NCBI GenBank assembly: GCA_025057395.1
Contig: JANWXU010000006.1
Coordinates: 592 to 64,591 of the forward strand
Direction of reading: 5' to 3'
Length of the DNA: 64,000 nucleotides
Origin: Bacteroidia bacterium
Lineage (GTDB): Bacteria; Bacteroidota; Bacteroidia; J057; JANWXU01
Below are positions 1-64,000 of this stretch, piece by piece (position 1 is the stretch's first letter; each line of letters opens with the position of its first letter). The notes beneath the pieces are model-generated. The model was not told where the DNA came from, searched no databases, and saw only the letters and a list, made by a program, of their open reading frames with translations. Position numbers and translations under genes: made by a program.

Positions 1-578
1 CCTGTACCCCCATGGTCTCTTACTGTGGCACTACAGGTAGTAAGATTAGTAGTTCCTGTATATGGAACTACATTACCAGAACCACCTCCTCCTGGGCAAC
101 TTACTTGGCGAAACACAACCGTATTACCACAAGCCGCAGTTGCACAGTTATATTGGTGAAGGTAAACTCTTATCGTACCTGTAAGAGTAGCAGTCCAAAC
201 AATACGAGACCTTAAACCACAGCTACCTCCTGCATCGTCATTAAATGCTAAAAAAGCATTAGTGGCATCCGTTCTTAGAGTAAGCTGCGTATCATTAATG
301 CATCCAGAAGCTCCATCGGATGTACACGTAGAAAACTCATAGGTACATCCACTTGTGACATTTACCCGGAAATATTCTCCGCCCCAAAGACCAGATTGAG
401 AAAGCCAAACTCCATTGGTAGTAGGAGTATGGATAGGCCCCCACACAGAACCTGTTGAACAGCCTTGAGCAACTACATTACTGCTTTTATAAATGCTAAA
501 CCCAAAGAATAAAAGCAATAGGAGCCCCTTGGAATAAATATTAAAAAATTTGTATGATAGAAAGTATAACTTATTCAT
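1..578 (-). CDS. 5' part of a secreted Cys-rich protein (signal peptide, PPC-like domain, start of a CUB-like domain); runs off the left edge
   Basis: Not in ORF track. Manual translation from ATG at 578 is open to base 1: MNKLYFLSYKFFNIYSKGLLLLLFFGFSIYKSSNVVAQ GCSTG...YEFSTC...DTQLTLR...FLAFNDDDAGGSCGLRSRIVWTAT...TTCSATVRDHGGTG. A -7 box lies upstream. Confidence 0.85.
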   Translation of the reverse strand, partial: MNKLYFLSYKFFNIYSKGLLLLLFFGFSIYKSSNVVAQGCSTGSVWGPIHTPTTNGVWLSQSGLWGGEYFRVNVTSGCTYEFSTCTSDGASGCINDTQLTLRTDATNAFLAFNDDAGGSCGLRSRIVWTATLTGTIRVYLHQYNCATAACGNTVVFRQVSCPGGGGSGNVVPYTGTTNLTTCSATVRDHGGT

Positions 579-622
579 AGGTTAATCCAACTTTTTAAAT
601 AGATACACTTATGCTATAACTA

Positions 623-630
623 CAAATATA
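623..630 (-). promoter_or_regulatory. Bacteroidota -7 promoter box (TATATTTG)
   Basis: Matches TAnnTTTG about 45 nt upstream of the ATG at 578. Confidence 0.5.
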
Positions 631-859
631 ATGAAACTGTAAAGAATAATAAAATTTTAAACTAACATTTTTTCAAAATAAAGCATTTTTGATTAAAAGA
701 AACTAATAAGAAGTTTAGATTTATTGTACCTCTAATACGAAAAATCAATTAACTCATAAATCAAATAAGTAAAGATATCAAAATCACCCAAACTGAATTT
801 TTTTCTTTTTTTGATACGTTTATATTTTATATTTTTTGGAGTTATAATTATATTCTTTT

Positions 860-1042
860 ATGCTTTGGAAGTACCTAAAAAGAAAAAATAGTAGTTCAGA
901 AGAGCCGATTGAACCACCACCACTCTCTAAATCATCAAAGTTCAATATTCTTTTGATGAAAAGAACTAACCGGCTGGCTATCTTTATGTTCGTGGCAGGC
1001 ATTTTATTCAAAATTATTCAACATGTTTTTTTTAAAAAATAA
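860..1042 (+). CDS. Small single-TM membrane protein, DUF6728-like
   Basis: 60 aa; 'KFNILLMKRTNRLAIFMFVAGILF' resembles the small Bacteroidota 'NFNLRMMHGINKISI.MF' family; followed by a terminator hairpin. Confidence 0.6.
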   Translation: MLWKYLKRKNSSSEEPIEPPPLSKSSKFNILLMKRTNRLAIFMFVAGILFKIIQHVFFKK

Positions 1043-1066
1043 AAAGGGGTATTCTTTTACCCCTTT
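1043..1066. terminator. Probable bidirectional intrinsic terminator
   Basis: AAAGGGGTA-ttcttt-TACCCCTTT hairpin between convergent small ORF and clpB. Confidence 0.7.
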
Positions 1067-1093
1067 CTCAACGCAATTAAATTTTTGTTATCA

Positions 1094-3709
1094 TTAGCTT
1101 TGAGCAGCAAGAACTTGATTAGAAAAAACAAATTGATTCCTTTCATCCACAGAAACATGAATAGCATTATTGGCAATAATATTGCCAGCAAGAATTTCCT
1201 TGGAAAGCTCATTCACAATTTTTCTTTGTAAGACCCTTTTAAGAGGACGCGCCCCAAACTGAGGATCAAAGCCTAGCTGCGCTAACCAGTCAATTGCTTC
1301 TTCACTAAATGTAATAGTAATATTTTGCTGCTTTAAAAGTTGCGAGAGATTGTTTAGCTGAATTTTTACAATTTCTTTTACCTCCTCTCGTGTTAGAGGA
1401 GTAAACATAATAATGTCGTCGATACGATTTAAAAACTCAGGACGTAAAGTCTTCTTAAGTAAATCAAAAACTTGAATCTTTACGCGATTAATGATTTCCC
1501 ATCGGTTAAACTCAGTAATATTCTCAAATTCCTGCTGAATTAAATGAGCTCCAAGATTGGAAGTCATGATAATAATGGTGTTTCTGAAATTTGCTGTCCT
1601 TCCTTTGTTATCCGTGAGACGGCCATCATCGAGTACTTGGAGCAAAATATTAAATACATCAGGATGTGCTTTTTCAATTTCATCCAGTAACACAACGGAA
1701 TAGGGCTTTCTACGAATTGCTTCAGTAAGTTGTCCACCCTCATCGTAGCCTACATAACCAGGAGGAGCCCCAATTAGTCTGCTAACAGAATGCTTCTCCT
1801 GATACTCCGACATATCGATGCGTACCATTGCATTTTCGTCATTAAAAAGATAATCGGCAAGAGATTTTGCCAGCTCCGTTTTACCTACACCTGTAGGACC
1901 AATAAAGATAAAAGAACCTATAGGCTTTCGAGGGTCATGTAATCCGGCACGACTTCTACGAATAGCATTGCTAATAGATTCAATAGCTTCCTCTTGGCCT
2001 ACTACCCTTTTATGTAATTCTTCCTCCATTTTAAGAAGTTTAGTACGCTCGCTCTCTAGCATTTTATTGACAGGTATACCTGTCCAGCGGCTTACAATTT
2101 CTGCAATTTGCTCGGCATCTACTTCTTGACGTAATAAACGTTTTTCCCCTGCCTGGTTAAGTTTTTCTAATAATTGAGAGATCTTTTTTTCCTCCTCAAT
2201 AATTCTTCCATAACGGATTTCGGCTGCCTTTCCCCAGTCTGCATTCATTTCAGCCTTTTGAGCTTCAATCTTAAGTGCTTCGATATTTTCTTGAGCAGTT
2301 CGAATTTGCTGTATAAGCGTTTTTTCTTCCTCCCATTTTGCCCTTAAATGGTTCCTTTCTGCCATTAAATTAGCAATTTGCTCACTTAAAGGACGCAGTG
2401 CCTCTTCCCCCTTTTCGCGTTTCAGAGCCTCGCGCTCTATTTCTAGCTTACGAATTTTTCTTTCTATTTCATCTATTTCTTCGGGCAAAGAATCAATTTC
2501 AATTTTAAGTTTTGCTGCAGCCTCGTCCATCAAATCAATAGCCTTATCAGGAAGGAACCTATCAGAAATATAACGATGAGATAATTCTACAGCAGCAACA
2601 ATAGCAGCGTCTGTAATTTTCACTCCGTGATGTACTTCATACTTTTCTTTGAGTCCCCGTAAAATAGAAATAGCATCCTCTACATCTGGCTCGTCAACAA
2701 AAACAGGTTGGAACCTTCTTTCTAATGCCTTATCTTTCTCTATATACTTTTGATATTCAGCAAGGGTAGTAGCCCCAATTGCACGAAGCTCCCCTCTTGC
2801 AAGAGCTGGCTTCATAATATTAGCCGCATCCATAGCTCCATCTGCTCTACCTGCCCCCACCAAAGTATGAATTTCATCAATAAACATAATAATTTCCCCT
2901 TGGGAATTGGCAACTTCTTTAACCACAGCCTTAAGCCTTTCCTCAAAATCACCGCGATATTTAGCACCTGCAAGCAAAGCCCCCATATCTAAAGAGACAA
3001 TGCGCTTATTTTTCAGATTTTCGGGCACATCACCCTGTACAATTCTGTGGGCAATTCCTTCGGCAATAGCTGTTTTTCCTACTCCGGGCTCACCAATCAG
3101 AATAGGATTATTTTTACTTCGCCTTGAGAGTATTTGCATTACTCGCCGAATTTCTTCGTCTCTTCCAATAACAGGGTCAAGTTTATTCTCTCTTGCCAAC
3201 TCAGTGAGGTCTATGCTAAAGCGCTTAAGAGCATTGTACCTGGTCTCTGCTCCACGATCTGTAACTTTGTCTCCACCTCTTAATTCTTTAATAACCTTAA
3301 GTAAATCCTTTTCCTGCAGTCCCTGGTCTTTAAGCAGTTGTGCTGCCTTATCATTTGATTTAAGCAGAGCAAGCAACAAATGCTCTAGAGTAATAAATTC
3401 ATCTTGCATAGAGCCGGCAATTTTATTTGCCTGCTCTAATACCTGATAACTATCATTACTCAGATATTGGCCCCCTGTAGCCCCATACACTTTGGGATAA
3501 GAACTTATTAACTCTTCCAGTTTTTGCGATAGGTAAGTAATGTTAACATTTGCTTTCTTGAGTAAGAAAGGAATTATGGATTCATCAGTTAAAAGAAGTG
3601 CCTTCAGCAGATGCGCTGGCTCTATAGCTTGCTGATTATACGACTTTGCAATTTCAGCAGCCTCCTGAACCGCTTCTTGTGCTTTTATGGTATAATTATT
3701 AAAGTTCAT
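1094..3709 (-). CDS. clpB: ATP-dependent chaperone ClpB
   Basis: Clp N-domain, two AAA+ modules (GEPGVGKT; GPTGVGKT), long coiled-coil middle domain, [19 protein letters not shown]. Confidence 0.97.
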
Positions 3710-3880
3710 GCAACTTGTTATTTGTTGTTTAGTCTAGTACAAAGAATATGCAAATACTATAACTGCCATTGTGTCAGTATTTATTGGACAATAAACTGCA
3801 TAAACACCTTAAATAGAAAAAATAAGTGGATTTTTTTGCATATTGCACCCTAAAAAAGCCCAAGAAATACTAAAATTAAA

Positions 3881-4846
3881 ATGGTCAATAACGCCAATGA
3901 TACTTCGTTATGGAATGAGCTAAAAATACTTTGGTTATATCGATATTGGATTTTAAGCCTAAGCAGCGTAGTAGTGTTGGGCACTCTTGTTTATACCCTT
4001 CCTTTCGTAACCCCTCCTGAATATTTGGCTGTAAGTTCATTTATCCCACCTAGCTTGGAAGACATTAAGTCTTTAAATTTTTTAAAAATCAAATTCAATG
4101 GCTTTGGTGCAGCCAAAGATGAGGACTTAGAAAGGTACGCTGCTGCTCTACAATCTGATAGCGCCTTTTATTGGATAGAAAAAAAGTTTAATCTTACTAA
4201 GTATTACGGATTAGAAGATATTTCGGACCCTAGTAAGAGAGAAAAAAAACTTAGAGAAAAATATAACGAACAAATTAAAATTAAAGTTACTGCCCTTTCT
4301 ACCGTAGAAATTCAAGTATATGATACAGACCCCCAACATGGAGCTGCTATAGCGAATGCTTTTCTAGATTACGCAGATAATTTTACCGAAAAAATAGCCA
4401 GAAGAAAAGAAGGAATAGCACTACTTGAAAAAAGCCTGGCAGAAATACAAAATATTAGAAAGCAACTTCAAGATACATTAGGATACTACAGAAGTCGCTA
4501 CAAAATTTACCATTTCGATGATTTAAGTGAAGTAGTCTCGGCCCGTATTCTTACAGAAGGATTTAACCAAAGAGAATTTCATCAGTACTACGATAAAGTG
4601 CAAGCCATAGAACATCAATTACGCTACCTAGAAGAGCATATTGCCGATATGTTTAACGAACTAGTTTTTCGAAAAGAAAATTTACAAACCTACCCTAGCT
4701 TAATTAGTATTGTTAGTTATGGCATTCCTTCTAAAGTGAGGGTGCGCCCCCAAAGACTGATTTATCTAAGTTTATCCACTATCTTTAGCTTGTTTTTATT
4801 TAGCATAGGTGCCATCTATTACCATAAATACAAGCATAAAAATTGA
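3881..4846 (+). CDS. Wzz/GumC-like polysaccharide chain-length determinant family protein
   Basis: N- and C-terminal TM helices, central coiled coil, 'VYDTDPQHGAAIANAF', proline-rich 'PSKVRVRPQR' before the last TM. Confidence 0.75.
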   Translation: MVNNANDTSLWNELKILWLYRYWILSLSSVVVLGTLVYTLPFVTPPEYLAVSSFIPPSLEDIKSLNFLKIKFNGFGAAKDEDLERYAAALQSDSAFYWIEKKFNLTKYYGLEDISDPSKREKKLREKYNEQIKIKVTALSTVEIQVYDTDPQHGAAIANAFLDYADNFTEKIARRKEGIALLEKSLAEIQNIRKQLQDTLGYYRSRYKIYHFDDLSEVVSARILTEGFNQREFHQYYDKVQAIEHQLRYLEEHIADMFNELVFRKENLQTYPSLISIVSYGIPSKVRVRPQRLIYLSLSTIFSLFLFSIGAIYYHKYKHKN

Positions 4847-4912
4847 CTTTTGTAAAAAATAAAAAATAGGTTTTGCTTAAATAACTTAAATAACTTAGAT
4901 AAAATAATAAAA

Positions 4913-5749
4913 ATGGAAAACCAAATTTGCTTAATTACAGGTTGTAATACGGGAATTGGTAAAGTAACTGCCATTGAATTAGCCAAAAGGGGGGCTACTA
5001 TTATTATGGCCTGCCGCAACCAAGTAAAAGCTGAAAGGGCAAAAGTAGAGATTATTGCCCAGAGTCAAAACCCCAGAATAGACCTCTTCTTAGTAGACTT
5101 ATCTCTACAAAGCTCCATTCGAAAATTTGCCGAAGCTGTGCACAAAAAATATAACAAAATAGATATCCTTATCAATAATGCTGGTGCAATTTATTACCAC
5201 CGCTACGTTACCCCCGAAAAAATTGAGCTAACCTTTGCTGTTAACCACCTAGCTTATTTTTTGGTAACCCACTTGCTTTTAGACCTTATAAAAGCTGCGC
5301 CCCAAGGAAGAATTATTAATGTCGCTTCGAGAGCCCACCAAGGATATACTATCGACTTTAATGACTTAATGGGCGAAAAAAACTATTCTCCTTTCAAAGC
5401 CTATGGACAGTCGAAGCTAGCTAATATTATGTTTACTTACAAGCTCGCAGAATATCTACAGGGAACAAAAGTTACTGCTAACTGCTTACATCCAGGACTT
5501 GTAAATACAGAATTTGCTCGTGATATGCCTTTCTGGTTTCGAATGATTTTTACTTATTTAGGCTTAACGCCTGAAAAAGGAGCCGAAACTACAATTTACT
5601 TGGCTACTGAACCCTCTCTTGCTGGCGTTACGGGAAAATATTTTTACAAAAAAAAGGAAGCTAAAACCTCGTATATTTCCTATGACAAAAATATACAACA
5701 ACAACTTTGGGATATAAGTCTAAAACTTGTGGGTATACATCAATTTTGA
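4913..5749 (+). CDS. Short-chain dehydrogenase/reductase (retinol dehydrogenase-like)
   Basis: TGCNTGIG, NNAG, YGQSK catalytic motif, LHPGLVNT. Confidence 0.93.
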   Translation: MENQICLITGCNTGIGKVTAIELAKRGATIIMACRNQVKAERAKVEIIAQSQNPRIDLFLVDLSLQSSIRKFAEAVHKKYNKIDILINNAGAIYYHRYVTPEKIELTFAVNHLAYFLVTHLLLDLIKAAPQGRIINVASRAHQGYTIDFNDLMGEKNYSPFKAYGQSKLANIMFTYKLAEYLQGTKVTANCLHPGLVNTEFARDMPFWFRMIFTYLGLTPEKGAETTIYLATEPSLAGVTGKYFYKKKEAKTSYISYDKNIQQQLWDISLKLVGIHQF

Positions 5750-5776
5750 GTTTTAGGGATATTCCTCTAAAACTTA
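5747..5776 (+). terminator. Hairpin at the end of the SDR gene, possible terminator
   Basis: AGTTTTAG-GGA-tat-TCC-t-CTAAAACT stem overlapping the stop codon. Confidence 0.45.
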
Positions 5777-5877
5777 GGCTGCCTAACACTTAAACTTAGA
5801 ATTTCATCGTTAAATTTATGATTGGCAGTATTACTTGCCTAGGGCCCTTATTTTTCAAAAAGAGTGTAAAATTTTTA

Positions 5878-5885
5878 TAAATTTG
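5878..5885 (+). promoter_or_regulatory. Bacteroidota -7 promoter box (TAAATTTG) for the decarboxylase cluster
   Basis: TAnnTTTG about 60 nt upstream of ATG 5948. Confidence 0.45.
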
Positions 5886-5947
5886 AATAAACATAAACCT
5901 GCTTTAATTTTTTTCTTATAATTGCTAGAATATAAAAATGAACTACA

Positions 5948-8770
5948 ATGCAAAACGTGAGTACTGCTAGTTCTTCTTATCTGGTAAGCCATTATAACGC
6001 TTCTCAACTAAGAACAGATACCTGGAACCGCTTAAAGCACAAGGCGCTTCTTCTAAATGAAATCTATAAAAATGCTCAAAAGAAAAAAAATTTACTCCTA
6101 GAAGTTATTACTAAAGTCAAAGAGTATCTAAATATCCTAGAGCAAGTTGAAAATTATTTTGCTTTTCCAGGAAAAGAAAGATTTAGTGATATTAAAAAAC
6201 TTTTTGAAAGAGAAGATTATCGCCTTTTTGCTCATCGGGTAGTAAAAATCGTAAATATTCTGTTTAGTGAAGGATACAGACAAGTACCCGCCTGGCAAAT
6301 ACGTCTTGATGATGATTCTCTAGCTGCCTCCTTTTCAGTAGGACAACACTCTACAGCGGCAATTAATAGGCACTATTTTGAAGTGCTCTATGTCGCTAAC
6401 TTCACGCTGGAAGAAGAAAAAGACATAAGAGCACGCCTTCTAGCTATGCAACAAGAAATTACAGACTTTTTTTATGATATTGTCTTTGTGCCTAGCTTCG
6501 AAGACGCCCTTATCGCCATTAATTTTAACTACAATATCCAAAGCTGTGTAATTCACTATGGCTTTAATCTTAAATCTTCGATGCCCTTAGGACAATTACG
6601 AGATTATTTTAATATAGAAGAAGAAGAAGAATGGATAAATGATAAATTTTCAATGGAATATAGTTCACGTTTAGGAAAAGTTTTGCATCGTTTTCGTCCG
6701 GAACTAGATCTTTACCTGATTACAGAAGCCCTAGTCGAAGATTTTGCCACTTTCGATACTCATCAAAGTTTTCGAAGAGTTTTTTATGGCAAAGAAAATT
6801 TTTTAGAGCTTCATTTAAGCATCTTACGTGGTATCGATGAGCGCTATGAAACACCATTTTTTAACGCCCTCAAAGCTTATAGCCAGCGCCCCACAGGAGT
6901 ATTTCATGCTATGCCTATCTCAAGAGGAAATTCAGTATTTCGCTCTCATTGGATACAAGATATGGGGCATTTTTACGGCACTAATATATTTTTAGCAGAA
7001 ACTTCTGCTACAACTGGTGGTTTAGATTCACTATTGCAACCTACAGGACCGCTAAAAAAAGCACAAGAAAGAGCTGCATATGCTTTTGGTGCTCAATATA
7101 CATTTTTTGTTACTAACGGTACTTCTACTGCTAATAAAATTGTAGTACAGGCCCTAGTACAACCGGGTGACATAGTTCTAATAGACCGTGACTGCCATAA
7201 ATCTCACCACTACGGTTTAGTACTTAGCGGCGCATATCCCATTTACTTGGACTCTTATCCTGTACAGCAATATTGTTTATATGGTGCTGTGCCTCTAACA
7301 GAAATAAAAAGAAAATTACTTACGCTCAAAAGAGAAGGGCTATTAGATAAAGTAAAAGTCCTTTTGCTTACCAATTCTACATTTGATGGTATTGTTTACC
7401 ACGTGGAAAAAGTAATGCTAGAGGTACTGGCTATCAAACCTGATATGGTATTTCTATGGGATGAAGCATGGTGGGGCTTTGCTCGCTTTGTGCCTACTTA
7501 CCGCCAAAGGACAGCTATGCACGCCGCTAGTACTATTCTCGAAAAGCTTCAAAGTAGTGAATATCGTGCTAATTATTTGTTATATAAACAAAAATTGGAG
7601 GAACTAGAATCACAACCAGGATGGAATAAAGAAGAATGGATGATCAATAATCCTTTATTACCAGATCCTGATAAAGTTCGAATACGCGTCTATGCTACCC
7701 AATCTACCCACAAAACCCTTACCTCTTTGCGCCAAGGGGCTATGATTCATATTTATGATCAAGATTTTAAACTTAAAGTAGAAGATGCTTTCCACGAAGC
7801 TTATATGACCCACACCTCTACTTCTCCTAACTATCAAATTTTGGCTTCCTTAGATATTGCTCGAAGGCAAGTAGAACTTGAAGGCTATGAAATGGTACAA
7901 AAATGTATTGAAAACGCCATGAGCATCCGCGAAAAGCTTAAGCTCCACCCTACCATTCGCCAAATGTTTACTCTATTGGGCCCCAAAGATATGATTCCTG
8001 AAATTTACCGTCCTTCTAAAATTGAATATTATTACGACCCAGAATTAGGATGGGGAAAAATGTATGAAGCATGGAAACAAGACGAATTCGTACTAGATCC
8101 TACCCACATCACCCTATTCACTGGCAAAGCAGGTATTGACGGTAATCTGTTTAAGAACGAATATTTAATGAATCGCTACAGCGTACAAGTAAATAAAACT
8201 TCTATCAACTCTGTACTATTCATGACTAACATTGGCACTTCTCGAAGTGCTGTAGCTTTTCTCATTAGTGTACTAAGTAAAATTGCACGCTCCCTAGTAA
8301 TTGAACAAAGCCAGTTCTCCAGGGAAGAGCAAGCTGTACATCAAAAAAGAGTAGAGCAACTAACCCACAACCTTCCTCCCTTACCAGATTTTAGTAGCTT
8401 TCATCCCGCCTTCCGTCCATATGAAAATATTAGTGCCGGCGATATACGCAAGGCTTATTTCCTAGCCTTTCAGGAAGATAATTGCGAGTATATTCCTATA
8501 ACAGAAGCATTATATGCTGTTGAAAATGAGCAAACACTTGTTTCAGCTTACTTCGTAATTCCGTATCCCCCGGGCTTTCCTATACTAGTACCAGGTCAAG
8601 TTATAACTTACGAAATTCTATCTTTTTTAAAAGCTCTAGATGTTAAAGAAATTCATGGTTATAAGCCTGAAATAGGACTAAAAATTTTCAAAGAAAAAGT
8701 TCTTGCTGAATATATTTCTAGTGAAAAAGTTACTAATGGACAAGCCAATAGGCACATAACCCTGGGGTAG
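5948..8770 (+). CDS. Large fold-type-I PLP-dependent amino-acid decarboxylase (Orn/Lys/Arg decarboxylase family, Rv2531c-like)
   Basis: GGLDSLLQP, FFVTNGTSTANKIV, DRDCHKSHH, TFDG, DEAW, PLP lysine in QSTHKT, HTSTSPNYQILASLD, C-terminal IPYPPGFPILVPG; about 300-aa N-terminal extension. Confidence 0.92.
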   Translation: MQNVSTASSSYLVSHYNASQLRTDTWNRLKHKALLLNEIYKNAQKKKNLLLEVITKVKEYLNILEQVENYFAFPGKERFSDIKKLFEREDYRLFAHRVVKIVNILFSEGYRQVPAWQIRLDDDSLAASFSVGQHSTAAINRHYFEVLYVANFTLEEEKDIRARLLAMQQEITDFFYDIVFVPSFEDALIAINFNYNIQSCVIHYGFNLKSSMPLGQLRDYFNIEEEEEWINDKFSMEYSSRLGKVLHRFRPELDLYLITEALVEDFATFDTHQSFRRVFYGKENFLELHLSILRGIDERYETPFFNALKAYSQRPTGVFHAMPISRGNSVFRSHWIQDMGHFYGTNIFLAETSATTGGLDSLLQPTGPLKKAQERAAYAFGAQYTFFVTNGTSTANKIVVQALVQPGDIVLIDRDCHKSHHYGLVLSGAYPIYLDSYPVQQYCLYGAVPLTEIKRKLLTLKREGLLDKVKVLLLTNSTFDGIVYHVEKVMLEVLAIKPDMVFLWDEAWWGFARFVPTYRQRTAMHAASTILEKLQSSEYRANYLLYKQKLEELESQPGWNKEEWMINNPLLPDPDKVRIRVYATQSTHKTLTSLRQGAMIHIYDQDFKLKVEDAFHEAYMTHTSTSPNYQILASLDIARRQVELEGYEMVQKCIENAMSIREKLKLHPTIRQMFTLLGPKDMIPEIYRPSKIEYYYDPELGWGKMYEAWKQDEFVLDPTHITLFTGKAGIDGNLFKNEYLMNRYSVQVNKTSINSVLFMTNIGTSRSAVAFLISVLSKIARSLVIEQSQFSREEQAVHQKRVEQLTHNLPPLPDFSSFHPAFRPYENISAGDIRKAYFLAFQEDNCEYIPITEALYAVENEQTLVSAYFVIPYPPGFPILVPGQVITYEILSFLKALDVKEIHGYKPEIGLKIFKEKVLAEYISSEKVTNGQANRHITLG

Positions 8771-8799
8771 TAGGGTAGAAAAAAAATAAAAAAATAATA

Positions 8800-10491
8800 A
8801 TGCTAGAATTTTGGAATTGGCAGTGGAAGTTTTTTAGAAATTGGATACACACATGCTATCATCTTTTTTTTAGTACATATAACTTTTTTGTAAAAGTACT
8901 AGCACCACCCTTAATAAAAAGCAACCCAACTTTGGAAATACAACCTAAACAACAATTATTAAAACTACCATATGAAAATCATAAAAAATCAACAATTCAT
9001 ACTAATAAACTAATGCAAGTTATGCCAGGGCAAAATAAACGTATATTAAAAGGTCTACCTGAAATTCGAAGATTTTTCTTTAAAAATTCTACGCCTATTT
9101 ACTTCATTAGCCCTACTAACTTCAACTTACTAGGGCTGGATGAATGGGTAAAAAGTTTTAAATACATTTCTTATATCGACTGTTATGATAAGCAGCATCC
9201 CAATGTATTTGTTCCTAGTGAAAAGCCTCATGATCTTTTTGAAAGTATCGAAGAGGTGAACAACTACCTCTTAGAACACAAAGAAGTGGTAGATTATATC
9301 AATAAAAGGGGACCAGGCGGAATTGCACTTTTTCTAATGTTCGACGAAAAAACCGAATCCCTTTGCCAGGAACTTGATTTAAAAGTGGGCTTCCCTTCAG
9401 CAAAACTAAGAAACTATGTTGATAATAAAGTAGTAACTACCCGAATTGCTGAAAAAGCAGGAGTTCCTTGCGTACCTAATGTTTTAGGAAAAGTATCAAA
9501 CTATGAGTCCTTGCTTGGGCTAGCAGGAGACCTGGGTACAGACTTGGTAGTTCAACTTCCTTACGGAGATTCCGGTAATACTACTTTTTTTATATCTTCT
9601 TCAGAAGATTGGGAAAGATATAAAGATAAAATCACTGCGGAGCCAGAAGTGAAAATTATGAAACGAATTAATTGTCGCGGCTCTGCTATGGAAGCTTGTG
9701 TAACAAGACACGGAACTATCGTAGCTCCCCTAATGACTGAACTAATTGGCTTTAAATCTCTAACGCCCTACAAAGGGGGATGGTGCGGCAATGAACTTTA
9801 TGCAGATGTCTTTACTCCCGAAATACGAGAACAAGCTAGAAAATATACAGAAAGCTTTGGTAATGCCCTCCGTGAAGAGGGATACATTGGCTATTTTGAG
9901 CTAGATTTCTTAATTGATACTGATACACAAAAATTATACTTAGGCGAACTTAACCCACGAATTACCGGCGCTAGCTCTATTACTAATCATGCAGTTTTTG
10001 CTCTTGCTGATATGCCCCTGTTTTTATTTCACCTGATTGAATTCATGGACGTAGACTATGAAATAGATGTAGAAGAAATCAATCAGCGCTGGAATGACCC
10101 TGATAATATCGATACCTGGAGTCAATTGGTACTTAAAAGAACAGAGGAATCCTTAGAATGGGTAACTCAAGCTCCCCCCACGGGCATTTGGTCAATGGAT
10201 AGAAATGGAGATATCAAATTTTCTCGCTTTGATACTCACCGTAGGGCTGTAGAAAATGAATGGGAAGCTTTCTTTTTGCGCATCATTAAGCCGGGAGATG
10301 TATGGTACAAGGGAGCTGACTTAGGAATATTGGTAACTCGAGGAAGGTTAATGACCGATGATTTTAAGCTTAATGCCCGTGCCCATGCCTGGATAAGTGG
10401 ATTACAACAACACTTTAAAACTACCCCCTATGAACCCCATTATTCTTATAAAGTACCTTCTGAGACTTATGAACCCTTTAAGCTTCTATAA
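8800..10491 (+). CDS. ATP-grasp fold ligase (often auto-annotated 'biotin carboxylase'); conserved core starts near 9013
   Basis: DNK...IAEKAGVPCVP, VVQLPYGDSGNTTFF, GYFELDFL, LGELNPRITG (E-x-N-P-R ATP-grasp signature). Confidence 0.85.
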   Translation: MLEFWNWQWKFFRNWIHTCYHLFFSTYNFFVKVLAPPLIKSNPTLEIQPKQQLLKLPYENHKKSTIHTNKLMQVMPGQNKRILKGLPEIRRFFFKNSTPIYFISPTNFNLLGLDEWVKSFKYISYIDCYDKQHPNVFVPSEKPHDLFESIEEVNNYLLEHKEVVDYINKRGPGGIALFLMFDEKTESLCQELDLKVGFPSAKLRNYVDNKVVTTRIAEKAGVPCVPNVLGKVSNYESLLGLAGDLGTDLVVQLPYGDSGNTTFFISSSEDWERYKDKITAEPEVKIMKRINCRGSAMEACVTRHGTIVAPLMTELIGFKSLTPYKGGWCGNELYADVFTPEIREQARKYTESFGNALREEGYIGYFELDFLIDTDTQKLYLGELNPRITGASSITNHAVFALADMPLFLFHLIEFMDVDYEIDVEEINQRWNDPDNIDTWSQLVLKRTEESLEWVTQAPPTGIWSMDRNGDIKFSRFDTHRRAVENEWEAFFLRIIKPGDVWYKGADLGILVTRGRLMTDDFKLNARAHAWISGLQQHFKTTPYEPHYSYKVPSETYEPFKLL

Positions 10492-10517
10492 TTAGGTAGC
10501 CGTAAAAAGGGTAAAAA

Positions 10518-11486
10518 ATGAATTATATTTATTTGCAAACCCTCTATGAAACGCAACCTGGCGCCAAATGGCAAAATTTTTTCAATACACATTGGCCTAA
10601 TTACAAAAAGTGGTATTTAAGTAAAGGCGAAAAACAAAGGCCCGGTTTTTTAACATGCCAAAAACAACTTAAAAAGTATATGCCTGAACTTTTTCCTATC
10701 TGGGAAAAACTGGTAGAACTTGCGGGAGGCGGAGACTTGCAGGCTCGTTTTCTGAGCCTGTATAATCCCCCTCCCTTTGTTGCTGGCTGCAGCCAAATGG
10801 TATGGTTACAAGAACCCCTAGCTCTGGTGCGAAATTATGACTATTCTCCTCATCTTTTTGACGCCACCTTGTTACACACTCAGTGGTGCCAGCCTGTAAT
10901 TGCCGTTTCAGACTGTTTATGGGGCGCTTTAGACGGAATTAATGCCGCAGGATTATGTGTCTCTCTGGCTTTTGGGGGCAGTCAAAAAACAGGTGAGGGC
11001 TTTGCTATTACCCTAATTTTACGTTATCTTTTAGAGTGCTGCTACAATGTAAATGTAGCTTGCCAGGCTTTACAGAAAATTCCTTCTCATATGGCCTATA
11101 ATGTATTACTTCTAGATAGCAATGGCAACCATATGCTCGCTCAATTAGCTCCTGAACAAGAGCCCCAATTTTCTAAAGCTCTTTTTTCTACAAATCATCA
11201 GTGCAATTCCCAATGGTTGAAATATTTACAAATTAGCCAAACTTATGAACGATACCAATACCTTGAACACTTATTTTCTACTCCCACTTTAAACCTAGAT
11301 TCAATAATTAGAGCTTTACTAAATCCTCCCCTTTATAGCACCCGTTTTGATAGAGGCTTTGGTACGTTATATACTGCAGCCTACTATCCTACTTATTTAT
11401 CTGCTACTTTTCATTGGCCAGGTTTAAAATTAGAAAGAAATTTTTCTTCTACCGACGAACCAGCTTTTCATATTCAATACACCTAA
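10518..11486 (+). CDS. C45 family Ntn-hydrolase/acyltransferase (AAT/Tan-like, autoproteolytic)
   Basis: Pro-segment followed by G|CS nucleophile site (AGCSQ), RNYDY, DGINAAGL, TNH motif. Confidence 0.88.
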   Translation: MNYIYLQTLYETQPGAKWQNFFNTHWPNYKKWYLSKGEKQRPGFLTCQKQLKKYMPELFPIWEKLVELAGGGDLQARFLSLYNPPPFVAGCSQMVWLQEPLALVRNYDYSPHLFDATLLHTQWCQPVIAVSDCLWGALDGINAAGLCVSLAFGGSQKTGEGFAITLILRYLLECCYNVNVACQALQKIPSHMAYNVLLLDSNGNHMLAQLAPEQEPQFSKALFSTNHQCNSQWLKYLQISQTYERYQYLEHLFSTPTLNLDSIIRALLNPPLYSTRFDRGFGTLYTAAYYPTYLSATFHWPGLKLERNFSSTDEPAFHIQYT

Positions 11487-11515
11487 AAAGCTAGTCAAAA
11501 AATTTATACTGCTGT

Positions 11516-12979
11516 ATGCGCAATGGGCGAATTGTTTTTTTTAACATTATTGTATTGTTGTGGGCTCTATCTTTCAATGGACAGAGTCAAAATAAAAATA
11601 TTCATCGCTATTTCGAAAAAATTAGAAATAATGAGGCTCTCCTAACCGCCTTCTTCATGCAAATGCCTAAAGGCGGAGACTTACACCATCACTTCAGTGG
11701 CTCTGTATATGCCGAAACTTACCTGGAGTATGCAATAGAAAATAATTACTGGCTCAACCGTAATACCCTAGAAGTAGCCATTGAAAAAAAGTCAGAAGAC
11801 CCAGTATGGACACAGTTTTCCACCCTCCAAAGCGAAGGCTCTTTAAATCTTTACCGTTCAAAATTACTACAAAAATGGTCAGTTAAAGACTACAACCTTA
11901 GCAATATACCTCCTGATAAGCTATTTTTTGAAACTTTTGCTTATTTCAGTCCTATTAGTAAACAACCTAATTGTATCGCAAAGGGATTACTAGAATTAAA
12001 ACACAGAGCAAAAATTGAAAATGTAAGCTACCTAGAAACTATGCTTTCTACTGTCCCTTGCTCACCGCCCCCTCCAGGAATAGAAAAATATAACTTTCGT
12101 CTGCGCCAAATTCAAAATCAAAGAGATACACTAGCGCTATTTAGCTTATTAGATTCTCTTTTGCCCCTATTAAATCTCGAACGCCTAGAAAACTGCGCAG
12201 AAACCTATGCCAAAAACAATAGGAGAATGCATGATAGCCTGCAGCTAGACGAGTCAGATTTTATTATTCGTTATCAAACTTACGTACATAGGCACAGCGA
12301 GCCTACGGCTTTATTTCAAAGCCTGTGGATTGCATTTGCCGCTTCCCAAAAAAGTCCTCTCATTGTAGGTGTAAATATTGTAGGAGCAGAAGACCATCCT
12401 ATTGCGCTCCAAGACTACTGGCTCCATATGGCCATGTTTCGCTATTGCCATAAAAAATTTCCTGCTGTAAAATATGCTCTACATGCCGGAGAATTAACCC
12501 TCGGCTTTGTAAAACCCGAAGAACTTACTTGGCATATTCAAGAAGCTATCTTTTTAGCTCAAGCTCATAGAGTCGGGCATGGTGTTGATATTATGCATGA
12601 AAGTCAAATTTTTGAAATTTTAAAATGGATGCACACCCAAAAAATACCTGTGGAAATTAACCTAAGCAGTAACGAATTTATCCTAGGAGTAAAAGGAAAT
12701 AAGCACCCTATTGAGTTATATTTTCAACATAAAGTACCTATTGTAATTTGCAGTGATGATGCCGGAGTTTTACGCAATAACTTTACACATCAATTTGTGC
12801 TTCTTGCGCAAAGGTATAGAAAAATTAGGTATAAGCATATTAAAGAGTTTATTTTTAACAGTCTACACTATGCTTTCATTGAAGAAGAAAGCCTTAAGAA
12901 GGCACTAATTCAAAATCTGGAAAAACGCTTTGCTTACTTTGAAAAAAAAATACTTCAAAACTGCTATAAAAAATTGTGA
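11516..12979 (+). CDS. Secreted adenosine deaminase (ADA2/ADGF-like)
   Basis: N-terminal signal peptide, MPKGGDLHHH, HAGE, RVGHG, VEINLSSN, SDD metal ligands. Confidence 0.88.
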   Translation: MRNGRIVFFNIIVLLWALSFNGQSQNKNIHRYFEKIRNNEALLTAFFMQMPKGGDLHHHFSGSVYAETYLEYAIENNYWLNRNTLEVAIEKKSEDPVWTQFSTLQSEGSLNLYRSKLLQKWSVKDYNLSNIPPDKLFFETFAYFSPISKQPNCIAKGLLELKHRAKIENVSYLETMLSTVPCSPPPPGIEKYNFRLRQIQNQRDTLALFSLLDSLLPLLNLERLENCAETYAKNNRRMHDSLQLDESDFIIRYQTYVHRHSEPTALFQSLWIAFAASQKSPLIVGVNIVGAEDHPIALQDYWLHMAMFRYCHKKFPAVKYALHAGELTLGFVKPEELTWHIQEAIFLAQAHRVGHGVDIMHESQIFEILKWMHTQKIPVEINLSSNEFILGVKGNKHPIELYFQHKVPIVICSDDAGVLRNNFTHQFVLLAQRYRKIRYKHIKEFIFNSLHYAFIEEESLKKALIQNLEKRFAYFEKKILQNCYKKL

Positions 12980-13008
12980 GAATTCAATCAATTACTAAAA
13001 ACTAATGC

Positions 13009-14301
13009 CTAATCACTAGAATTTAATGAATACTTTTCTCCCCACTTCAACCGAATAAATTGTTGAATTTCCTTTTCTTTACCAATAGGCTTAGGCAAAT
13101 AAAATACTTTTCCTTCTAAACCTGGGGGCATAAATTCTTGCCTAGCCATAGGATTAAAAATATCAAAATCATGTTCATATAAATAGTTTTTACCATATCC
13201 CCAGTCTTTCATAGTATCAGTTACAGGATTTCTTAAGTGTAAAGGCACAGGAGGATTATGTTGAGTGCGAACTACTTCTAGAGCTTTTTCTATTCCTACA
13301 TACGAAGCATTACTTTTTAAGGAAGTAGCTAAATATACAGCACATTGGGCAAGAATAATTCTTGCTTCGGGCATTCCTATTACAGAAACTGCTTGAAAAC
13401 AACTGGTGGCCAGTACTAAAGCATTAGGATTAGCATTTCCAATATCCTCAGAAGCTAGAATTATCATCCTACGAGCAATAAATTGTACATCTTCGCCACC
13501 CTCTAACATTCTAGCTAACCAATATAAAGCGGCATTAGGATCACTACCTCGAATGCTTTTGATAAATGCAGAAATAATATCATAATGCTGCTCTCCTGCT
13601 TTATCGTAAAAAATACTCTTTCTTTGAGCTACTCTAGCTACTAACTCATTGGTGATTATAATTTTTTCCTCTTCCTTGTGCTGCAATACACATAGCTCTA
13701 ATAAATTTAGTGCTTTACGCGCATCGCCATTAGAAATATGGAAAAAGGCATCATATTCGCAAATTTCAATAGAGCGCTTTTTTAGTAGGCTATCTTGCTG
13801 CAAAGCACGCTTTAATATTTTTGCAATTGCCTCCTGAGTTAGAGGGCGCAATGTAAGCACCTGACAGCGCGAAAGGAGAGCGGGTATTATTTCAAAAGAG
13901 GGATTTTCCGTGGTAGCTCCTATAAGGGTTATAAGACCAGTTTCCACTGCATGTAAAAGAGCATCCTGCTGCGCTTTATTAAAGCGATGTATTTCGTCGA
14001 TAAACAAAATAAGTCCCTTACGTACCTTTGCAGATTCAAGAATGACTCTAATTTCCTTAACTCCTGCCTGCACAGCACTTATCATTTCCAATTCTCTTCC
14101 TAAAGCAGAAGCTAAGATATATACTAGCGTTGTCTTTCCTACACCTGGGGGCCCCCAAAATACTAGAGAAGGAAGAAATTGGTTTTGTATAAAATTAAAC
14201 AATAGCTGCCCTGCGGCAGTAAGATGCTCTTGCCCTATTAATTCTTCTAAAGTTCGAGGACGAACTCTTTCTGCTAAGGGAGGAAGGTCAGTCAACCTCA
14301 A
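13009..14301 (-). CDS. rarA: Replication-associated recombination protein A (RarA/MgsA)
   Basis: PLAERVRP, GPPGVGKT, DEIHRFNKAQQD, GATTENPSF, SAFIKSIRGSDP, ASEDIGNA, VPLHLRN. Confidence 0.96.
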   Translation of the reverse strand: MRLTDLPPLAERVRPRTLEELIGQEHLTAAGQLLFNFIQNQFLPSLVFWGPPGVGKTTLVYILASALGRELEMISAVQAGVKEIRVILESAKVRKGLILFIDEIHRFNKAQQDALLHAVETGLITLIGATTENPSFEIIPALLSRCQVLTLRPLTQEAIAKILKRALQQDSLLKKRSIEICEYDAFFHISNGDARKALNLLELCVLQHKEEEKIIITNELVARVAQRKSIFYDKAGEQHYDIISAFIKSIRGSDPNAALYWLARMLEGGEDVQFIARRMIILASEDIGNANPNALVLATSCFQAVSVIGMPEARIILAQCAVYLATSLKSNASYVGIEKALEVVRTQHNPPVPLHLRNPVTDTMKDWGYGKNYLYEHDFDIFNPMARQEFMPPGLEGKVFYLPKPIGKEKEIQQFIRLKWGEKYSLNSSD

Positions 14302-14473
14302 TAATTGACATTAGTACAGATGGTACAGTAGACTGATAAGACTGGTAACGCTCGTCTTTTTCTATTATGCGATTATGTATAAGAGCTGTTTGTACCGCAT
14401 GCTTTATATTAGCATCCAGTAAGGAATGGAATTTCTCAAATTCCCAGTTCCAAGGGTTGGTAGTAGGCTCCAA
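14288..14473 (-). CDS. Small protein overlapping the end of the zeta-like ATPase gene (putative partner)
   Basis: 3' part of ORF 14288..14665; probable TTG start at 14473; 'FHSLLDANIKHAVQTALIHNR' resembles small helical proteins I associate with COG4185 neighbours. Confidence 0.45.
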   Translation of the reverse strand: MEPTTNPWNWEFEKFHSLLDANIKHAVQTALIHNRIIEKDERYQSYQSTVPSVLMSIIEVD

Positions 14474-15029
14474 TTCTTGCCCAAATGCTTGGTTCGTAAA
14501 CTTCAATGGTAGCACCACTTTTTTTCCGCGACACAAGTATAGGTATTTTTCCAGAATTATCATAGACCCAAAAGTTATCGAAGAGAGGTATATATAGTTG
14601 GTGTAAATTGACAACAGAGCGGTAGTACCGCCTAAAAACAGTAGTTTTAGATACATAGTGCCCACCTAATTGTGCTCTTTTTTGTACTCGTTCATATGCT
14701 AATTCCGGACTCTCTAACCACAAGTAAATCAGGTTTAGCATATACCCGGTGGATTTACATTGCCTCAAAATATGTGCCAAAGTAACAGAAGAAAGTGTAC
14801 TTTCAAGAGCAAAATTTTGCTTATGATAGACTAATTGCCGCAATTCTTGAAGCAATATCTTAGAAGCTGCATAGCCTGCACTTCTTTGCGGATCTCGTAA
14901 GGAAATATTAGACGCAATAATATCCGCATTCAAAAATACCATCTGCCCTAATAAGTCTTGCGTTATAGGCAAAGCAACCGTAGTCTTACCCGCACCATTA
15001 CATCCTCCAAATAAAAACAGAACTGCCAT
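14436..15029 (-). CDS. Zeta-toxin-like P-loop ATPase/kinase (COG4185 type)
   Basis: GGCNGAGKTT, FLNADIIA, FALESTLS, ERVQKRAQLGGHYV, RRYYRS, YDNS. Confidence 0.88.
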   Translation of the reverse strand: MAVLFLFGGCNGAGKTTVALPITQDLLGQMVFLNADIIASNISLRDPQRSAGYAASKILLQELRQLVYHKQNFALESTLSSVTLAHILRQCKSTGYMLNLIYLWLESPELAYERVQKRAQLGGHYVSKTTVFRRYYRSVVNLHQLYIPLFDNFWVYDNSGKIPILVSRKKSGATIEVYEPSIWARIGAYYQPLELGI

Positions 15030-15326
15030 AGTTACTTTTTGTAATTAGTTAGATTAGTTAGACAGTTTAGCCTTCAATTTAAGAATAACTAACTCTAAAA
15101 ATTTTTAAATTGATATATAATTACCTAGATTGATAATTTTCAGTTACTTAGCCCATTCATTAATATTCACTGCCATAAACTTAAACATATGCTAAAAACA
15201 ATAATGCAAAATGATGTTAATTTTTTGAGAATTCCTCTACCTAATATTTGTTTTATATCTATAATTTTGAGATAATATAGAGTTTAGGTTACTAAAAACA
15301 GTATTCAATAAATAATAATATTTGCC

Positions 15327-15767
15327 ATGGCAGTAGAAAAAACAATTCTTCACGTTGAAGACGACCTACACTATCAAATGCTTTGTAAAAAAATATTTGA
15401 GAAGTTGGGCTTCGTGTATACCGGAGTACCCACCGCTGAAAGAGCAGAAGAAATTTTAAATCAAGAAAAAATAGATATTTTGCTAGTAGATTGCTTTTTA
15501 CACTCCGAAGGAATTAACGGAGATAAGCTAATAGAAAATTTACTGAATACTAATAAATTTCAGAACCCGATCATTTACGTATCCAATTCGGCACGTCCTG
15601 CCTTTATTAAAAAACTCAAAAAAGACTATCCTAGTGCAAAAATTACAGAATGTGTAAAGCAAGATTTTTTACCTATGCTTAATCAACTAAGCCAAACTAA
15701 CGAGCAGCCTAGCCCTGATTATCTTTTTGAATTTCTGGATACCGCCTATTCTACTGAACACTCCTAA
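15327..15767 (+). CDS. Single-domain response regulator (CheY-like receiver)
   Basis: ILHVEDD, phospho-acceptor Asp in ILLVDC, PIIYVS; no output domain. Confidence 0.85.
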   Translation: MAVEKTILHVEDDLHYQMLCKKIFEKLGFVYTGVPTAERAEEILNQEKIDILLVDCFLHSEGINGDKLIENLLNTNKFQNPIIYVSNSARPAFIKKLKKDYPSAKITECVKQDFLPMLNQLSQTNEQPSPDYLFEFLDTAYSTEHS

Positions 15768-15827
15768 ACAAAATCAGCACTTACTAGTGCTTAATTTAGT
15801 AATCTTAATTCTAAATTCATAGCATAA

Positions 15828-16478
15828 ATGCAAGTATCTCCCTCAATTATTGCTACAGAATTCCTAAAACTTTCCCAAACTCTCAATTTATTGAACGAAA
15901 GTGAAGCAGATTATATCCACTGTGATATCATGGATGGCAATTTCGTGCCTAACCTCACTTTTGGTATGACAATTTTTGCAGAAATTGCTCAATTTTCTCA
16001 AAAACCCCTAGAAGCCCACCTGATGATACAAAACCCTGAAAAATATATTCCGGACTTTCAAAAAGCAGGTGCTCAAATAATCACTATTCACTATGAAGGA
16101 AATTTGCACGTGCACCGTACCCTAAACCAAATCAAATCTTTAGGCTGCCAAGCAGGACTAGCAATCAACCCATCTACGCCAATAGAGTGTGTATTAGACC
16201 TTATATGCGAAGTTGATATAATTTGCCTAATGAGCGTTAATCCTGGCTTTTATGGGCAGCCTTTTATTCCTCGAACATTATCTAAAATACAAAGGCTTAA
16301 AAATTTAATCCTTCAAGAAAAAAGCTCAGCTCTAATTGAAGTAGATGGGGGTGTAACTTTCGAAAATATTCCTAATATTGCTGCTGCAGGCGCCGATATC
16401 GTTGTAGCAGGAAATACTGTTTTTAGGCATCCTAAGTATACCATCCATCAAGCTATTGCAGAACTCAAAAAATTTTAA
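15828..16478 (+). CDS. rpe: Ribulose-phosphate 3-epimerase
   Basis: HCDIMDGNFVPNLTFG, HLMI, MSVNPGF.GQ, IEVDGG. Confidence 0.96.
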   Translation: MQVSPSIIATEFLKLSQTLNLLNESEADYIHCDIMDGNFVPNLTFGMTIFAEIAQFSQKPLEAHLMIQNPEKYIPDFQKAGAQIITIHYEGNLHVHRTLNQIKSLGCQAGLAINPSTPIECVLDLICEVDIICLMSVNPGFYGQPFIPRTLSKIQRLKNLILQEKSSALIEVDGGVTFENIPNIAAAGADIVVAGNTVFRHPKYTIHQAIAELKKF

Positions 16479-16494
16479 TCTAATTATCTCCAAA

Positions 16495-19056
16495 GTGAAT
16501 GAAAATCAAATAAGCATAAGTATTTTTTGTTTTATCATAGCGTTGGCAGTAGCTCCCTACCTTCAAGGTCAAACCCAACTTCAAGTTTTCGTATATAAAG
16601 GCTCTAAGCAGTCTCCCATTTCGCAAGCAGAAGTCACTATTCAAAATACGCCCTACAAGTGTACTACTAATGACTCAGGGTTTTGCACTATCGCCTTAAA
16701 AGCAGGCAACTACAAAGTACGCGCAAGATTTGAAGAAGAAATAACAAAATATAAGACCATTCGCATAAAAAAAGATAGCATTGCCGTAATTTATTTTGAT
16801 CTTTTAAAAGATGCTCTTCTGATAGATACATTGCAAATTATAGCTCCTAGCCCCAAAACTGAGCTTCAAGAAAAACCCTTTATGGAAACTATTCCTATTG
16901 AAACAGAGAAAATCAGAAAAATCACCTTTGTAAAGCACGACGAAAGCATTTTACAGCTCACCCCTGGAGTAGCAGGAAGTAGCGAATTTTCATCTCAATA
17001 CCGTGTACGCGGAGGTAACTACGATGAAAATTTGGTTTATATAAATGGTGTAGAAATTTATCGTCCTTTTCTAGTTCGTAGCGGACAAATGGAGGGTCTA
17101 GGCCTAATTAATTTCAACCTAGCAAGCGACGTGTCTTTTAGTACGGGTGGCTTTATGGCACGCTATGGAGATAAACTTTCCTCTGTATTAGATGTAACTT
17201 ACAGCAAACCCACTACATGGAAAGGATCGTTAGAACTAGGATTACTTACCGCCAACCTTCACTTAGAAGGATATATTCCACATAAAAAAGACTCATTGTT
17301 GCCTAGCCCCTTCTCTTTTGTAGCAGGCTTACGAAGATTCTCCACTCGTTACTTACTCAGTACTCTTGACGCTCAAGGCCAATACCTGCCAGAATTTTGG
17401 GATGGACAATTCCTCCTTCATTTTACTCCTCATTTCAAAAAACATAAACATATTCGAATTAGACAGCGGAAAGATGGAAAAATAGATACCCTATATGGCG
17501 TCAAAGACCCCTTACGTATATCAGTACTAGGAATTATTCAGCGTAATAATTTTCTCTTTCGTCCGCAATCGCGAGAAACTACTTTTGGAAGCTTTCAGGC
17601 TGGCTTACGACTATTCATTGGCTTTGAGGGGGAAGAAGCAACAAAATACATTACCAGCCAAGGTGCCCTTATTTTTGAATGGATACCTAGCCTCCGATTT
17701 AAAACTAAAACTATCATTAGTGCCGTAGCTAGCGAGGAAGCGGAGCTTTTTACCGTGGAGGGCGGTTATCGTATCTCAGATATTAGTACCAACTTTGGCA
17801 GTGACCAGTTTAATCAAGAAATTGGAGTCCGAGGAATAGGCTCAGAAATAAGACATGCCCGTAACTTTTTAGAAGTAAGAGCTCTTAGCTTATGGCACCA
17901 AAGTGAAATAAAGCTGGGCAGAAATTTTTATAAATATATCTCCGATAAAAATAAACCTTTGCATACTCTCGAATGGGGAATACGAGTACAGTATGAATAC
18001 ATTGAAGATCTACTTAAAGAATGGAACGCCTTGGATTCTGCCGATTACCTCTGGATGACTGAATCTATCAATGCCGCTAATAAAATGTATTCTCAGCGTG
18101 TTTCTGCCTACCTACAAGAAAATTGGAAAATCAACCGTTCTTTTTTCATAGTAGGAGGTATTCGAGCTAATTATTGGTCTATTAATAAAGAATTTTTTAT
18201 TACTCCTCGCTTACAAGTTGTTTATACGCCCATTCGTCAAGCCCTAGAGGGTGAAAAAAGAAAATATCAGTTTCGGGCAGCCCTAGGAGCTTACTTTCAA
18301 CCTCCTTTTTACCGAGAATTACGTGATTTTCAGGGTAGAGTTTACACACATACGCTTTCTCAAAAATCTTATCATGCTATTCTTGGTTTTGATTATATTT
18401 TTCAACTTTTCAACCGTACTTTTAAAGTATTCACAGAAGTCTATTATAAGCATTTATTTGATATTCTCCCTTATCAAATTGATAATGTTCGAATTCGATA
18501 TTTTCCTGAAGATAGTACAGGCTCTTTGCGCGGAGTAGGTTATGCTTATGGTTGGGATTTTCGCATTAATGGACAATTTATCAAAGACATCGATTCTTGG
18601 TTTAGCATTTCTCTATTGCGTACTCGGGAAAATGTTCCTAACGATGGTCAAGGATTTATCCGCCGCCCTACCGACCAACTGGTAATGTTTAATTTTTATT
18701 TTCAGGACGAAGTACCCAAAATACCAAGTATTAAGGCACACATGAATTTTATTTTTGCAAGCGGACTTCCTTTTGGTCCTCCGGCTTCTTACCAAGCAAG
18801 AACTCTATTGAATGCGCCGTATTATTTAAGGGTAGATTTAGGAGTAAGTAAAGAATTTATTTTCGAGAAAAAATTAAGGATTATCAAAAATTGGAAGATT
18901 TACTCCCTATGGTTAGGACTAGAAGTATTCAATTTATTTGGAAGAGCCAATACTGTTTCTTTTCAATGGGTGCGCGATTTTGACCAAATTTTTTACGCCG
19001 TACCTAACTATTTATCTGCACGCTTACTTAATTTGAGAATAATCGCACGATTTTAA
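16495..19056 (+). CDS. TonB-dependent outer-membrane receptor with N-terminal carboxypeptidase-regulatory-like domain
   Basis: Signal peptide, plug motif 'YRVRGGNYDENLVYING', 'GGFMARYGDKLSSVLD', C-terminal Phe; GTG at 16495 preferred over the track start at 16456, which overlaps rpe. Confidence 0.88.
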   Translation: MNENQISISIFCFIIALAVAPYLQGQTQLQVFVYKGSKQSPISQAEVTIQNTPYKCTTNDSGFCTIALKAGNYKVRARFEEEITKYKTIRIKKDSIAVIYFDLLKDALLIDTLQIIAPSPKTELQEKPFMETIPIETEKIRKITFVKHDESILQLTPGVAGSSEFSSQYRVRGGNYDENLVYINGVEIYRPFLVRSGQMEGLGLINFNLASDVSFSTGGFMARYGDKLSSVLDVTYSKPTTWKGSLELGLLTANLHLEGYIPHKKDSLLPSPFSFVAGLRRFSTRYLLSTLDAQGQYLPEFWDGQFLLHFTPHFKKHKHIRIRQRKDGKIDTLYGVKDPLRISVLGIIQRNNFLFRPQSRETTFGSFQAGLRLFIGFEGEEATKYITSQGALIFEWIPSLRFKTKTIISAVASEEAELFTVEGGYRISDISTNFGSDQFNQEIGVRGIGSEIRHARNFLEVRALSLWHQSEIKLGRNFYKYISDKNKPLHTLEWGIRVQYEYIEDLLKEWNALDSADYLWMTESINAANKMYSQRVSAYLQENWKINRSFFIVGGIRANYWSINKEFFITPRLQVVYTPIRQALEGEKRKYQFRAALGAYFQPPFYRELRDFQGRVYTHTLSQKSYHAILGFDYIFQLFNRTFKVFTEVYYKHLFDILPYQIDNVRIRYFPEDSTGSLRGVGYAYGWDFRINGQFIKDIDSWFSISLLRTRENVPNDGQGFIRRPTDQLVMFNFYFQDEVPKIPSIKAHMNFIFASGLPFGPPASYQARTLLNAPYYLRVDLGVSKEFIFEKKLRIIKNWKIYSLWLGLEVFNLFGRANTVSFQWVRDFDQIFYAVPNYLSARLLNLRIIARF

Positions 19057-19095
19057 TTATTTTAACGTAATTAATTGTAGCTTTCATAAATACGT

Positions 19096-20160
19096 ATGGC
19101 CCTAAAATTTTATCCTTTAGAAGTCAAAGAAATTATACACGAAACAGACGAAGCCTATACTATAAAATTCGATAAGCCTAATTTAGAGGTCTTTCAATAC
19201 TTGCCTGGGCAATACATTACTGTAAAAGTTGAAATTGGGGGCGAAAAACTTAAAAGAGCATTCTCCTTATCCAGTTCTCCCTATACTGATAACTTCTTAT
19301 CTATTACTATCAAGGCAATTCCGGGTGGCAAAGTATCGAATTATCTACAAAAATACCTCCAAGTAGGAGATACTTTAGAAGTTTATCCCCCCTTAGGAAA
19401 CTTTACTGTAAAACCCGCAGCTTGCAATGGCAAACATTATCTTTTAATAGGCGGAGGCAGTGGTATTACGCCCCTAATGTCTATTCTTAAAAGCGTTTTA
19501 GAAGTAGAACCTGGTAGTAGAGTTACCTTATTATACGGTAACCGAGATGAAAAATCAATTATATTTAAACAAGCTCTGGAAAATATCGCAGAACACAATG
19601 ACCGCCTTGAGCTTATTCATGTCCTTTCGCAACCCTCTGAACGCTGGACAGGTTTAAAAGGACGTATCGAGGGAGAACTTCTCTTAAATATTATACAAGA
19701 CGTACAAAGAAAAGCCCAAAAACCTATTGAATATTATCTCTGCGGTCCAGCAGGAATGATGGCAACCGTGGAATCAACATTAAAAAAATTAGGAGTTGAC
19801 GAAAAAAATATTCATAAAGAACATTACTCTGCTCTTCCAGCTATTGAAGAAGAAAAACAAGAAGAAGAAGTATCCTACGAAATTATTACCCGAGACGTAA
19901 AAGTAATTTTGGAAGGAAAAACTTACACCGTTACAGTTCCTGCTGGTGAATCTATACTAGATGCCGCAATTGCTCAAGACTTGGACCCCCCCTATGCCTG
20001 CCAAGAGGGAGTTTGTTCCACTTGCCGTGCCAAATTACATAGTGGTCTAGTACAAATGCAAGCAAGAGACGGCCTCTCGGACGAAGAGCTACAGGCTAAT
20101 TACATTCTTACTTGTCAATCTTACCCCCTAACAGATGACGTAGTAATAGAGTTTGCATAA
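19096..20160 (+). CDS. FAD/NAD-binding ferredoxin reductase with C-terminal 2Fe-2S domain (PaaE-like)
   Basis: RAFSLSS, GGKVSNYL, GGSGITP, YLCGPAGM, CQEGVCSTC...LTCQ. Confidence 0.92.
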   Translation: MALKFYPLEVKEIIHETDEAYTIKFDKPNLEVFQYLPGQYITVKVEIGGEKLKRAFSLSSSPYTDNFLSITIKAIPGGKVSNYLQKYLQVGDTLEVYPPLGNFTVKPAACNGKHYLLIGGGSGITPLMSILKSVLEVEPGSRVTLLYGNRDEKSIIFKQALENIAEHNDRLELIHVLSQPSERWTGLKGRIEGELLLNIIQDVQRKAQKPIEYYLCGPAGMMATVESTLKKLGVDEKNIHKEHYSALPAIEEEKQEEEVSYEIITRDVKVILEGKTYTVTVPAGESILDAAIAQDLDPPYACQEGVCSTCRAKLHSGLVQMQARDGLSDEELQANYILTCQSYPLTDDVVIEFA

Positions 20161-20214
20161 ATTGCTTCAGTCACAATACCCGTATTTATCTTCTCAAGTC
20201 AATTGAACAAAATA

Positions 20215-20259
20215 ATAAATCCTACTTTCTCTTATGAAAACAGAGAAAGTAGGATTTAT
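20215..20259. terminator. Bidirectional terminator hairpin
   Basis: Perfect 17-bp inverted repeat ATAAATCCTACTTTCTC / GAGAAAGTAGGATTTAT between convergent genes. Confidence 0.8.
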
Positions 20260-20270
20260 GCTAAAATCTA

Positions 20271-23200
20271 CTACTCTATAATTACCTTAGCTCGAATTGC
20301 ATCCTCTTCTGATTCTAAGCTAAGGAGATAAATTCCTTTAGCAAGATGTGAAACATCAACTAAAGTTTCTACATTTTCTATCAATACCTCTTTCTGTAAA
20401 AGAAGTCTACCCTGCATATCCCAGAGCTTAAGCTTTGTACTCTTGGGTCCATTGCCTTGAAAACGAATATAGACTAAGCCTGCGCTAGGATTAGGATAGA
20501 GTATAAAATCAACACCAGAAGAAGTTTCTTCCCTAGCTACTCTTTGTACAAAATTTACTACACTACTCCATTGCCCTAATGTACCTTGCCGAATAGAGCA
20601 AGTCGTGCAGTTGGCACGTACCCTTACCCCGTAAATGCCATTAGGTAAGAGACCCGTAAGTTGTATTCCTTGCTGGGGATGAGGTATAAGTACCTCTTGC
20701 CATCTTTCAGTTGGTTCATTGAGCAAGCCATATGAAAGTACGTAGCAAACTATACCCGGACTTAACCCTTGAAAATTTACACTAGCCTCGCTTGCACTAC
20801 GCACAGTTACTTGTAAATTTCCAGCAATGCAACTCCGCTCATTATTATTGCTAGCTGCTGTAGTAAATATTGCTGCTTCTCCAAAATTAGCGGCTCCATA
20901 AAAGCATATGGGCGCTACACTTACTTCATAGGTTGTAGCAGCTGACAAATTAGTAAGCACTAAATTCGTAGTAGTTACCTCTAGGTGAGTATAATTTTCT
21001 TGGCCAATAGCACGATATCGCACCCTATATCTTGAGGTTCCTGCTACTACTGGCCAACTAATTTGAGCGCGGCTTGCCTCAATGGATGTAATAGTAACTA
21101 AAGGCATAGTCCAACCCTCAGGCACTATTATTACTTCAGAACTGCTGCATCCATTATCAATATCTATAACATTTAAGAAATAAGACCCTGGTGCTAAGCC
21201 ACTAAAATTACCATGGTTTTGTTGAATAGTTCCTAAGCGGTAAAGATAGCTACCACTTCCTCCTCTCACCTGAACATTTACCTGCCCCCCTCCATCACAC
21301 AAGGCTGCTCGAACTTGGGTAGTAAGTACCAAATTACTACCCACACGTAAGGCAATTGGTATACGTCGCCCTTCGCAAAGCCCATTAGCGCCACTCACAT
21401 AGTAAGTGGTGGTAGTAGATAGAAAAGGCGTCTCTAAACGAGGCTCTCTACTATCTGCAAGGGGCTCTCCTCCAACAGGCTGGCTATAAAGGCGATAGCT
21501 CTTAGCATTACCATTGATAGTGATAGTAAACACGCCTGGGCTGCAGCGCGGGGCAGCTGTAGCTGCTAAAGGTTCAACTTCTGGCTCAATTTCTACAGTT
21601 ACAGGTGCTCGCATCGATTCACAACCATTCACCACCCAAGCAGCAAAGTAATTTTGAGTTTGATTCACAAACGGTATCTCAATCGAAAAAGGAGAACCCG
21701 TTTCTCCTACCCAATTACCCTGACCATCATAAAGACGCAAAAGAAAAGAATTATTATTACCCTCCGGAGAAGGAGCGCTAATAGTTACTACTCCAGCTCC
21801 ACAACGAGTAATATTCCTTAGCTGGGGCGGGGTCAGCTGAGTAAACACCCTAATAGGTAAATTTATTCTTGGAGACTCACATCCTTGCTTCCAGCTGCTT
21901 ACACTAAAGCTGGTATTACCCCCTACATTCACCCTAGCGGCATAAGGTGGATTACTAGACCTTGCCACTTCTTGGCCCTGAGCATCATAATAGCGTACCT
22001 CATCTACCATACCCGCTACACTTGCTGTCAGCGTAACTATACCCGTGCTACAGACAGTTATGGGTTCAACAATAGGGGCAGAAGGAACCAAATTCACTAC
22101 TACACGTATAGCTCGTGCTTCACTCAAACAATTACCATTTCTAGCTCGAATATAATATGTTGCACTAGTACTTATTCTTCCCCCCTCTAGGGTATAAGGA
22201 GGAATTGTAGCAACATCAACTAATTGATTATTACTATCATAAAGCAATATTTCATTTCCTATGGGTGTGCCCATTGTTGCAGTAAAACGAACCAAGCCGC
22301 CACCACAAAAATTTAAATTCTCCGCAAAAGGAGTAGCAGGCAAAACTCCTATTTGGGCAACTGCAATTGCTCTAGGACTTTCGCAGCTACCCTCTACCGA
22401 ACTAACATAAAAACTAGTAGTAGTAGTCAAATTAAAAGTAAAATTAACCACACCACTCGCACTACTAGCAACTACATCACCGCCTTGCAGAGAATTATAT
22501 ACTCGAATACTTTCTCCCCCCAAAGTTTGTACAGTTAAAGATACTAATCCAGCACCGCAACGACTGACACTTTCTACTCTAGGTAGCGGCGGAATAGGCA
22601 GAATAGAAATTACTACTGGCCTTCGTTCACTTTCACAGTTAGCAGTAAAACCTGATAAATAATAAGTTGTAGTACGGTTCAAAATACCTGTTACTAATTG
22701 CACATTCACACTACCTGGTGCTACTACCTGAGCAAATCCGCCACTAGAACTTTCATAAAGACGAATTTCCTCTGCTCCTTGGCTACTTACCGTAAGTGTA
22801 ACCGCACCACTACCACAACGACTTACATTATTCACTTCTACTTGTGAAGGCAACGATAATATATTTACACTAACCATCTGTCGGCTACTTCTACAATTTC
22901 CATTTACGCTGCTTACATAGTATAAAGTACTGCTGCTTACAAAGGGTATACTTAATACACCCCTATTTCCTACTATTACTCCTATTAGTTGCCCGCCACT
23001 AGGGGTATTATAAACCTCTATTCTTTCAGCATTGGTACTCGAGCTAATGCTTAAGCTTACACTTCCCGCTCCACAACGACTAACCGGAGAAACAATTGGT
23101 AAAGAAGGAATTTCCGTAACATTTACCCTCACGGCTACTCTTGGACTTTCACAAATGCCGCTTACAGAGGCTAAATAAAAAGTAGTAGTACTATTTAGTA

Positions 23201-26200
23201 CTGGAGTGTTAATAAATACAATCCTACCCCTACCGCTCGTCAATTCTACTCCTCCTGCTTCTTGGCTGTAAAGGCGAACCTCACTACCACTTTCATTATA
23301 TACAGTAAGTGTTACACTACCCACACCACATCGATTAGCATTTTCGGCTATGGGCAACATAGGAACAGACTCGATTTCTACCACTGCCGGAATGCGTTCT
23401 CCTATACACCCCGTTTGCGAAGAAAAGGGTTCTAGATAATAAGTTTGAGTTTGGAGAGTAAAAGGTGTTGTTAATTCATAGGGAAAAATATTATCGCTCC
23501 ATAAGGTTTCTCCTCCTGTGGGTAAAGCATATAGCCTTACAGCATCCCCTAGGCCTGTACTCAAAAAAGCTGTAAAAGTTACGCTACCAGCTCCACATCG
23601 AACAATGCGACTTACAGGAGCTAAAGCCGGTACAGCATGAATTTGTGCCACAGCAGCTGTACGAGCCGAGCGGCATCCAGTTCTTTTATCTTCTGCCTCA
23701 AAATACCAGGTTGTATTGGTAGTTAACAGTGGAGTTTGCAATTCATAAGGGGGTGCATCATCAAAAGCGTCTGCCGTGGTGCCCGTAGCTAAAGAATAAG
23801 CGCGCATCACATACTCACTAGTACCTACGGCTATTACTGTAAAACTTATTCTCCCTATTCCGCATCGACTAGAATTATTTACTACAGGCGGCGGAGGTAA
23901 AGATAAAGCCGAAACATTTACCGCTACCCGCTCACTTTCACACCCTGAGCTTCTGTTTCGAAAAGCTATATAGTAAATAACACCTTCTGTAGTAATCGAC
24001 GGAATAGTTAACTGCGCAGGATTACCTAAGCTTTCTGCAAGCGCCTGACCACCCCTACTTGTACTATAAAGTAAAACCTGATTTCCCTGAAAATTACTTA
24101 TTGTCAAAGTAATACTACCCTGCCCGCACCGCCTAAAACTAGTACTTTCAAGTATAGGTTGGGGCGGAATTCTTTCTATATTTGCTGTAGCAGCAATTCT
24201 ACTACTTGTACAACCTGTCTTAGCATCATAACTTTCTAAATAAAAAGTTTGATCACTGGTAACATTTACTTTAAGCTCATAAGGAAAAGATTCGTCTTCG
24301 GCTAATAAATTATCACCAATAGGTTGGGCAAATAAACGAATGCTTGTTCCTAAGGGAAAAGACATATGGGCAGTAAAAGTTACTTCTCCTACACCACAAC
24401 GCCGAATATCATTCACCCGAGGTAGCCCAGGAATAGAATGAATTACTACTTCTATATTTGTACTATTACTCTCACAATTTTGAAGTACACTTCGAAGAGA
24501 ATACGTGGCCGTAGTTTCTAAAGAGGGAGTTTCTAAAATAAAAGGACTAGAACTAGCTTCAGCTATAAAGTTACCATTCCTATCATAAAGCCGAACGCCA
24601 TGTACATTTTCCACTACATTAGCTGTGATATGTACCTTTCCTGCTCCGCACCGACTTAAATTTGCTACAGCAGTAGGAGGTGAAGGAAGCCTTCGTATTT
24701 CCGCCTTAGCTTCTATGCGTTCACTTTCACAGCCTGTAGTTTGGTCTTGGATGCTCACATAGTAAGTGGTAGTTGTATTAAAATATAAAGGCACTACAAA
24801 AGGAAAGTTACTTTCTTGCGCAATAACTTCTCCACCGCTTGGAGCGTTATAAATACGTACAGTTTGTCCTGTTGCTACACCCCGTACCGTGAAACTTATA
24901 TTTCCTGGGCCGCATCTAAACACAGGATCAACCTGGGGCAAAGCAGGAATTTCATGCACAGTGGCTTGTACAAAAATACGAGAACTCTCACAACCACTAT
25001 TAGCAGCAACACTGCTAATACCAAAAGTTTGATTTCTGGTAATGATAGGAGTTGTTAATTCAAATGGTGCACGAAAAGTACTACTTATCCAATTTCCATT
25101 TTCGTCATATAGTCTTACTTCTCTTACAGGTACTTGCCCAGCAGATACACTAAAAGTTACAGCTCCAGCTCCACAACGCTGTACCGAATTTACCAAAGGC
25201 TGCGCCGGAATCGCAAGTATTTGCACTGGCACAGCTACTCGAGCACTACTGCAACCAGTTGCTACATTGTAGCTTTGTACAAAAAAGGTTGTAGTAGAAC
25301 TTATGCTAGGAGTTACTAGCTCGTAAGGCCAACTATCGTCCTTAGCTAGTGGATTACCCCCTTGCCCTGTAGCGTAGAGAAGTACACCACTAGTACCCCC
25401 ACCTACAGCATGCACGCTTAAAGTTACACTTCCTTCCCCACATCGACTTGCCCCCAAAGCATTAGGGCGCGGCAAAGGCGGATTTACAATAGCTATTGCT
25501 ACTACACGCGCACTACTACAGCCCGTAATACTATTGACTACCTGAACATAGTAAGAAGTAGTTTGTAAAACACTAGGAGTTGTAAGGCGAAAAGGTGGCG
25601 TGCTAGCAGAAGCTAGTAAAACTCCTCCTACAGAAGTAGAATATAATTGAACCTCCGTGCCTTCAATTTCTCCCATTTGTATACTAAAGGTAACAGGCCC
25701 ACTTTCGCAGCGGCTAACACTACTCACTAATGGAGCACTAGGAATAGGATGAATATTTATAACAACAGGTACCCTTACACTTTCGCAACCGTTTATATCT
25801 CGACTTGCCAAGTAGTAAGTGGTACTTTGGTTCAAACTGGGCGTAACCAGATGATAGGGTGCTTGATCACTTTGCGCTATGATACTTCCACCCACCATAG
25901 CATTATAAAGTAAAATTTCTCTTCCCGCTGGCGTACCCATTTGAACTGTAATAGTTACACTTCCAGAGCCACAGCGCCCTATTTCACCAGCTGCAATTGG
26001 AATCCCTGGTAGAACCTGAGAAGGGTTTACTATGGCACTTACAGGGATGCGATGGCTGCTACAACCCGTTACAATATCATGACTTTCTAAATAAAATACT
26101 GTTGTGGTACTTACTTGCGGAGAAGCTAAAATATAGGGTGCAACGCTACTACTTGCAATTGGAAATCCACCACTAGGAATAGTATATAGGCGTATTTCAC

Positions 26201-29200
26201 TACCTGCAGGATTCCCCATGCGAACTGTAAAATTTACAGTACCACTATTACCGCAGACCCCACGATTCGAACTTATGGGTGCACCAGGTATAGCAAAAAC
26301 TTTAACTTCCACCTCTACTCTGGGACTTTCACACTTCGAATTTGCATGATAAGCACTTATAAAATAACGAGTTGTAGTATTCAAAAAGCCTGTTCGAAAT
26401 TCATATGGAGGAGTAAGAATTGCTAAAGGAATTTCTTCTGTTCGATTAGGGTATATACGCATCTCTGTGCCACTAGGCACCCCCATAGAACCTGTTAAAG
26501 TAACTACTCCTGGACCGCACCGACTAGCAGAACTCATAAAGGGTATACCAGGCGCAGCTACCACTTGGGCTATCACTTGCCGACGTGGACCTTCACAACC
26601 TGTTAAACTACTAAATTGAGATATATAAAAGGTAGTAGTTCTTTCTAGCAAAGGGGTCTGCAATACTCCCTCACTACCAGCAATTACTTGGATAGGTAAA
26701 TCACCAGCAGATTGCGTATAAAGTCGTAGCTCTGTACCTTGAGGAGCTAAAGCCTGAGCTGTAAAAGCAATAACACCGCGACCACAACGAGCTACATTAT
26801 TACTTTCCACTTCTCCGGGTGGAGTAGTATGAATAGTGACTACTACTGGTACACGAATACTTTGACAGTTATTTTCACTAGCTCTGCTACTCAAATAAAA
26901 AGTAGTAGTAGTTTGCACAAAAGCAAGATTTAGCACAAAAGGAGGTGTAAAACTTTGAATAATAGGAACTTCCTCCTCGGGTGAAGTATAAAGTGCTACG
27001 CTATTGCCGCTTTGGGGGGTCATTTGCGGGCTAATCGATACCCCCCCTGCTCCACAGCGCCCTACTGCACTCACCACTGGAGCTGTAGGAGATAAAAGAA
27101 TAGTAGCCTCCAAAGGTACTTTAGGCCCTAGGCAACCTGTTTGTATACTAAATCCTGCAAAATAAAATGTTCGTGTTTGGTTTAATACTGGCGTTGTTAG
27201 TTGCGCTGTACTTCCAGAGCCTACCACTATTGGTGAAAAACTAGCCTGATCTTCAAACATTTGTATTTCGGTACTCCCTGGAGCTATTATACTGAAGGTT
27301 ACCACCCCACTGCCGCAACGCCTTACTGAACTGCCTAGTACTGCTGAGGGAGCCTCTAAAATGTTTACTAATACAGGTACACGCTGCGAAGTACACCCTG
27401 TCCCCTGCTGAAAACTTTCTATATAAAAAAGCTGACTTTGCTGAACATTTTCCAAAGTGAACAAAGCTGGATTTTGACTAGTTTGGGCAATAGGCACTCC
27501 TCCTGTAAGTAAAGTATATAAACGTACACCAGAAACCTCCGGAGTATACAAAGCAGTTATAGTAACGCTTCCTGGACCGCAACGACTAATATCATTACTT
27601 TGCGGAAGTGCCAGTGGCGGCAATACGGTCAAAGCAACAGGAGTTCTACTGCTTTCACAATTATTATTATCAAATAGAGCTACATAATAAGTACTGCTAG
27701 TACTAATAGCTAGTGTGAATATATAAGGACTAAAAGTACGACTTTGTAAAGGAAGACCGCCACTAGGCTCACTATAAAGGCGAACTTCGCCTCCAGTTGT
27801 TACACCGGTAACACTAATTTCCACTAAACCTGCACCGCACCTTTGAATAGGCAGAGCATTTACACTATGGGGCAATTCTCGAACTTCTACTAGCACAGGC
27901 ACACGGCCACTAGAGCAATTGCCTGATAAGTCATAACTTTCTATAAAAAGGGTAGTACTGGTACTTAAGCCAGTACTTAGCAAATAAGGAGCCTCATTGC
28001 GACTATCTAGCATTTGCCCCCCTTCTGCCGCGCTCCAAAGTCTTACTCCTAAGCCCGAGCCGCTTACTTGCACTGTTAAAGTAACCACACCACTTCCACA
28101 TCGAACTATATTTTGTGAAATTGGAGGCACGGGTATAGGATGAACTTTTGCTACAATAGGCTGCCTTCCACTACTACAGCTTGTGGCCGTATTTTGTAAT
28201 TCTACAAAAAAAGTAGTAGTAGTAGAAACATCCGCAGTCAAGACATAAGGCGAAGTATTACGCACAACCAAAGGCGAGCCGCCACTTGCTTGAGTATATA
28301 AATAAGCCACGTCTCCTTGTTGAGCATTATGAATAGTAAAACTAACTTCCCCTGCTCCACAGCGGCGTACTTCTGAGCCACCTATATTAATAGTTGCTGC
28401 CTGACTTACAAAAGCTCTTACTGGCAAGCGAGGAGAAGTACACCCATTAGCAGGTTCAATATTTTCTATATAAAAAGTTTGAGTTTGAGTAAGGAGTGGC
28501 GTTATAAGGGTATAAGGCGCAGTATCATCTAATGCAATAGGCTGTCCTCCTGTAGCCTCTGTATATAAACGAACCTGACTCCCCGAAGGATTCCCCAAAG
28601 CTACTGTGAATGTTACAGCACCTGTGCCACACCGAGTAACATCAACGCTGCTTACTTGCCCTAAGCTGCTACTAAGAGTAACAGTAGCCAAAACACGGCT
28701 GCTTTCACAAGTAGTTTGAGTATTACGTTGGCTAAAGTAGTAATTAGCACTTTGAATAGCCGAAACTCTTATTTCAAAAGGCGCAGAAGTAATACTTACT
28801 AAATTTCCTCCCTGCGGCGCATCGTACATAAGGACTTCATTTTCAGTTACTCCTGTTACTGTAAAAGTAACTACTCCCGGACCGCAACGGCTTACATTTT
28901 GCACCGTTACATTAGGTAAGTTTTGCAAAAACACCCTTGCTACTACTTCTATAGCATTACTTCGGCAGAAAGAATCTTCACTTACTATATAATAAGTAGT
29001 ATGAGTGGTTAAAGAAGAAGTAGTAAGCTCAAAAGGAAATAGGCTATCGCTAGCTACAGCAATAGGAGCATTGAGCGAGCTATACATTCGATAAAGTTGC
29101 TTACTAGTAAAATTATCAATTACTGTAAACGTAACAGAGCCGCTTCCACATCGAGTTACTACGCTTTCTTGCAAAATAGGAGGAGTAGGCAAATTACGGT

Positions 29201-32200
29201 AGATAATTTTTACAGGAACAAAATTGCTAGCACAGTTGCCCTGCGGATTTATAGCTGCTATGTAATAAGTAGTATGAGTAGTGATATTAGGAATAGTAAA
29301 AACAAAGGGAGCAGTAGCACGAGTTTCTAAAGCCTGACTTCCTATTTGACTATAAAGACGAATAACAGCACCAGCAGGCATGCCCATTTGAGCAGTAAAA
29401 GTAACAGGACCAGGACCACAGCGAATAATCTCTATAGGCATAGGGTCTCCCGGATTGCCAATAGCAGAAGCGGTGACTTTAATACGCGGAGTTTCACAGC
29501 CAGGCTCAAACTGGGTATCTTCAAAAGCTGCTGCTACCCAAAATTCCTGTACCCCACTAACAGATGGAGTAACCAATTCAAAAGGAAAAGAGCTATCCGT
29601 AGCAATAGGCACTCCCCCTTTTTCTTGAGTGTATAGTCGCGCAATTTGGCCCGCCGGATTGCCCATTTGTACAGTTATAGTAAGCGGTCCTGCATCACAG
29701 CGCCCTACATTAGCAGCAGTAGGACGTTCGGGGCAATCGGAAAAAACAGCAATTGCCTTTTCATTAAATTCCATGGTTAAACCTGGCGCACTTCGTTGAA
29801 AAGGCCCTAACCCTGAAACTTGTGCAGGAAAGGCTTGCCCTCCACTACCTGGTAAATCTATCCAGCCCGTTGGGCTGCCCCCGCTAATAAAGCCTCTAAC
29901 ACGGCAAAAATCACGACTAAAAGCACTCCCTTCTCTTTCCGGACGCCACTGAACTCGTAAAGTAACATTATTGGTAGTTTGCGTACAAGTAGTAGGTGCT
30001 GGGGGTGTTAAATTAGGTCGCTCTTCTGTAACAAACCAAGTAGTTTTTACTACATTTTTGAAAGGATTGCCAAAAATTGTAGGAGGTTCAAAAACTTGGT
30101 CTTGTACTCGAATAGCAAAATTATCTCGCACGCCCAAGTTTTGTAAAGTTAGAGGAGCGTAATAAGTAGGAGTACCTACAGCAAATTTAAATTCACTGGC
30201 ATCGCCCCGGCATTGGTCATCCGGAGGTGTAGGATATTCAGCTACACCTCCACCTAAACAATCCCGTACTAAGCGTCCTGTACTATTAGTAACCACCCAG
30301 CTACTATCACTTCCGCCTGTGAGCAGGGCATTAGGAGGGGGCGTATTACAAGTTAGACGCAAATCATTATTATTGAGCCAAATACGCCCTCTTTGTAAGT
30401 CCAAAAGTCGATTAATTCGAAAAGGGCGTAAGAGCTGTAAATATTGGTCAATCTTATCGGTATCCATTCGCAAATTATCTATCATTGGATTACCATTTAC
30501 GGAACTGGTAAAAACTACATTTTTGCGAATGGTATTCATAAAGTTTTCATTATAAGGTTGTGAGGCCTGCCCGGGATTGGGTACTGTAGGCATTGGCTCT
30601 AAAAGTCTATCATAAATAAATACAGTTCCTCCTTCATTTACTAGGTCTGCTCCTTCATGCACTCTTCCATAAACACCAATATTAGGATAAGGACAGCCTG
30701 CAGGAAAGGGCGCAGGATAAGGACAAGGGTTAGCCCCTGGCGACTGCGGACTGCCCCTATCTACATACAAATAACTAAAGTCTCCCTGAAAGCCGTTATT
30801 AGGATTACCATCAATATCCGTCCCCGAAGCTAACCATGGAGTATAATCAACATAAAATTTATTAGCATCGTTAATTGGATTAGCACCACAAACTAAACCC
30901 CTTGAAAAATTATCTGCTAAAACAGCAATAGTAGCAGGGTTAGCATCTCCCCACCAATTACCACTCATATCTAAAATGCCGTTGGCTGGTCTTTGTCCTC
31001 CACTTTCTAGAACAGCTCCTACTTTACCAATTGTCAGGTGATTATTGAATACTTTAATCGAAGAAAGATTTCCGGGAGTAACATTTGAAGAAACCCAAAC
31101 GACCGAATGAAAATTCCTAATAAAATTATTTTGAAACAATAATACTCGAATAAAATTATTCTGAGTAATATTTTCAAACTGAAAAGCAGCGCCAAAATCA
31201 CCCGGAGAATTGTTATACTGCCCATCTAAGGTATTATATCGAACATACCAGTCACCGTTTGCATCCCCGTTATTGTAGCGGAAACTCATAAAATGCAAGC
31301 CGCGCAAACCGCAATCATTGCAGTTTAAACAATTACTGCCACAATTATCATAGCAAGCACTTTGAGCAGTACTAATTATAAGGCTAGCTGGTACTAGCCT
31401 AGCTATATAAGTATTGTATTCAAAGTAATTTACTCCCTCCACATCATCAATAAAAATAGCTCGGTTAGCAGCTATTGTAGTTCCGTTTTTGATATAATAG
31501 TATAATTGATTATGTCTTATTACGTGCCCTTCCACTTTAGCACTTCCGCTTTTGTTATCTAGGGCTAACAAGCGCCCCCTTCCACCATTGTTGTAGTTTA
31601 CATCATTATCATTAATAAAGGTATTATATTCGACAAAAGTATTACGAATACGAGATTGTCCTAAGTTTCCACCAATGGCATCTCCTACTATTCTTAAATT
31701 GTAAGACTCATTATCCTCGATGTGGTTATAACGTAAATAAGTACTATCAGCTTTGATAATTGAATTGGCATAAGGAGCATATACTCTTATAGAGACCCCT
31801 ATTTCCCCCCCTTTGATAAAATTATTCTTAATATCTCCTTTATAAAAGTTAGTAGCATAAATTCCATAAATGTTACGAGAATTGGCAGCAGTGTAAGTAT
31901 AACGCCGCTCTAGATTCGTTATAAAGGGAGAAATACCATTAAAGGTGGAAAGACCACCAGGTTCTTGCCCACCTCCAAAAACAATATTTCCTACTAGCAG
32001 AATATTATTCTGGATTTGAACATTTTGAAAAGCAGTACGAGTAGAACTAAAAAAAATAGTAGCAAATTGACAATTTTCAATTTTGTTATCACGTATAAAA
32101 ATGCCAATATTGGGGTCATTAGGGTTAGGAGAAAATCCGCCAAAAGCAGCTTCCTCATTTGTTACTAAAATTCCTACTCCATTCTCAGGGGAGCGGCCAT

Positions 32201-32654
32201 TATTAGCAGATGGGCCTCCATCAAGATTGCGAATAATTAGCCCTTCTATGAATATACTATCTACCCCTCCAGCAATTCGGATTCCGTAATTAGTAGTAAA
32301 GTTACCATCAATAATGGGGGCGTTAGGACCCGGACCTCTGTCTCCTGGAGTATTCGATTGGCCCCCAGGGTCTCCTATAATTCTCAGCTTAGATACCGTA
32401 ATAACATTTCCCGCAGGATAAACACCAGGAGCTACATAAATTGTCTTCATTTGAGTATGCCCACTTGCATTAGCAGCAGCAAGAGCTTGCGCTAGAGTTA
32501 GGAAAGGACTTTGCTGGGTACCATTTCTTGGTCCAGGAATATTAGGGTTAGCATCTACCCACCAATTAGGAGGTCCTTGGGCTAATACAACATTCATTAC
32601 CCAACATTGAAAAATATAAATCAACAAAGAGATAACGCTATAAATTTTGCTCAT
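20271..32654 (-). CDS. Giant T9SS type-A cargo surface protein: parallel beta-helix head, 32 Ig-like repeats, SprB-like repeat, 2 FN3, CTD
   Basis: Signal peptide; Asn/Ile-rich beta-helix ladder; tandem 'RCGxGxVTFT...LY...GG...TTTFY...GCxSxR' units; C-terminal 'LYPNPS...LAKGIYLL...KVIIE'. Confidence 0.92.
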   Translation of the reverse strand: MSKIYSVISLLIYIFQCWVMNVVLAQGPPNWWVDANPNIPGPRNGTQQSPFLTLAQALAAANASGHTQMKTIYVAPGVYPAGNVITVSKLRIIGDPGGQSNTPGDRGPGPNAPIIDGNFTTNYGIRIAGGVDSIFIEGLIIRNLDGGPSANNGRSPENGVGILVTNEEAAFGGFSPNPNDPNIGIFIRDNKIENCQFATIFFSSTRTAFQNVQIQNNILLVGNIVFGGGQEPGGLSTFNGISPFITNLERRYTYTAANSRNIYGIYATNFYKGDIKNNFIKGGEIGVSIRVYAPYANSIIKADSTYLRYNHIEDNESYNLRIVGDAIGGNLGQSRIRNTFVEYNTFINDNDVNYNNGGRGRLLALDNKSGSAKVEGHVIRHNQLYYYIKNGTTIAANRAIFIDDVEGVNYFEYNTYIARLVPASLIISTAQSACYDNCGSNCLNCNDCGLRGLHFMSFRYNNGDANGDWYVRYNTLDGQYNNSPGDFGAAFQFENITQNNFIRVLLFQNNFIRNFHSVVWVSSNVTPGNLSSIKVFNNHLTIGKVGAVLESGGQRPANGILDMSGNWWGDANPATIAVLADNFSRGLVCGANPINDANKFYVDYTPWLASGTDIDGNPNNGFQGDFSYLYVDRGSPQSPGANPCPYPAPFPAGCPYPNIGVYGRVHEGADLVNEGGTVFIYDRLLEPMPTVPNPGQASQPYNENFMNTIRKNVVFTSSVNGNPMIDNLRMDTDKIDQYLQLLRPFRINRLLDLQRGRIWLNNNDLRLTCNTPPPNALLTGGSDSSWVVTNSTGRLVRDCLGGGVAEYPTPPDDQCRGDASEFKFAVGTPTYYAPLTLQNLGVRDNFAIRVQDQVFEPPTIFGNPFKNVVKTTWFVTEERPNLTPPAPTTCTQTTNNVTLRVQWRPEREGSAFSRDFCRVRGFISGGSPTGWIDLPGSGGQAFPAQVSGLGPFQRSAPGLTMEFNEKAIAVFSDCPERPTAANVGRCDAGPLTITVQMGNPAGQIARLYTQEKGGVPIATDSSFPFELVTPSVSGVQEFWVAAAFEDTQFEPGCETPRIKVTASAIGNPGDPMPIEIIRCGPGPVTFTAQMGMPAGAVIRLYSQIGSQALETRATAPFVFTIPNITTHTTYYIAAINPQGNCASNFVPVKIIYRNLPTPPILQESVVTRCGSGSVTFTVIDNFTSKQLYRMYSSLNAPIAVASDSLFPFELTTSSLTTHTTYYIVSEDSFCRSNAIEVVARVFLQNLPNVTVQNVSRCGPGVVTFTVTGVTENEVLMYDAPQGGNLVSITSAPFEIRVSAIQSANYYFSQRNTQTTCESSRVLATVTLSSSLGQVSSVDVTRCGTGAVTFTVALGNPSGSQVRLYTEATGGQPIALDDTAPYTLITPLLTQTQTFYIENIEPANGCTSPRLPVRAFVSQAATINIGGSEVRRCGAGEVSFTIHNAQQGDVAYLYTQASGGSPLVVRNTSPYVLTADVSTTTTFFVELQNTATSCSSGRQPIVAKVHPIPVPPISQNIVRCGSGVVTLTVQVSGSGLGVRLWSAAEGGQMLDSRNEAPYLLSTGLSTSTTLFIESYDLSGNCSSGRVPVLVEVRELPHSVNALPIQRCGAGLVEISVTGVTTGGEVRLYSEPSGGLPLQSRTFSPYIFTLAISTSSTYYVALFDNNNCESSRTPVALTVLPPLALPQSNDISRCGPGSVTITALYTPEVSGVRLYTLLTGGVPIAQTSQNPALFTLENVQQSQLFYIESFQQGTGCTSQRVPVLVNILEAPSAVLGSSVRRCGSGVVTFSIIAPGSTEIQMFEDQASFSPIVVGSGSTAQLTTPVLNQTRTFYFAGFSIQTGCLGPKVPLEATILLSPTAPVVSAVGRCGAGGVSISPQMTPQSGNSVALYTSPEEEVPIIQSFTPPFVLNLAFVQTTTTFYLSSRASENNCQSIRVPVVVTIHTTPPGEVESNNVARCGRGVIAFTAQALAPQGTELRLYTQSAGDLPIQVIAGSEGVLQTPLLERTTTFYISQFSSLTGCEGPRRQVIAQVVAAPGIPFMSSASRCGPGVVTLTGSMGVPSGTEMRIYPNRTEEIPLAILTPPYEFRTGFLNTTTRYFISAYHANSKCESPRVEVEVKVFAIPGAPISSNRGVCGNSGTVNFTVRMGNPAGSEIRLYTIPSGGFPIASSSVAPYILASPQVSTTTVFYLESHDIVTGCSSHRIPVSAIVNPSQVLPGIPIAAGEIGRCGSGSVTITVQMGTPAGREILLYNAMVGGSIIAQSDQAPYHLVTPSLNQSTTYYLASRDINGCESVRVPVVINIHPIPSAPLVSSVSRCESGPVTFSIQMGEIEGTEVQLYSTSVGGVLLASASTPPFRLTTPSVLQTTSYYVQVVNSITGCSSARVVAIAIVNPPLPRPNALGASRCGEGSVTLSVHAVGGGTSGVLLYATGQGGNPLAKDDSWPYELVTPSISSTTTFFVQSYNVATGCSSARVAVPVQILAIPAQPLVNSVQRCGAGAVTFSVSAGQVPVREVRLYDENGNWISSTFRAPFELTTPIITRNQTFGISSVAANSGCESSRIFVQATVHEIPALPQVDPVFRCGPGNISFTVRGVATGQTVRIYNAPSGGEVIAQESNFPFVVPLYFNTTTTYYVSIQDQTTGCESERIEAKAEIRRLPSPPTAVANLSRCGAGKVHITANVVENVHGVRLYDRNGNFIAEASSSPFILETPSLETTATYSLRSVLQNCESNSTNIEVVIHSIPGLPRVNDIRRCGVGEVTFTAHMSFPLGTSIRLFAQPIGDNLLAEDESFPYELKVNVTSDQTFYLESYDAKTGCTSSRIAATANIERIPPQPILESTSFRRCGQGSITLTISNFQGNQVLLYSTSRGGQALAESLGNPAQLTIPSITTEGVIYYIAFRNRSSGCESERVAVNVSALSLPPPPVVNNSSRCGIGRISFTVIAVGTSEYVMRAYSLATGTTADAFDDAPPYELQTPLLTTNTTWYFEAEDKRTGCRSARTAAVAQIHAVPALAPVSRIVRCGAGSVTFTAFLSTGLGDAVRLYALPTGGETLWSDNIFPYELTTPFTLQTQTYYLEPFSSQTGCIGERIPAVVEIESVPMLPIAENANRCGVGSVTLTVYNESGSEVRLYSQEAGGVELTSGRGRIVFINTPVLNSTTTFYLASVSGICESPRVAVRVNVTEIPSLPIVSPVSRCGAGSVSLSISSSTNAERIEVYNTPSGGQLIGVIVGNRGVLSIPFVSSSTLYYVSSVNGNCRSSRQMVSVNILSLPSQVEVNNVSRCGSGAVTLTVSSQGAEEIRLYESSSGGFAQVVAPGSVNVQLVTGILNRTTTYYLSGFTANCESERRPVVISILPIPPLPRVESVSRCGAGLVSLTVQTLGGESIRVYNSLQGGDVVASSASGVVNFTFNLTTTTSFYVSSVEGSCESPRAIAVAQIGVLPATPFAENLNFCGGGLVRFTATMGTPIGNEILLYDSNNQLVDVATIPPYTLEGGRISTSATYYIRARNGNCLSEARAIRVVVNLVPSAPIVEPITVCSTGIVTLTASVAGMVDEVRYYDAQGQEVARSSNPPYAARVNVGGNTSFSVSSWKQGCESPRINLPIRVFTQLTPPQLRNITRCGAGVVTISAPSPEGNNNSFLLRLYDGQGNWVGETGSPFSIEIPFVNQTQNYFAAWVVNGCESMRAPVTVEIEPEVEPLAATAAPRCSPGVFTITINGNAKSYRLYSQPVGGEPLADSREPRLETPFLSTTTTYYVSGANGLCEGRRIPIALRVGSNLVLTTQVRAALCDGGGQVNVQVRGGSGSYLYRLGTIQQNHGNFSGLAPGSYFLNVIDIDNGCSSSEVIIVPEGWTMPLVTITSIEASRAQISWPVVAGTSRYRVRYRAIGQENYTHLEVTTTNLVLTNLSAATTYEVSVAPICFYGAANFGEAAIFTTAASNNNERSCIAGNLQVTVRSASEASVNFQGLSPGIVCYVLSYGLLNEPTERWQEVLIPHPQQGIQLTGLLPNGIYGVRVRANCTTCSIRQGTLGQWSSVVNFVQRVAREETSSGVDFILYPNPSAGLVYIRFQGNGPKSTKLKLWDMQGRLLLQKEVLIENVETLVDVSHLAKGIYLLSLESEEDAIRAKVIIE
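21345..29725 (-). repeat. 32 tandem Ig-like protein repeats of about 87 aa (Ig_7/CHU_C-associated type)
   Basis: Counted 32 [R/V/F]C-G-x-G-like starts in the translation, each with a second Cys near its end; diverged at DNA level; boundaries approximate. Confidence 0.85.
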
Positions 32655-32706
32655 AACTAAACTAAAAATTTCTAAAACAGGAAACCTACATATAAAACTG
32701 GCAGGG

Positions 32707-32714
32707 CAAAAATA
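32707..32714 (-). promoter_or_regulatory. Bacteroidota -7 promoter box (TATTTTTG-C)
   Basis: TAnnTTTGC about 52 nt upstream of the giant gene ATG. Confidence 0.6.
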
Positions 32715-32953
32715 AACAAAAAAATAGCTTTATAAAGGCAGGCAATAAATTTATAGATAGATTAAGAAATAATTTTATTTAATTATATCCGAGATACTCG
32801 AATTTTTTTAGCGTATAGATAGAATTTTCTTTATAAAGAATACATGAATTTACTACGTAATAAAATTGAGTAAATAATCAGTTTTATAATAGAAGGGTAT
32901 TTTTAATACTTCAATAGAGTTGCACTTAAAATATACCCAAAGCTTATAGTAGT

Positions 32954-34176
32954 TTAATTTTTAGAATGTTTGATAAACTCTGCTTTTTGCAAAAAGTGAG
33001 AAGCTTTTTCATAGTCTCCTAGCTTTTCATATACCTTTGCCATATCCTCATAAATTAATCCTAGGAGTTGTTTTTGATTTTGCTCCTCTTTATCTAAGCA
33101 AATTGAAACAGCCTTTTGGTAGTGCTCCAAGGCTTTACCATACTCCCCTTGGCTATTGTAAATAGAAGCTATATTTTGACATATTGCTGTTGCTGCTTCC
33201 AAAGCTCTTTCGTCTAATAAATCTAATAAATGGATAAAGCTTTTTGATAATAATACAAAGCCTGGGCGCAGTTACCTTTTTTAAGGTATATGGCTGCTAT
33301 ATTCCCATAGAATGACGCTACATACTCATCTTTTTCACCCCACAACTCTAAACAAATTGCTAAAACTCTCTGGTAGTAATCCAGAGCTTTATCATAATTG
33401 CCCTGGGCAAGATACAAAAATGCTATGTTCTGGTAAACTACTGCTACTTCCTCATTTTTTTCACCCCATAATTCTAAGTAAATAGCTAGGGCTTTATAAT
33501 GATACTCTATCGCTTCGTCGTATTTAGCATTATTATGGCACATAGTTGCCATGGTCCTATAAGCTAATGCTACTTGTTCACTTCTTTCCCCCCAAAACTC
33601 TATACTTAAAGCTAGAGCTTTACCGTAATACTCCAGCGCTATATCGTAATCCCCCTTCTTGTTATAAGCCGTTGCCATATCCTTATAAATCTCCGCCACT
33701 TGCTCCCTCTTTTCCGCAAATACCTCTAAATGAATTGCCAAAGCTTCGTGGTAGTACTCTAAACTCTTATCATAATTACTTTCATTAAGATACACACGGG
33801 CTATATTTTGATAGGCTGAAATTACTTTCTCACTTTTTTCACCCCACAACTCTAATATAATATATTCTCAAAACTTTCTAATAATACCTTAAAGCCTCCT
33901 CATACTTACCGTTGATAAAATACATAGCTGCCACATGCATATACAGTAGCACTGCTTGCTCACTTTTTTTCCCCACAATTCTAAGCATATGGCTAGAACC
34001 TTCAGATAGTACTCTAAAGCCACATCGTAATTCCCGTTTTGGGTACAAGCCATTGCCATATCCTTATAAATATCTGCCACTTGCGCACTCTTTTCTCTAT
34101 GCAGCTCTATAGCAACTGCTAAAGCCTTCTGATAATGCTCTAAAGCTGTATTGTAATTAATTTGATTCGACTCCAC
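32954..34176 (-). pseudogene. Disrupted tetratricopeptide-repeat (42-aa TPR) gene
   Basis: Starts GTG 34176 (VESNQ...NTALEHYQKAL, paralogous to the upstream gene start). Frameshift at G4A7 (33964-33974), in-frame TAG at 33878-33880, frameshifts near 33855 and 33225; joining frames restores the TPR register. Confidence 0.8.
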
Positions 34177-34195
34177 GATTCTATTTTTATAATGC

Positions 34196-35488
34196 TTAAA
34201 AAGTTCTAAAAACCACATACAAATTCCACGTCTCATCATACTCACCATTTTTATAGTGGGCAATTGCTTTATTTTTATAATCCCTTGCCGCTGTATCACC
34301 TTTCTTTATTAATAAATATTTGTAACAATACTCTATAGCCTCCGTACATTTACCGATTTTATAATAAACGGTTGCTATAGCATCAAACAACGGTGCTACC
34401 TGCTCATTTTCCGCCCCATATATCTCCATGTAAATCTTCAAAGCCCTCATATAATACTCTAAAGCCTCAGCATAGCTAGGTTTATATTTATCAAAACAAA
34501 CGGTGGCTATTTTCTTACATAATTCTGCTACCTTCTCAATATTCTCGCCATACAAACGTGAATAAATCTTCAAAGCCTTCTTATAATACTCTAGAGCATC
34601 GATATAGCTATATTTATCAAAATAACTTGTTGCTATTTCTTCATACACTTCTGCTACCTGCTCACTCTGCTCCCCATATAGCTCCAAATAAATTGCTAAA
34701 GCCTTCGCATTATATTCTAAAGCCTTTAAATACTGCCGATCTATAAGATAACTAGTTGCTATCTTCCTATACACTTCTGCTACCTGCTCACTCCGCTCCC
34801 CATATAGCTCCACACAAATTGCCAACACCTTTTTACTATACTTTAAATTATTATACTTTAAAGCCCTAATATAATTTCTTCCACGCAAATAGTCCTCATA
34901 TGTTTCGGCTGACCGCTCACTCCCGCCCCCATATATCTCCGAATAGACCCGTAAAACCGCCTCATTACTCTCCAAAGCTTCAGCAAAACTCCTGTAACAA
35001 GGCTCTATCTCTTTATACAATCCTGCTACCCACTCACTCTGCTCTCCATGTATCTCTAAGTAAATTTTCAAAGTTTTCTTGTAATACTCTGAAGCCTTGA
35101 AATACTGCCGATTTATAAGATAACTAGTTGCTATCTTCCTATACACTTCAGCTACCCGCCCGCTCTGCTCCCCATATAGTTCCACATAAATTGCCAAAGC
35201 CTTTTTATTATACTCTAAAGCCTTGATATACTTGCTTTTACGAAAATAATCACTTGCTATATCCTCATATGCTTTGGCTACTTGCTCACTTCGCTCCCCA
35301 TGTAGCTCCGAATAAATCTTCAAAGCCTTCTCATAATACTCCCAAGCTTTGGCGTAACTACTGTAATAAGACGCTATTTGCCTATACAACCCTGCCACTT
35401 GCTCACTTTTTTCTCCATGCAGCTCTATGGCAGCCTCTAAAGCTTCCTGATAATGCTCTAAAGCCGTATTTTTTTGATTCGAATGCAT
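34196..35488 (-). CDS. Tetratricopeptide-repeat protein (42-aa repeats, kinesin-light-chain-like TPR_10/12)
   Basis: Repeated 'ALEYYxKALxIYxELYGExSEQVAEVYxxIATSY'. Confidence 0.88.
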   Translation of the reverse strand: MHSNQKNTALEHYQEALEAAIELHGEKSEQVAGLYRQIASYYSSYAKAWEYYEKALKIYSELHGERSEQVAKAYEDIASDYFRKSKYIKALEYNKKALAIYVELYGEQSGRVAEVYRKIATSYLINRQYFKASEYYKKTLKIYLEIHGEQSEWVAGLYKEIEPCYRSFAEALESNEAVLRVYSEIYGGGSERSAETYEDYLRGRNYIRALKYNNLKYSKKVLAICVELYGERSEQVAEVYRKIATSYLIDRQYLKALEYNAKALAIYLELYGEQSEQVAEVYEEIATSYFDKYSYIDALEYYKKALKIYSRLYGENIEKVAELCKKIATVCFDKYKPSYAEALEYYMRALKIYMEIYGAENEQVAPLFDAIATVYYKIGKCTEAIEYCYKYLLIKKGDTAARDYKNKAIAHYKNGEYDETWNLYVVFRTF

Positions 35489-35538
35489 AATTGATATATC
35501 ATAAAAGACACCCCAACCACCCTTAGGTACAAACTCTA

Positions 35539-35625
35539 TTAAATTGCCAATGCCCTGTTATAATGCTCTAAAGCCTCGGCACACCGCCCCGCTCCATAAC
35601 ACCAATTGCCATCTGCTCACACAAT
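35539..35625 (-). pseudogene. Short TPR remnant
   Basis: Minus strand reads ...CYGAGRCAEALEHYNRALAI*, one degenerate TPR unit upstream of the intact gene. Confidence 0.5.
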
Positions 35626-36162
35626 TTTGACAGTGCAGTACTATTTTCACCAAAATATATTTAAAAATCTACTAATTTCTTTTGATAATTTTTCAAGGAA
35701 AGCATAAGTATTACTTATTCAAAATTCCAAATCAGAGTAGTTTAATACATAAGTAAATAGACAAAATTTTTGTTTTTTATTAAAGCAATTATAAATTAAA
35801 AAAATTAAAGTTATTATTAATTTTGGAAATATTAATTCTTCTAGTAATTTAATTATAATTTTTACGAATATAACTAAATACTACATACTTTAGAAAATAA
35901 ATTTTAGTCAAGTAACGGTAAAATTACTAGACTTAAAAGAAAAAAATTTTAATGAAATGCAAGTTTTAAAGTTAGAAGTAAATAATTTTATATCTACTAC
36001 TTTTTAGTTAATTCTTAACTATACTGGGAATAAAACTCAGAAGTAGGCTTATGCATTAACTATAACTTAATGCTTTACAAATTTTTTATAGAAAGTATTA
36101 ATAGTTGTTTATTATTTATAAGCTTAAACAGCTCAGAAAGCAGAAAAAACAAATATTTCCTG

Positions 36163-36170
36163 TAAATTTG
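36163..36170 (+). promoter_or_regulatory. Bacteroidota -7 promoter box (TAAATTTG-CA)
   Basis: TAnnTTTGC 28 nt upstream of ATG 36199. Confidence 0.6.
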
Positions 36171-36198
36171 CAGCTAACAAATCTTAAGCACTAATCAA

Positions 36199-36759
36199 AT
36201 GAATTGGAAAAAATATTTAGAAGATGCTAATACTGAGTACTATAGAAGTGATGAAATTAATAAGCCGCAGCTACTAGAAAATATCAAAAAAATTCATCTT
36301 TCACTACTACGAAACCCAGAAGAGCTAGGGGAATTTATCGAATTTACAATGCAAAATATAGGATCTATTTACTTACCCTATCTATTTTGGATAGAGGTGG
36401 CTAAGCTTTTAGACAAACGCCATAATCCTGAATTAATCTACCAAATGATAGAAGCTTTTTGCAACTCCGATTTCGAAGAGGGGGAGCGCAATAAAATGAA
36501 GCCCCTTCTCATTATTTACTTTGCGATGGAAAACGAATTTCATATCGATCGTATTAAATCCTTTATTATCCAAAAATCACACAAAACAGTACAAGATTAT
36601 TTTAGTCTTATCTTTAAATTCGTCCACCATAACAAACGTGCAGTAGAAGTTTTAATTAAAAAGATGCAAATGCTAAAAAAATATTACCCTTCGTTCGAAC
36701 TTTTAGAGCTTCCTGTGCAAGAATTAGAAGAAAAATTAGGCAAACCAAAAACAAGCTAG
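36199..36759 (+). CDS. Hypothetical all-helical cytoplasmic protein
   Basis: 186-aa ORF with own promoter box and downstream hairpin; no motif recognised. Confidence 0.75.
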   Translation: MNWKKYLEDANTEYYRSDEINKPQLLENIKKIHLSLLRNPEELGEFIEFTMQNIGSIYLPYLFWIEVAKLLDKRHNPELIYQMIEAFCNSDFEEGERNKMKPLLIIYFAMENEFHIDRIKSFIIQKSHKTVQDYFSLIFKFVHHNKRAVEVLIKKMQMLKKYYPSFELLELPVQELEEKLGKPKTS

Positions 36760-36819
36760 AGCGTAATTAATTTTTACTTGATTAACCATAGCAGCTAAGT
36801 ACCATAATAAAACTAAAAG

Positions 36820-36852
36820 GCTCCACCAGTTACCAGAGTTTACTAGTGGAGC
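36820..36852. terminator. Imperfect hairpin between convergent genes
   Basis: GCTCCACCAGT...ACTAGTGGAGC. Confidence 0.5.
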
Positions 36853-36887
36853 TATATGTAAAGTGTAAAAAAACTAAAACTAGTTTT

Positions 36888-39800
36888 TTATTCAATCTTA
36901 ATTATTCGCGCCCAACGAACTTTATCGCCACTCTGCACAATCAAATAATAAACACTAGATGGCCAAGAAGAAAAGTCTATTTCTATAAAGTCTTCTGAAG
37001 AAAAAATCCAGCTTCCAATTTCTCTACCCTCTGAGCTAAATATTCGGGCGTTTATTATTTCACCCCCATTTTGGCAACTCAAAAAAGCCCTCTGCTTTAT
37101 AGGGTTAGGAAATAAAGAAACTCTAAGGGTGGAATCCTCTAAAAAGGAAGAGATTTTCGAAAAATCCCATGCCGGAATAGTCAAAATAGTGGAGTAACTT
37201 GATAAAATACCTGAGCTTTGGCAAAAAGAACAATTTGCCCTAATTCGAACAATATATTCTCTATCAGCACGAAGATTACGTAATTCATAAGAATTAGTAG
37301 GCGTCCATTCCTCTTTCCAGAGAAGAGGAGTAGTATTTTCAGCATAATTCACACCATAGCAAACCGCCCCTGCTACACTATTCCAACGCAGCTGAGCACT
37401 ATTTATTTGCCTATCCACAATATAAAATCCTCTAGGAATGTTGCAATTAGTAGAAGGCTCCCCTTGGGTACGCTGCCGCAAGGAGGTACTCCAGTGCGTT
37501 ACTCCCTGATTACACTTAGCGCCTATTCTTACTTCATATTCGGTATTTGGCTGTAAATTAGTCAAAAGGTAGCTACTTTGACTAATTCCTTCTACTGTAT
37601 TCCAACTACTTTGACCTACTATTCGATATTGTAATACCAATTGCGAAGTACCACTCAAATTTTGCCAAGTTGCAATTAGAGTATGAGCACTATTAGCTCT
37701 TAATTCTGTAAATACCACTCCTACAGGTTCTTCAATAGCTATTGGACTTAGCCAATCACTTTCACAACCTAAGTCCTTGAGTTTAACTTTTGCTTTATAC
37801 ACACCTGCCGGAACATCAAAAAGTGGATTACTTTGCCAAGCATTACCATCGAGCGTATATTCAAATTCAGGAGAAGAAACGCTACCTAAAAATTTAGCTT
37901 CTAAAAGAATACTTCCATTAGCAGCACCAGTACAGCTAACATTTCTTTGATTAATAACTCTAACCTCAGGCTTAATAGGATTAGACTGTACAGCTACTTC
38001 TACCCTTAAAGTAGCTTGGCAACCTTGCGCATCTGAAACAATTACATCATAACTGCCGGCTCTTAAATCTTCTCTTTTTGCAGTTCTTTTTCCATCCTGC
38101 CAAATAAACGTATACGGAGGGGTTCCACCTATTGCACTTAATTCTATCATTCCATTGCTAGCCTGAGCACATACTGTATTGGATTTCTGAAGTAGAATAG
38201 GTCGAAGAGCTGTAGCCTGGGGTAAAGTATATACCCAATTCTGAGAACACCCATTTCTATCTATTACCCTAAGAGAATAAACTCCCCCTCTAAGCCCTTG
38301 CCTTCCTATGCAATCTCCTACTTGGGTAATTCCAGTAAAGCCATCCGACCAAATATAATTATAAGGTAAGGTTCCCCCTTGGATATTCAAACATATCTGC
38401 CCTAAAGTATCACAACGTGGAAAAAGTATTTGAGCTGAGGCCTGTTGCAAAGGCGGAACTTCAGAAACTACAAAATGATAAGTAGCTTTACAGTTATTAT
38501 CATCTACTACTTCAATAGTATATCGCCCAGGGGCTAAGTTTCTACGGCTTAAACTCAGCAGACTCGTATCTTGCCAGCGAAAATTATAGGGAGCTCTTCC
38601 CCCCTCTAGGCTTACTACTAATATCCCGTCTTTTCTTCCAGAGCAGGTAACTGGTTCTAAAGTAATTAGTTTGGCAAGGGGCGGAGTAGGCTCTTGCAAA
38701 GTAGTTTGATAATAAACTTGAGCACCTTGGCTATCAGTTACGCGTAAAAAATAGGTGCCGGCGCTTAAGCCTGTAATAATAGGTCCTTGCCCTTGAAAAC
38801 CATTAGTACCTGACCACTCGTACCGGTAGGGGGGCTGCCCATTAATAGCACGTGCGCTAATAGCTCCATCCTTATCCCCGACACAGAGCAATGGTTTGAG
38901 AGTAATAAGCTCTACACTTAAACTAGGAGTAAAGGGAATTTCAAAAGTTCGCGTTTGGGTACATCCAATGAAATTAGTCACTGTTACAGTATATCTACCT
39001 GGTAATACACCACTTAAAGTACTTTCTTCTCCTACAATTTGATTTTGGCTATCGCGCCATATAATAGTAACAGGCTCATAAGGAGTAGCAATAAAAAGCT
39101 CAATCTTACCGTCACGTCCCCATCGAAAACTAGCCGGGGTAATAGTGGGCACCACCATAGGCGCAGCCACAACACTAGGAGAATATGTACTCACTGCTGA
39201 AGTACAATTTTCCCTAATGGCTACTACCGAGTATATACTTGCGGGAGCTACCGAAGGAACACGCGCAAAACGGCTAGTTGCCACAAAGCCCTGAGGCCCT
39301 TGCCATAGATATTGTACATTACCCAGATTAGAAGCTGAAAGAATTAAAGAACTATTTTCACAAATAGGATCATTAGCAAAAATTTGAGGAGCAGGCGGCG
39401 AAGGAATAACATTTACTAGCAAACTAGCTTGAATTCTAGGACAATTACCGCAATTAGTCCAACGTGCAACCCGAGGAATAGCCTCTATAGTATACACGGT
39501 TGTTTGTGCTGGCTTCGCTTTTATGGCAGTACCTAAAGAACTACTTAAACCCAAAGCAGGAGACCATCGATATTCCATAAAAGGGGAAGGATTAGGTAAT
39601 ACAATACTAGCACTATCCCCCACAGAACATACGGTAGGAGGGGGTGGCAAAGGAATAGAAGAAAAAGTAGACTTCAAAAAAGCAATATACTGACCATTTT
39701 CAGCACTATTTGCCATCCCTGGTGAAGGAGTTGCCATTTGCCAATTTGCAGCAACAAAAGCATCGTTATCAAGACGATTAGTAAATTGTAGAGAAGAACC

Positions 39801-42464
39801 CTCGAGCATAGAATTGCTAATTCTTACTGGCATTCCTGTAGGGGGCAAATTCCAAGCTACCGCATGCAAAACTTCCAAAGTTTGGGGTGAAACAACCTGT
39901 ACTAAGTCTGCTGCCAAACTAAAATCCAAAGTAGAAAAACCAGAAGATTGATTTTTAATACCTACTGGAAAATAATAATCGCAATTACCAGGCGCAGGAT
40001 ATTGAGAATAAATATCCAAAAAATTAGTATCATTAGCGGCAACAAAATATACCCTATCTTGATTAGCGTCTGTAGGATCTGGGGTTATGCCTGTAGGAGG
40101 AAATGCTGAATGGTAAATAACAATAAGGCTACCTACAGGTACTCTTTGCCAATTACTAATGTTTTTTAAACGAATATGTCCGGAAGTAATAGTTTGTGGT
40201 AAAGAGCAAGTATTGCCACGTCCACTATTATCATCAATTATAAAATCACGCAAATCTTGGTGGGTACCTGGGCAGCCATTCACTAGAAGCTCAATAAAGG
40301 GCTGAGTATTGCCAGCAGCAACTTCATTAATAAGCAATGGACTACAACGAGCAATAGCAGGCGGTCCTTCAAAATAAGCTATAAAGGCATCTTTTTCCTC
40401 TTTAGGCTCTTGGTTATAGTGCCAATCAAAATTAGTAGTAGGTAAAATAATGCTATTAGTTTGACCAGTAATTATTACTCCTGTGGCTCCTTTAGGGGCA
40501 ATTGCGTAGCCTCGGTCATTATCAATACCACCGTATAAGAAAGCCATCCGCACCCGCAAAAGAGAGTCTAATTGAATAACCAAAGCTTCCTCATTAGTAC
40601 TTTGAAACGACTGCGAATATTGTAATTCTAAATTAGTAACAGGAAAGTTAATGCTTCGAGTAAAGCCTGTAATTGCAATGTTATTGAGTCTATCTATAAC
40701 TACGCCTGTAGCATTATCGGCACGATTACCGCCGTAATAAAAAGCCTTTTGCAATTGCCCCGAAGAGGAAAAAGCAGCTACAAAAATATCTTGAGTCCCC
40801 CCCGCATAGGTATTTTCTGCAAAAGGCAGATTAATACTTGCCGTAGTTCCGGCTATAATCCATTCTTTTCGAGCATTACAAACTATTGAATGAGCAGCCA
40901 TCCATTCACGTTGTTCGCCTCCATAGAGCAAAGACCATTGCCGAACCCCCAATGAACTCAATAAAACTACAAAAGCGTCTTGCTCCCCTTGAAACGACTG
41001 TCTGTATTGGTTAGGGTTAGAAGTAGTAGGAAAATTAGAAGCCTGAGTTTGGCCACAAATACCAATATTGCCATCGGGGTCAACTGCTATTCCTGTAATT
41101 TCGTCTATCCCATTGCCTCCTAAATACGTGCCCCACAATAAGGCGCCATTTTCGTCAAATTTAGCAAGGTAGCCATCTTGCACATCTTGACTAAAAAATT
41201 GAAAATACTGCTGCGGCGAAATAGTAAGAGTTGGTAAATTGTTACTAGCTGTAGCCCCCCCTATTACAATTTCGTTAGTAGGACTAACAGCTATATCATT
41301 AACCACTTCTTTTTCAGAGCCCCCATATAAAAAACCAAATTTACGTACGCCTAGAGCCGAAAACTTTAGGATTGCTACTTCTTGATTTAAGTAATCTTGG
41401 CGATAATGAACTGGAGAAAAAGTACGTGGAAAATCTAAGCTATTTGTATTTCCTGCAACAATAATGTCACCGTTATTATCAAAAGCGACAGTAGTAGCAA
41501 CGTCTTCATTACTTCCTCCGTAATAAGTAACCCATTCTGCTTTTCCTTGGCTATTTGCCTTAAAAATAAACATATCGGTATTACCACTATTAAATCCAGA
41601 AAGGAAGGAAGCAGACTGAGGCGCTTGAGTAAAAAGATTAAAGCTCTGCGTAGCTCCTACTACTACAAAGCTTCCATCTTGCCAGGTAGCGATATCATAA
41701 GATAAGTCGTTATCTACACCACCGTAGCGATAAGCATAAATCAAAGGGTCTATTACTAGTGCTTGATTAATAGAACGCTCGGGTGCAACAAAAGATACAA
41801 TATTACCTTTGGATTGATAATACACACGAGTAGGAATTTGAGATTCTTGAGAAAGAAGATAACTACGGGGTATGCTCTCTTCCAAAACAGCATCTCCTTG
41901 AATAAGCACAAACTTTGGGTGCTGGACATCCAGGCTAGGGGTAAAAGGAAGTTGAATTTGAATATCTTCTAATTTAGCTCCTGCTCTCAGGTACCAATCG
42001 TATTTTAACCGATACTTCAAAAGAGATTTTTCTCCTAAAGGTTGTATGGTAAACACTAAATCAATACCCGGGTAGACGTCAGAATAAGTAATTTTTTGAT
42101 AGGAAGGTACATTGATAAAAGTGCCATGCGAATAGTAATAATGAAATTTAGGGCCTATTTCCTCGGTAATTACTCTTGAATAAGAAGCTCCTAGCCACCT
42201 AATTGAAAAAAATGATGGTGTAAGTAGTTGTGAAGATTTTCCACTTTCACAAGCTTTAGCAGAAGTACTTAAACCCGAATAATGATAATTAATTCCTTTG
42301 GAATGAATATGGGCTAGAATTCCGGGTGCCAAGTGTACAATAAAAGAGGCTTCTGCTGTAGCAGCAATATGGGGATACTGCCCTACATTTTGCACAAAAC
42401 CTGCGCACAAGCCTTGGTAATTAAACCACAAGGCAAATAAAATAGCATAATAAAAACCTTTCAT
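36888..42464 (-). CDS. T9SS type-A cargo: DUF7948-like N-domain, SBBP beta-propeller repeats, lamin-tail-like domain, SprB repeats, 2 FN3, CTD
   Basis: FVQNVGQY, YSDVYPGIDLVF, LVIDP; repeated 'TYYGGSNEDVA...GNTNSLDFP'; LLINEVAA; 'GGxPPYxYxW'; 'LFPNP...YYL...IIKIE'. Confidence 0.88.
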   Translation of the reverse strand: MKGFYYAILFALWFNYQGLCAGFVQNVGQYPHIAATAEASFIVHLAPGILAHIHSKGINYHYSGLSTSAKACESGKSSQLLTPSFFSIRWLGASYSRVITEEIGPKFHYYYSHGTFINVPSYQKITYSDVYPGIDLVFTIQPLGEKSLLKYRLKYDWYLRAGAKLEDIQIQLPFTPSLDVQHPKFVLIQGDAVLEESIPRSYLLSQESQIPTRVYYQSKGNIVSFVAPERSINQALVIDPLIYAYRYGGVDNDLSYDIATWQDGSFVVVGATQSFNLFTQAPQSASFLSGFNSGNTDMFIFKANSQGKAEWVTYYGGSNEDVATTVAFDNNGDIIVAGNTNSLDFPRTFSPVHYRQDYLNQEVAILKFSALGVRKFGFLYGGSEKEVVNDIAVSPTNEIVIGGATASNNLPTLTISPQQYFQFFSQDVQDGYLAKFDENGALLWGTYLGGNGIDEITGIAVDPDGNIGICGQTQASNFPTTSNPNQYRQSFQGEQDAFVVLLSSLGVRQWSLLYGGEQREWMAAHSIVCNARKEWIIAGTTASINLPFAENTYAGGTQDIFVAAFSSSGQLQKAFYYGGNRADNATGVVIDRLNNIAITGFTRSINFPVTNLELQYSQSFQSTNEEALVIQLDSLLRVRMAFLYGGIDNDRGYAIAPKGATGVIITGQTNSIILPTTNFDWHYNQEPKEEKDAFIAYFEGPPAIARCSPLLINEVAAGNTQPFIELLVNGCPGTHQDLRDFIIDDNSGRGNTCSLPQTITSGHIRLKNISNWQRVPVGSLIVIYHSAFPPTGITPDPTDANQDRVYFVAANDTNFLDIYSQYPAPGNCDYYFPVGIKNQSSGFSTLDFSLAADLVQVVSPQTLEVLHAVAWNLPPTGMPVRISNSMLEGSSLQFTNRLDNDAFVAANWQMATPSPGMANSAENGQYIAFLKSTFSSIPLPPPPTVCSVGDSASIVLPNPSPFMEYRWSPALGLSSSLGTAIKAKPAQTTVYTIEAIPRVARWTNCGNCPRIQASLLVNVIPSPPAPQIFANDPICENSSLILSASNLGNVQYLWQGPQGFVATSRFARVPSVAPASIYSVVAIRENCTSAVSTYSPSVVAAPMVVPTITPASFRWGRDGKIELFIATPYEPVTIIWRDSQNQIVGEESTLSGVLPGRYTVTVTNFIGCTQTRTFEIPFTPSLSVELITLKPLLCVGDKDGAISARAINGQPPYRYEWSGTNGFQGQGPIITGLSAGTYFLRVTDSQGAQVYYQTTLQEPTPPLAKLITLEPVTCSGRKDGILVVSLEGGRAPYNFRWQDTSLLSLSRRNLAPGRYTIEVVDDNNCKATYHFVVSEVPPLQQASAQILFPRCDTLGQICLNIQGGTLPYNYIWSDGFTGITQVGDCIGRQGLRGGVYSLRVIDRNGCSQNWVYTLPQATALRPILLQKSNTVCAQASNGMIELSAIGGTPPYTFIWQDGKRTAKREDLRAGSYDVIVSDAQGCQATLRVEVAVQSNPIKPEVRVINQRNVSCTGAANGSILLEAKFLGSVSSPEFEYTLDGNAWQSNPLFDVPAGVYKAKVKLKDLGCESDWLSPIAIEEPVGVVFTELRANSAHTLIATWQNLSGTSQLVLQYRIVGQSSWNTVEGISQSSYLLTNLQPNTEYEVRIGAKCNQGVTHWSTSLRQRTQGEPSTNCNIPRGFYIVDRQINSAQLRWNSVAGAVCYGVNYAENTTPLLWKEEWTPTNSYELRNLRADREYIVRIRANCSFCQSSGILSSYSTILTIPAWDFSKISSFLEDSTLRVSLFPNPIKQRAFLSCQNGGEIINARIFSSEGREIGSWIFSSEDFIEIDFSSWPSSVYYLIVQSGDKVRWARIIKIE

Positions 42465-42703
42465 TCGAAAAATTATTTACTAGTTATACCGTACTAACAA
42501 ATTTATAAAAATGATAAAAAGATTGGGTATTCTCCACAACAACTAAGATCGAATCAATAAAAACTAGAGAAAGTTTAATATTTAGGAAAATAATCTTTGA
42601 GATAAGTAATTAACTTATAATTAGTTAACTAAAATGATAAAATTAGAAAAGCAAAAGATGTGAGTTATTATTATATTTAGTTTTAATTGCACAGACTATT
42701 CGT

Positions 42704-42711
42704 TAGCTTTG
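42704..42711 (+). promoter_or_regulatory. Bacteroidota -7 promoter box (TAGCTTTG-CA)
   Basis: TAnnTTTGC about 106 nt upstream of the NYN gene. Confidence 0.5.
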
Positions 42712-42817
42712 CATAAAAGAAACTACAAAAAGCAGTTTTTCAATAAAAAACTTTTTAGTGAATATTTACTGATAGTTTAAGCTCCAATAAAGGTTTACAA
42801 AGATTTTTGATAGTGAA

Positions 42818-43486
42818 ATGTTTATGAACAGAATGCTAAGATTTGCAATTTTTATTGACGGGAATTATTTCATAAAAGTAAGCGACCATTACAAGTTTTA
42901 TCATCCTCGCAAACAAAGGATTTCTTTCGATGGCTTAATAGAATTTATTCGCAATCAAATATCGCTTTCCGAAAATATAGATATGCGCTATTGCCAATGT
43001 GTGGAAGCCCACTGGTTTCGCGGTAGATTTACTATGCCCCAAATTATCAACAAGTATCCTGATGAAGAAAAACGCCTAAAGTATTTAAGCGGAGAAAGGT
43101 ATATTGATGATAGCTTGATGTTCGAGGGAATCACACAACACGTTTACCCCATGAAAGTAAATATGGCTACCCAAGAAGCTGAAGAAAAGGGAATAGATGT
43201 TTGGTTTGCTCTTGAAGCCTATGAGCTAGCTTATCTAAAAAGGTACGATGTAATTGCTCTAGTGGCTTGTGATACTGACTACGTACCTCTGGCCCGTAAA
43301 CTTAACGGCTTAGGTACACGTGTAGCTCTTGTTTCTTGGGACTTCAAAAATGAATTTTTCTCTATCCGTACCTCCCAGGCCCTAATTGATGAATGTTCCT
43401 ATTATTTGGCTATGCACGAACTTATTGATCGAAGAGATAATCATAATAATTTATTAGTAGAAAGACTTTTTTATACACCCGTTTGA
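42818..43486 (+). CDS. NYN domain protein (LabA/DUF88, PIN-like ribonuclease fold)
   Basis: IFIDGNY, EKGIDVWFALE, ACDTDYVPL, TSQALIDE. Confidence 0.9.
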   Translation: MFMNRMLRFAIFIDGNYFIKVSDHYKFYHPRKQRISFDGLIEFIRNQISLSENIDMRYCQCVEAHWFRGRFTMPQIINKYPDEEKRLKYLSGERYIDDSLMFEGITQHVYPMKVNMATQEAEEKGIDVWFALEAYELAYLKRYDVIALVACDTDYVPLARKLNGLGTRVALVSWDFKNEFFSIRTSQALIDECSYYLAMHELIDRRDNHNNLLVERLFYTPV

Positions 43487-43551
43487 CTAGAAAATAATAA
43501 ACAAATGCAAAATCAAGAAAAAATCAGAGTAATAGCATAAAAAGCCTAAAT

Positions 43552-43586
43552 AAAAAGCTATCCCTTAAAAAGGAGGATAGCTTTTT
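43552..43586. terminator. Bidirectional intrinsic terminator
   Basis: AAAAAGCTATCC...GGATAGCTTTTT between convergent genes. Confidence 0.75.
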
Positions 43587-43642
43587 GCTTTTATAAAAGT
43601 AAACCCGAATGTTCCTTTGCAACCTTGCAACGAGGTGATTTA

Positions 43643-44617
43643 CTATTCTGTCTTGAAAATGCGAAACCCATAAGAAGTTTGTAATTCAGAGTCCTCTACT
43701 TGCAAGTAATATACACCAGGCGTTAAATTGGGTAGCAATAGTTCTAAGTTATGAGATACATGTGTAAAATCCTGAACTAGCAATTGTCTTCCTTGCAAGT
43801 CCATTAGTCGGACTTTTAGTAAAGAAACTCTATAAGGAGCTATTAAATACAAGCGATCAATAAAAGGGTTAGGGAAAACCGACCAAGTTCGGTGCTCCGC
43901 CTCCTGGCCCCAACTTACAGGATTGGCACGACAAAAGGGAAATTGTGTTCTTCCAGTAATAATTTGGTTCTGGCGAAAGGGAATATTAGTTTCTTCTATT
44001 TCCTGCCCATGAATATCCGTAATGCGAAAATGATAAGGCCCCGTTTGTTGTTTATCTTCGTCTATGCCACTAGATGCCACAAAATAATTGTAATGTTCTC
44101 TAGGAATAGAAACAAACTGTCCACTACGATTTTTATACTCTAGCTTTTTAATAGCATAACGATGGTTACGCACTTGGATTCCTATCCACCACTGGCTAGA
44201 GCCTTCTTTGTACCGAAAACTTATATTTCCTCCTACAGGGCAAGGAATGAATTCCCATTCAATGGGTACACGTCCTGCTATTTGATCAGCTATCTTTATA
44301 AAAGCTTCCAAACTAAAATCTAAATCTCCAAATTTACATTCCGGACATTGATCTACAATCCTTACATCAACTGTTCCCTTAGGACCCTTTGCCCGCACAC
44401 AAGCTCCACAAACTTCTGAATTTGCATACTGTGGAGCATTCATAGCCGCTACCATAAGGTCTTGGGGTGAAGGATCAAAACTGCAATTACCAGCACCAGT
44501 AGCCCCATAGTAGGTACCCTCCCCTCGATACTTAACTGTAGGAATGCAGTCTTTGGGAGATTGCGCCTTAAGCAAAAAGGAAGAAGTTAGAAATAAAAAG
44601 ATAAATAAAAAGAGCAT
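43643..44617 (-). CDS. Expansin-like (EXLX1/YoaJ family) protein with T9SS type-A CTD
   Basis: GEGTYY, GAGNCSF, AAMN, CGACV, IVDQCPEC..GDLDFS..AF (DPBB domain); KEGSSQWW..IQVRNHRY, YNYF (CBM63); VFPNPF...LTPGVYYL. Confidence 0.9.
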   Translation of the reverse strand: MLFLFIFLFLTSSFLLKAQSPKDCIPTVKYRGEGTYYGATGAGNCSFDPSPQDLMVAAMNAPQYANSEVCGACVRAKGPKGTVDVRIVDQCPECKFGDLDFSLEAFIKIADQIAGRVPIEWEFIPCPVGGNISFRYKEGSSQWWIGIQVRNHRYAIKKLEYKNRSGQFVSIPREHYNYFVASSGIDEDKQQTGPYHFRITDIHGQEIEETNIPFRQNQIITGRTQFPFCRANPVSWGQEAEHRTWSVFPNPFIDRLYLIAPYRVSLLKVRLMDLQGRQLLVQDFTHVSHNLELLLPNLTPGVYYLQVEDSELQTSYGFRIFKTE

Positions 44618-44737
44618 AAAATTTTTATTTTTTACAAAAATAACCCTCTATTCCTACTTTACATAAAAAAAGAATAAAAAGTCTCTTCTAAAATATTAGC
44701 ATACTATGCCTATGCCAATAGTTTAGTCTATTATTTA

Positions 44738-47700
44738 CTACCGCAACACAGTAATAGTGCCTCTATAACTACGTTCACCCACCTGAATAACATAAAAATA
44801 GGTACCCTCTTCCACTGCCTTTCCTTCCTGATTCCTACCATCCCATTCTAAAGCATTTCCTTCCCCTACAAATACCTGAATACCCCACCTATCAAAAATC
44901 TGACATTTTAATTTTTCAGTACCTAAATAAAGAGGCTGCCAGGAATCATTTACGCCGTCGTTATTAGGCGTGAAAACATTAGGAATTTGTAACTCAGGTT
45001 CTTTAATAATGTAGGGACCTAAACGAAATTTCTTTTTGCACCCCCCCTTATCTTCTTGCCATACCTCCACGTAATACTCGCCTGGCAAAGTATAACGATG
45101 CACCGGGGCAACCGACTGGCTAGAATTACCGTCTCCAAATAGCCAAAGCCAACTCCCACTATTAGCTTGAAAGGGATGTGGATAAAAAGAAATTTCGCTA
45201 TTAGGCAAATAAAGAACACTACCTACTGCCGGAGAAGATAGAATTGTATCTACTAAAATACTTTTAGGAAATAGCACTTTTACTTTTTGAAAAGCACTAT
45301 CTTGGCAACCCAATTCATTTTTTACAATTTGTCGAATTTGATAATTGCCTGGGTAATGATAAGTATATAAGGGTTCTCTTTGATTAACAGCCACATTTGA
45401 ATCTCCAAACCTATACAGCCAAAATAATGCGAACTTGCTTTTATCTTTTATCTTTATTCGAAAACTATCACATTCAAAGCTAGGAGTTACTTCAAAGCCT
45501 GCTATAGGACGAGGAATTACCTCGATAGTAACTACAGCAGTATCTGTATAACCACTATCGCTCAAGGTTAGAGTGTAGGTGGTAGTTTGCTGCGGGTAGG
45601 CCTTCACTATTGCACCTTGCTGACTACTTAAATTGTAAAAAGGTTTCCACCAATAGGTAGCTGTTGCAGAGAAGCGGCTTTTTCGCCCCCAAAGCCATAC
45701 AGTATCACCAGCACAAATACGACCCCGACCCGCCCAAGCCATAGCTTTAAATTTACGCAGCACTCGCACATGAGTAATTTTCTGAGTACTACATTGACCA
45801 TACCTTGCCACCAAAGTATAAGTAGTAGAAAAGCGGGGGTCTACCATTGGGTTTAACAAAAAAGGATCACTTAAATTTTCATGCGGCTGCCACTCAAAGG
45901 TAGCATTGGGTATGCCGATAAGCTGGGCAGGTAAAGAAAAAGGTTCTTTTTCATAAACCACAAAAGTATCTGCTAAAAAAATCTTAGGAGTAGGCAATAC
46001 ACTTACTACTAATGAATCACTTACCACACTAGGACATCCATCGGCTAGTACTTGAACGTAATAAGTAGTAGTAGTTTGGGGAAAAGCCCAAGGATTGGCA
46101 GCTTGTGAATTAGATAGTGTGGCATAGGGGCACCACATGTAGGTATAAGGAGCAGGAGCACCACTTACAGTAGGGGTAGGTAATTGAACACTATCTCCCG
46201 CACAAATTTGTAAAGAATTACCTGCGCGAATAGTAGGTCTAGGCTTTACCCGTACAAAAACTGAATCTGCTTTACTTAAGCACCCTTCTTGTTGAATTTG
46301 TAAATAATACCATTGCGAAAAAGAAGGATAAACTCTAGGATTAGCACTATTTGAATTTTGCATGTTTTGTTGAGGATACCAAAAAAAAGCCTCAGCATTT
46401 TGAGGTAGGGCTAGTAGCTCTAGGGTATCGCCTACGCAAATGGCTTTAGCGGGAGCAATATGTGCTCGTGGTTGTGGCTTTACACGAACCGTCACAGTAG
46501 CAAGGGCCCATTCAGCACTATCTTTAGGCATGGAAATACATCCTAAAGGCTTAGTAATAACTTTTAGAGTATAAGTAATAGTATAGGGAGGGGTAGCTGT
46601 AGGATCGGGTAAATACGGATTATTTAAACCTAAAGTAGGCTGCCATCTATACTCAAAATTAGAAATATTATCTAATAATATTGCCTTGCCTTTTAATTTT
46701 ACGCTTTTACCCTCCTCGGCGCATATAGCAGTATCCTCTCCAGCATCTGCTACAGGCAATGGATGGATAGTAACTTTTATAGAATCTTTAGCCCAACAAC
46801 CATTTGCGTCTGTAACCCGTAATGTATATATGGTTGTTTGCAAGGGGCTTGCCACTAAGTAAGGAGTGGTAGCACTATTATTGTAAATACCAGTAAAGGG
46901 TTGCCATTGGTAACGATAGGGCGGTATTCCTCTTTGCACCTGCGAAAAAATTCTTGCTGTGTCTTGGCCCTGACAAAAAGCTAAGGGAGGAGTTGTTATG
47001 CGCACTTGGGGAGAGGGTCTTACAGTAACAGTAAGACTTTTAGCCTCAGCATAACATCCTTCGGCCAGAGCTTGTAAAGTATAAGTGGTAGTTTGTATTG
47101 GGCAAGCTCTTCCACCATTACTACCCTGTGAAGTTAAGGGGGGGGTCCATCTTAGCTGAGCTTGGGAGGGCACTACTTGCCAAAAGAGCACGGCACAGTC
47201 TCCTTGGCAAATGGCAGTATCCTTACTAATTTCAATTTGTGGCAAAGACTTTATACGAACCCTTTGCCAGGAAGTTATAATAGCTTGATTGCATGCATCT
47301 TGCACCCATAGACGATAAAAAGTACTTTGACCCGGAAGCAAAGAAAAGACAGAATCAGCAGATATAAATCTTACTTCTCCTGCCACACTATCTTGCCAAA
47401 AGTAGCGGTAAGGAGGCTTTCCACCTCTTACTATAGCTTGGAGCCATAATCTTTCACCGCGACATAATGAAGTATCACTAAGTTGAAAACGAGCCTGTAG
47501 TGTTGGCAATGCTTCTATTGAAAAAAGAGTATCAATTATTTGGCAACCATCCGTTACAGATACAGGAATTGCTAACAGAGAATTATTCAACGTAACTTGA
47601 TAATTACCACTTGTATTTTGCAAGCCGGGGAATCTATAAGTATAGTTTCCACTTCCACCTTGGGCTTTCACTTGTAAAGATACATTTTGTCCTTGGCAAA

Positions 47701-50644
47701 AGGGAGGGGGGGGAACGAGCCTAAAGGAATGCCATTTTAGGGTAGGAGGCACCACCCTCACCTGAATTCTTCTATGAAGACTCGTGCACGCATCCTGTAC
47801 CTGCGCTTCTATTTGCATACTCCTCGATGCAATAAAGTCTATAGTTGAGCTTCTTGCAATCAAACTATCTGTAAGTAAACTGCGCCATTGGTAAGAGTAG
47901 GGAGGCACACCCGTAAGCGGGAATATGGTAAAGCGCACACTTCTGCCAAAACAAAGAACAGTATCTTGTAAATTGATAAAATTAGCATTTAGTTGGGGAT
48001 GCACAGAAATAGTTATCCAATTAGTTACCTGGTTACCACAGGCATCTTGCAAGGATACCCGAAATCGTATTCTTTCAGTAGCTTGATAACGAAGGTGAGA
48101 ATTAGTACTAAGAATATTACCTGCACTATCTTGCCAAATCCAGTTGTAAGGGGGTTTACCACCATATCCAATTGCTCTATAAGTAAAAGGGATATTAGCA
48201 CATACAGTGGTATCTAATAGCTGCAGCTGTAAGGGGTCTACTATCCTTGCTGTAACTAGAGTTTGCTTTTGCATACACCCGTCATTTACTTGCAAAAGAA
48301 TAGGAGTAGTTTGATGAAGTAAAGTCTCAAAAAAATTTTGCCCACTGGCAGGATTTCCCTGCCAGTGGTAGGTATAGGTACCACTTCCACCACTCACATA
48401 AGCCCTAAGGCCTATTTTTTGCCCTATACATTGAGGATGTGCAGTGGTAAAAATTACAGAGTCGATACTTAAAGTATTAGGAATAACATTTACTCTTATT
48501 TGAAAGCTTTGAGGAGTATTGCAAGTATTATTCACTGTAAGCCGGTATATAGTAGAGACGGTAGGACTATGTTGTAAAGTAGGGGCATTAGCTAAAACCA
48601 AGCCACCTGTTTCCTCTTGCCACAAGTAACTAAAATTTCTGCCGTCTCCTCCCTGCGCCCGAGCCTGTAGCCGAACAGATTGTCCTAAGCAAATAGTAGT
48701 ATCTCGAGGGGGAGTTACTTCTAAAGGTGCCTGTATTTCCACAAAAGCAGTATCTTGAATACAAGGATAGCCTGCTACTCGGGCAATATAGTAGGTACTA
48801 GAAATTGGACGTACCACTAAGGGATTTCCTGTAGCTATACGTTGATTTTGAGAATTATACCACTCTACTAAATATCCGCTTCCTGCCGGCTGTAAAGCCA
48901 AAGCTAACGTTGCTGCCTGGCCTCGACAAATTGTAATATTTTTGGGAGTAAGACGACTTTGTAAGATCTCTAACCGAGCTGTAGCTACAAGGCTATCACA
49001 GCTATCTTTCACTTTGACCCTTACCCTACGGCTAGCATTTATTACAAAATTAATACTTGGCGCTGTGCTTCCATCTTCCCATAAATAAGAAACTACTCCC
49101 AAAGCATTGCGCACATTAGGACGTAAACTAACTACAGTGTTGGGGCAAACCACAGTATCTGTAAGGCTAGCAGCAAAGGGAGTGGATAAATTAGGAGTAT
49201 GCACTTGTACCCAAATACTTGCCTGAAGCTCAGGGAAGCGACAAGCGGGAAAAGTACTTTTTACTGTTATTTTAGCGCTCCCTCGCAGTGTGATAGCAAT
49301 CTCAGAAGTGTTATAGGGCAAAATGTTATCATTTTCTAGCCAAGTATAAAGCACGTTTCTGAGACGTCCCCCATAAGCTTGAGCTTTCAAATTAAGAAAA
49401 TTTTGTCCTGCTCTACCACACACATGAATAGTATCCTGCAAAGGAAATAGCCTCAATCTAAGTTCTGGTTCAGCTATATAAACCCTAGCCTCTATAGTTT
49501 GACAAGCAAAGGTAGGACGAAAGCGCAAAATTACTTCTTCTAGAGAAGTATCCTGTTCTGCGTCTTGTAGTGCACTCAAATACAAAGTGTCTGTTAAAGC
49601 ACCACTCCGAAAAAAAATAAAATTACGATCTATAAGGTAATCTTGCCCGTATTGAGCATTGCCACCTAATTGTAAGTCAATCCGCTCTTGGGGTAAAATA
49701 CCTGCTAAGGGTCTTCGAAATATCAATCGAATATCTCGAGAGCATCCTTCGTAAGTAGTAGGCTTTTCTAGTGTTCCTATAAGCCCTGGAGTAATTTCTA
49801 CTGTATAGCTAGGGGAGGAAAGACTCCCTGCCTCTAGCAGAACCGCAGAATCCCAGTATGCGTCTGCTACATCTGCAATTGCAAGTTTTAAATGATAAGT
49901 TTGGCAGGGAACAGGAATTTTCGCTTTAGCTACCAACGGCGTAGTAAAACCATCATATTGAATATTATGGGGAGCAGGTTGGGCAGGACTTACATATTCA
50001 TTATCAATGTAATATTGAGTATTTCGAAGGTGGTTAATACTATTAATAGAAACAGGAATTCTAGTACCTGGGACAAGAGCAATATTTAAGCCCGGAGGCG
50101 GTATGCCAGGACCTGAAATTAAAAAAGCAAATACATCATTATATCTTTTATCCACATATTCTGTATATTCCTCTGAAGCAAAAATAAAATTAAAGGAAAC
50201 TGAATCTGTGCTTGGAATGAAATCAAACTCAAGCACAGCCGCATTAAAAGTGCGAGCACCAATAATATTACTTAAATCAAGGTCGCCGGGAGCACCATTA
50301 TTGTAGTCTGCGCGGGGACGGTTGGGTGCAGGAGCATTAGTATTAGTATTAGGCCCTGGAACATCTCGCAGCCTACCAGTACATAAAATAATGCCTTTAG
50401 GAAAAATACTTGAAGGCCCGTTACTACCCCTTTCATAATACCCGATAGCTTCAGGAGAGCCTGAATAAACTACGTTTTGAACTTGAACTCCTGTACCCAC
50501 TAGCACATTTTTGACAAGCTCCTCGGGTGTTAAATTCTGAAAAGTCGTAATTTGGGCAGTAGCAAAAGAGCAAAGTAAAATCAAAGCAATAAATGGGGCT
50601 GCAAGCTGCATATCTCTTGATATAAAGATAAGATAATATAGCAC
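44738..50644 (-). CDS. T9SS type-B cargo: choice-of-anchor L domain, Ig-like/PKD repeats, gliding-motility-associated (CHU_C) C-terminal domain
   Basis: FIFASEEY...YNDVFAFLISGPGI...NIALVPG...QYDGFT...LKLAIAD; PKD 'WLFGDG'; IPNVFTPNNDGVND, IFDRWG, WDG, GTYFY; start may be ATG 50611. Confidence 0.9.
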   Translation of the reverse strand: MLYYLIFISRDMQLAAPFIALILLCSFATAQITTFQNLTPEELVKNVLVGTGVQVQNVVYSGSPEAIGYYERGSNGPSSIFPKGIILCTGRLRDVPGPNTNTNAPAPNRPRADYNNGAPGDLDLSNIIGARTFNAAVLEFDFIPSTDSVSFNFIFASEEYTEYVDKRYNDVFAFLISGPGIPPPGLNIALVPGTRIPVSINSINHLRNTQYYIDNEYVSPAQPAPHNIQYDGFTTPLVAKAKIPVPCQTYHLKLAIADVADAYWDSAVLLEAGSLSSPSYTVEITPGLIGTLEKPTTYEGCSRDIRLIFRRPLAGILPQERIDLQLGGNAQYGQDYLIDRNFIFFRSGALTDTLYLSALQDAEQDTSLEEVILRFRPTFACQTIEARVYIAEPELRLRLFPLQDTIHVCGRAGQNFLNLKAQAYGGRLRNVLYTWLENDNILPYNTSEIAITLRGSAKITVKSTFPACRFPELQASIWVQVHTPNLSTPFAASLTDTVVCPNTVVSLRPNVRNALGVVSYLWEDGSTAPSINFVINASRRVRVKVKDSCDSLVATARLEILQSRLTPKNITICRGQAATLALALQPAGSGYLVEWYNSQNQRIATGNPLVVRPISSTYYIARVAGYPCIQDTAFVEIQAPLEVTPPRDTTICLGQSVRLQARAQGGDGRNFSYLWQEETGGLVLANAPTLQHSPTVSTIYRLTVNNTCNTPQSFQIRVNVIPNTLSIDSVIFTTAHPQCIGQKIGLRAYVSGGSGTYTYHWQGNPASGQNFFETLLHQTTPILLQVNDGCMQKQTLVTARIVDPLQLQLLDTTVCANIPFTYRAIGYGGKPPYNWIWQDSAGNILSTNSHLRYQATERIRFRVSLQDACGNQVTNWITISVHPQLNANFINLQDTVLCFGRSVRFTIFPLTGVPPYSYQWRSLLTDSLIARSSTIDFIASRSMQIEAQVQDACTSLHRRIQVRVVPPTLKWHSFRLVPPPPFCQGQNVSLQVKAQGGSGNYTYRFPGLQNTSGNYQVTLNNSLLAIPVSVTDGCQIIDTLFSIEALPTLQARFQLSDTSLCRGERLWLQAIVRGGKPPYRYFWQDSVAGEVRFISADSVFSLLPGQSTFYRLWVQDACNQAIITSWQRVRIKSLPQIEISKDTAICQGDCAVLFWQVVPSQAQLRWTPPLTSQGSNGGRACPIQTTTYTLQALAEGCYAEAKSLTVTVRPSPQVRITTPPLAFCQGQDTARIFSQVQRGIPPYRYQWQPFTGIYNNSATTPYLVASPLQTTIYTLRVTDANGCWAKDSIKVTIHPLPVADAGEDTAICAEEGKSVKLKGKAILLDNISNFEYRWQPTLGLNNPYLPDPTATPPYTITYTLKVITKPLGCISMPKDSAEWALATVTVRVKPQPRAHIAPAKAICVGDTLELLALPQNAEAFFWYPQQNMQNSNSANPRVYPSFSQWYYLQIQQEGCLSKADSVFVRVKPRPTIRAGNSLQICAGDSVQLPTPTVSGAPAPYTYMWCPYATLSNSQAANPWAFPQTTTTYYVQVLADGCPSVVSDSLVVSVLPTPKIFLADTFVVYEKEPFSLPAQLIGIPNATFEWQPHENLSDPFLLNPMVDPRFSTTYTLVARYGQCSTQKITHVRVLRKFKAMAWAGRGRICAGDTVWLWGRKSRFSATATYWWKPFYNLSSQQGAIVKAYPQQTTTYTLTLSDSGYTDTAVVTIEVIPRPIAGFEVTPSFECDSFRIKIKDKSKFALFWLYRFGDSNVAVNQREPLYTYHYPGNYQIRQIVKNELGCQDSAFQKVKVLFPKSILVDTILSSPAVGSVLYLPNSEISFYPHPFQANSGSWLWLFGDGNSSQSVAPVHRYTLPGEYYVEVWQEDKGGCKKKFRLGPYIIKEPELQIPNVFTPNNDGVNDSWQPLYLGTEKLKCQIFDRWGIQVFVGEGNALEWDGRNQEGKAVEEGTYFYVIQVGERSYRGTITVLR

Positions 50645-50945
50645 AAAGTTTAGTTCAAATAATTATCGTAGTAAAAGTTCTGAGGTTGAACAACTAGTAG
50701 AATATATCGTTTGGTACTTACCCTGTATTATCTAGAAAATTAAACAAAAGACTTTTTATATTCACCTGAACCAGATTCCTATTTTATACGAAACAGAATA
50801 AACCTTGTTTATAAAGCTAACCCAGAACAAAATTTCATTATCTTAGGCTATCCATTACGTATTTTTACCGAATATTTATTAGTTTTACTCTATCAAAATA
50901 GAAATTGCCTTTTGAAATAAAAACAAAATTATCTACTTAATAAAG

Positions 50946-53900
50946 ATGAGATTTCTATCTTTTTTAATAGTAGCACTTTTCCTTGCTTTAGGAAAACCAT
51001 TATTTGCACAGCCAGCTCAGCCGCTTAATTTCTTTCCCACCCCTAATAATCAGGTAAATGCTTTAGCCATAAGAGGAAATATCCTCTACATTGGCGGAGC
51101 ATTTACCAGCATAGGGGGAGTCGAAAGAAAATACATTGCGGCTATTGACTTACTAACAGGTAATATTTTACCTTTTAATCCGCAACTCAATGGTGAAGTA
51201 AATGACATTTTAATAAAAAATGATCTAATTTACATAGCAGGACAATTTACAGAAATTAATAACCAAAGTAAAAACTATCTAGCCGCTCTGAACCTACAAA
51301 CAGGACAACCTATAGCTTGGAATCCGATATTGAATGCCCCTGCACACGATTTAGCAAGTAAAGATAACCTTCTATTTGTAGCTGGAGACTTTACTGCAAT
51401 TAATAATAGTCCGACTAGGTATTTGGTAGCATTTGACTTGAATACAGGGCAGCCCACAAGCTGGAAACCTAATCCTGATGATCATGTTAGAAGCCTAGCT
51501 ATCTGGAACAATACTTTGTACGTAGGTGGTTCATTTTTTTCAATTAGTGGTGAATTTCGAGAGCGCCTAGCAGGATTCGATATTTCAACAGGCAATCTTT
51601 TGCCATGGGCACCCTCTGTGGATGGAGATATCCTAGACATGGTTGTAGAAGCCAATAGCTCAACATTATATATAGGGGGTAACTTTCTGAACGTTGAAGG
51701 AGCAGCAAGATCCAAGGTAGCTGCTTTTAATATTCTTTCTGGAGAATTGCTTCCCTTTAGTACAATTATCTCTCCAGGTCCTAGCTTTTACGTTCACTCT
51801 CTAGCTCTTACACCTACTAGCCTAATGGTAGGGGGCTTTTTTACCCACCTTGGCCCTTCACAACATAAAAGCAGTATACTATTACGTAAGTCAGATGCTG
51901 CGGCTTTACCTTGGAACCCTACTTATCAATTTATAGACCCCAGTAGAAGCATTATTAATGCTAGTGCTTTTGCAGGAAATAAAATTATTCTAGGCGGAAA
52001 TTTTAGATTTGCACCTGATAAGGGGTACTTGGCTATATATGATTGTCCTTCGCCTGCAAAGCCCATTATAAATGCAATTCCAAGCACGTTTATATGCTCT
52101 GGCCGACCTATAGAATTAAATATTCGTTCTACATTTTTTCCTAATCAAAATTACTATGAATGGTTAGAAAATGAAGAAGTTTTAGGCTCCTTTTCAAATC
52201 GATCTGCTATTTTTACAGATTTTGCGGCTACTTATAAAGCAGTGGCCATTAATGGCTGTGAAAGCTCGGTTTCAGAAACAGTTACTACTACTATAGCTCC
52301 TTCTTTACAAACTCCTGTTATCACCTTTATAGGTAATCCTACTTTCTGCTTAGGCTCCTCGATAGAACTAAGAACTAATATTCAGATGGGTGCAGACTAC
52401 ATGTGGGAAAGGGATGGTGTAGTAGTAGGCGGTAATGCTCCTAACTATATTGCTTCTCAACGTGGAAGCTATACCGTCACAGTCTCAAATGCATGCGGAA
52501 GTTTTACCTCAGAGCCTGTACTTATCCAAACTGATGTAGCTCCTCCCTTGCGTCCTACAATTAGAGTAGAAGGGGATCCCCAAGGTACTTGCCAGGGTCA
52601 AAGCATCACCCTAAGTTACAACCGTTTAGAAGGTGTCACTTATGAATGGCTGAGAAATGGAACTACTTTAGGCACTTCGCAAAATCCTCTTTCTATTACC
52701 CAAGAAGGAGAATATAGCTTAAGAGCTAGCAACACTTGTGGAACTGTAAATAGTACCAACACTATTTCGTTTACGCCTATTTTACCCCCCTCTCAAATTT
52801 TTAGCTCTACTGAATTCAAAATCACTGCTAGTGGACCAACTACTTTCTGCCAGGGGCAGAGCGTACGGCTCACTGTTCCTGCACACCCTAATGTAAACTA
52901 TCAATGGTTCAAAGATAATCAACCTATTCAGGGCAGTACAAGTCCCGCTATAGTAGTCACTACTTCAGGTAGCTACAATGTAATAGCTCGCAATGCTTGC
53001 GGGTCTATAGCTTCCATTAATACTATTCGAATCAGAGTAATTGATTCTCCTATAGACCTAACTCAGACTGAATTTCAACGATGTGGAAGTGGATTTGTTA
53101 CTTTTACAGCTACAGGTAACGAAGAGGGAGAACTAAGGCTTTATAACGCCAATCAAAACTTAATTGATTCTGATAATATTCCACCTTATGTAGTGGGTAC
53201 ATTTCAAAATGAGCCATCGGCTACTTACTTCTTAGAAAGTGTAATTGGAGGGTGCCAAAGTCCCAAAGTACGAGTTACAGTAAATATCCGTCCCCTGCCG
53301 GAAGTATTAGTCGCTAATGATGTTAGCCGCTGCTCTCCAGGTAACTTAGTTATTACTACCAATAACCTGCCAGGTACTACTATACGCCTATATACCCTAC
53401 CTAGTGGAGGTACTCCTATTGCCACTAGTACTCTAAGCACTATTACTACCCCCTTTTTAACCACTACTACTACCTTCTATCTAGAGTCAGTTAATATTTG
53501 GGGATGTGTTAGTGATGGGCGTATGCCTGTAATAGCTGCTATTCAAACTGATCCTTCTTTACGTATAAGCACAGTGCCTGTAACAAGATGTGGAGGTGGC
53601 CCTGTTACTTTTACAGTAACAGCTACTGCTCCTGTAAGACTTTTCTCCAGTGTAGCTAGTACTATTCCCATAGCTGTAGACCTAGAGCCCCCTTATTTAG
53701 TTGAAACCCCTTATATTACTACTAATACTACCTTTTACATAGAAAGCTTTGTTGGAGAATGTGCTTCGAGAAGGATACCCGCTATTGCTAACGTAACAGC
53801 AGCACCTTTTTTTGATGCAGGCATAGATCAAACTATTCCTTGTGGCAAAAGTGTTATTCTTAGCGCTACCCTAGGAGGTACTAACTACCAGTGGGAACCC

Positions 53901-55277
53901 GCTACAGGAATTAATAATCCTATGCAACCGACTATTGTAGTAAGTCCTAAGCAGACCACTACATACTCGGTAAGAGCTATATTGGGCAACTGTGAAGTCT
54001 TTGATACTGTTCAAGTTAGGGTAGTAAATCCAGAATTACAAGTTAATACCACTGCCAGTACAATTTGCTTGGGCTCAGAAGCAAGAATTTCTGTTAGAGG
54101 GGGGGGAAATTATAGCTGGCAACCTCGTGAGGGTCTTACTTTTATAAATAATGAAACAGTAATCGCAAGCCCTAGAGTTACCACTACCTATACTATAAGC
54201 AGTAACGTAGGAGAATGTGAAAGCTCCTCTATTATCAGTATCAGTGTACAACCTGGTCCTATCGTGAGTGCCACTGCTAATACCCAACAAGAAGTTGAAA
54301 TAACAGCTACAGGTGGGTTACCCCCCTATACTTATAGGCTAGGTACTCAAGTACAAACAAGCAATCAATTTGAAAATGTACAGCCAGGCACTTATCAGGT
54401 AACGGTTACCGATAGCCGAGGGTGTAGCGGACAAAGCAACGTGACGGTATTTCCTGCCACTTGCCCTGCAATTCGCAATTTACAAGTAATAAACATAACT
54501 GCTGAAAGTGCTAATGTAACTTGGTTACCAGTGGTAGGTGCTATAAATTATGAAATTGAAATTAGAAAAGAGGGAGAATCAAATTGGCAAATGGTAAGCA
54601 CAAGGGCCTCAAATTACGTCTTTACAAACTTAAGTCCCACAACACGATATGATATTCGAATGCGCGCTTTTTGCCGCTTTGGTATTACAGAATATGCATT
54701 CACAAGTTTCCTAACTACTTTCACCTGCAATCCACCTATCAATTTAAGAGTAAGCAACGTAGCAGCAACTTCTGCCTTACTTACTTGGCGTGCAGAAAAT
54801 AATGCCTTAAGTTACCTAGTGCGCTTAGAAAAAGAAAATACCCCTCCTACTCAATTTAGTATAAACTTTAACTCTTTCCAATTAACTGGTTTAGAGCCCG
54901 GTTCTAATTACCGGGTAACAATCCGCTCTAATTGCTCAGCAACAAATTCTTTTGAATTAATCTCTATGCCCTCTAACGTACTTACATTTTCTACCCCTTC
55001 TGCTAAAATAGGTACTTCTAGTTCAAATAATGGTGTAATTATCTACCCCAATCCATCTAAGGGAATAATTACGGTATCTTCTATTTTATTAGCTAACCAA
55101 AAGTTACTTTTGCGGTTACGTGATGTTAAAGGGAACTTAATCTTTGAAGATAATTTTGAGTCTAATGAATATGGGGAAGTTTATGCTAATTTATCTAATA
55201 TTGTAAGTGGTTTATATATCCTTGAAGTTTTTACCCAAGAGGGTAAGAACTACCGCTTTAAACTCGCTTTTGAATAA
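50946..55277 (+). CDS. T9SS type-A cargo: N-terminal beta-propeller, Ig-like repeats, SprB-like repeat, 2 FN3, CTD
   Basis: Repeats 'VNALA..GN.LYIGG.FT.I.G..R.YIAA.DL.TG...WNP'; three RCG-type Ig repeats; IYPNPSKG...SGLYIL...KLAFE. Confidence 0.88.
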   Translation: MRFLSFLIVALFLALGKPLFAQPAQPLNFFPTPNNQVNALAIRGNILYIGGAFTSIGGVERKYIAAIDLLTGNILPFNPQLNGEVNDILIKNDLIYIAGQFTEINNQSKNYLAALNLQTGQPIAWNPILNAPAHDLASKDNLLFVAGDFTAINNSPTRYLVAFDLNTGQPTSWKPNPDDHVRSLAIWNNTLYVGGSFFSISGEFRERLAGFDISTGNLLPWAPSVDGDILDMVVEANSSTLYIGGNFLNVEGAARSKVAAFNILSGELLPFSTIISPGPSFYVHSLALTPTSLMVGGFFTHLGPSQHKSSILLRKSDAAALPWNPTYQFIDPSRSIINASAFAGNKIILGGNFRFAPDKGYLAIYDCPSPAKPIINAIPSTFICSGRPIELNIRSTFFPNQNYYEWLENEEVLGSFSNRSAIFTDFAATYKAVAINGCESSVSETVTTTIAPSLQTPVITFIGNPTFCLGSSIELRTNIQMGADYMWERDGVVVGGNAPNYIASQRGSYTVTVSNACGSFTSEPVLIQTDVAPPLRPTIRVEGDPQGTCQGQSITLSYNRLEGVTYEWLRNGTTLGTSQNPLSITQEGEYSLRASNTCGTVNSTNTISFTPILPPSQIFSSTEFKITASGPTTFCQGQSVRLTVPAHPNVNYQWFKDNQPIQGSTSPAIVVTTSGSYNVIARNACGSIASINTIRIRVIDSPIDLTQTEFQRCGSGFVTFTATGNEEGELRLYNANQNLIDSDNIPPYVVGTFQNEPSATYFLESVIGGCQSPKVRVTVNIRPLPEVLVANDVSRCSPGNLVITTNNLPGTTIRLYTLPSGGTPIATSTLSTITTPFLTTTTTFYLESVNIWGCVSDGRMPVIAAIQTDPSLRISTVPVTRCGGGPVTFTVTATAPVRLFSSVASTIPIAVDLEPPYLVETPYITTNTTFYIESFVGECASRRIPAIANVTAAPFFDAGIDQTIPCGKSVILSATLGGTNYQWEPATGINNPMQPTIVVSPKQTTTYSVRAILGNCEVFDTVQVRVVNPELQVNTTASTICLGSEARISVRGGGNYSWQPREGLTFINNETVIASPRVTTTYTISSNVGECESSSIISISVQPGPIVSATANTQQEVEITATGGLPPYTYRLGTQVQTSNQFENVQPGTYQVTVTDSRGCSGQSNVTVFPATCPAIRNLQVINITAESANVTWLPVVGAINYEIEIRKEGESNWQMVSTRASNYVFTNLSPTTRYDIRMRAFCRFGITEYAFTSFLTTFTCNPPINLRVSNVAATSALLTWRAENNALSYLVRLEKENTPPTQFSINFNSFQLTGLEPGSNYRVTIRSNCSATNSFELISMPSNVLTFSTPSAKIGTSSSNNGVIIYPNPSKGIITVSSILLANQKLLLRLRDVKGNLIFEDNFESNEYGEVYANLSNIVSGLYILEVFTQEGKNYRFKLAFE

Positions 55278-55300
55278 CTAAATAAACTCTTATATTTGGG

Positions 55301-55335
55301 TAGCTCGTAAACTCAATGTTTACGAGCTATTTTTT
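55301..55335 (+). terminator. Intrinsic terminator
   Basis: TAGCTCGTAAAC-tcaat-GTTTACGAGCTA followed by T6. Confidence 0.85.
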
Positions 55336-55346
55336 AGTTTTAGAGT

Positions 55347-55769
55347 ATGACAAATCCAATTGTTCTTCGTCTTAGAGGTTATATAGGTAAAGAAGTAAAA
55401 GATAGTCCTTCCCCGGTTTCGCATTTTTTACGGGGTATTCTGGTAGAGGTAGAAGAGGGCATGGTAGAGGCAGAATATATCGTTCATCAAGAATTTACCA
55501 ATCCATTAGGAACATTGCATGGGGGCATTATGGCAGCCATTATTGATGACACAGTGGGTGCCGCGGTTTACACACTAGCATTACCCACCCCTTTCGTAAC
55601 AATCACCCTAAATATTGACTACATGGCCCCAGCAAACCTGGGCGAAACTATTTTTGTACGCTCAGAGGTTTTTAAGAAAGGTAAAACAGTAATAAATGCT
55701 ATTAGTTGGGTAAAAAATAAAGCAGGTGTATATTTAGCAAAAGCAAGTTCAAATTTAATAGCCAAATAA
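55347..55769 (+). CDS. PaaI-family (hotdog fold) thioesterase
   Basis: NPLGTLHGGIMAAIIDD, TITLNIDYMAPA. Confidence 0.92.
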   Translation: MTNPIVLRLRGYIGKEVKDSPSPVSHFLRGILVEVEEGMVEAEYIVHQEFTNPLGTLHGGIMAAIIDDTVGAAVYTLALPTPFVTITLNIDYMAPANLGETIFVRSEVFKKGKTVINAISWVKNKAGVYLAKASSNLIAK

Positions 55770-55783
55770 TAAAAATCACTTTC

Positions 55784-57100
55784 ATGTTCGAGACCTTTAA
55801 GCCGCAGGACGCCCAAACTTGGAATCAACTTTTGAGTCAAGAGCTCAAGGGTAAAAATCCTTCCCTCTTAAATGGAAAATGGGAAACATGTATAGAATAT
55901 CAACCTTTCTATCTTCAAGACAGCTCCATAAAAACGCCAGCGGAACCTATTTTCTTTCCTGATTACCAAGTAGGAAGCTTTTATACAGCTACCGATCTCC
56001 TCACTTACCCTCAACTACTGAATTATGCTCTAGAAAATGATGTACAATTTGTAGGAATTTATATTAATGACCCTGATAATCTCTTTCAGTTAGTTGAATC
56101 CACGTCTCCCCTTTCTAACCAATATCCTCGTGTGCTATTCTATTATTCTGTACCATCTTTAGAAATTTTTGAAAACATTACTCAAATACTAGAATCCACA
56201 GAATCTTTTTCTACTCCTCCTGTTACGCTTTACGAATGGCTAAGTGTCTTCTTCGAGAAGCACACTTCAAATAGTATAAAAAATTGGTATGAACTTAAAA
56301 CAACATTAACGCAAAAAAATTTTAATTGTGCAGAAGGTATTGATTTATATGCTTTTGATAGCTACGGAGCATACAGTTACCAAGAGATAGGCTTCTTCCA
56401 GTATTATTTATATCATTTTTTATACCCCCTCAAATCAATTCCTAAAAGAGTATATATTACTATCAGTTTGAGCTTAAACTTAAATTTGCAAATTGCCAAA
56501 CTTCGAGCTATTAGGCGGGTATGGAATCAATTTTTATCCACCAATCAGATCCCCTCTACTGAGCTTTATATTATTGGTAAGACCTCCAAATTCTATTTAA
56601 GCCAACTATTAGAAGAGAATAACTTAATTAGAAATACAATAAGTACCCTAGCCGGAATACTAGGAGGATGTAATACTATTGCGGTAACCCCTCACACTTT
56701 CAAAAAAGATAAAAATATTATCCATGCCGATAGGTGGGCCCGAAATATACAGCATTTACTAATTCATGAGTCTGGTTTAACTAAAGTAAAAGACCCACTT
56801 GCTGGTTCTTACTTTATAGAAAATTTAACACAGCAAATAATCGAAAATGCAGAAAAATGGTACAAACAACTCGAAAACAAAGGTGGAGTATTTACAGAAA
56901 CAGGGCTAGAATTTATAACCCAAGAACTACTCAACGCCAAACAACATAGAGTAGAGTTAGCCATATCTAAAGAGCTACCTATCATTGGAAGTAACCTATA
57001 TAGAATGCCTCAAGATCCCCCCCTAAAAGAATTAACCCATACTGAAATATTAATGATGCTACCTTACATTCAGAGAATTGCAGAACTCTTTGAACAATAG
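55784..57100 (+). CDS. Methylmalonyl-CoA mutase small-subunit-like protein (degenerate)
   Basis: W...L..ELKG, IAKLRAIRRVW, NNLIRNT...LAGILGGCN, ARNIQHLLIHES, VKDPLAGSYFIENLT, IIGSNLY; no B12-binding domain. Confidence 0.8.
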   Translation: MFETFKPQDAQTWNQLLSQELKGKNPSLLNGKWETCIEYQPFYLQDSSIKTPAEPIFFPDYQVGSFYTATDLLTYPQLLNYALENDVQFVGIYINDPDNLFQLVESTSPLSNQYPRVLFYYSVPSLEIFENITQILESTESFSTPPVTLYEWLSVFFEKHTSNSIKNWYELKTTLTQKNFNCAEGIDLYAFDSYGAYSYQEIGFFQYYLYHFLYPLKSIPKRVYITISLSLNLNLQIAKLRAIRRVWNQFLSTNQIPSTELYIIGKTSKFYLSQLLEENNLIRNTISTLAGILGGCNTIAVTPHTFKKDKNIIHADRWARNIQHLLIHESGLTKVKDPLAGSYFIENLTQQIIENAEKWYKQLENKGGVFTETGLEFITQELLNAKQHRVELAISKELPIIGSNLYRMPQDPPLKELTHTEILMMLPYIQRIAELFEQ

Positions 57101-57103
57101 CAA

Positions 57104-57679
57104 GTGACTCCGGAAATTATCCAAAAAATTGATGCAGAAATCTTTTTATTCCTTTATCATTTTAGGCATCCTGCTATAACTCCTATTTTTGAGCTAATTA
57201 CTAATAAATGGATATGGATACCATTTTACTTATCGCTTTGCTACTTTTTTTATCACCTTTTAGGCATAAAAAAAACCCTTCACCATGTAGTATGGTTGAT
57301 TATTTTAGTTTTTTTAGCTGATACTACAGCTTCAAAAGTACTTAAGCCTTATTTTGAGCGGCTACGCCCTTGCAATGAGCCCCGGCTAATGTACCAATTT
57401 TCAATGGAAGGACGACCTTGTAGTAAGTCCTTTAGCTTTGTTTCCTCACATGCTGCCAATAGCTTTGCACTAGCTACTTATGTAACCCTATCTTTTCGCC
57501 GATCAAAACACATCAGACAAAAAGTAATCACCACTATACTTTGGAGTTGGGCATTTTTACATACTTATTCGCGGCTATATTTAGGGCTCCACTATCCTTT
57601 AGATTTAGTTGGAGGTAGTGCAGTAGGCATGCTCTATGCGTTAGTTATTTATAAACTAAGTCTATGGATAAAAATTTGA
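57104..57679 (+). CDS. PAP2 family phosphatase
   Basis: KPYFERLRP, SFVSSHA, SRLYLGLHYPLD; multiple TMs. Confidence 0.92.
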   Translation: MTPEIIQKIDAEIFLFLYHFRHPAITPIFELITNKWIWIPFYLSLCYFFYHLLGIKKTLHHVVWLIILVFLADTTASKVLKPYFERLRPCNEPRLMYQFSMEGRPCSKSFSFVSSHAANSFALATYVTLSFRRSKHIRQKVITTILWSWAFLHTYSRLYLGLHYPLDLVGGSAVGMLYALVIYKLSLWIKI

Positions 57680-57715
57680 TTTCAATTTAGTTTTTTGCAA
57701 AAAATTTTAAAAGTC

Positions 57716-58354
57716 TCAATTATTATCACTTCGAATTCTATGAGGATTATTTTGGATAAACTGTTCCCACTTTTTAGTAGTATTACTCTTAGTGCCCTTT
57801 GTAGTCTTACTAAGCTTTTGAATTATAGTGGGAGAATCAAGAGAGGTAGAAATTCGATAATAGTGACATACGGCGCAAGCTAAAGCATCATATGCATCTA
57901 AAAAAGAATCACCATACTGAACCTGTGCCTCTGGAAATAAATTAGCAAGTACCCCAGCCACTTGAGCCTTAGAAGCATTGCCGTAACCACAAATGGCCTT
58001 CTTAACTTCACGAGGAGTATATTCAAAATATTCTAAATTATGAGCCAGGGCAGCAGCAATTACGATTCCTTGCATTCTGCCTAGCTTCAAAGTAGCTTGA
58101 ATGTTTTTCCCGTAAAAGGGAGATTCAATAGACAATAAGTTAGCATTAAACTCATGAATTAAATTAGAAATACGCATATAGACCTTATGTAATTTTTGCC
58201 CGTGTGAAAGTCCTTGTTTAGCAAGCAGCATAGCCCCTAACGTAAGAAGCTTAGGCTTCTTATTTTCTATTTGAATTAACGCATAGCCTGTTACTACCGT
58301 ACCAGGATCTACCCCTAGGATAATATTTTTTTTTCCCAAATTTATTTCCATCAA
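57716..58354 (-). CDS. ruvC: Holliday junction resolvase RuvC
   Basis: ILGVDPG, SIESPF, YTPREVKKAICGYGNASKAQV, DAYDALACAVCH. Confidence 0.95.
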   Translation of the reverse strand: MMEINLGKKNIILGVDPGTVVTGYALIQIENKKPKLLTLGAMLLAKQGLSHGQKLHKVYMRISNLIHEFNANLLSIESPFYGKNIQATLKLGRMQGIVIAAALAHNLEYFEYTPREVKKAICGYGNASKAQVAGVLANLFPEAQVQYGDSFLDAYDALACAVCHYYRISTSLDSPTIIQKLSKTTKGTKSNTTKKWEQFIQNNPHRIRSDNN

Positions 58355-61300
58355 GGAATTTTAAAACCAAAAACAGTTACATCATCTAGCTGTTCTCTAT
58401 CTTCTTTCCATTCTTTCCATTCCATGTTGAGCATAGCTCGCTGAGTAGCCATAGATTCGTGTTGGGTTCTTAGAATCAATTCTCGAAATCTTTTAGTAGA
58501 AAATCTTTTTTCCTCAGGTCCCCCAAATTGATCAACAAAACCATCCGTATACATATAAATTGCATCTCCTGAGTTTAGTTGAATAGTATGAGTTTGAAAA
58601 GTTCTTTCCCCTTCTAACTGCTCACCACCTATAGACCTTTTAGTTGGCTTAATTTCATGGATTTCCCAATCTTGATAGTAATAAAAAGGAAGATTAGCAC
58701 CGGCGTATAAAGCTACCTTTGTATCTAAATTAATAGTACAAACGGCTACATCCATACCATCTCGCGAGGTCGAACGCGATTCCTCATCGTCCTGTTTTAA
58801 AGCGGTTCTTACCCCTAAGTTCAAATGATAAAGTATCTCCCCCGGATGTAATATTCCTTTTTCATTTACTATTTGATTAAGAAGCAAATATCCAATAAGA
58901 GTTAAAAAAGCACCCGGCACGCCGTGCCCTGTTCCATCAGCCACCACAATTACTTTTTCGGGTCCGTGTGCAGCAAACCAATAGAAATCTCCTCCTACTC
59001 CGTCTCTTTGTCTATGCACAATAAAGTAGTTATCACTTCCTAAATTTGCCTCCAACATCTCTTTACTAGGAAGTATGTTATTTTGAATACGTTTAGCATA
59101 CTTAATGCTTTGCATCAAAGAAGCGGTTGTTTCTTCTAATTTATGTTTCTGCAACAAAACTTCCCTATTAGCCTCTTCTAGTTTGGCAAATGCTTCTTTC
59201 AGCTTATCTGATAATAGCCTTTCTTTTTGCTCAAGTACCAGTCCAATAGAATCCGCTAAGGAAGAAACAAAATTTTGTTCGTCCAGCGTCCAGTCTCTGT
59301 GACGTTCAGTTTGCTCAATACTTAATATTCCTACAGGCTTTGCCCCCAAACGGATAGAAGCATCTAGAATAGAAAAAATCTTAGAAGGTTTAAAGAGTGA
59401 AGCGGCTAGCTCTTTAGTACGAGGGTCATTGACAGCATCTCTAGCAGCTATAATTTTATCATGCTCGACGGTTCTAATGTAAATAGGATACATATCACGT
59501 TCTAGAACAGTGCCGGGCTGGTGAGCATGGTAGGGTGTGTTTTGAACCACTGTTTTGCAACGAAGTTTATTCGGCTCTTCATACATCCATATACTAGCTC
59601 TTGAGGCGTTGAGTACCTCTAGGCCAATTTTAGCAATCAAAGGGAAAGCCTCTTCGTCATTTCCTTCTTTAAATGCCGGGTGAGAAGTAAGTTCCAAAAG
59701 AGCAGATTGCTGTTTTTTCAAACGAAATTCTTGCTTCTTTTGCTCTGTGATATCAAAAAGTACGTTTATAGACTTAATAGGATATCCTTTTTCATCTAAA
59801 ACACAAGTATTGGTAACCATTACCCAAAAGTAATCTCCGTCTTTCGTACGCTTTTCCAGTTCCCCTTTCCAAATTTGTCCCTTTAAGATAGTGCGCCATT
59901 GGTCTTGATAAATTGTATCGGGCTGACGACCAGATTTAAGAATCGTATATCTTTTGCCAATTAGCTCTTCTCTCTTATAACCTGAGACACGTAAAAGTGC
60001 ATCATTAACGTAAATGATATTTCCTTCCATATCTGTTTCATATACCATGGAAGAATTATTGAGAGCATTAATATGTCCTTGTAATTCTAACTGGGCACGG
60101 CGCATCTGCTCATTGGTGTACTGCAAAGCGTAAGCACTCGACTGCAATAATTCTTCTTTATGTAAAGCATCGGCAAGGGCTGCGCGTATTTTTTCTTCTT
60201 GTTCTTTTTGATAGGTAATATCAAAACCTACTGCGATAAATTTAATAGGCTTGCCTTCTGTATTTAATACCGGGGTAATGGTCTGGGCCATCCACACAGG
60301 CTTTTTATCCTTGGTAAGATTTTTAATTTCCCCTTTCCAAACTTTACCCGCCGAGATGGTAGACCAAAGTTCTTGAAAAAATTCGGGCGGGTGGTGCCCG
60401 GAATTTACGATATTAGGTTTATTACCTAAAACCTCTTCCTTAGAAAACTTATATCTTGTTAAAAAACCTTCGTTTACGTAAATTATCCTTCCTTGTAAAT
60501 TAGTTTCTACAACTAACGCAGCGTTATTGAGAGCGCTAATTTGCCCCTTGAGCTCAATTTGAGTGCGGAGCATTTCCTCGTTAGTGGCTTCAATTTCTTC
60601 TGCACTTTGCCTCAGCTCTTCATCTAATGCTTGGCTCTCTTCTAGGGTTAGCCGCAATTCTTGTTCCAATACTTTTTTGTTTCCTTGCTCTAGAGCCAAA
60701 GATAAAATTTCGGCAACAGATAATAAGAAGTTTTGCTCATCAATAGCCCATTCTTTTTTTCTACCCGCATGTTCAATCATTATAAAGCCTGCAAGCATTT
60801 CACCTAAAAAGAACGGAGCTATTAAAATACTATGCACATTATTAGGAGAAAGGTAAGCAAGATTAAACTTTTTATCAAGTTGATTATCCTTGTTCACGTC
60901 TGTAATAGCTGCAACAGTAACATAGGGCAGCCATTCAAAAAAATCAGGATAATCAGTCCGCTTTAATTCAACCCCATCTGAATGATAAAGAGTAGCTCTT
61001 TCGTAAATATCAACACACTTAATAGTTTGTTTTCTATGCAGAAAAAGCCATATTCCTACTCGCTCCTCATCCAAGGCATAGGCAATAGCTTCTGTAATGC
61101 AGCGCAGAGCCTCCTTTACATTTCCCATTTTTAGGTCCTTATTCCGCATAAGCTCCTGCAAGGTAGCTTGCTGCTGCACTAAGCGATATTTGAGTTGTTT
61201 GGTACTCTCTACTATTTGCCTAGTATTTTCTAGTTCAATTAGGGTATTTTGGTGTTGCAAAGACAATTCTCTGAGCTCATTTTCCAAGGTAGATAGTTGC

Positions 61301-62601
61301 TTTTGAACTTGCTGTATTTCATTTACAAGGGCAGTAACTTCAGTAAAATAAATTAAGTAGTTACCATTTTGTAGCCTATTGTTATTCAGTAAAAAAAAGC
61401 GAGTCCCTTGATTGCCATCCCTTATCTCAAAGACGTTTTCTAGAGAGGGCGAAAGAATTTTTTCTTTTTTTTCTATATGACTTAATAATTGAGAAAAAGG
61501 AAATTGGTTCCAGCTATGAAATGCTAAGAGGTTTAGTAATTGAGCTTGCCAACGTACTAGCTGGCCCTGAGGAGTAACTTCAATAAACAAGTTCCCTTTT
61601 TCTTGGGCTAATTTATAGGCTTGTAGATCATTATGTAAATTTTCTAACTCTTCTTGAGCATTTTGGAACTTATGTTGTACTGCCCCTAGTTCACCTTCTA
61701 GTGCTTCAAGTTGTTGTTTATTTTTTTCCATATTTGCTTGAATATTCAAAATACTTAACGCTTGAGTTTCAGATAAGATATCAGCCTTAAATTCTGCCCT
61801 AGTATTACCCTTAGCTAAAAAAGCCAATACTCTATCTAATTCTTTATTTTCCTCTACTAAACGACTGATATGAATTGCAATGTTACGAAATTCACCCAAA
61901 AATTGAGAAGGCAATACAATTCTTTGGACTAAAGCTTCATGCAATTGGACTATTGGAGCAGCTAAATCTTTTTGCAAACTACTTCTAACATAAAAAAGAA
62001 TAATTCCCAAACCTAGCAGCCCTAGAAAAGGTACCAAAAAAACAGCTAATAAAGATATATCATCACTATAGAGCTCTTGTAATTGAGATTTTTGCAAAAG
62101 AATGAGTTCATCAATTAAACTGATAATATCTCCATAAAGAGGAAACGCCTGATCTTGCAAAATATCTAAGGCTTCTACAAATTGTTGTTCACTTTTTGCA
62201 GTATTTAGCGTTTGAATAAATGAAGCTCGTAATTTTTGTAAAGCTTCTAACTTATTAATAATCTTGATAAAAGAAATATTCTTTTCTAACCCTGGGTATA
62301 TTTCCTGCACTCTGCTCTGTAAGGAGGTTATAGAAATACCCTCTCGCTCGTATATGAGTTTGTATCCCGGAACATATGCCTTAAGTACTCTTGCCTGCAG
62401 ATAATTGAAATGGCTTTGTAAGTCTTTCTTTAGGTCTTCTAAAACCTGGATAGTTGGATAAATTCGATCAACGGCAATCAGCAGGTTTTCTCGTAAATGC
62501 CAGTAGTCAAAAAAAATAATTGTAGCCCATCCTATTACGTAAATAATAGGAATTAAAATTAGATTGGTAGCAATCTTTTGTATAGCATGCATACCTTGCA
62601 T
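58351..62601 (-). CDS. Membrane sensor PP2C/SpoIIE phosphatase with 2 TM, coiled coils, GAF-PAS-PAS-GAF
   Basis: Two TMs; two GAF domains; two PAS domains (WKGEIKN / WKGELEK); SIKYAKRIQ, VGGDFYW, VADGTGHGVPGA, DGMD, YTDGFVDQFGG, QLDDVT. Confidence 0.92.
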   Translation of the reverse strand: MQGMHAIQKIATNLILIPIIYVIGWATIIFFDYWHLRENLLIAVDRIYPTIQVLEDLKKDLQSHFNYLQARVLKAYVPGYKLIYEREGISITSLQSRVQEIYPGLEKNISFIKIINKLEALQKLRASFIQTLNTAKSEQQFVEALDILQDQAFPLYGDIISLIDELILLQKSQLQELYSDDISLLAVFLVPFLGLLGLGIILFYVRSSLQKDLAAPIVQLHEALVQRIVLPSQFLGEFRNIAIHISRLVEENKELDRVLAFLAKGNTRAEFKADILSETQALSILNIQANMEKNKQQLEALEGELGAVQHKFQNAQEELENLHNDLQAYKLAQEKGNLFIEVTPQGQLVRWQAQLLNLLAFHSWNQFPFSQLLSHIEKKEKILSPSLENVFEIRDGNQGTRFFLLNNNRLQNGNYLIYFTEVTALVNEIQQVQKQLSTLENELRELSLQHQNTLIELENTRQIVESTKQLKYRLVQQQATLQELMRNKDLKMGNVKEALRCITEAIAYALDEERVGIWLFLHRKQTIKCVDIYERATLYHSDGVELKRTDYPDFFEWLPYVTVAAITDVNKDNQLDKKFNLAYLSPNNVHSILIAPFFLGEMLAGFIMIEHAGRKKEWAIDEQNFLLSVAEILSLALEQGNKKVLEQELRLTLEESQALDEELRQSAEEIEATNEEMLRTQIELKGQISALNNAALVVETNLQGRIIYVNEGFLTRYKFSKEEVLGNKPNIVNSGHHPPEFFQELWSTISAGKVWKGEIKNLTKDKKPVWMAQTITPVLNTEGKPIKFIAVGFDITYQKEQEEKIRAALADALHKEELLQSSAYALQYTNEQMRRAQLELQGHINALNNSSMVYETDMEGNIIYVNDALLRVSGYKREELIGKRYTILKSGRQPDTIYQDQWRTILKGQIWKGELEKRTKDGDYFWVMVTNTCVLDEKGYPIKSINVLFDITEQKKQEFRLKKQQSALLELTSHPAFKEGNDEEAFPLIAKIGLEVLNASRASIWMYEEPNKLRCKTVVQNTPYHAHQPGTVLERDMYPIYIRTVEHDKIIAARDAVNDPRTKELAASLFKPSKIFSILDASIRLGAKPVGILSIEQTERHRDWTLDEQNFVSSLADSIGLVLEQKERLLSDKLKEAFAKLEEANREVLLQKHKLEETTASLMQSIKYAKRIQNNILPSKEMLEANLGSDNYFIVHRQRDGVGGDFYWFAAHGPEKVIVVADGTGHGVPGAFLTLIGYLLLNQIVNEKGILHPGEILYHLNLGVRTALKQDDEESRSTSRDGMDVAVCTINLDTKVALYAGANLPFYYYQDWEIHEIKPTKRSIGGEQLEGERTFQTHTIQLNSGDAIYMYTDGFVDQFGGPEEKRFSTKRFRELILRTQHESMATQRAMLNMEWKEWKEDREQLDDVTVFGFKIP

Positions 62602-62623
62602 ACATCCTAACCTTATCGTAATC

Positions 62624-62947
62624 TTAAGCGTTAAGGCAATTATCCATCCATTCTAAATAAGATTGATTTCCTTGAATAATAGGAAGAGCTATAATACAAG
62701 GCACCTTATAAGGATGTAACTCCTTCACCTTCTGCTCTAAGGAAGAAAACAAAGCTAATTTGCTTTTTACAAGTAATAATGCTTCTTTATCCTGCTGAAC
62801 TTTGTTTTCCCACCAGTAGCTCGATTGAATTTCAGAAACAATATTAATGCACGCAGCAAGTTTTTGTGCCACCAACTCATAACCAATTTTCTCGGCATTC
62901 TCTTTAGTAGGACAAGGAATATACACTATAATATACTCAATGTTCAT
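62624..62947 (-). CDS. cutA: Divalent-cation tolerance protein CutA
   Basis: KLAACINI, SSYWWE, LHPYKVPCII, YLEWM. Confidence 0.93.
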   Translation of the reverse strand: MNIEYIIVYIPCPTKENAEKIGYELVAQKLAACINIVSEIQSSYWWENKVQQDKEALLLVKSKLALFSSLEQKVKELHPYKVPCIIALPIIQGNQSYLEWMDNCLNA

Positions 62948-63170
62948 TTTATAAATTTTGCTTTATTATCCAAAGACTATGCTGAGTAACTATATTGACC
63001 GCATCTAGCTCCTTAAGATACATAGTAAGATACACAAAATCGCTCTAAAAAATAAACCTAAGAAATAAAATCGAGAGTAATAAGAATGTTTGGCTGATAG
63101 CAGAAATTATCGCTAGTTTAGCTGAAAAAACAACTGCTAAAAAGCTAAGAATTAACGGCTACCTTACTCA

Positions 63171-64000
63171 TTACTGAAAATGGGGCTTTCTCTTTTGCAT
63201 AAATGCAGATAGAGCCTCTTTAAAGTCAGAACTATCTAAAAAAGCCGCATTCCAGTTAGCCACAAAATTCATGCCCTCTAGAAAAGTATGTTCCTGAGCA
63301 TAATTGAGAACTTCTTTTATGCCCCTTAAAGTAATACTAGAATTTTGACTTACTTCGTATGCTAAGTACAAAGCTTCCTGAGGAAGTTCTTCACTATTGG
63401 CAATAATCATGTTTAAAAAACCCATTTCTTGCATCTCATGAGCTGCAAAGTCTCTCCCTGTAAAAGCCATCAACCGAGTATTCGTGTCTCCAATAATATA
63501 GGGCAATCGGCTTAAACTGCCCATATCTGCTACAATTGCCATTTTAGTTTCTCGAATCGAAAAAATAGCATCACTACTTGCAATTCGAAGGTCACAAACA
63601 GAAGCTAAATCTAAGCCTGCACCTAAGCAATACCCATGAATAGAAGCGATAAAAACAATAGGACTTTGATGAATAGCCAAAAAGCCTTTTTGCATTTGCC
63701 TTATTAAATGAAGCAGATTTTCGCGACCCTCAGCACTGTTTTGTTGAAAAATAGGTCCTAAGTGCTGCATCATATCATAAAAATCAATTCCTATTGAAAA
63801 GCACTTGCCAGCACCTTGAAAAATAGCTACTTTAATAGAATGCTTATGCTCATTCAAGTATTCTATTAGATGCGGTAAGCCTTGCCAAAAGTCCCAATTC
63901 ATTAAATTATTTTTTTCAGGACGATTAAGAGTAATAGTAGCTATTTTTTTTTCAGAATCTATATTTAACAAAAAAAATTTCTCAAAAATGTGGCTAACGT
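63171..64000 (-). CDS. Enoyl-CoA hydratase/isomerase (crotonase; dienoyl-CoA isomerase-like)
   Basis: ITLNRPEK.N, FSIGIDF, HGYCLGAGLDLASVCDLRIA, ETKMAIVADMG; frame is open from 63971 to the window edge, so the true start may lie outside. Confidence 0.9.
   Translation of the reverse strand, partial: VSHIFEKFFLLNIDSEKKIATITLNRPEKNNLMNWDFWQGLPHLIEYLNEHKHSIKVAIFQGAGKCFSIGIDFYDMMQHLGPIFQQNSAEGRENLLHLIRQMQKGFLAIHQSPIVFIASIHGYCLGAGLDLASVCDLRIASSDAIFSIRETKMAIVADMGSLSRLPYIIGDTNTRLMAFTGRDFAAHEMQEMGFLNMIIANSEELPQEALYLAYEVSQNSSITLRGIKEVLNYAQEHTFLEGMNFVANWNAAFLDSSDFKEALSAFMQKRKPHFQ

Follow-up and report, generated by a model that had tools for sequence, protein, structure and literature searches.

Three adjacent genes, encoding a PLP decarboxylase, an ATP-grasp ligase and a C45 hydrolase, probably specify a cycle in which glutamate is converted to GABA, GABA is built into a conjugate at the expense of ATP, and the conjugate is hydrolyzed to release GABA. 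The genes lie in the window, the whole stretch of 64,000 nucleotides that was analyzed. Here 'trio' refers to these three genes, and 'conjugate' to the product of the ligase. The sequence of amine maker, ATP-dependent ligase and hydrolase had been proposed in a preliminary description of this DNA, and that logic holds by homology and gene context.

The ORF survey of the window found four co-oriented ORFs (Table 1), so the three co-oriented genes described earlier are real, and the catalytic motifs reported for them, QSTHK (Lys589), ELNPR (residues 312–316 of the 492-aa form) and AG/CS (Gly90-Cys91), are all present. The fourth ORF had been overlooked. It starts 29 bp past the C45 gene, and its product is adenosine-deaminase-like and has an N-terminus of the secretion type; the gene is not conserved next to the trio at other loci.

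Table 1 Features of the trio locus in the window
Feature	Position	Strand	Remark
-7-like box TAAATTTG	5878..5885	+	Matches Bacteroidota-type consensus TAnnTTTG; weak evidence
Decarboxylase ORF	5948-8770	+	940 aa
PLP-lysine motif codons, Ser586-Thr-His-Lys589	7703..7714	+	Aligns with STHK of the Rv2531c chain
AT-rich spacer, decarboxylase stop to supported ATP-grasp start	8771..9012	+	25.6% GC
ATP-grasp longest ORF	8800-10491	+	563 aa
ATP-grasp gene, homologue-supported start	9013..10491	+	492 aa
ATP-grasp Mg/ATP-loop codons, Glu312-Leu-Asn-Pro-Arg316	9946..9960	+	Aligns with M. tuberculosis EVNPR
C45 ORF	10518-11486	+	322 aa
Autoproteolysis site and nucleophile codons, Gly90-Cys91 (predicted)	10785..10790	+	Local sequence VAG/CSQ
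Adenosine-deaminase-like ORF	11516-12979	+	487 aa

Intergenic gaps of 29 and 26 bp had been given, which are correct as ORF-to-ORF distances. The first gap is most likely 242 bp instead, because the ATP-grasp homologues start at 9013: all 20 aligned ones begin at the Met encoded there. The database gene model of the window protein (P0001) likewise has 492 aa, and the 71-aa N-terminal extension of the longest ORF, which would open inside the spacer, had no homologue across 160 loci (best E 0.18). A 242-bp spacer allows room for separate promoters of the decarboxylase and ligase genes. The one -7 box noted ahead of the genes does exist, 63 nt before the decarboxylase gene begins, as the sole + strand TAnnTTTG match between 5750 and 5948, but it is weak, as the window holds 88 copies of the motif where shuffles lead one to expect 82.7, which is no enrichment. 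No TAnnTTTG was found on the + strand of the spacer.

Gene neighborhoods were compared at 80 loci spanning Bacteroidota, Rhodothermota, Chloroflexota, Deinococcota, Gemmatimonadota, Ignavibacteriota, Bdellovibrionota, and Alpha- and Gammaproteobacteria. Fully flanked loci, having at least 7 kb upstream and at least 5 kb downstream of the ligase gene, numbered 46. Among these, the ligase gene is accompanied by the decarboxylase gene in 44, a Nit2-like gene in 41, the C45 gene in 39, and genes for a GabT-like protein in 37, a small VOC-fold protein in 30, an SSADH-like protein in 25 and an APC permease in 8, all on the ligase's strand. In 40 genomes of the same order, the long decarboxylase occurs in 3/3 with the ligase and 0/37 without it, and the two genes are adjacent in all three genomes carrying both. 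The synteny across phyla and this genome profile support the trio as a functional unit.

The trio is not self-contained as once suggested, since in most genomes it usually lies within a larger cluster that adds GabT-like, Nit2-like, VOC and SSADH-like genes and resembles a GABA-shunt set. None of these four lies beside the trio in the window. This genome has its GabT-like gene on a different contig, and a search of the genome for the SSADH-like gene gave no close orthologue (best 27–29% identical). The missing neighbors and the 242-bp spacer would suit a rearranged remnant, made up of the trio and an unrelated deaminase gene, in which the genes are merely adjacent and perhaps do not function together any more. 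We regard this as very unlikely, as the three frames are intact with conserved catalytic residues, and gene order and strand are shared by 39–44 of the 46 loci across phyla.

The decarboxylase is predicted from its sequence to be a long-form, four-domain PLP enzyme of the Rv2531c type that would convert L-glutamate to GABA. It matches PF01276 (261 bits), and among solved structures it comes closest to 9n0n, the M. tuberculosis Rv2531c protein, at 796 bits; residues 12–922 align to 16–904 of the 9n0n chain, spanning all four domains. The two proteins share a length class (940 and 947 aa) and the PLP lysine (PDB 9N0N/9N0O; PMC12329521, PMC13506015), and Lys589 is invariant in 64/64 aligned homologues. 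In a 2026 study, Rv2531c decarboxylates L-glutamate, not Lys, Orn or Arg, six of its residues are tied to glutamate recognition and PLP handling, and Flavobacteriia sequences fall in its similarity-network cluster (PMC13506015). Five of the six are identical in the window protein, as His417, Lys418, Arg595, Thr625 and Asn749 correspond to His405, Lys406, Arg576, Thr606 and Asn731 of Rv2531c, and the sixth, Arg718, is replaced by Lys736. The five are kept in 64/64 homologues from syntenic loci, and the Lys in 63/64.

If the decarboxylase took a basic amino acid, the ligase and hydrolase could make and break a polyamine conjugate resembling glutathionylspermidine. The Pfam and NCBIfam names (Orn/Lys/Arg decarboxylase) and weaker PDB matches to lysine, arginine and ornithine decarboxylases point that way. 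Nevertheless, the NCBIfam Lys/Arg/Orn models score the protein far below their cut-offs (e.g. 209 vs 968 bits), the arginine proposed to bind the γ-carboxylate is conserved in all 64 sequences, and the cluster neighbors are GABA-shunt-like, not polyamine genes. With the above-mentioned rejection of Lys, Orn and Arg by the full-length best match (PMC13506015), a polyamine system is highly improbable. Among the amines considered earlier, GABA, the first named, is indicated by homology to Rv2531c, and polyamine or β-alanine is not favored.

The ATP-grasp protein is predicted to be a GABA-carboxyl ligase, by its resemblance to a mycobacterial enzyme. It exceeds the equivalog cut-off of NCBIfam NF005096 (PRK06524; 765.5 bits, cut-off 684), as does an M. 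tuberculosis protein (P0131; 849 bits). The two share 46% identity over 438 aa. From the annotation wording and the H37Rv map, we take P0131 to be Rv1722. ATP-grasp motifs are common to both proteins, and E312, N314, P315 and R316 are invariant in the homologue alignment. All Foldseek matches among those listed were ATP-grasp proteins (among them PurK, biotin carboxylase, RizA, CPS, PurD/PurT and Ddl), at TM about 0.4 from a poor model (pLDDT 64.7). The window ligase belongs to a sister subfamily of the mycobacterial GABA-trehalose synthetase, as a midpoint-rooted FastTree splits 110 vs 58 rows. Because of this placement and the 46% identity, its substrate is one that we infer by transfer from the mycobacterial enzyme.

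According to a 2026 preprint (bioRxiv 10.64898/2026.04.15.718621), purified Rv1722 (GabtS) uses ATP to couple GABA to trehalose, yielding GABA-trehalose; GABA is attached to the sugar hydroxyl by an ester rather than an amide bond, and trehalose is the only acceptor demonstrated for the ligase family. The earlier assumption of an amide product needs revising in this light. In M. tuberculosis, the decarboxylase and ligase genes are not neighbors, as their locus numbers (Rv2531c and Rv1722) show, whereas the two are adjacent in the window and at 44/46 loci.

NF005096 carries the label 'biotin carboxylase', a misnomer. The family name, together with faint matches to biotin carboxylase domains (E 1e-5 to 1e-2), would make the protein a genuine biotin carboxylase, but the probability of this is close to negligible. 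The accC and pyruvate carboxylase models give ~20–28 bits vs cut-offs of 597–1114, and the characterized family member is a ligase (bioRxiv 10.64898/2026.04.15.718621). The real accC-like gene of the genome adjoins a biotinyl-domain gene on contig C1. Biotinyl domains (six genome matches) and carboxyltransferases (four) were all on contigs other than C211, the window's own, in line with the earlier judgment that the name was implausible with no biotin carrier or carboxyltransferase nearby. With such accC-type scores and no such partner on C211, the name was rejected.

The acceptor was approached through trehalose synthesis, in a search for OtsA, TreS and TreY; import and the TreT and TreP routes are other possible sources of trehalose. 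The search found none of the three enzymes in the window's genome (96% complete). The acceptor may therefore be a different one from that of Rv1722, as perhaps may the bond type; the acceptor is probably not trehalose in this organism. Nor were they found in 18/30 genomes that bear the cluster, three of these 18 being cultured isolates and two being single-chromosome assemblies. It is therefore unlikely that the window encodes the exact mycobacterial system, with the ligase making 6'-GABA-trehalose and C45 acting as a GABA-trehalose esterase, the more so as the window ligase is in a different subfamily. That system would accord with the equivalog cut-off passed by both ligases, with trehalose as the sole acceptor shown for the family (bioRxiv 10.64898/2026.04.15.718621), and with OtsA, TreS or TreY above cut-offs in the other 12/30 genomes.

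The C45 protein is an Ntn hydrolase/acyltransferase proenzyme (PF03417, 106 bits; NF040521, 158.8 bits, cut-off 85) and a candidate for freeing GABA from the conjugate. Gly90-Cys91 is invariant in 62/62 aligned homologues. C45 is the least constant member of the trio, being downstream of the ligase gene at 39/46 fully flanked loci and present in 0/3 same-order relatives bearing the decarboxylase and ligase; at E ≤ 1e-10, it was not found in any of the 40 same-order genomes. At the seven fully flanked loci lacking C45, no PF00144 or amidase substitute was found within 10 kb.

Hydrolases of unrelated folds replace one another as partners of the ligase family. In the mycobacterial subfamily, a β-lactamase-fold hydrolase or an amidase occupies the place of C45, the partner of Rv1722 being a β-lactamase-fold protein. 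A PF00144 gene lies directly 3' of the ligase gene at 13/16 flanked near-mycobacterial loci. The 19 flanked distant loci of this subfamily have PF00144 (10, four of which also carry the decarboxylase), C45 (5) or neither (4), and amidase-signature genes adjoin the ligase gene in 5/48 distant loci counted regardless of flank. Fusion polypeptides join the ligase to PF00144 in seven proteins, in both domain orders, and to an amidase in one.

Enzymes of the C45, amidase-signature and CN-hydrolase types are as a rule amidases, and therefore fit an amide better than the ester of M. tuberculosis. The nylon-oligomer hydrolases NylA (amidase signature), NylB (β-lactamase fold) and NylC (Ntn hydrolase) act on amides of 6-aminohexanoate. 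Compared by fold class, not sequence, the same three classes occur beside or fused to the ligase family, although NylC is of an Ntn family other than C45. We take this parallel as a lead for an amide or oligomer, not as evidence.

The cycle could proceed in three steps. First, the 940-aa PLP enzyme would decarboxylate L-glutamate to GABA, as its characterized homologue and conserved residues suggest. Second, the ATP-grasp enzyme would use ATP to activate the GABA carboxyl, presumably through an acyl phosphate by analogy with other ATP-grasp ligases, and attach it to an abundant acceptor at a hydroxyl or an amino group, in keeping with family membership and gene context; the conjugate would be retained in the cell, buffering or storing GABA. 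Third, C45 may self-cleave between Gly90 and Cys91, and the matured enzyme may hydrolyze the conjugate to GABA and the acceptor, gene context alone pointing to this step. In most other genomes, the GabT-like aminotransferase and SSADH-like dehydrogenase of the cluster would carry GABA on to succinate.

Such a cycle is reminiscent, as pointed out earlier, of Drosophila Black/Ebony/Tan, in which a PLP decarboxylase makes an ω-amino acid (β-alanine from aspartate), its carboxyl is conjugated to biogenic amines using ATP, and the C45-family Cys hydrolase Tan reverses the conjugation. The homology is confined to the C45 member, as Ebony is an NRPS-like adenylating enzyme, whereas the window ligase is ATP-grasp.

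The cluster might instead run a 'protected' GABA catabolism, in which the ligase masks the GABA carboxyl, like γ-glutamylation of putrescine, the GabT-like and SSADH-like enzymes act on the conjugate, and the Nit2-like amidase or C45 frees succinate and the acceptor. The analogy is with E. coli Puu and P. aeruginosa Pau, which also combine an ATP-dependent ligase and an amide hydrolase with a class-III aminotransferase, an aldehyde dehydrogenase and an APC permease, with GABA leading to succinate. Their ligase is glutamine-synthetase-like and their hydrolase class-I amidotransferase-like, and the amine is masked there, whereas the GABA carboxyl would be ligated here by homology to GabtS. At many loci, the GabT-like gene is closely coupled to the Nit2-like one (overlapping by 4 bp in L016), and the nearest solved relatives of the Nit2-like protein include Nit2 and yeast Nit3. 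Every one of the 46 fully flanked loci has a C45 or Nit2-like gene, the latter being the sole hydrolase at seven. Protected catabolism is still quite improbable: it costs ATP without evident gain because ordinary GabT already uses free GABA, the window has no GabT-like or Nit2-like gene next to the trio, and we know of no homologue that runs such a route.

For the cycle of GABA synthesis, conjugation and release, the previous statement that no characterized pathway exists no longer fully holds, because two of the three enzymes have characterized M. tuberculosis homologues. GABA synthesis and conjugation were demonstrated in 2026 in M. tuberculosis only (PMC13506015; bioRxiv 10.64898/2026.04.15.718621), and the gene cluster described here is conserved in many environmental bacteria.

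Four co-oriented ORFs were called on the + strand at 5948-12979, encoding a long decarboxylase, an ATP-grasp ligase, a C45 proenzyme and a protein related to adenosine deaminase. The catalytic motifs first quoted for the trio were all found, namely STHK with Lys589 in the decarboxylase, ELNPR at residues 312-316 of the 492-aa form of the ligase, and VAG/CSQ with Cys91 in the C45 protein.

Features of the trio region, and inserts between decarboxylase and ligase in related loci
Feature	Position	Strand	Remarks
ClpB gene	1094-3709	-	
321-aa protein gene	3881-4846	+	no Pfam/NCBIfam hit; hydrophobic stretches near both ends
SDR oxidoreductase gene	4913-5749	+	
Decarboxylase ORF	5948-8770	+	940 aa; Orn/Lys/Arg-decarboxylase major domain PF01276, 261 bits
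Decarboxylase-ligase spacer	8771-9012		242 bp, 25.6% GC
ATP-grasp longest ORF	8800-10491	+	563 aa; NF005096 765.5 bits vs cut-off 684
C45 proenzyme ORF	10518-11486	+	322 aa; PF03417 106.3 bits vs 23.2; NF040521 158.8 bits vs 85
Adenosine-deaminase-related ORF	11516-12979	+	487 aa; weak ADGF-type model match, 74.7 bits vs cut-off 315
RarA/MgsA gene	13009-14301	-	
Insert in related locus L012	L012:5664-9947		Flavobacteriales
Insert in related locus L013	L013:5758-9947		Flavobacteriales
Insert in related locus L064	L064:7713-9887		Flavobacteriales
Insert in related locus L077	L077:7189-9887		Flavobacteriales

The ligase most likely starts inside its longest ORF. In all 20 aligned homologues the first residue corresponds to the Met encoded at 9013, the database model of the window protein has 492 aa, and the 71-aa N-terminal extra of the longest ORF finds no match in 160 related loci (best E 0.18). 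Thus, the first intergenic gap, given as 29 bp in the preliminary description, is most likely 242 bp. This spacer could provide room for an internal promoter or regulatory element, and no TAnnTTTG occurs within it on the + strand. In many other loci the two genes lie close together or overlap, unlike in the window. As for the -7 box placed ahead of the trio, one TAAATTTG is indeed present at 5878-5885, but the window is not enriched in this motif over shuffled sequence. Promoter and terminator scans of the window stayed at chance level, with 19 promoter-like sites vs 21.1 expected and 7 terminator-like sites vs 5.5 expected.

The fourth gene begins 29 bp past the C45 gene, and its product has a signal-peptide-like N-terminus with HHH, HAGE and SDD motifs. 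Because no such gene was found next to the trio in any of the 80 related loci, it probably encodes an unrelated secreted enzyme. The flanking genes for ClpB, the 321-aa protein, the SDR and RarA/MgsA are likewise not conserved beside the trio in other loci. Elsewhere in the window, GC content is 42-43% at about 20-30 kb (20000-30000) vs 34-39% around it, and the block at 34000-36000 has a strongly negative GC skew (-0.376).

Conservation of the neighborhood was assessed by a scan with one genome per species, from which the best 80 of 423 confirmed matches were taken as loci, a sample that leans towards close relatives for that reason. These best 80 of 423 come mostly from Bacteroidota, and also from Rhodothermota, Chloroflexota, Deinococcota, Gemmatimonadota, Ignavibacteriota, Bdellovibrionota and Alpha/Gammaproteobacteria. 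After clustering of all ORFs with 90 aa or more, a family was counted where it lay on the same strand as the ligase and no more than 9 kb away, both in all 80 loci and in the 46 that are fully flanked (7 kb or more upstream, 5 kb or more downstream). The decarboxylase accompanies the ligase in 74 of the best 80 loci (44 of the 46 fully flanked) and C45 in 63 (39), so that the co-occurrence expected for the trio does extend over several phyla. Further families are a CN-hydrolase in 61 loci (41 of the fully flanked), a class-III aminotransferase in 48 (37), a 136-aa protein in 41 (30), an aldehyde dehydrogenase in 39 (25) and an APC permease in 12 (8). C45, the CN-hydrolase or both are present in 46 of 46 fully flanked loci. 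The seven of these that lack C45 have no PF00144 (beta-lactamase-fold hydrolase) or amidase gene within reach either.

Two of the additional families resemble GABA-shunt enzymes. The aminotransferase scores best with models of GABA aminotransferase (496 bits vs cut-off 676) and the dehydrogenase with those of succinate-semialdehyde dehydrogenase (507 bits vs 730). Nearest solved relatives of the CN-hydrolase include Nit2 and yeast Nit3, and the 136-aa protein has a VOC/glyoxalase fold (profile vs PDB E 7e-8; AlphaFold model pLDDT 87). The genes are usually arranged as aminotransferase, CN-hydrolase, VOC, decarboxylase, (permease), ligase, C45, dehydrogenase. A few loci have larger gaps with unrelated inserted genes. 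The inserts of L012, L013, L064 and L077 were considered as pathway parts and rejected; they encode a restriction-modification pair (Eco47II-type enzyme and C5 methylase), a glycosyltransferase of family GT9, a Fic protein and an ATPase with DUF4143. The decarboxylase-ligase junction looks like a recurrent insertion point in several Flavobacteriales loci.

By a wide margin, the best solved relative of the decarboxylase is Rv2531c of M. tuberculosis (PDB 9N0N/9N0O; 796 bits), residues 12-922 aligning to residues 16-904 of the 9n0n chain. Rv2531c is the 'long' four-domain form of its family according to PMC12329521, and with the domain limits of its Fig. 1 legend, the window protein shows the same architecture (~940 aa: N-terminal helical, receiver-like, catalytic and C-terminal domains). 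In a 2026 PNAS paper (PMC13506015), genetics, metabolomics and enzymology identify Rv2531c as an L-glutamate decarboxylase supplying the GABA shunt, with Lys, Orn and Arg not used as substrates. Its authors name His405, Lys406, Arg576, Thr606, Arg718 and Asn731 as active-site residues, and place Flavobacteriia sequences in the similarity-network cluster of Rv2531c. Five of these six residues are identical in the window decarboxylase (His417, Lys418, Arg595, Thr625 and Asn749), as is the PLP lysine Lys589, and Arg718 is replaced by Lys736. Each residue of the window pattern is kept in 63-64 of 64 decarboxylase homologues from syntenic loci. From this homology, the conserved residues and the network placement, we infer that the first gene encodes a putative glutamate decarboxylase, which would make GABA.

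The ligase belongs to a large and unusually conserved family. Of 8000 database candidates that were scored, at least 7000 match; the family forms 2320 clusters (50% identity) at E <= 0.001, 347 of them at E <= 1e-30. The best 120 matches are 63-73% identical to the window protein, taxon-named members among them span several phyla, and every named protein among these 120 is called 'biotin carboxylase' or 'hypothetical'. That name is also carried by NF005096 (PRK06524), whose cut-off the window ligase exceeds. ELNPR and the other invariant ATP-grasp motifs are present in it.

Is the ligase a biotin carboxylase as named? The accC and pyruvate carboxylase models score ~20-28 bits vs cut-offs of 597-1114 (accC-type models about 21-28 bits vs 597-768), true biotin carboxylases in PDB match weakly (E about 1e-5), and neither a biotinyl domain nor a carboxyltransferase was found on the window's contig. 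The reading was thus rejected; it had been called implausible at the outset. The AlphaFold2 model of the ligase, built from a 20-sequence alignment, is poor (pLDDT 64.7). Its displayed Foldseek matches (PurK, biotin carboxylase, RizA, CPS, PurD/PurT and Ddl) are generic, all ATP-grasp with probability 1.00 and TM 0.34-0.45, so no substrate was derived from structure.

A more telling relative is P0131, a database protein of M. tuberculosis in the PF00144 form ('biotin carboxylase-like protein'), which is 46% identical to the window ligase over 438 residues and scores 849.3 bits with NF005096. Rv1722 of this species is annotated as a 'possible carboxylase' adjoining a 'probable hydrolase'. P0131 would contain Rv1722, because no other M. 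tuberculosis member came up in a search of longer ligase-family proteins, and because P0131 has no accC match at E <= 1e-20 and has mycobacterial relatives 80-90% identical, in line with the BLAST result of a preprint (bioRxiv 10.64898/2026.04.15.718621). In that preprint, Rv1722 is an ATP-grasp enzyme formerly annotated as a (biotin) carboxylase, and the purified protein makes 6'-GABA-trehalose, an ester, from GABA, trehalose and ATP. The ester reaches millimolar levels under hypoxia and nitric oxide.

The window ligase is not in the same subfamily as the mycobacterial enzyme. In a FastTree of 168 family members, the midpoint separates 110 rows, including all 81 syntenic-locus sequences and the window ligase, from 58 rows with the mycobacterial-type sequences and most fusion proteins. 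Within the larger part, the window ligase belongs to a group of 75 rows with 99% support, which consists solely of syntenic-locus sequences.

Hydrolases recur beside both subfamilies, even in single proteins. Among 14 matches in the search for longer family members, seven join ATP-grasp and PF00144 in one protein, in both domain orders, and one joins ATP-grasp and the amidase signature PF01425; the fusion domains were confirmed on four of these proteins. P0124-P0128, also listed as longer proteins, were rejected as fusions, as no Pfam domain was found in any of them, and P0125 and P0128 again gave no Pfam match on recheck; the N-terminus of P0125 is low-complexity, Ala/Thr/Pro-rich, with no usable ESM Atlas match. 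P0134 (1009 aa), an apparent decarboxylase-ligase fusion, is probably a frameshifted gene call and was not counted, because the ligase-region ORFs that match its central part are out of frame.

Scanning metagenomes with a mycobacterial-type ligase alignment yielded another 80 loci, whose neighbors were scored. Of the 32 loci with 70% identity or more to the near-mycobacterial reference, 22 have PF00144 directly after the ligase, as do 13 of the 16 among them that have 1.2 kb or more on each side. Of the 48 more distant loci, 16 have PF00144 near the ligase, 10 have C45, 5 have an amidase and 4 have a long decarboxylase, the last about 50% identical to that of the window (about 890 bits). When only the 19 distant loci with flanks are taken, 10 have PF00144 (4 of these also the decarboxylase), 5 have C45 and 4 have no such hydrolase. 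Thus, in both subfamilies the ligase is accompanied by a hydrolase of interchangeable fold and can adjoin an Rv2531c-type decarboxylase, which is the strongest argument that the trio acts on one metabolite.

The C45 protein scores above the cut-offs of both PF03417 and NF040521 and has a predicted self-cleavage site at Gly90-Cys91, with Cys91 invariant in 62 of 62 aligned homologues; no solved structure was matched by sequence at E <= 0.01. It is a candidate self-processing hydrolase of the ligase's product.

Across genomes, the ligase and the long decarboxylase go together. Within the order of the window's genome, 3 of 40 genomes carry a ligase orthologue, and exactly the same three carry the long decarboxylase, adjacent in each, while the other 37 have neither. 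The three carriers lack C45 but have aminotransferase, CN-hydrolase, (VOC), decarboxylase, ligase and dehydrogenase. None of the 40 same-order genomes, these carriers included, gave a C45 match at E <= 1e-10, which makes C45 the least constant member of the cluster.

The window's own genome holds a reduced, rearranged version of the cluster, namely the trio plus the unrelated deaminase gene of secreted type. A GabT-like orthologue (56% identical) is on another contig (G000:C168:31664-32941) among unrelated genes, the Nit2-like CN-hydrolase is represented by a 42-residue match to a fragment at a contig start (G000:C169:10-135), and no close SSADH-like or VOC orthologue was found in this genome. 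The usual cluster is thus split or rearranged here. The GabT-like gene adjoins two response-regulator/GAF/SpoIIE-phosphatase genes.

In the cycle that we propose, the long decarboxylase would convert glutamate to GABA, as its homologue does. The ligase would then join GABA to an acceptor with ATP, a reaction shown for one homologue in the sister subfamily and expected in the window from family membership and a GABA-centered context, that is, the adjacent Rv2531c-type decarboxylase and the GabT/SSADH-like neighbors elsewhere. Self-processed C45 would, judging from context, release GABA again, and elsewhere the operon would add two GABA-shunt steps to succinate. We regard this general cycle of making, conjugating and releasing GABA as fairly probable. 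The earlier reasoning from an amine maker through an ATP-dependent ligase to a C45 hydrolase holds up well, GABA being among the amines it listed. The logic resembles that of Puu/Pau gamma-glutamylation, but the proteins do not belong to that pathway, which uses a glutamine-synthetase-like ligase and a class-I amidotransferase-like hydrolase whereas the window has ATP-grasp and C45.

Which acceptor would be used? Trehalose is the only one known for the ligase family, and is doubtful for the window ligase. Searches of the window's genome (96% complete) found no OtsA (PF00982), TreS (TIGR02456) or TreY (TIGR02401). Of 30 cluster-bearing genomes, 10 had an OtsA match above cut-off, 5 a TreS match and 3 a TreY match, together 12 genomes. 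The remaining 18 had none of the three; they include three cultured isolates and two single-chromosome assemblies, while many of the others are incomplete assemblies, and trehalose could also come by other routes or by uptake. Among cultured carriers of the operon, Taibaiella lutea, Brumimicrobium mesophilum and B. glaciale gave no match to any of these three enzymes, and Psychroflexus and Robertkochia have OtsA. In addition, the C45, amidase-signature and CN-hydrolase partners are classic amidases, and an amide product is a live possibility in the window-type subfamily. We tentatively suggest, as a possibility of rather low probability, that the non-mycobacterial subfamily makes an undescribed GABA conjugate other than GABA-trehalose, either an amine/amino-acid amide (homocarnosine-like) or short GABA oligomers, which would be a nitrogen and carbon store. 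Such a conjugate would explain why the hydrolases that accompany the ligase have folds typical of amidases (C45, amidase signature, beta-lactamase fold and CN-hydrolase) and why most carrier genomes lack trehalose synthesis.

The preliminary description knew of no characterised pathway with this trio. Since 2025-2026, characterised M. tuberculosis homologues exist for the decarboxylase and the ligase, so this no longer holds for these two steps; their operon linkage was not found in the literature, and supplementary tables of both key papers may bear on it. Nor did the literature searched yield the conserved partnership with a fold-interchangeable hydrolase, the embedding in a GABA-shunt cluster, or any report on PRK06524 or on ATP-grasp with C45 and decarboxylase. 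A wide ligase-decarboxylase distribution outside mycobacteria was not found there either, and could appear in Table S1 of the preprint (Rv1722 BLAST list) or the PNAS network files. By term searches within PMC13506015 and the preprint, neither names the other's gene, a neighborhood, an operon, C45 or a hydrolase. In the literature searched, GABA-trehalose was found only in the preprint, which treats its breakdown as an open question and says that it 'appears to be unique to mycobacteria'. The gene distribution argues against this remark at the level of gene content. In Table 2 of PMC3087520, Rv1722 ('Carboxylase') and Rv2531 ('Arginine decarboxylase') are high-confidence horizontally transferred genes of the M. 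tuberculosis lineage. This fits an origin from such an operon and, with the adjacency in other phyla, suggests a possible common donor operon.

The trio is real, non-random and functionally coherent. Rv2531c, the 'cloaked' glutamate decarboxylase, and Rv1722 were each described in 2026 as novel and treated separately; outside mycobacteria their homologues are neighbors in one conserved operon with a hydrolase and GABA-shunt enzymes, which is independent genomic support for both assignments. The misleading database name 'biotin carboxylase' is corrected for the ligase, and candidates emerge for the breakdown step, C45 in the window and a beta-lactamase-fold or amidase protein elsewhere. The window system differs from the kind described in 2026 in subfamily and hydrolase, and probably in acceptor. 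In the preprint, conjugation is proposed to buffer GABA when its oxidation is blocked, keeping carbon and nitrogen in the cell, and by analogy such a role would fit the window's organism. If the non-mycobacterial product is indeed an undescribed conjugate, a whole class of GABA-derived metabolites would still be to be found in environmental bacteria of more than 8 phyla, and M. tuberculosis would have acquired both enzymes from such an operon.
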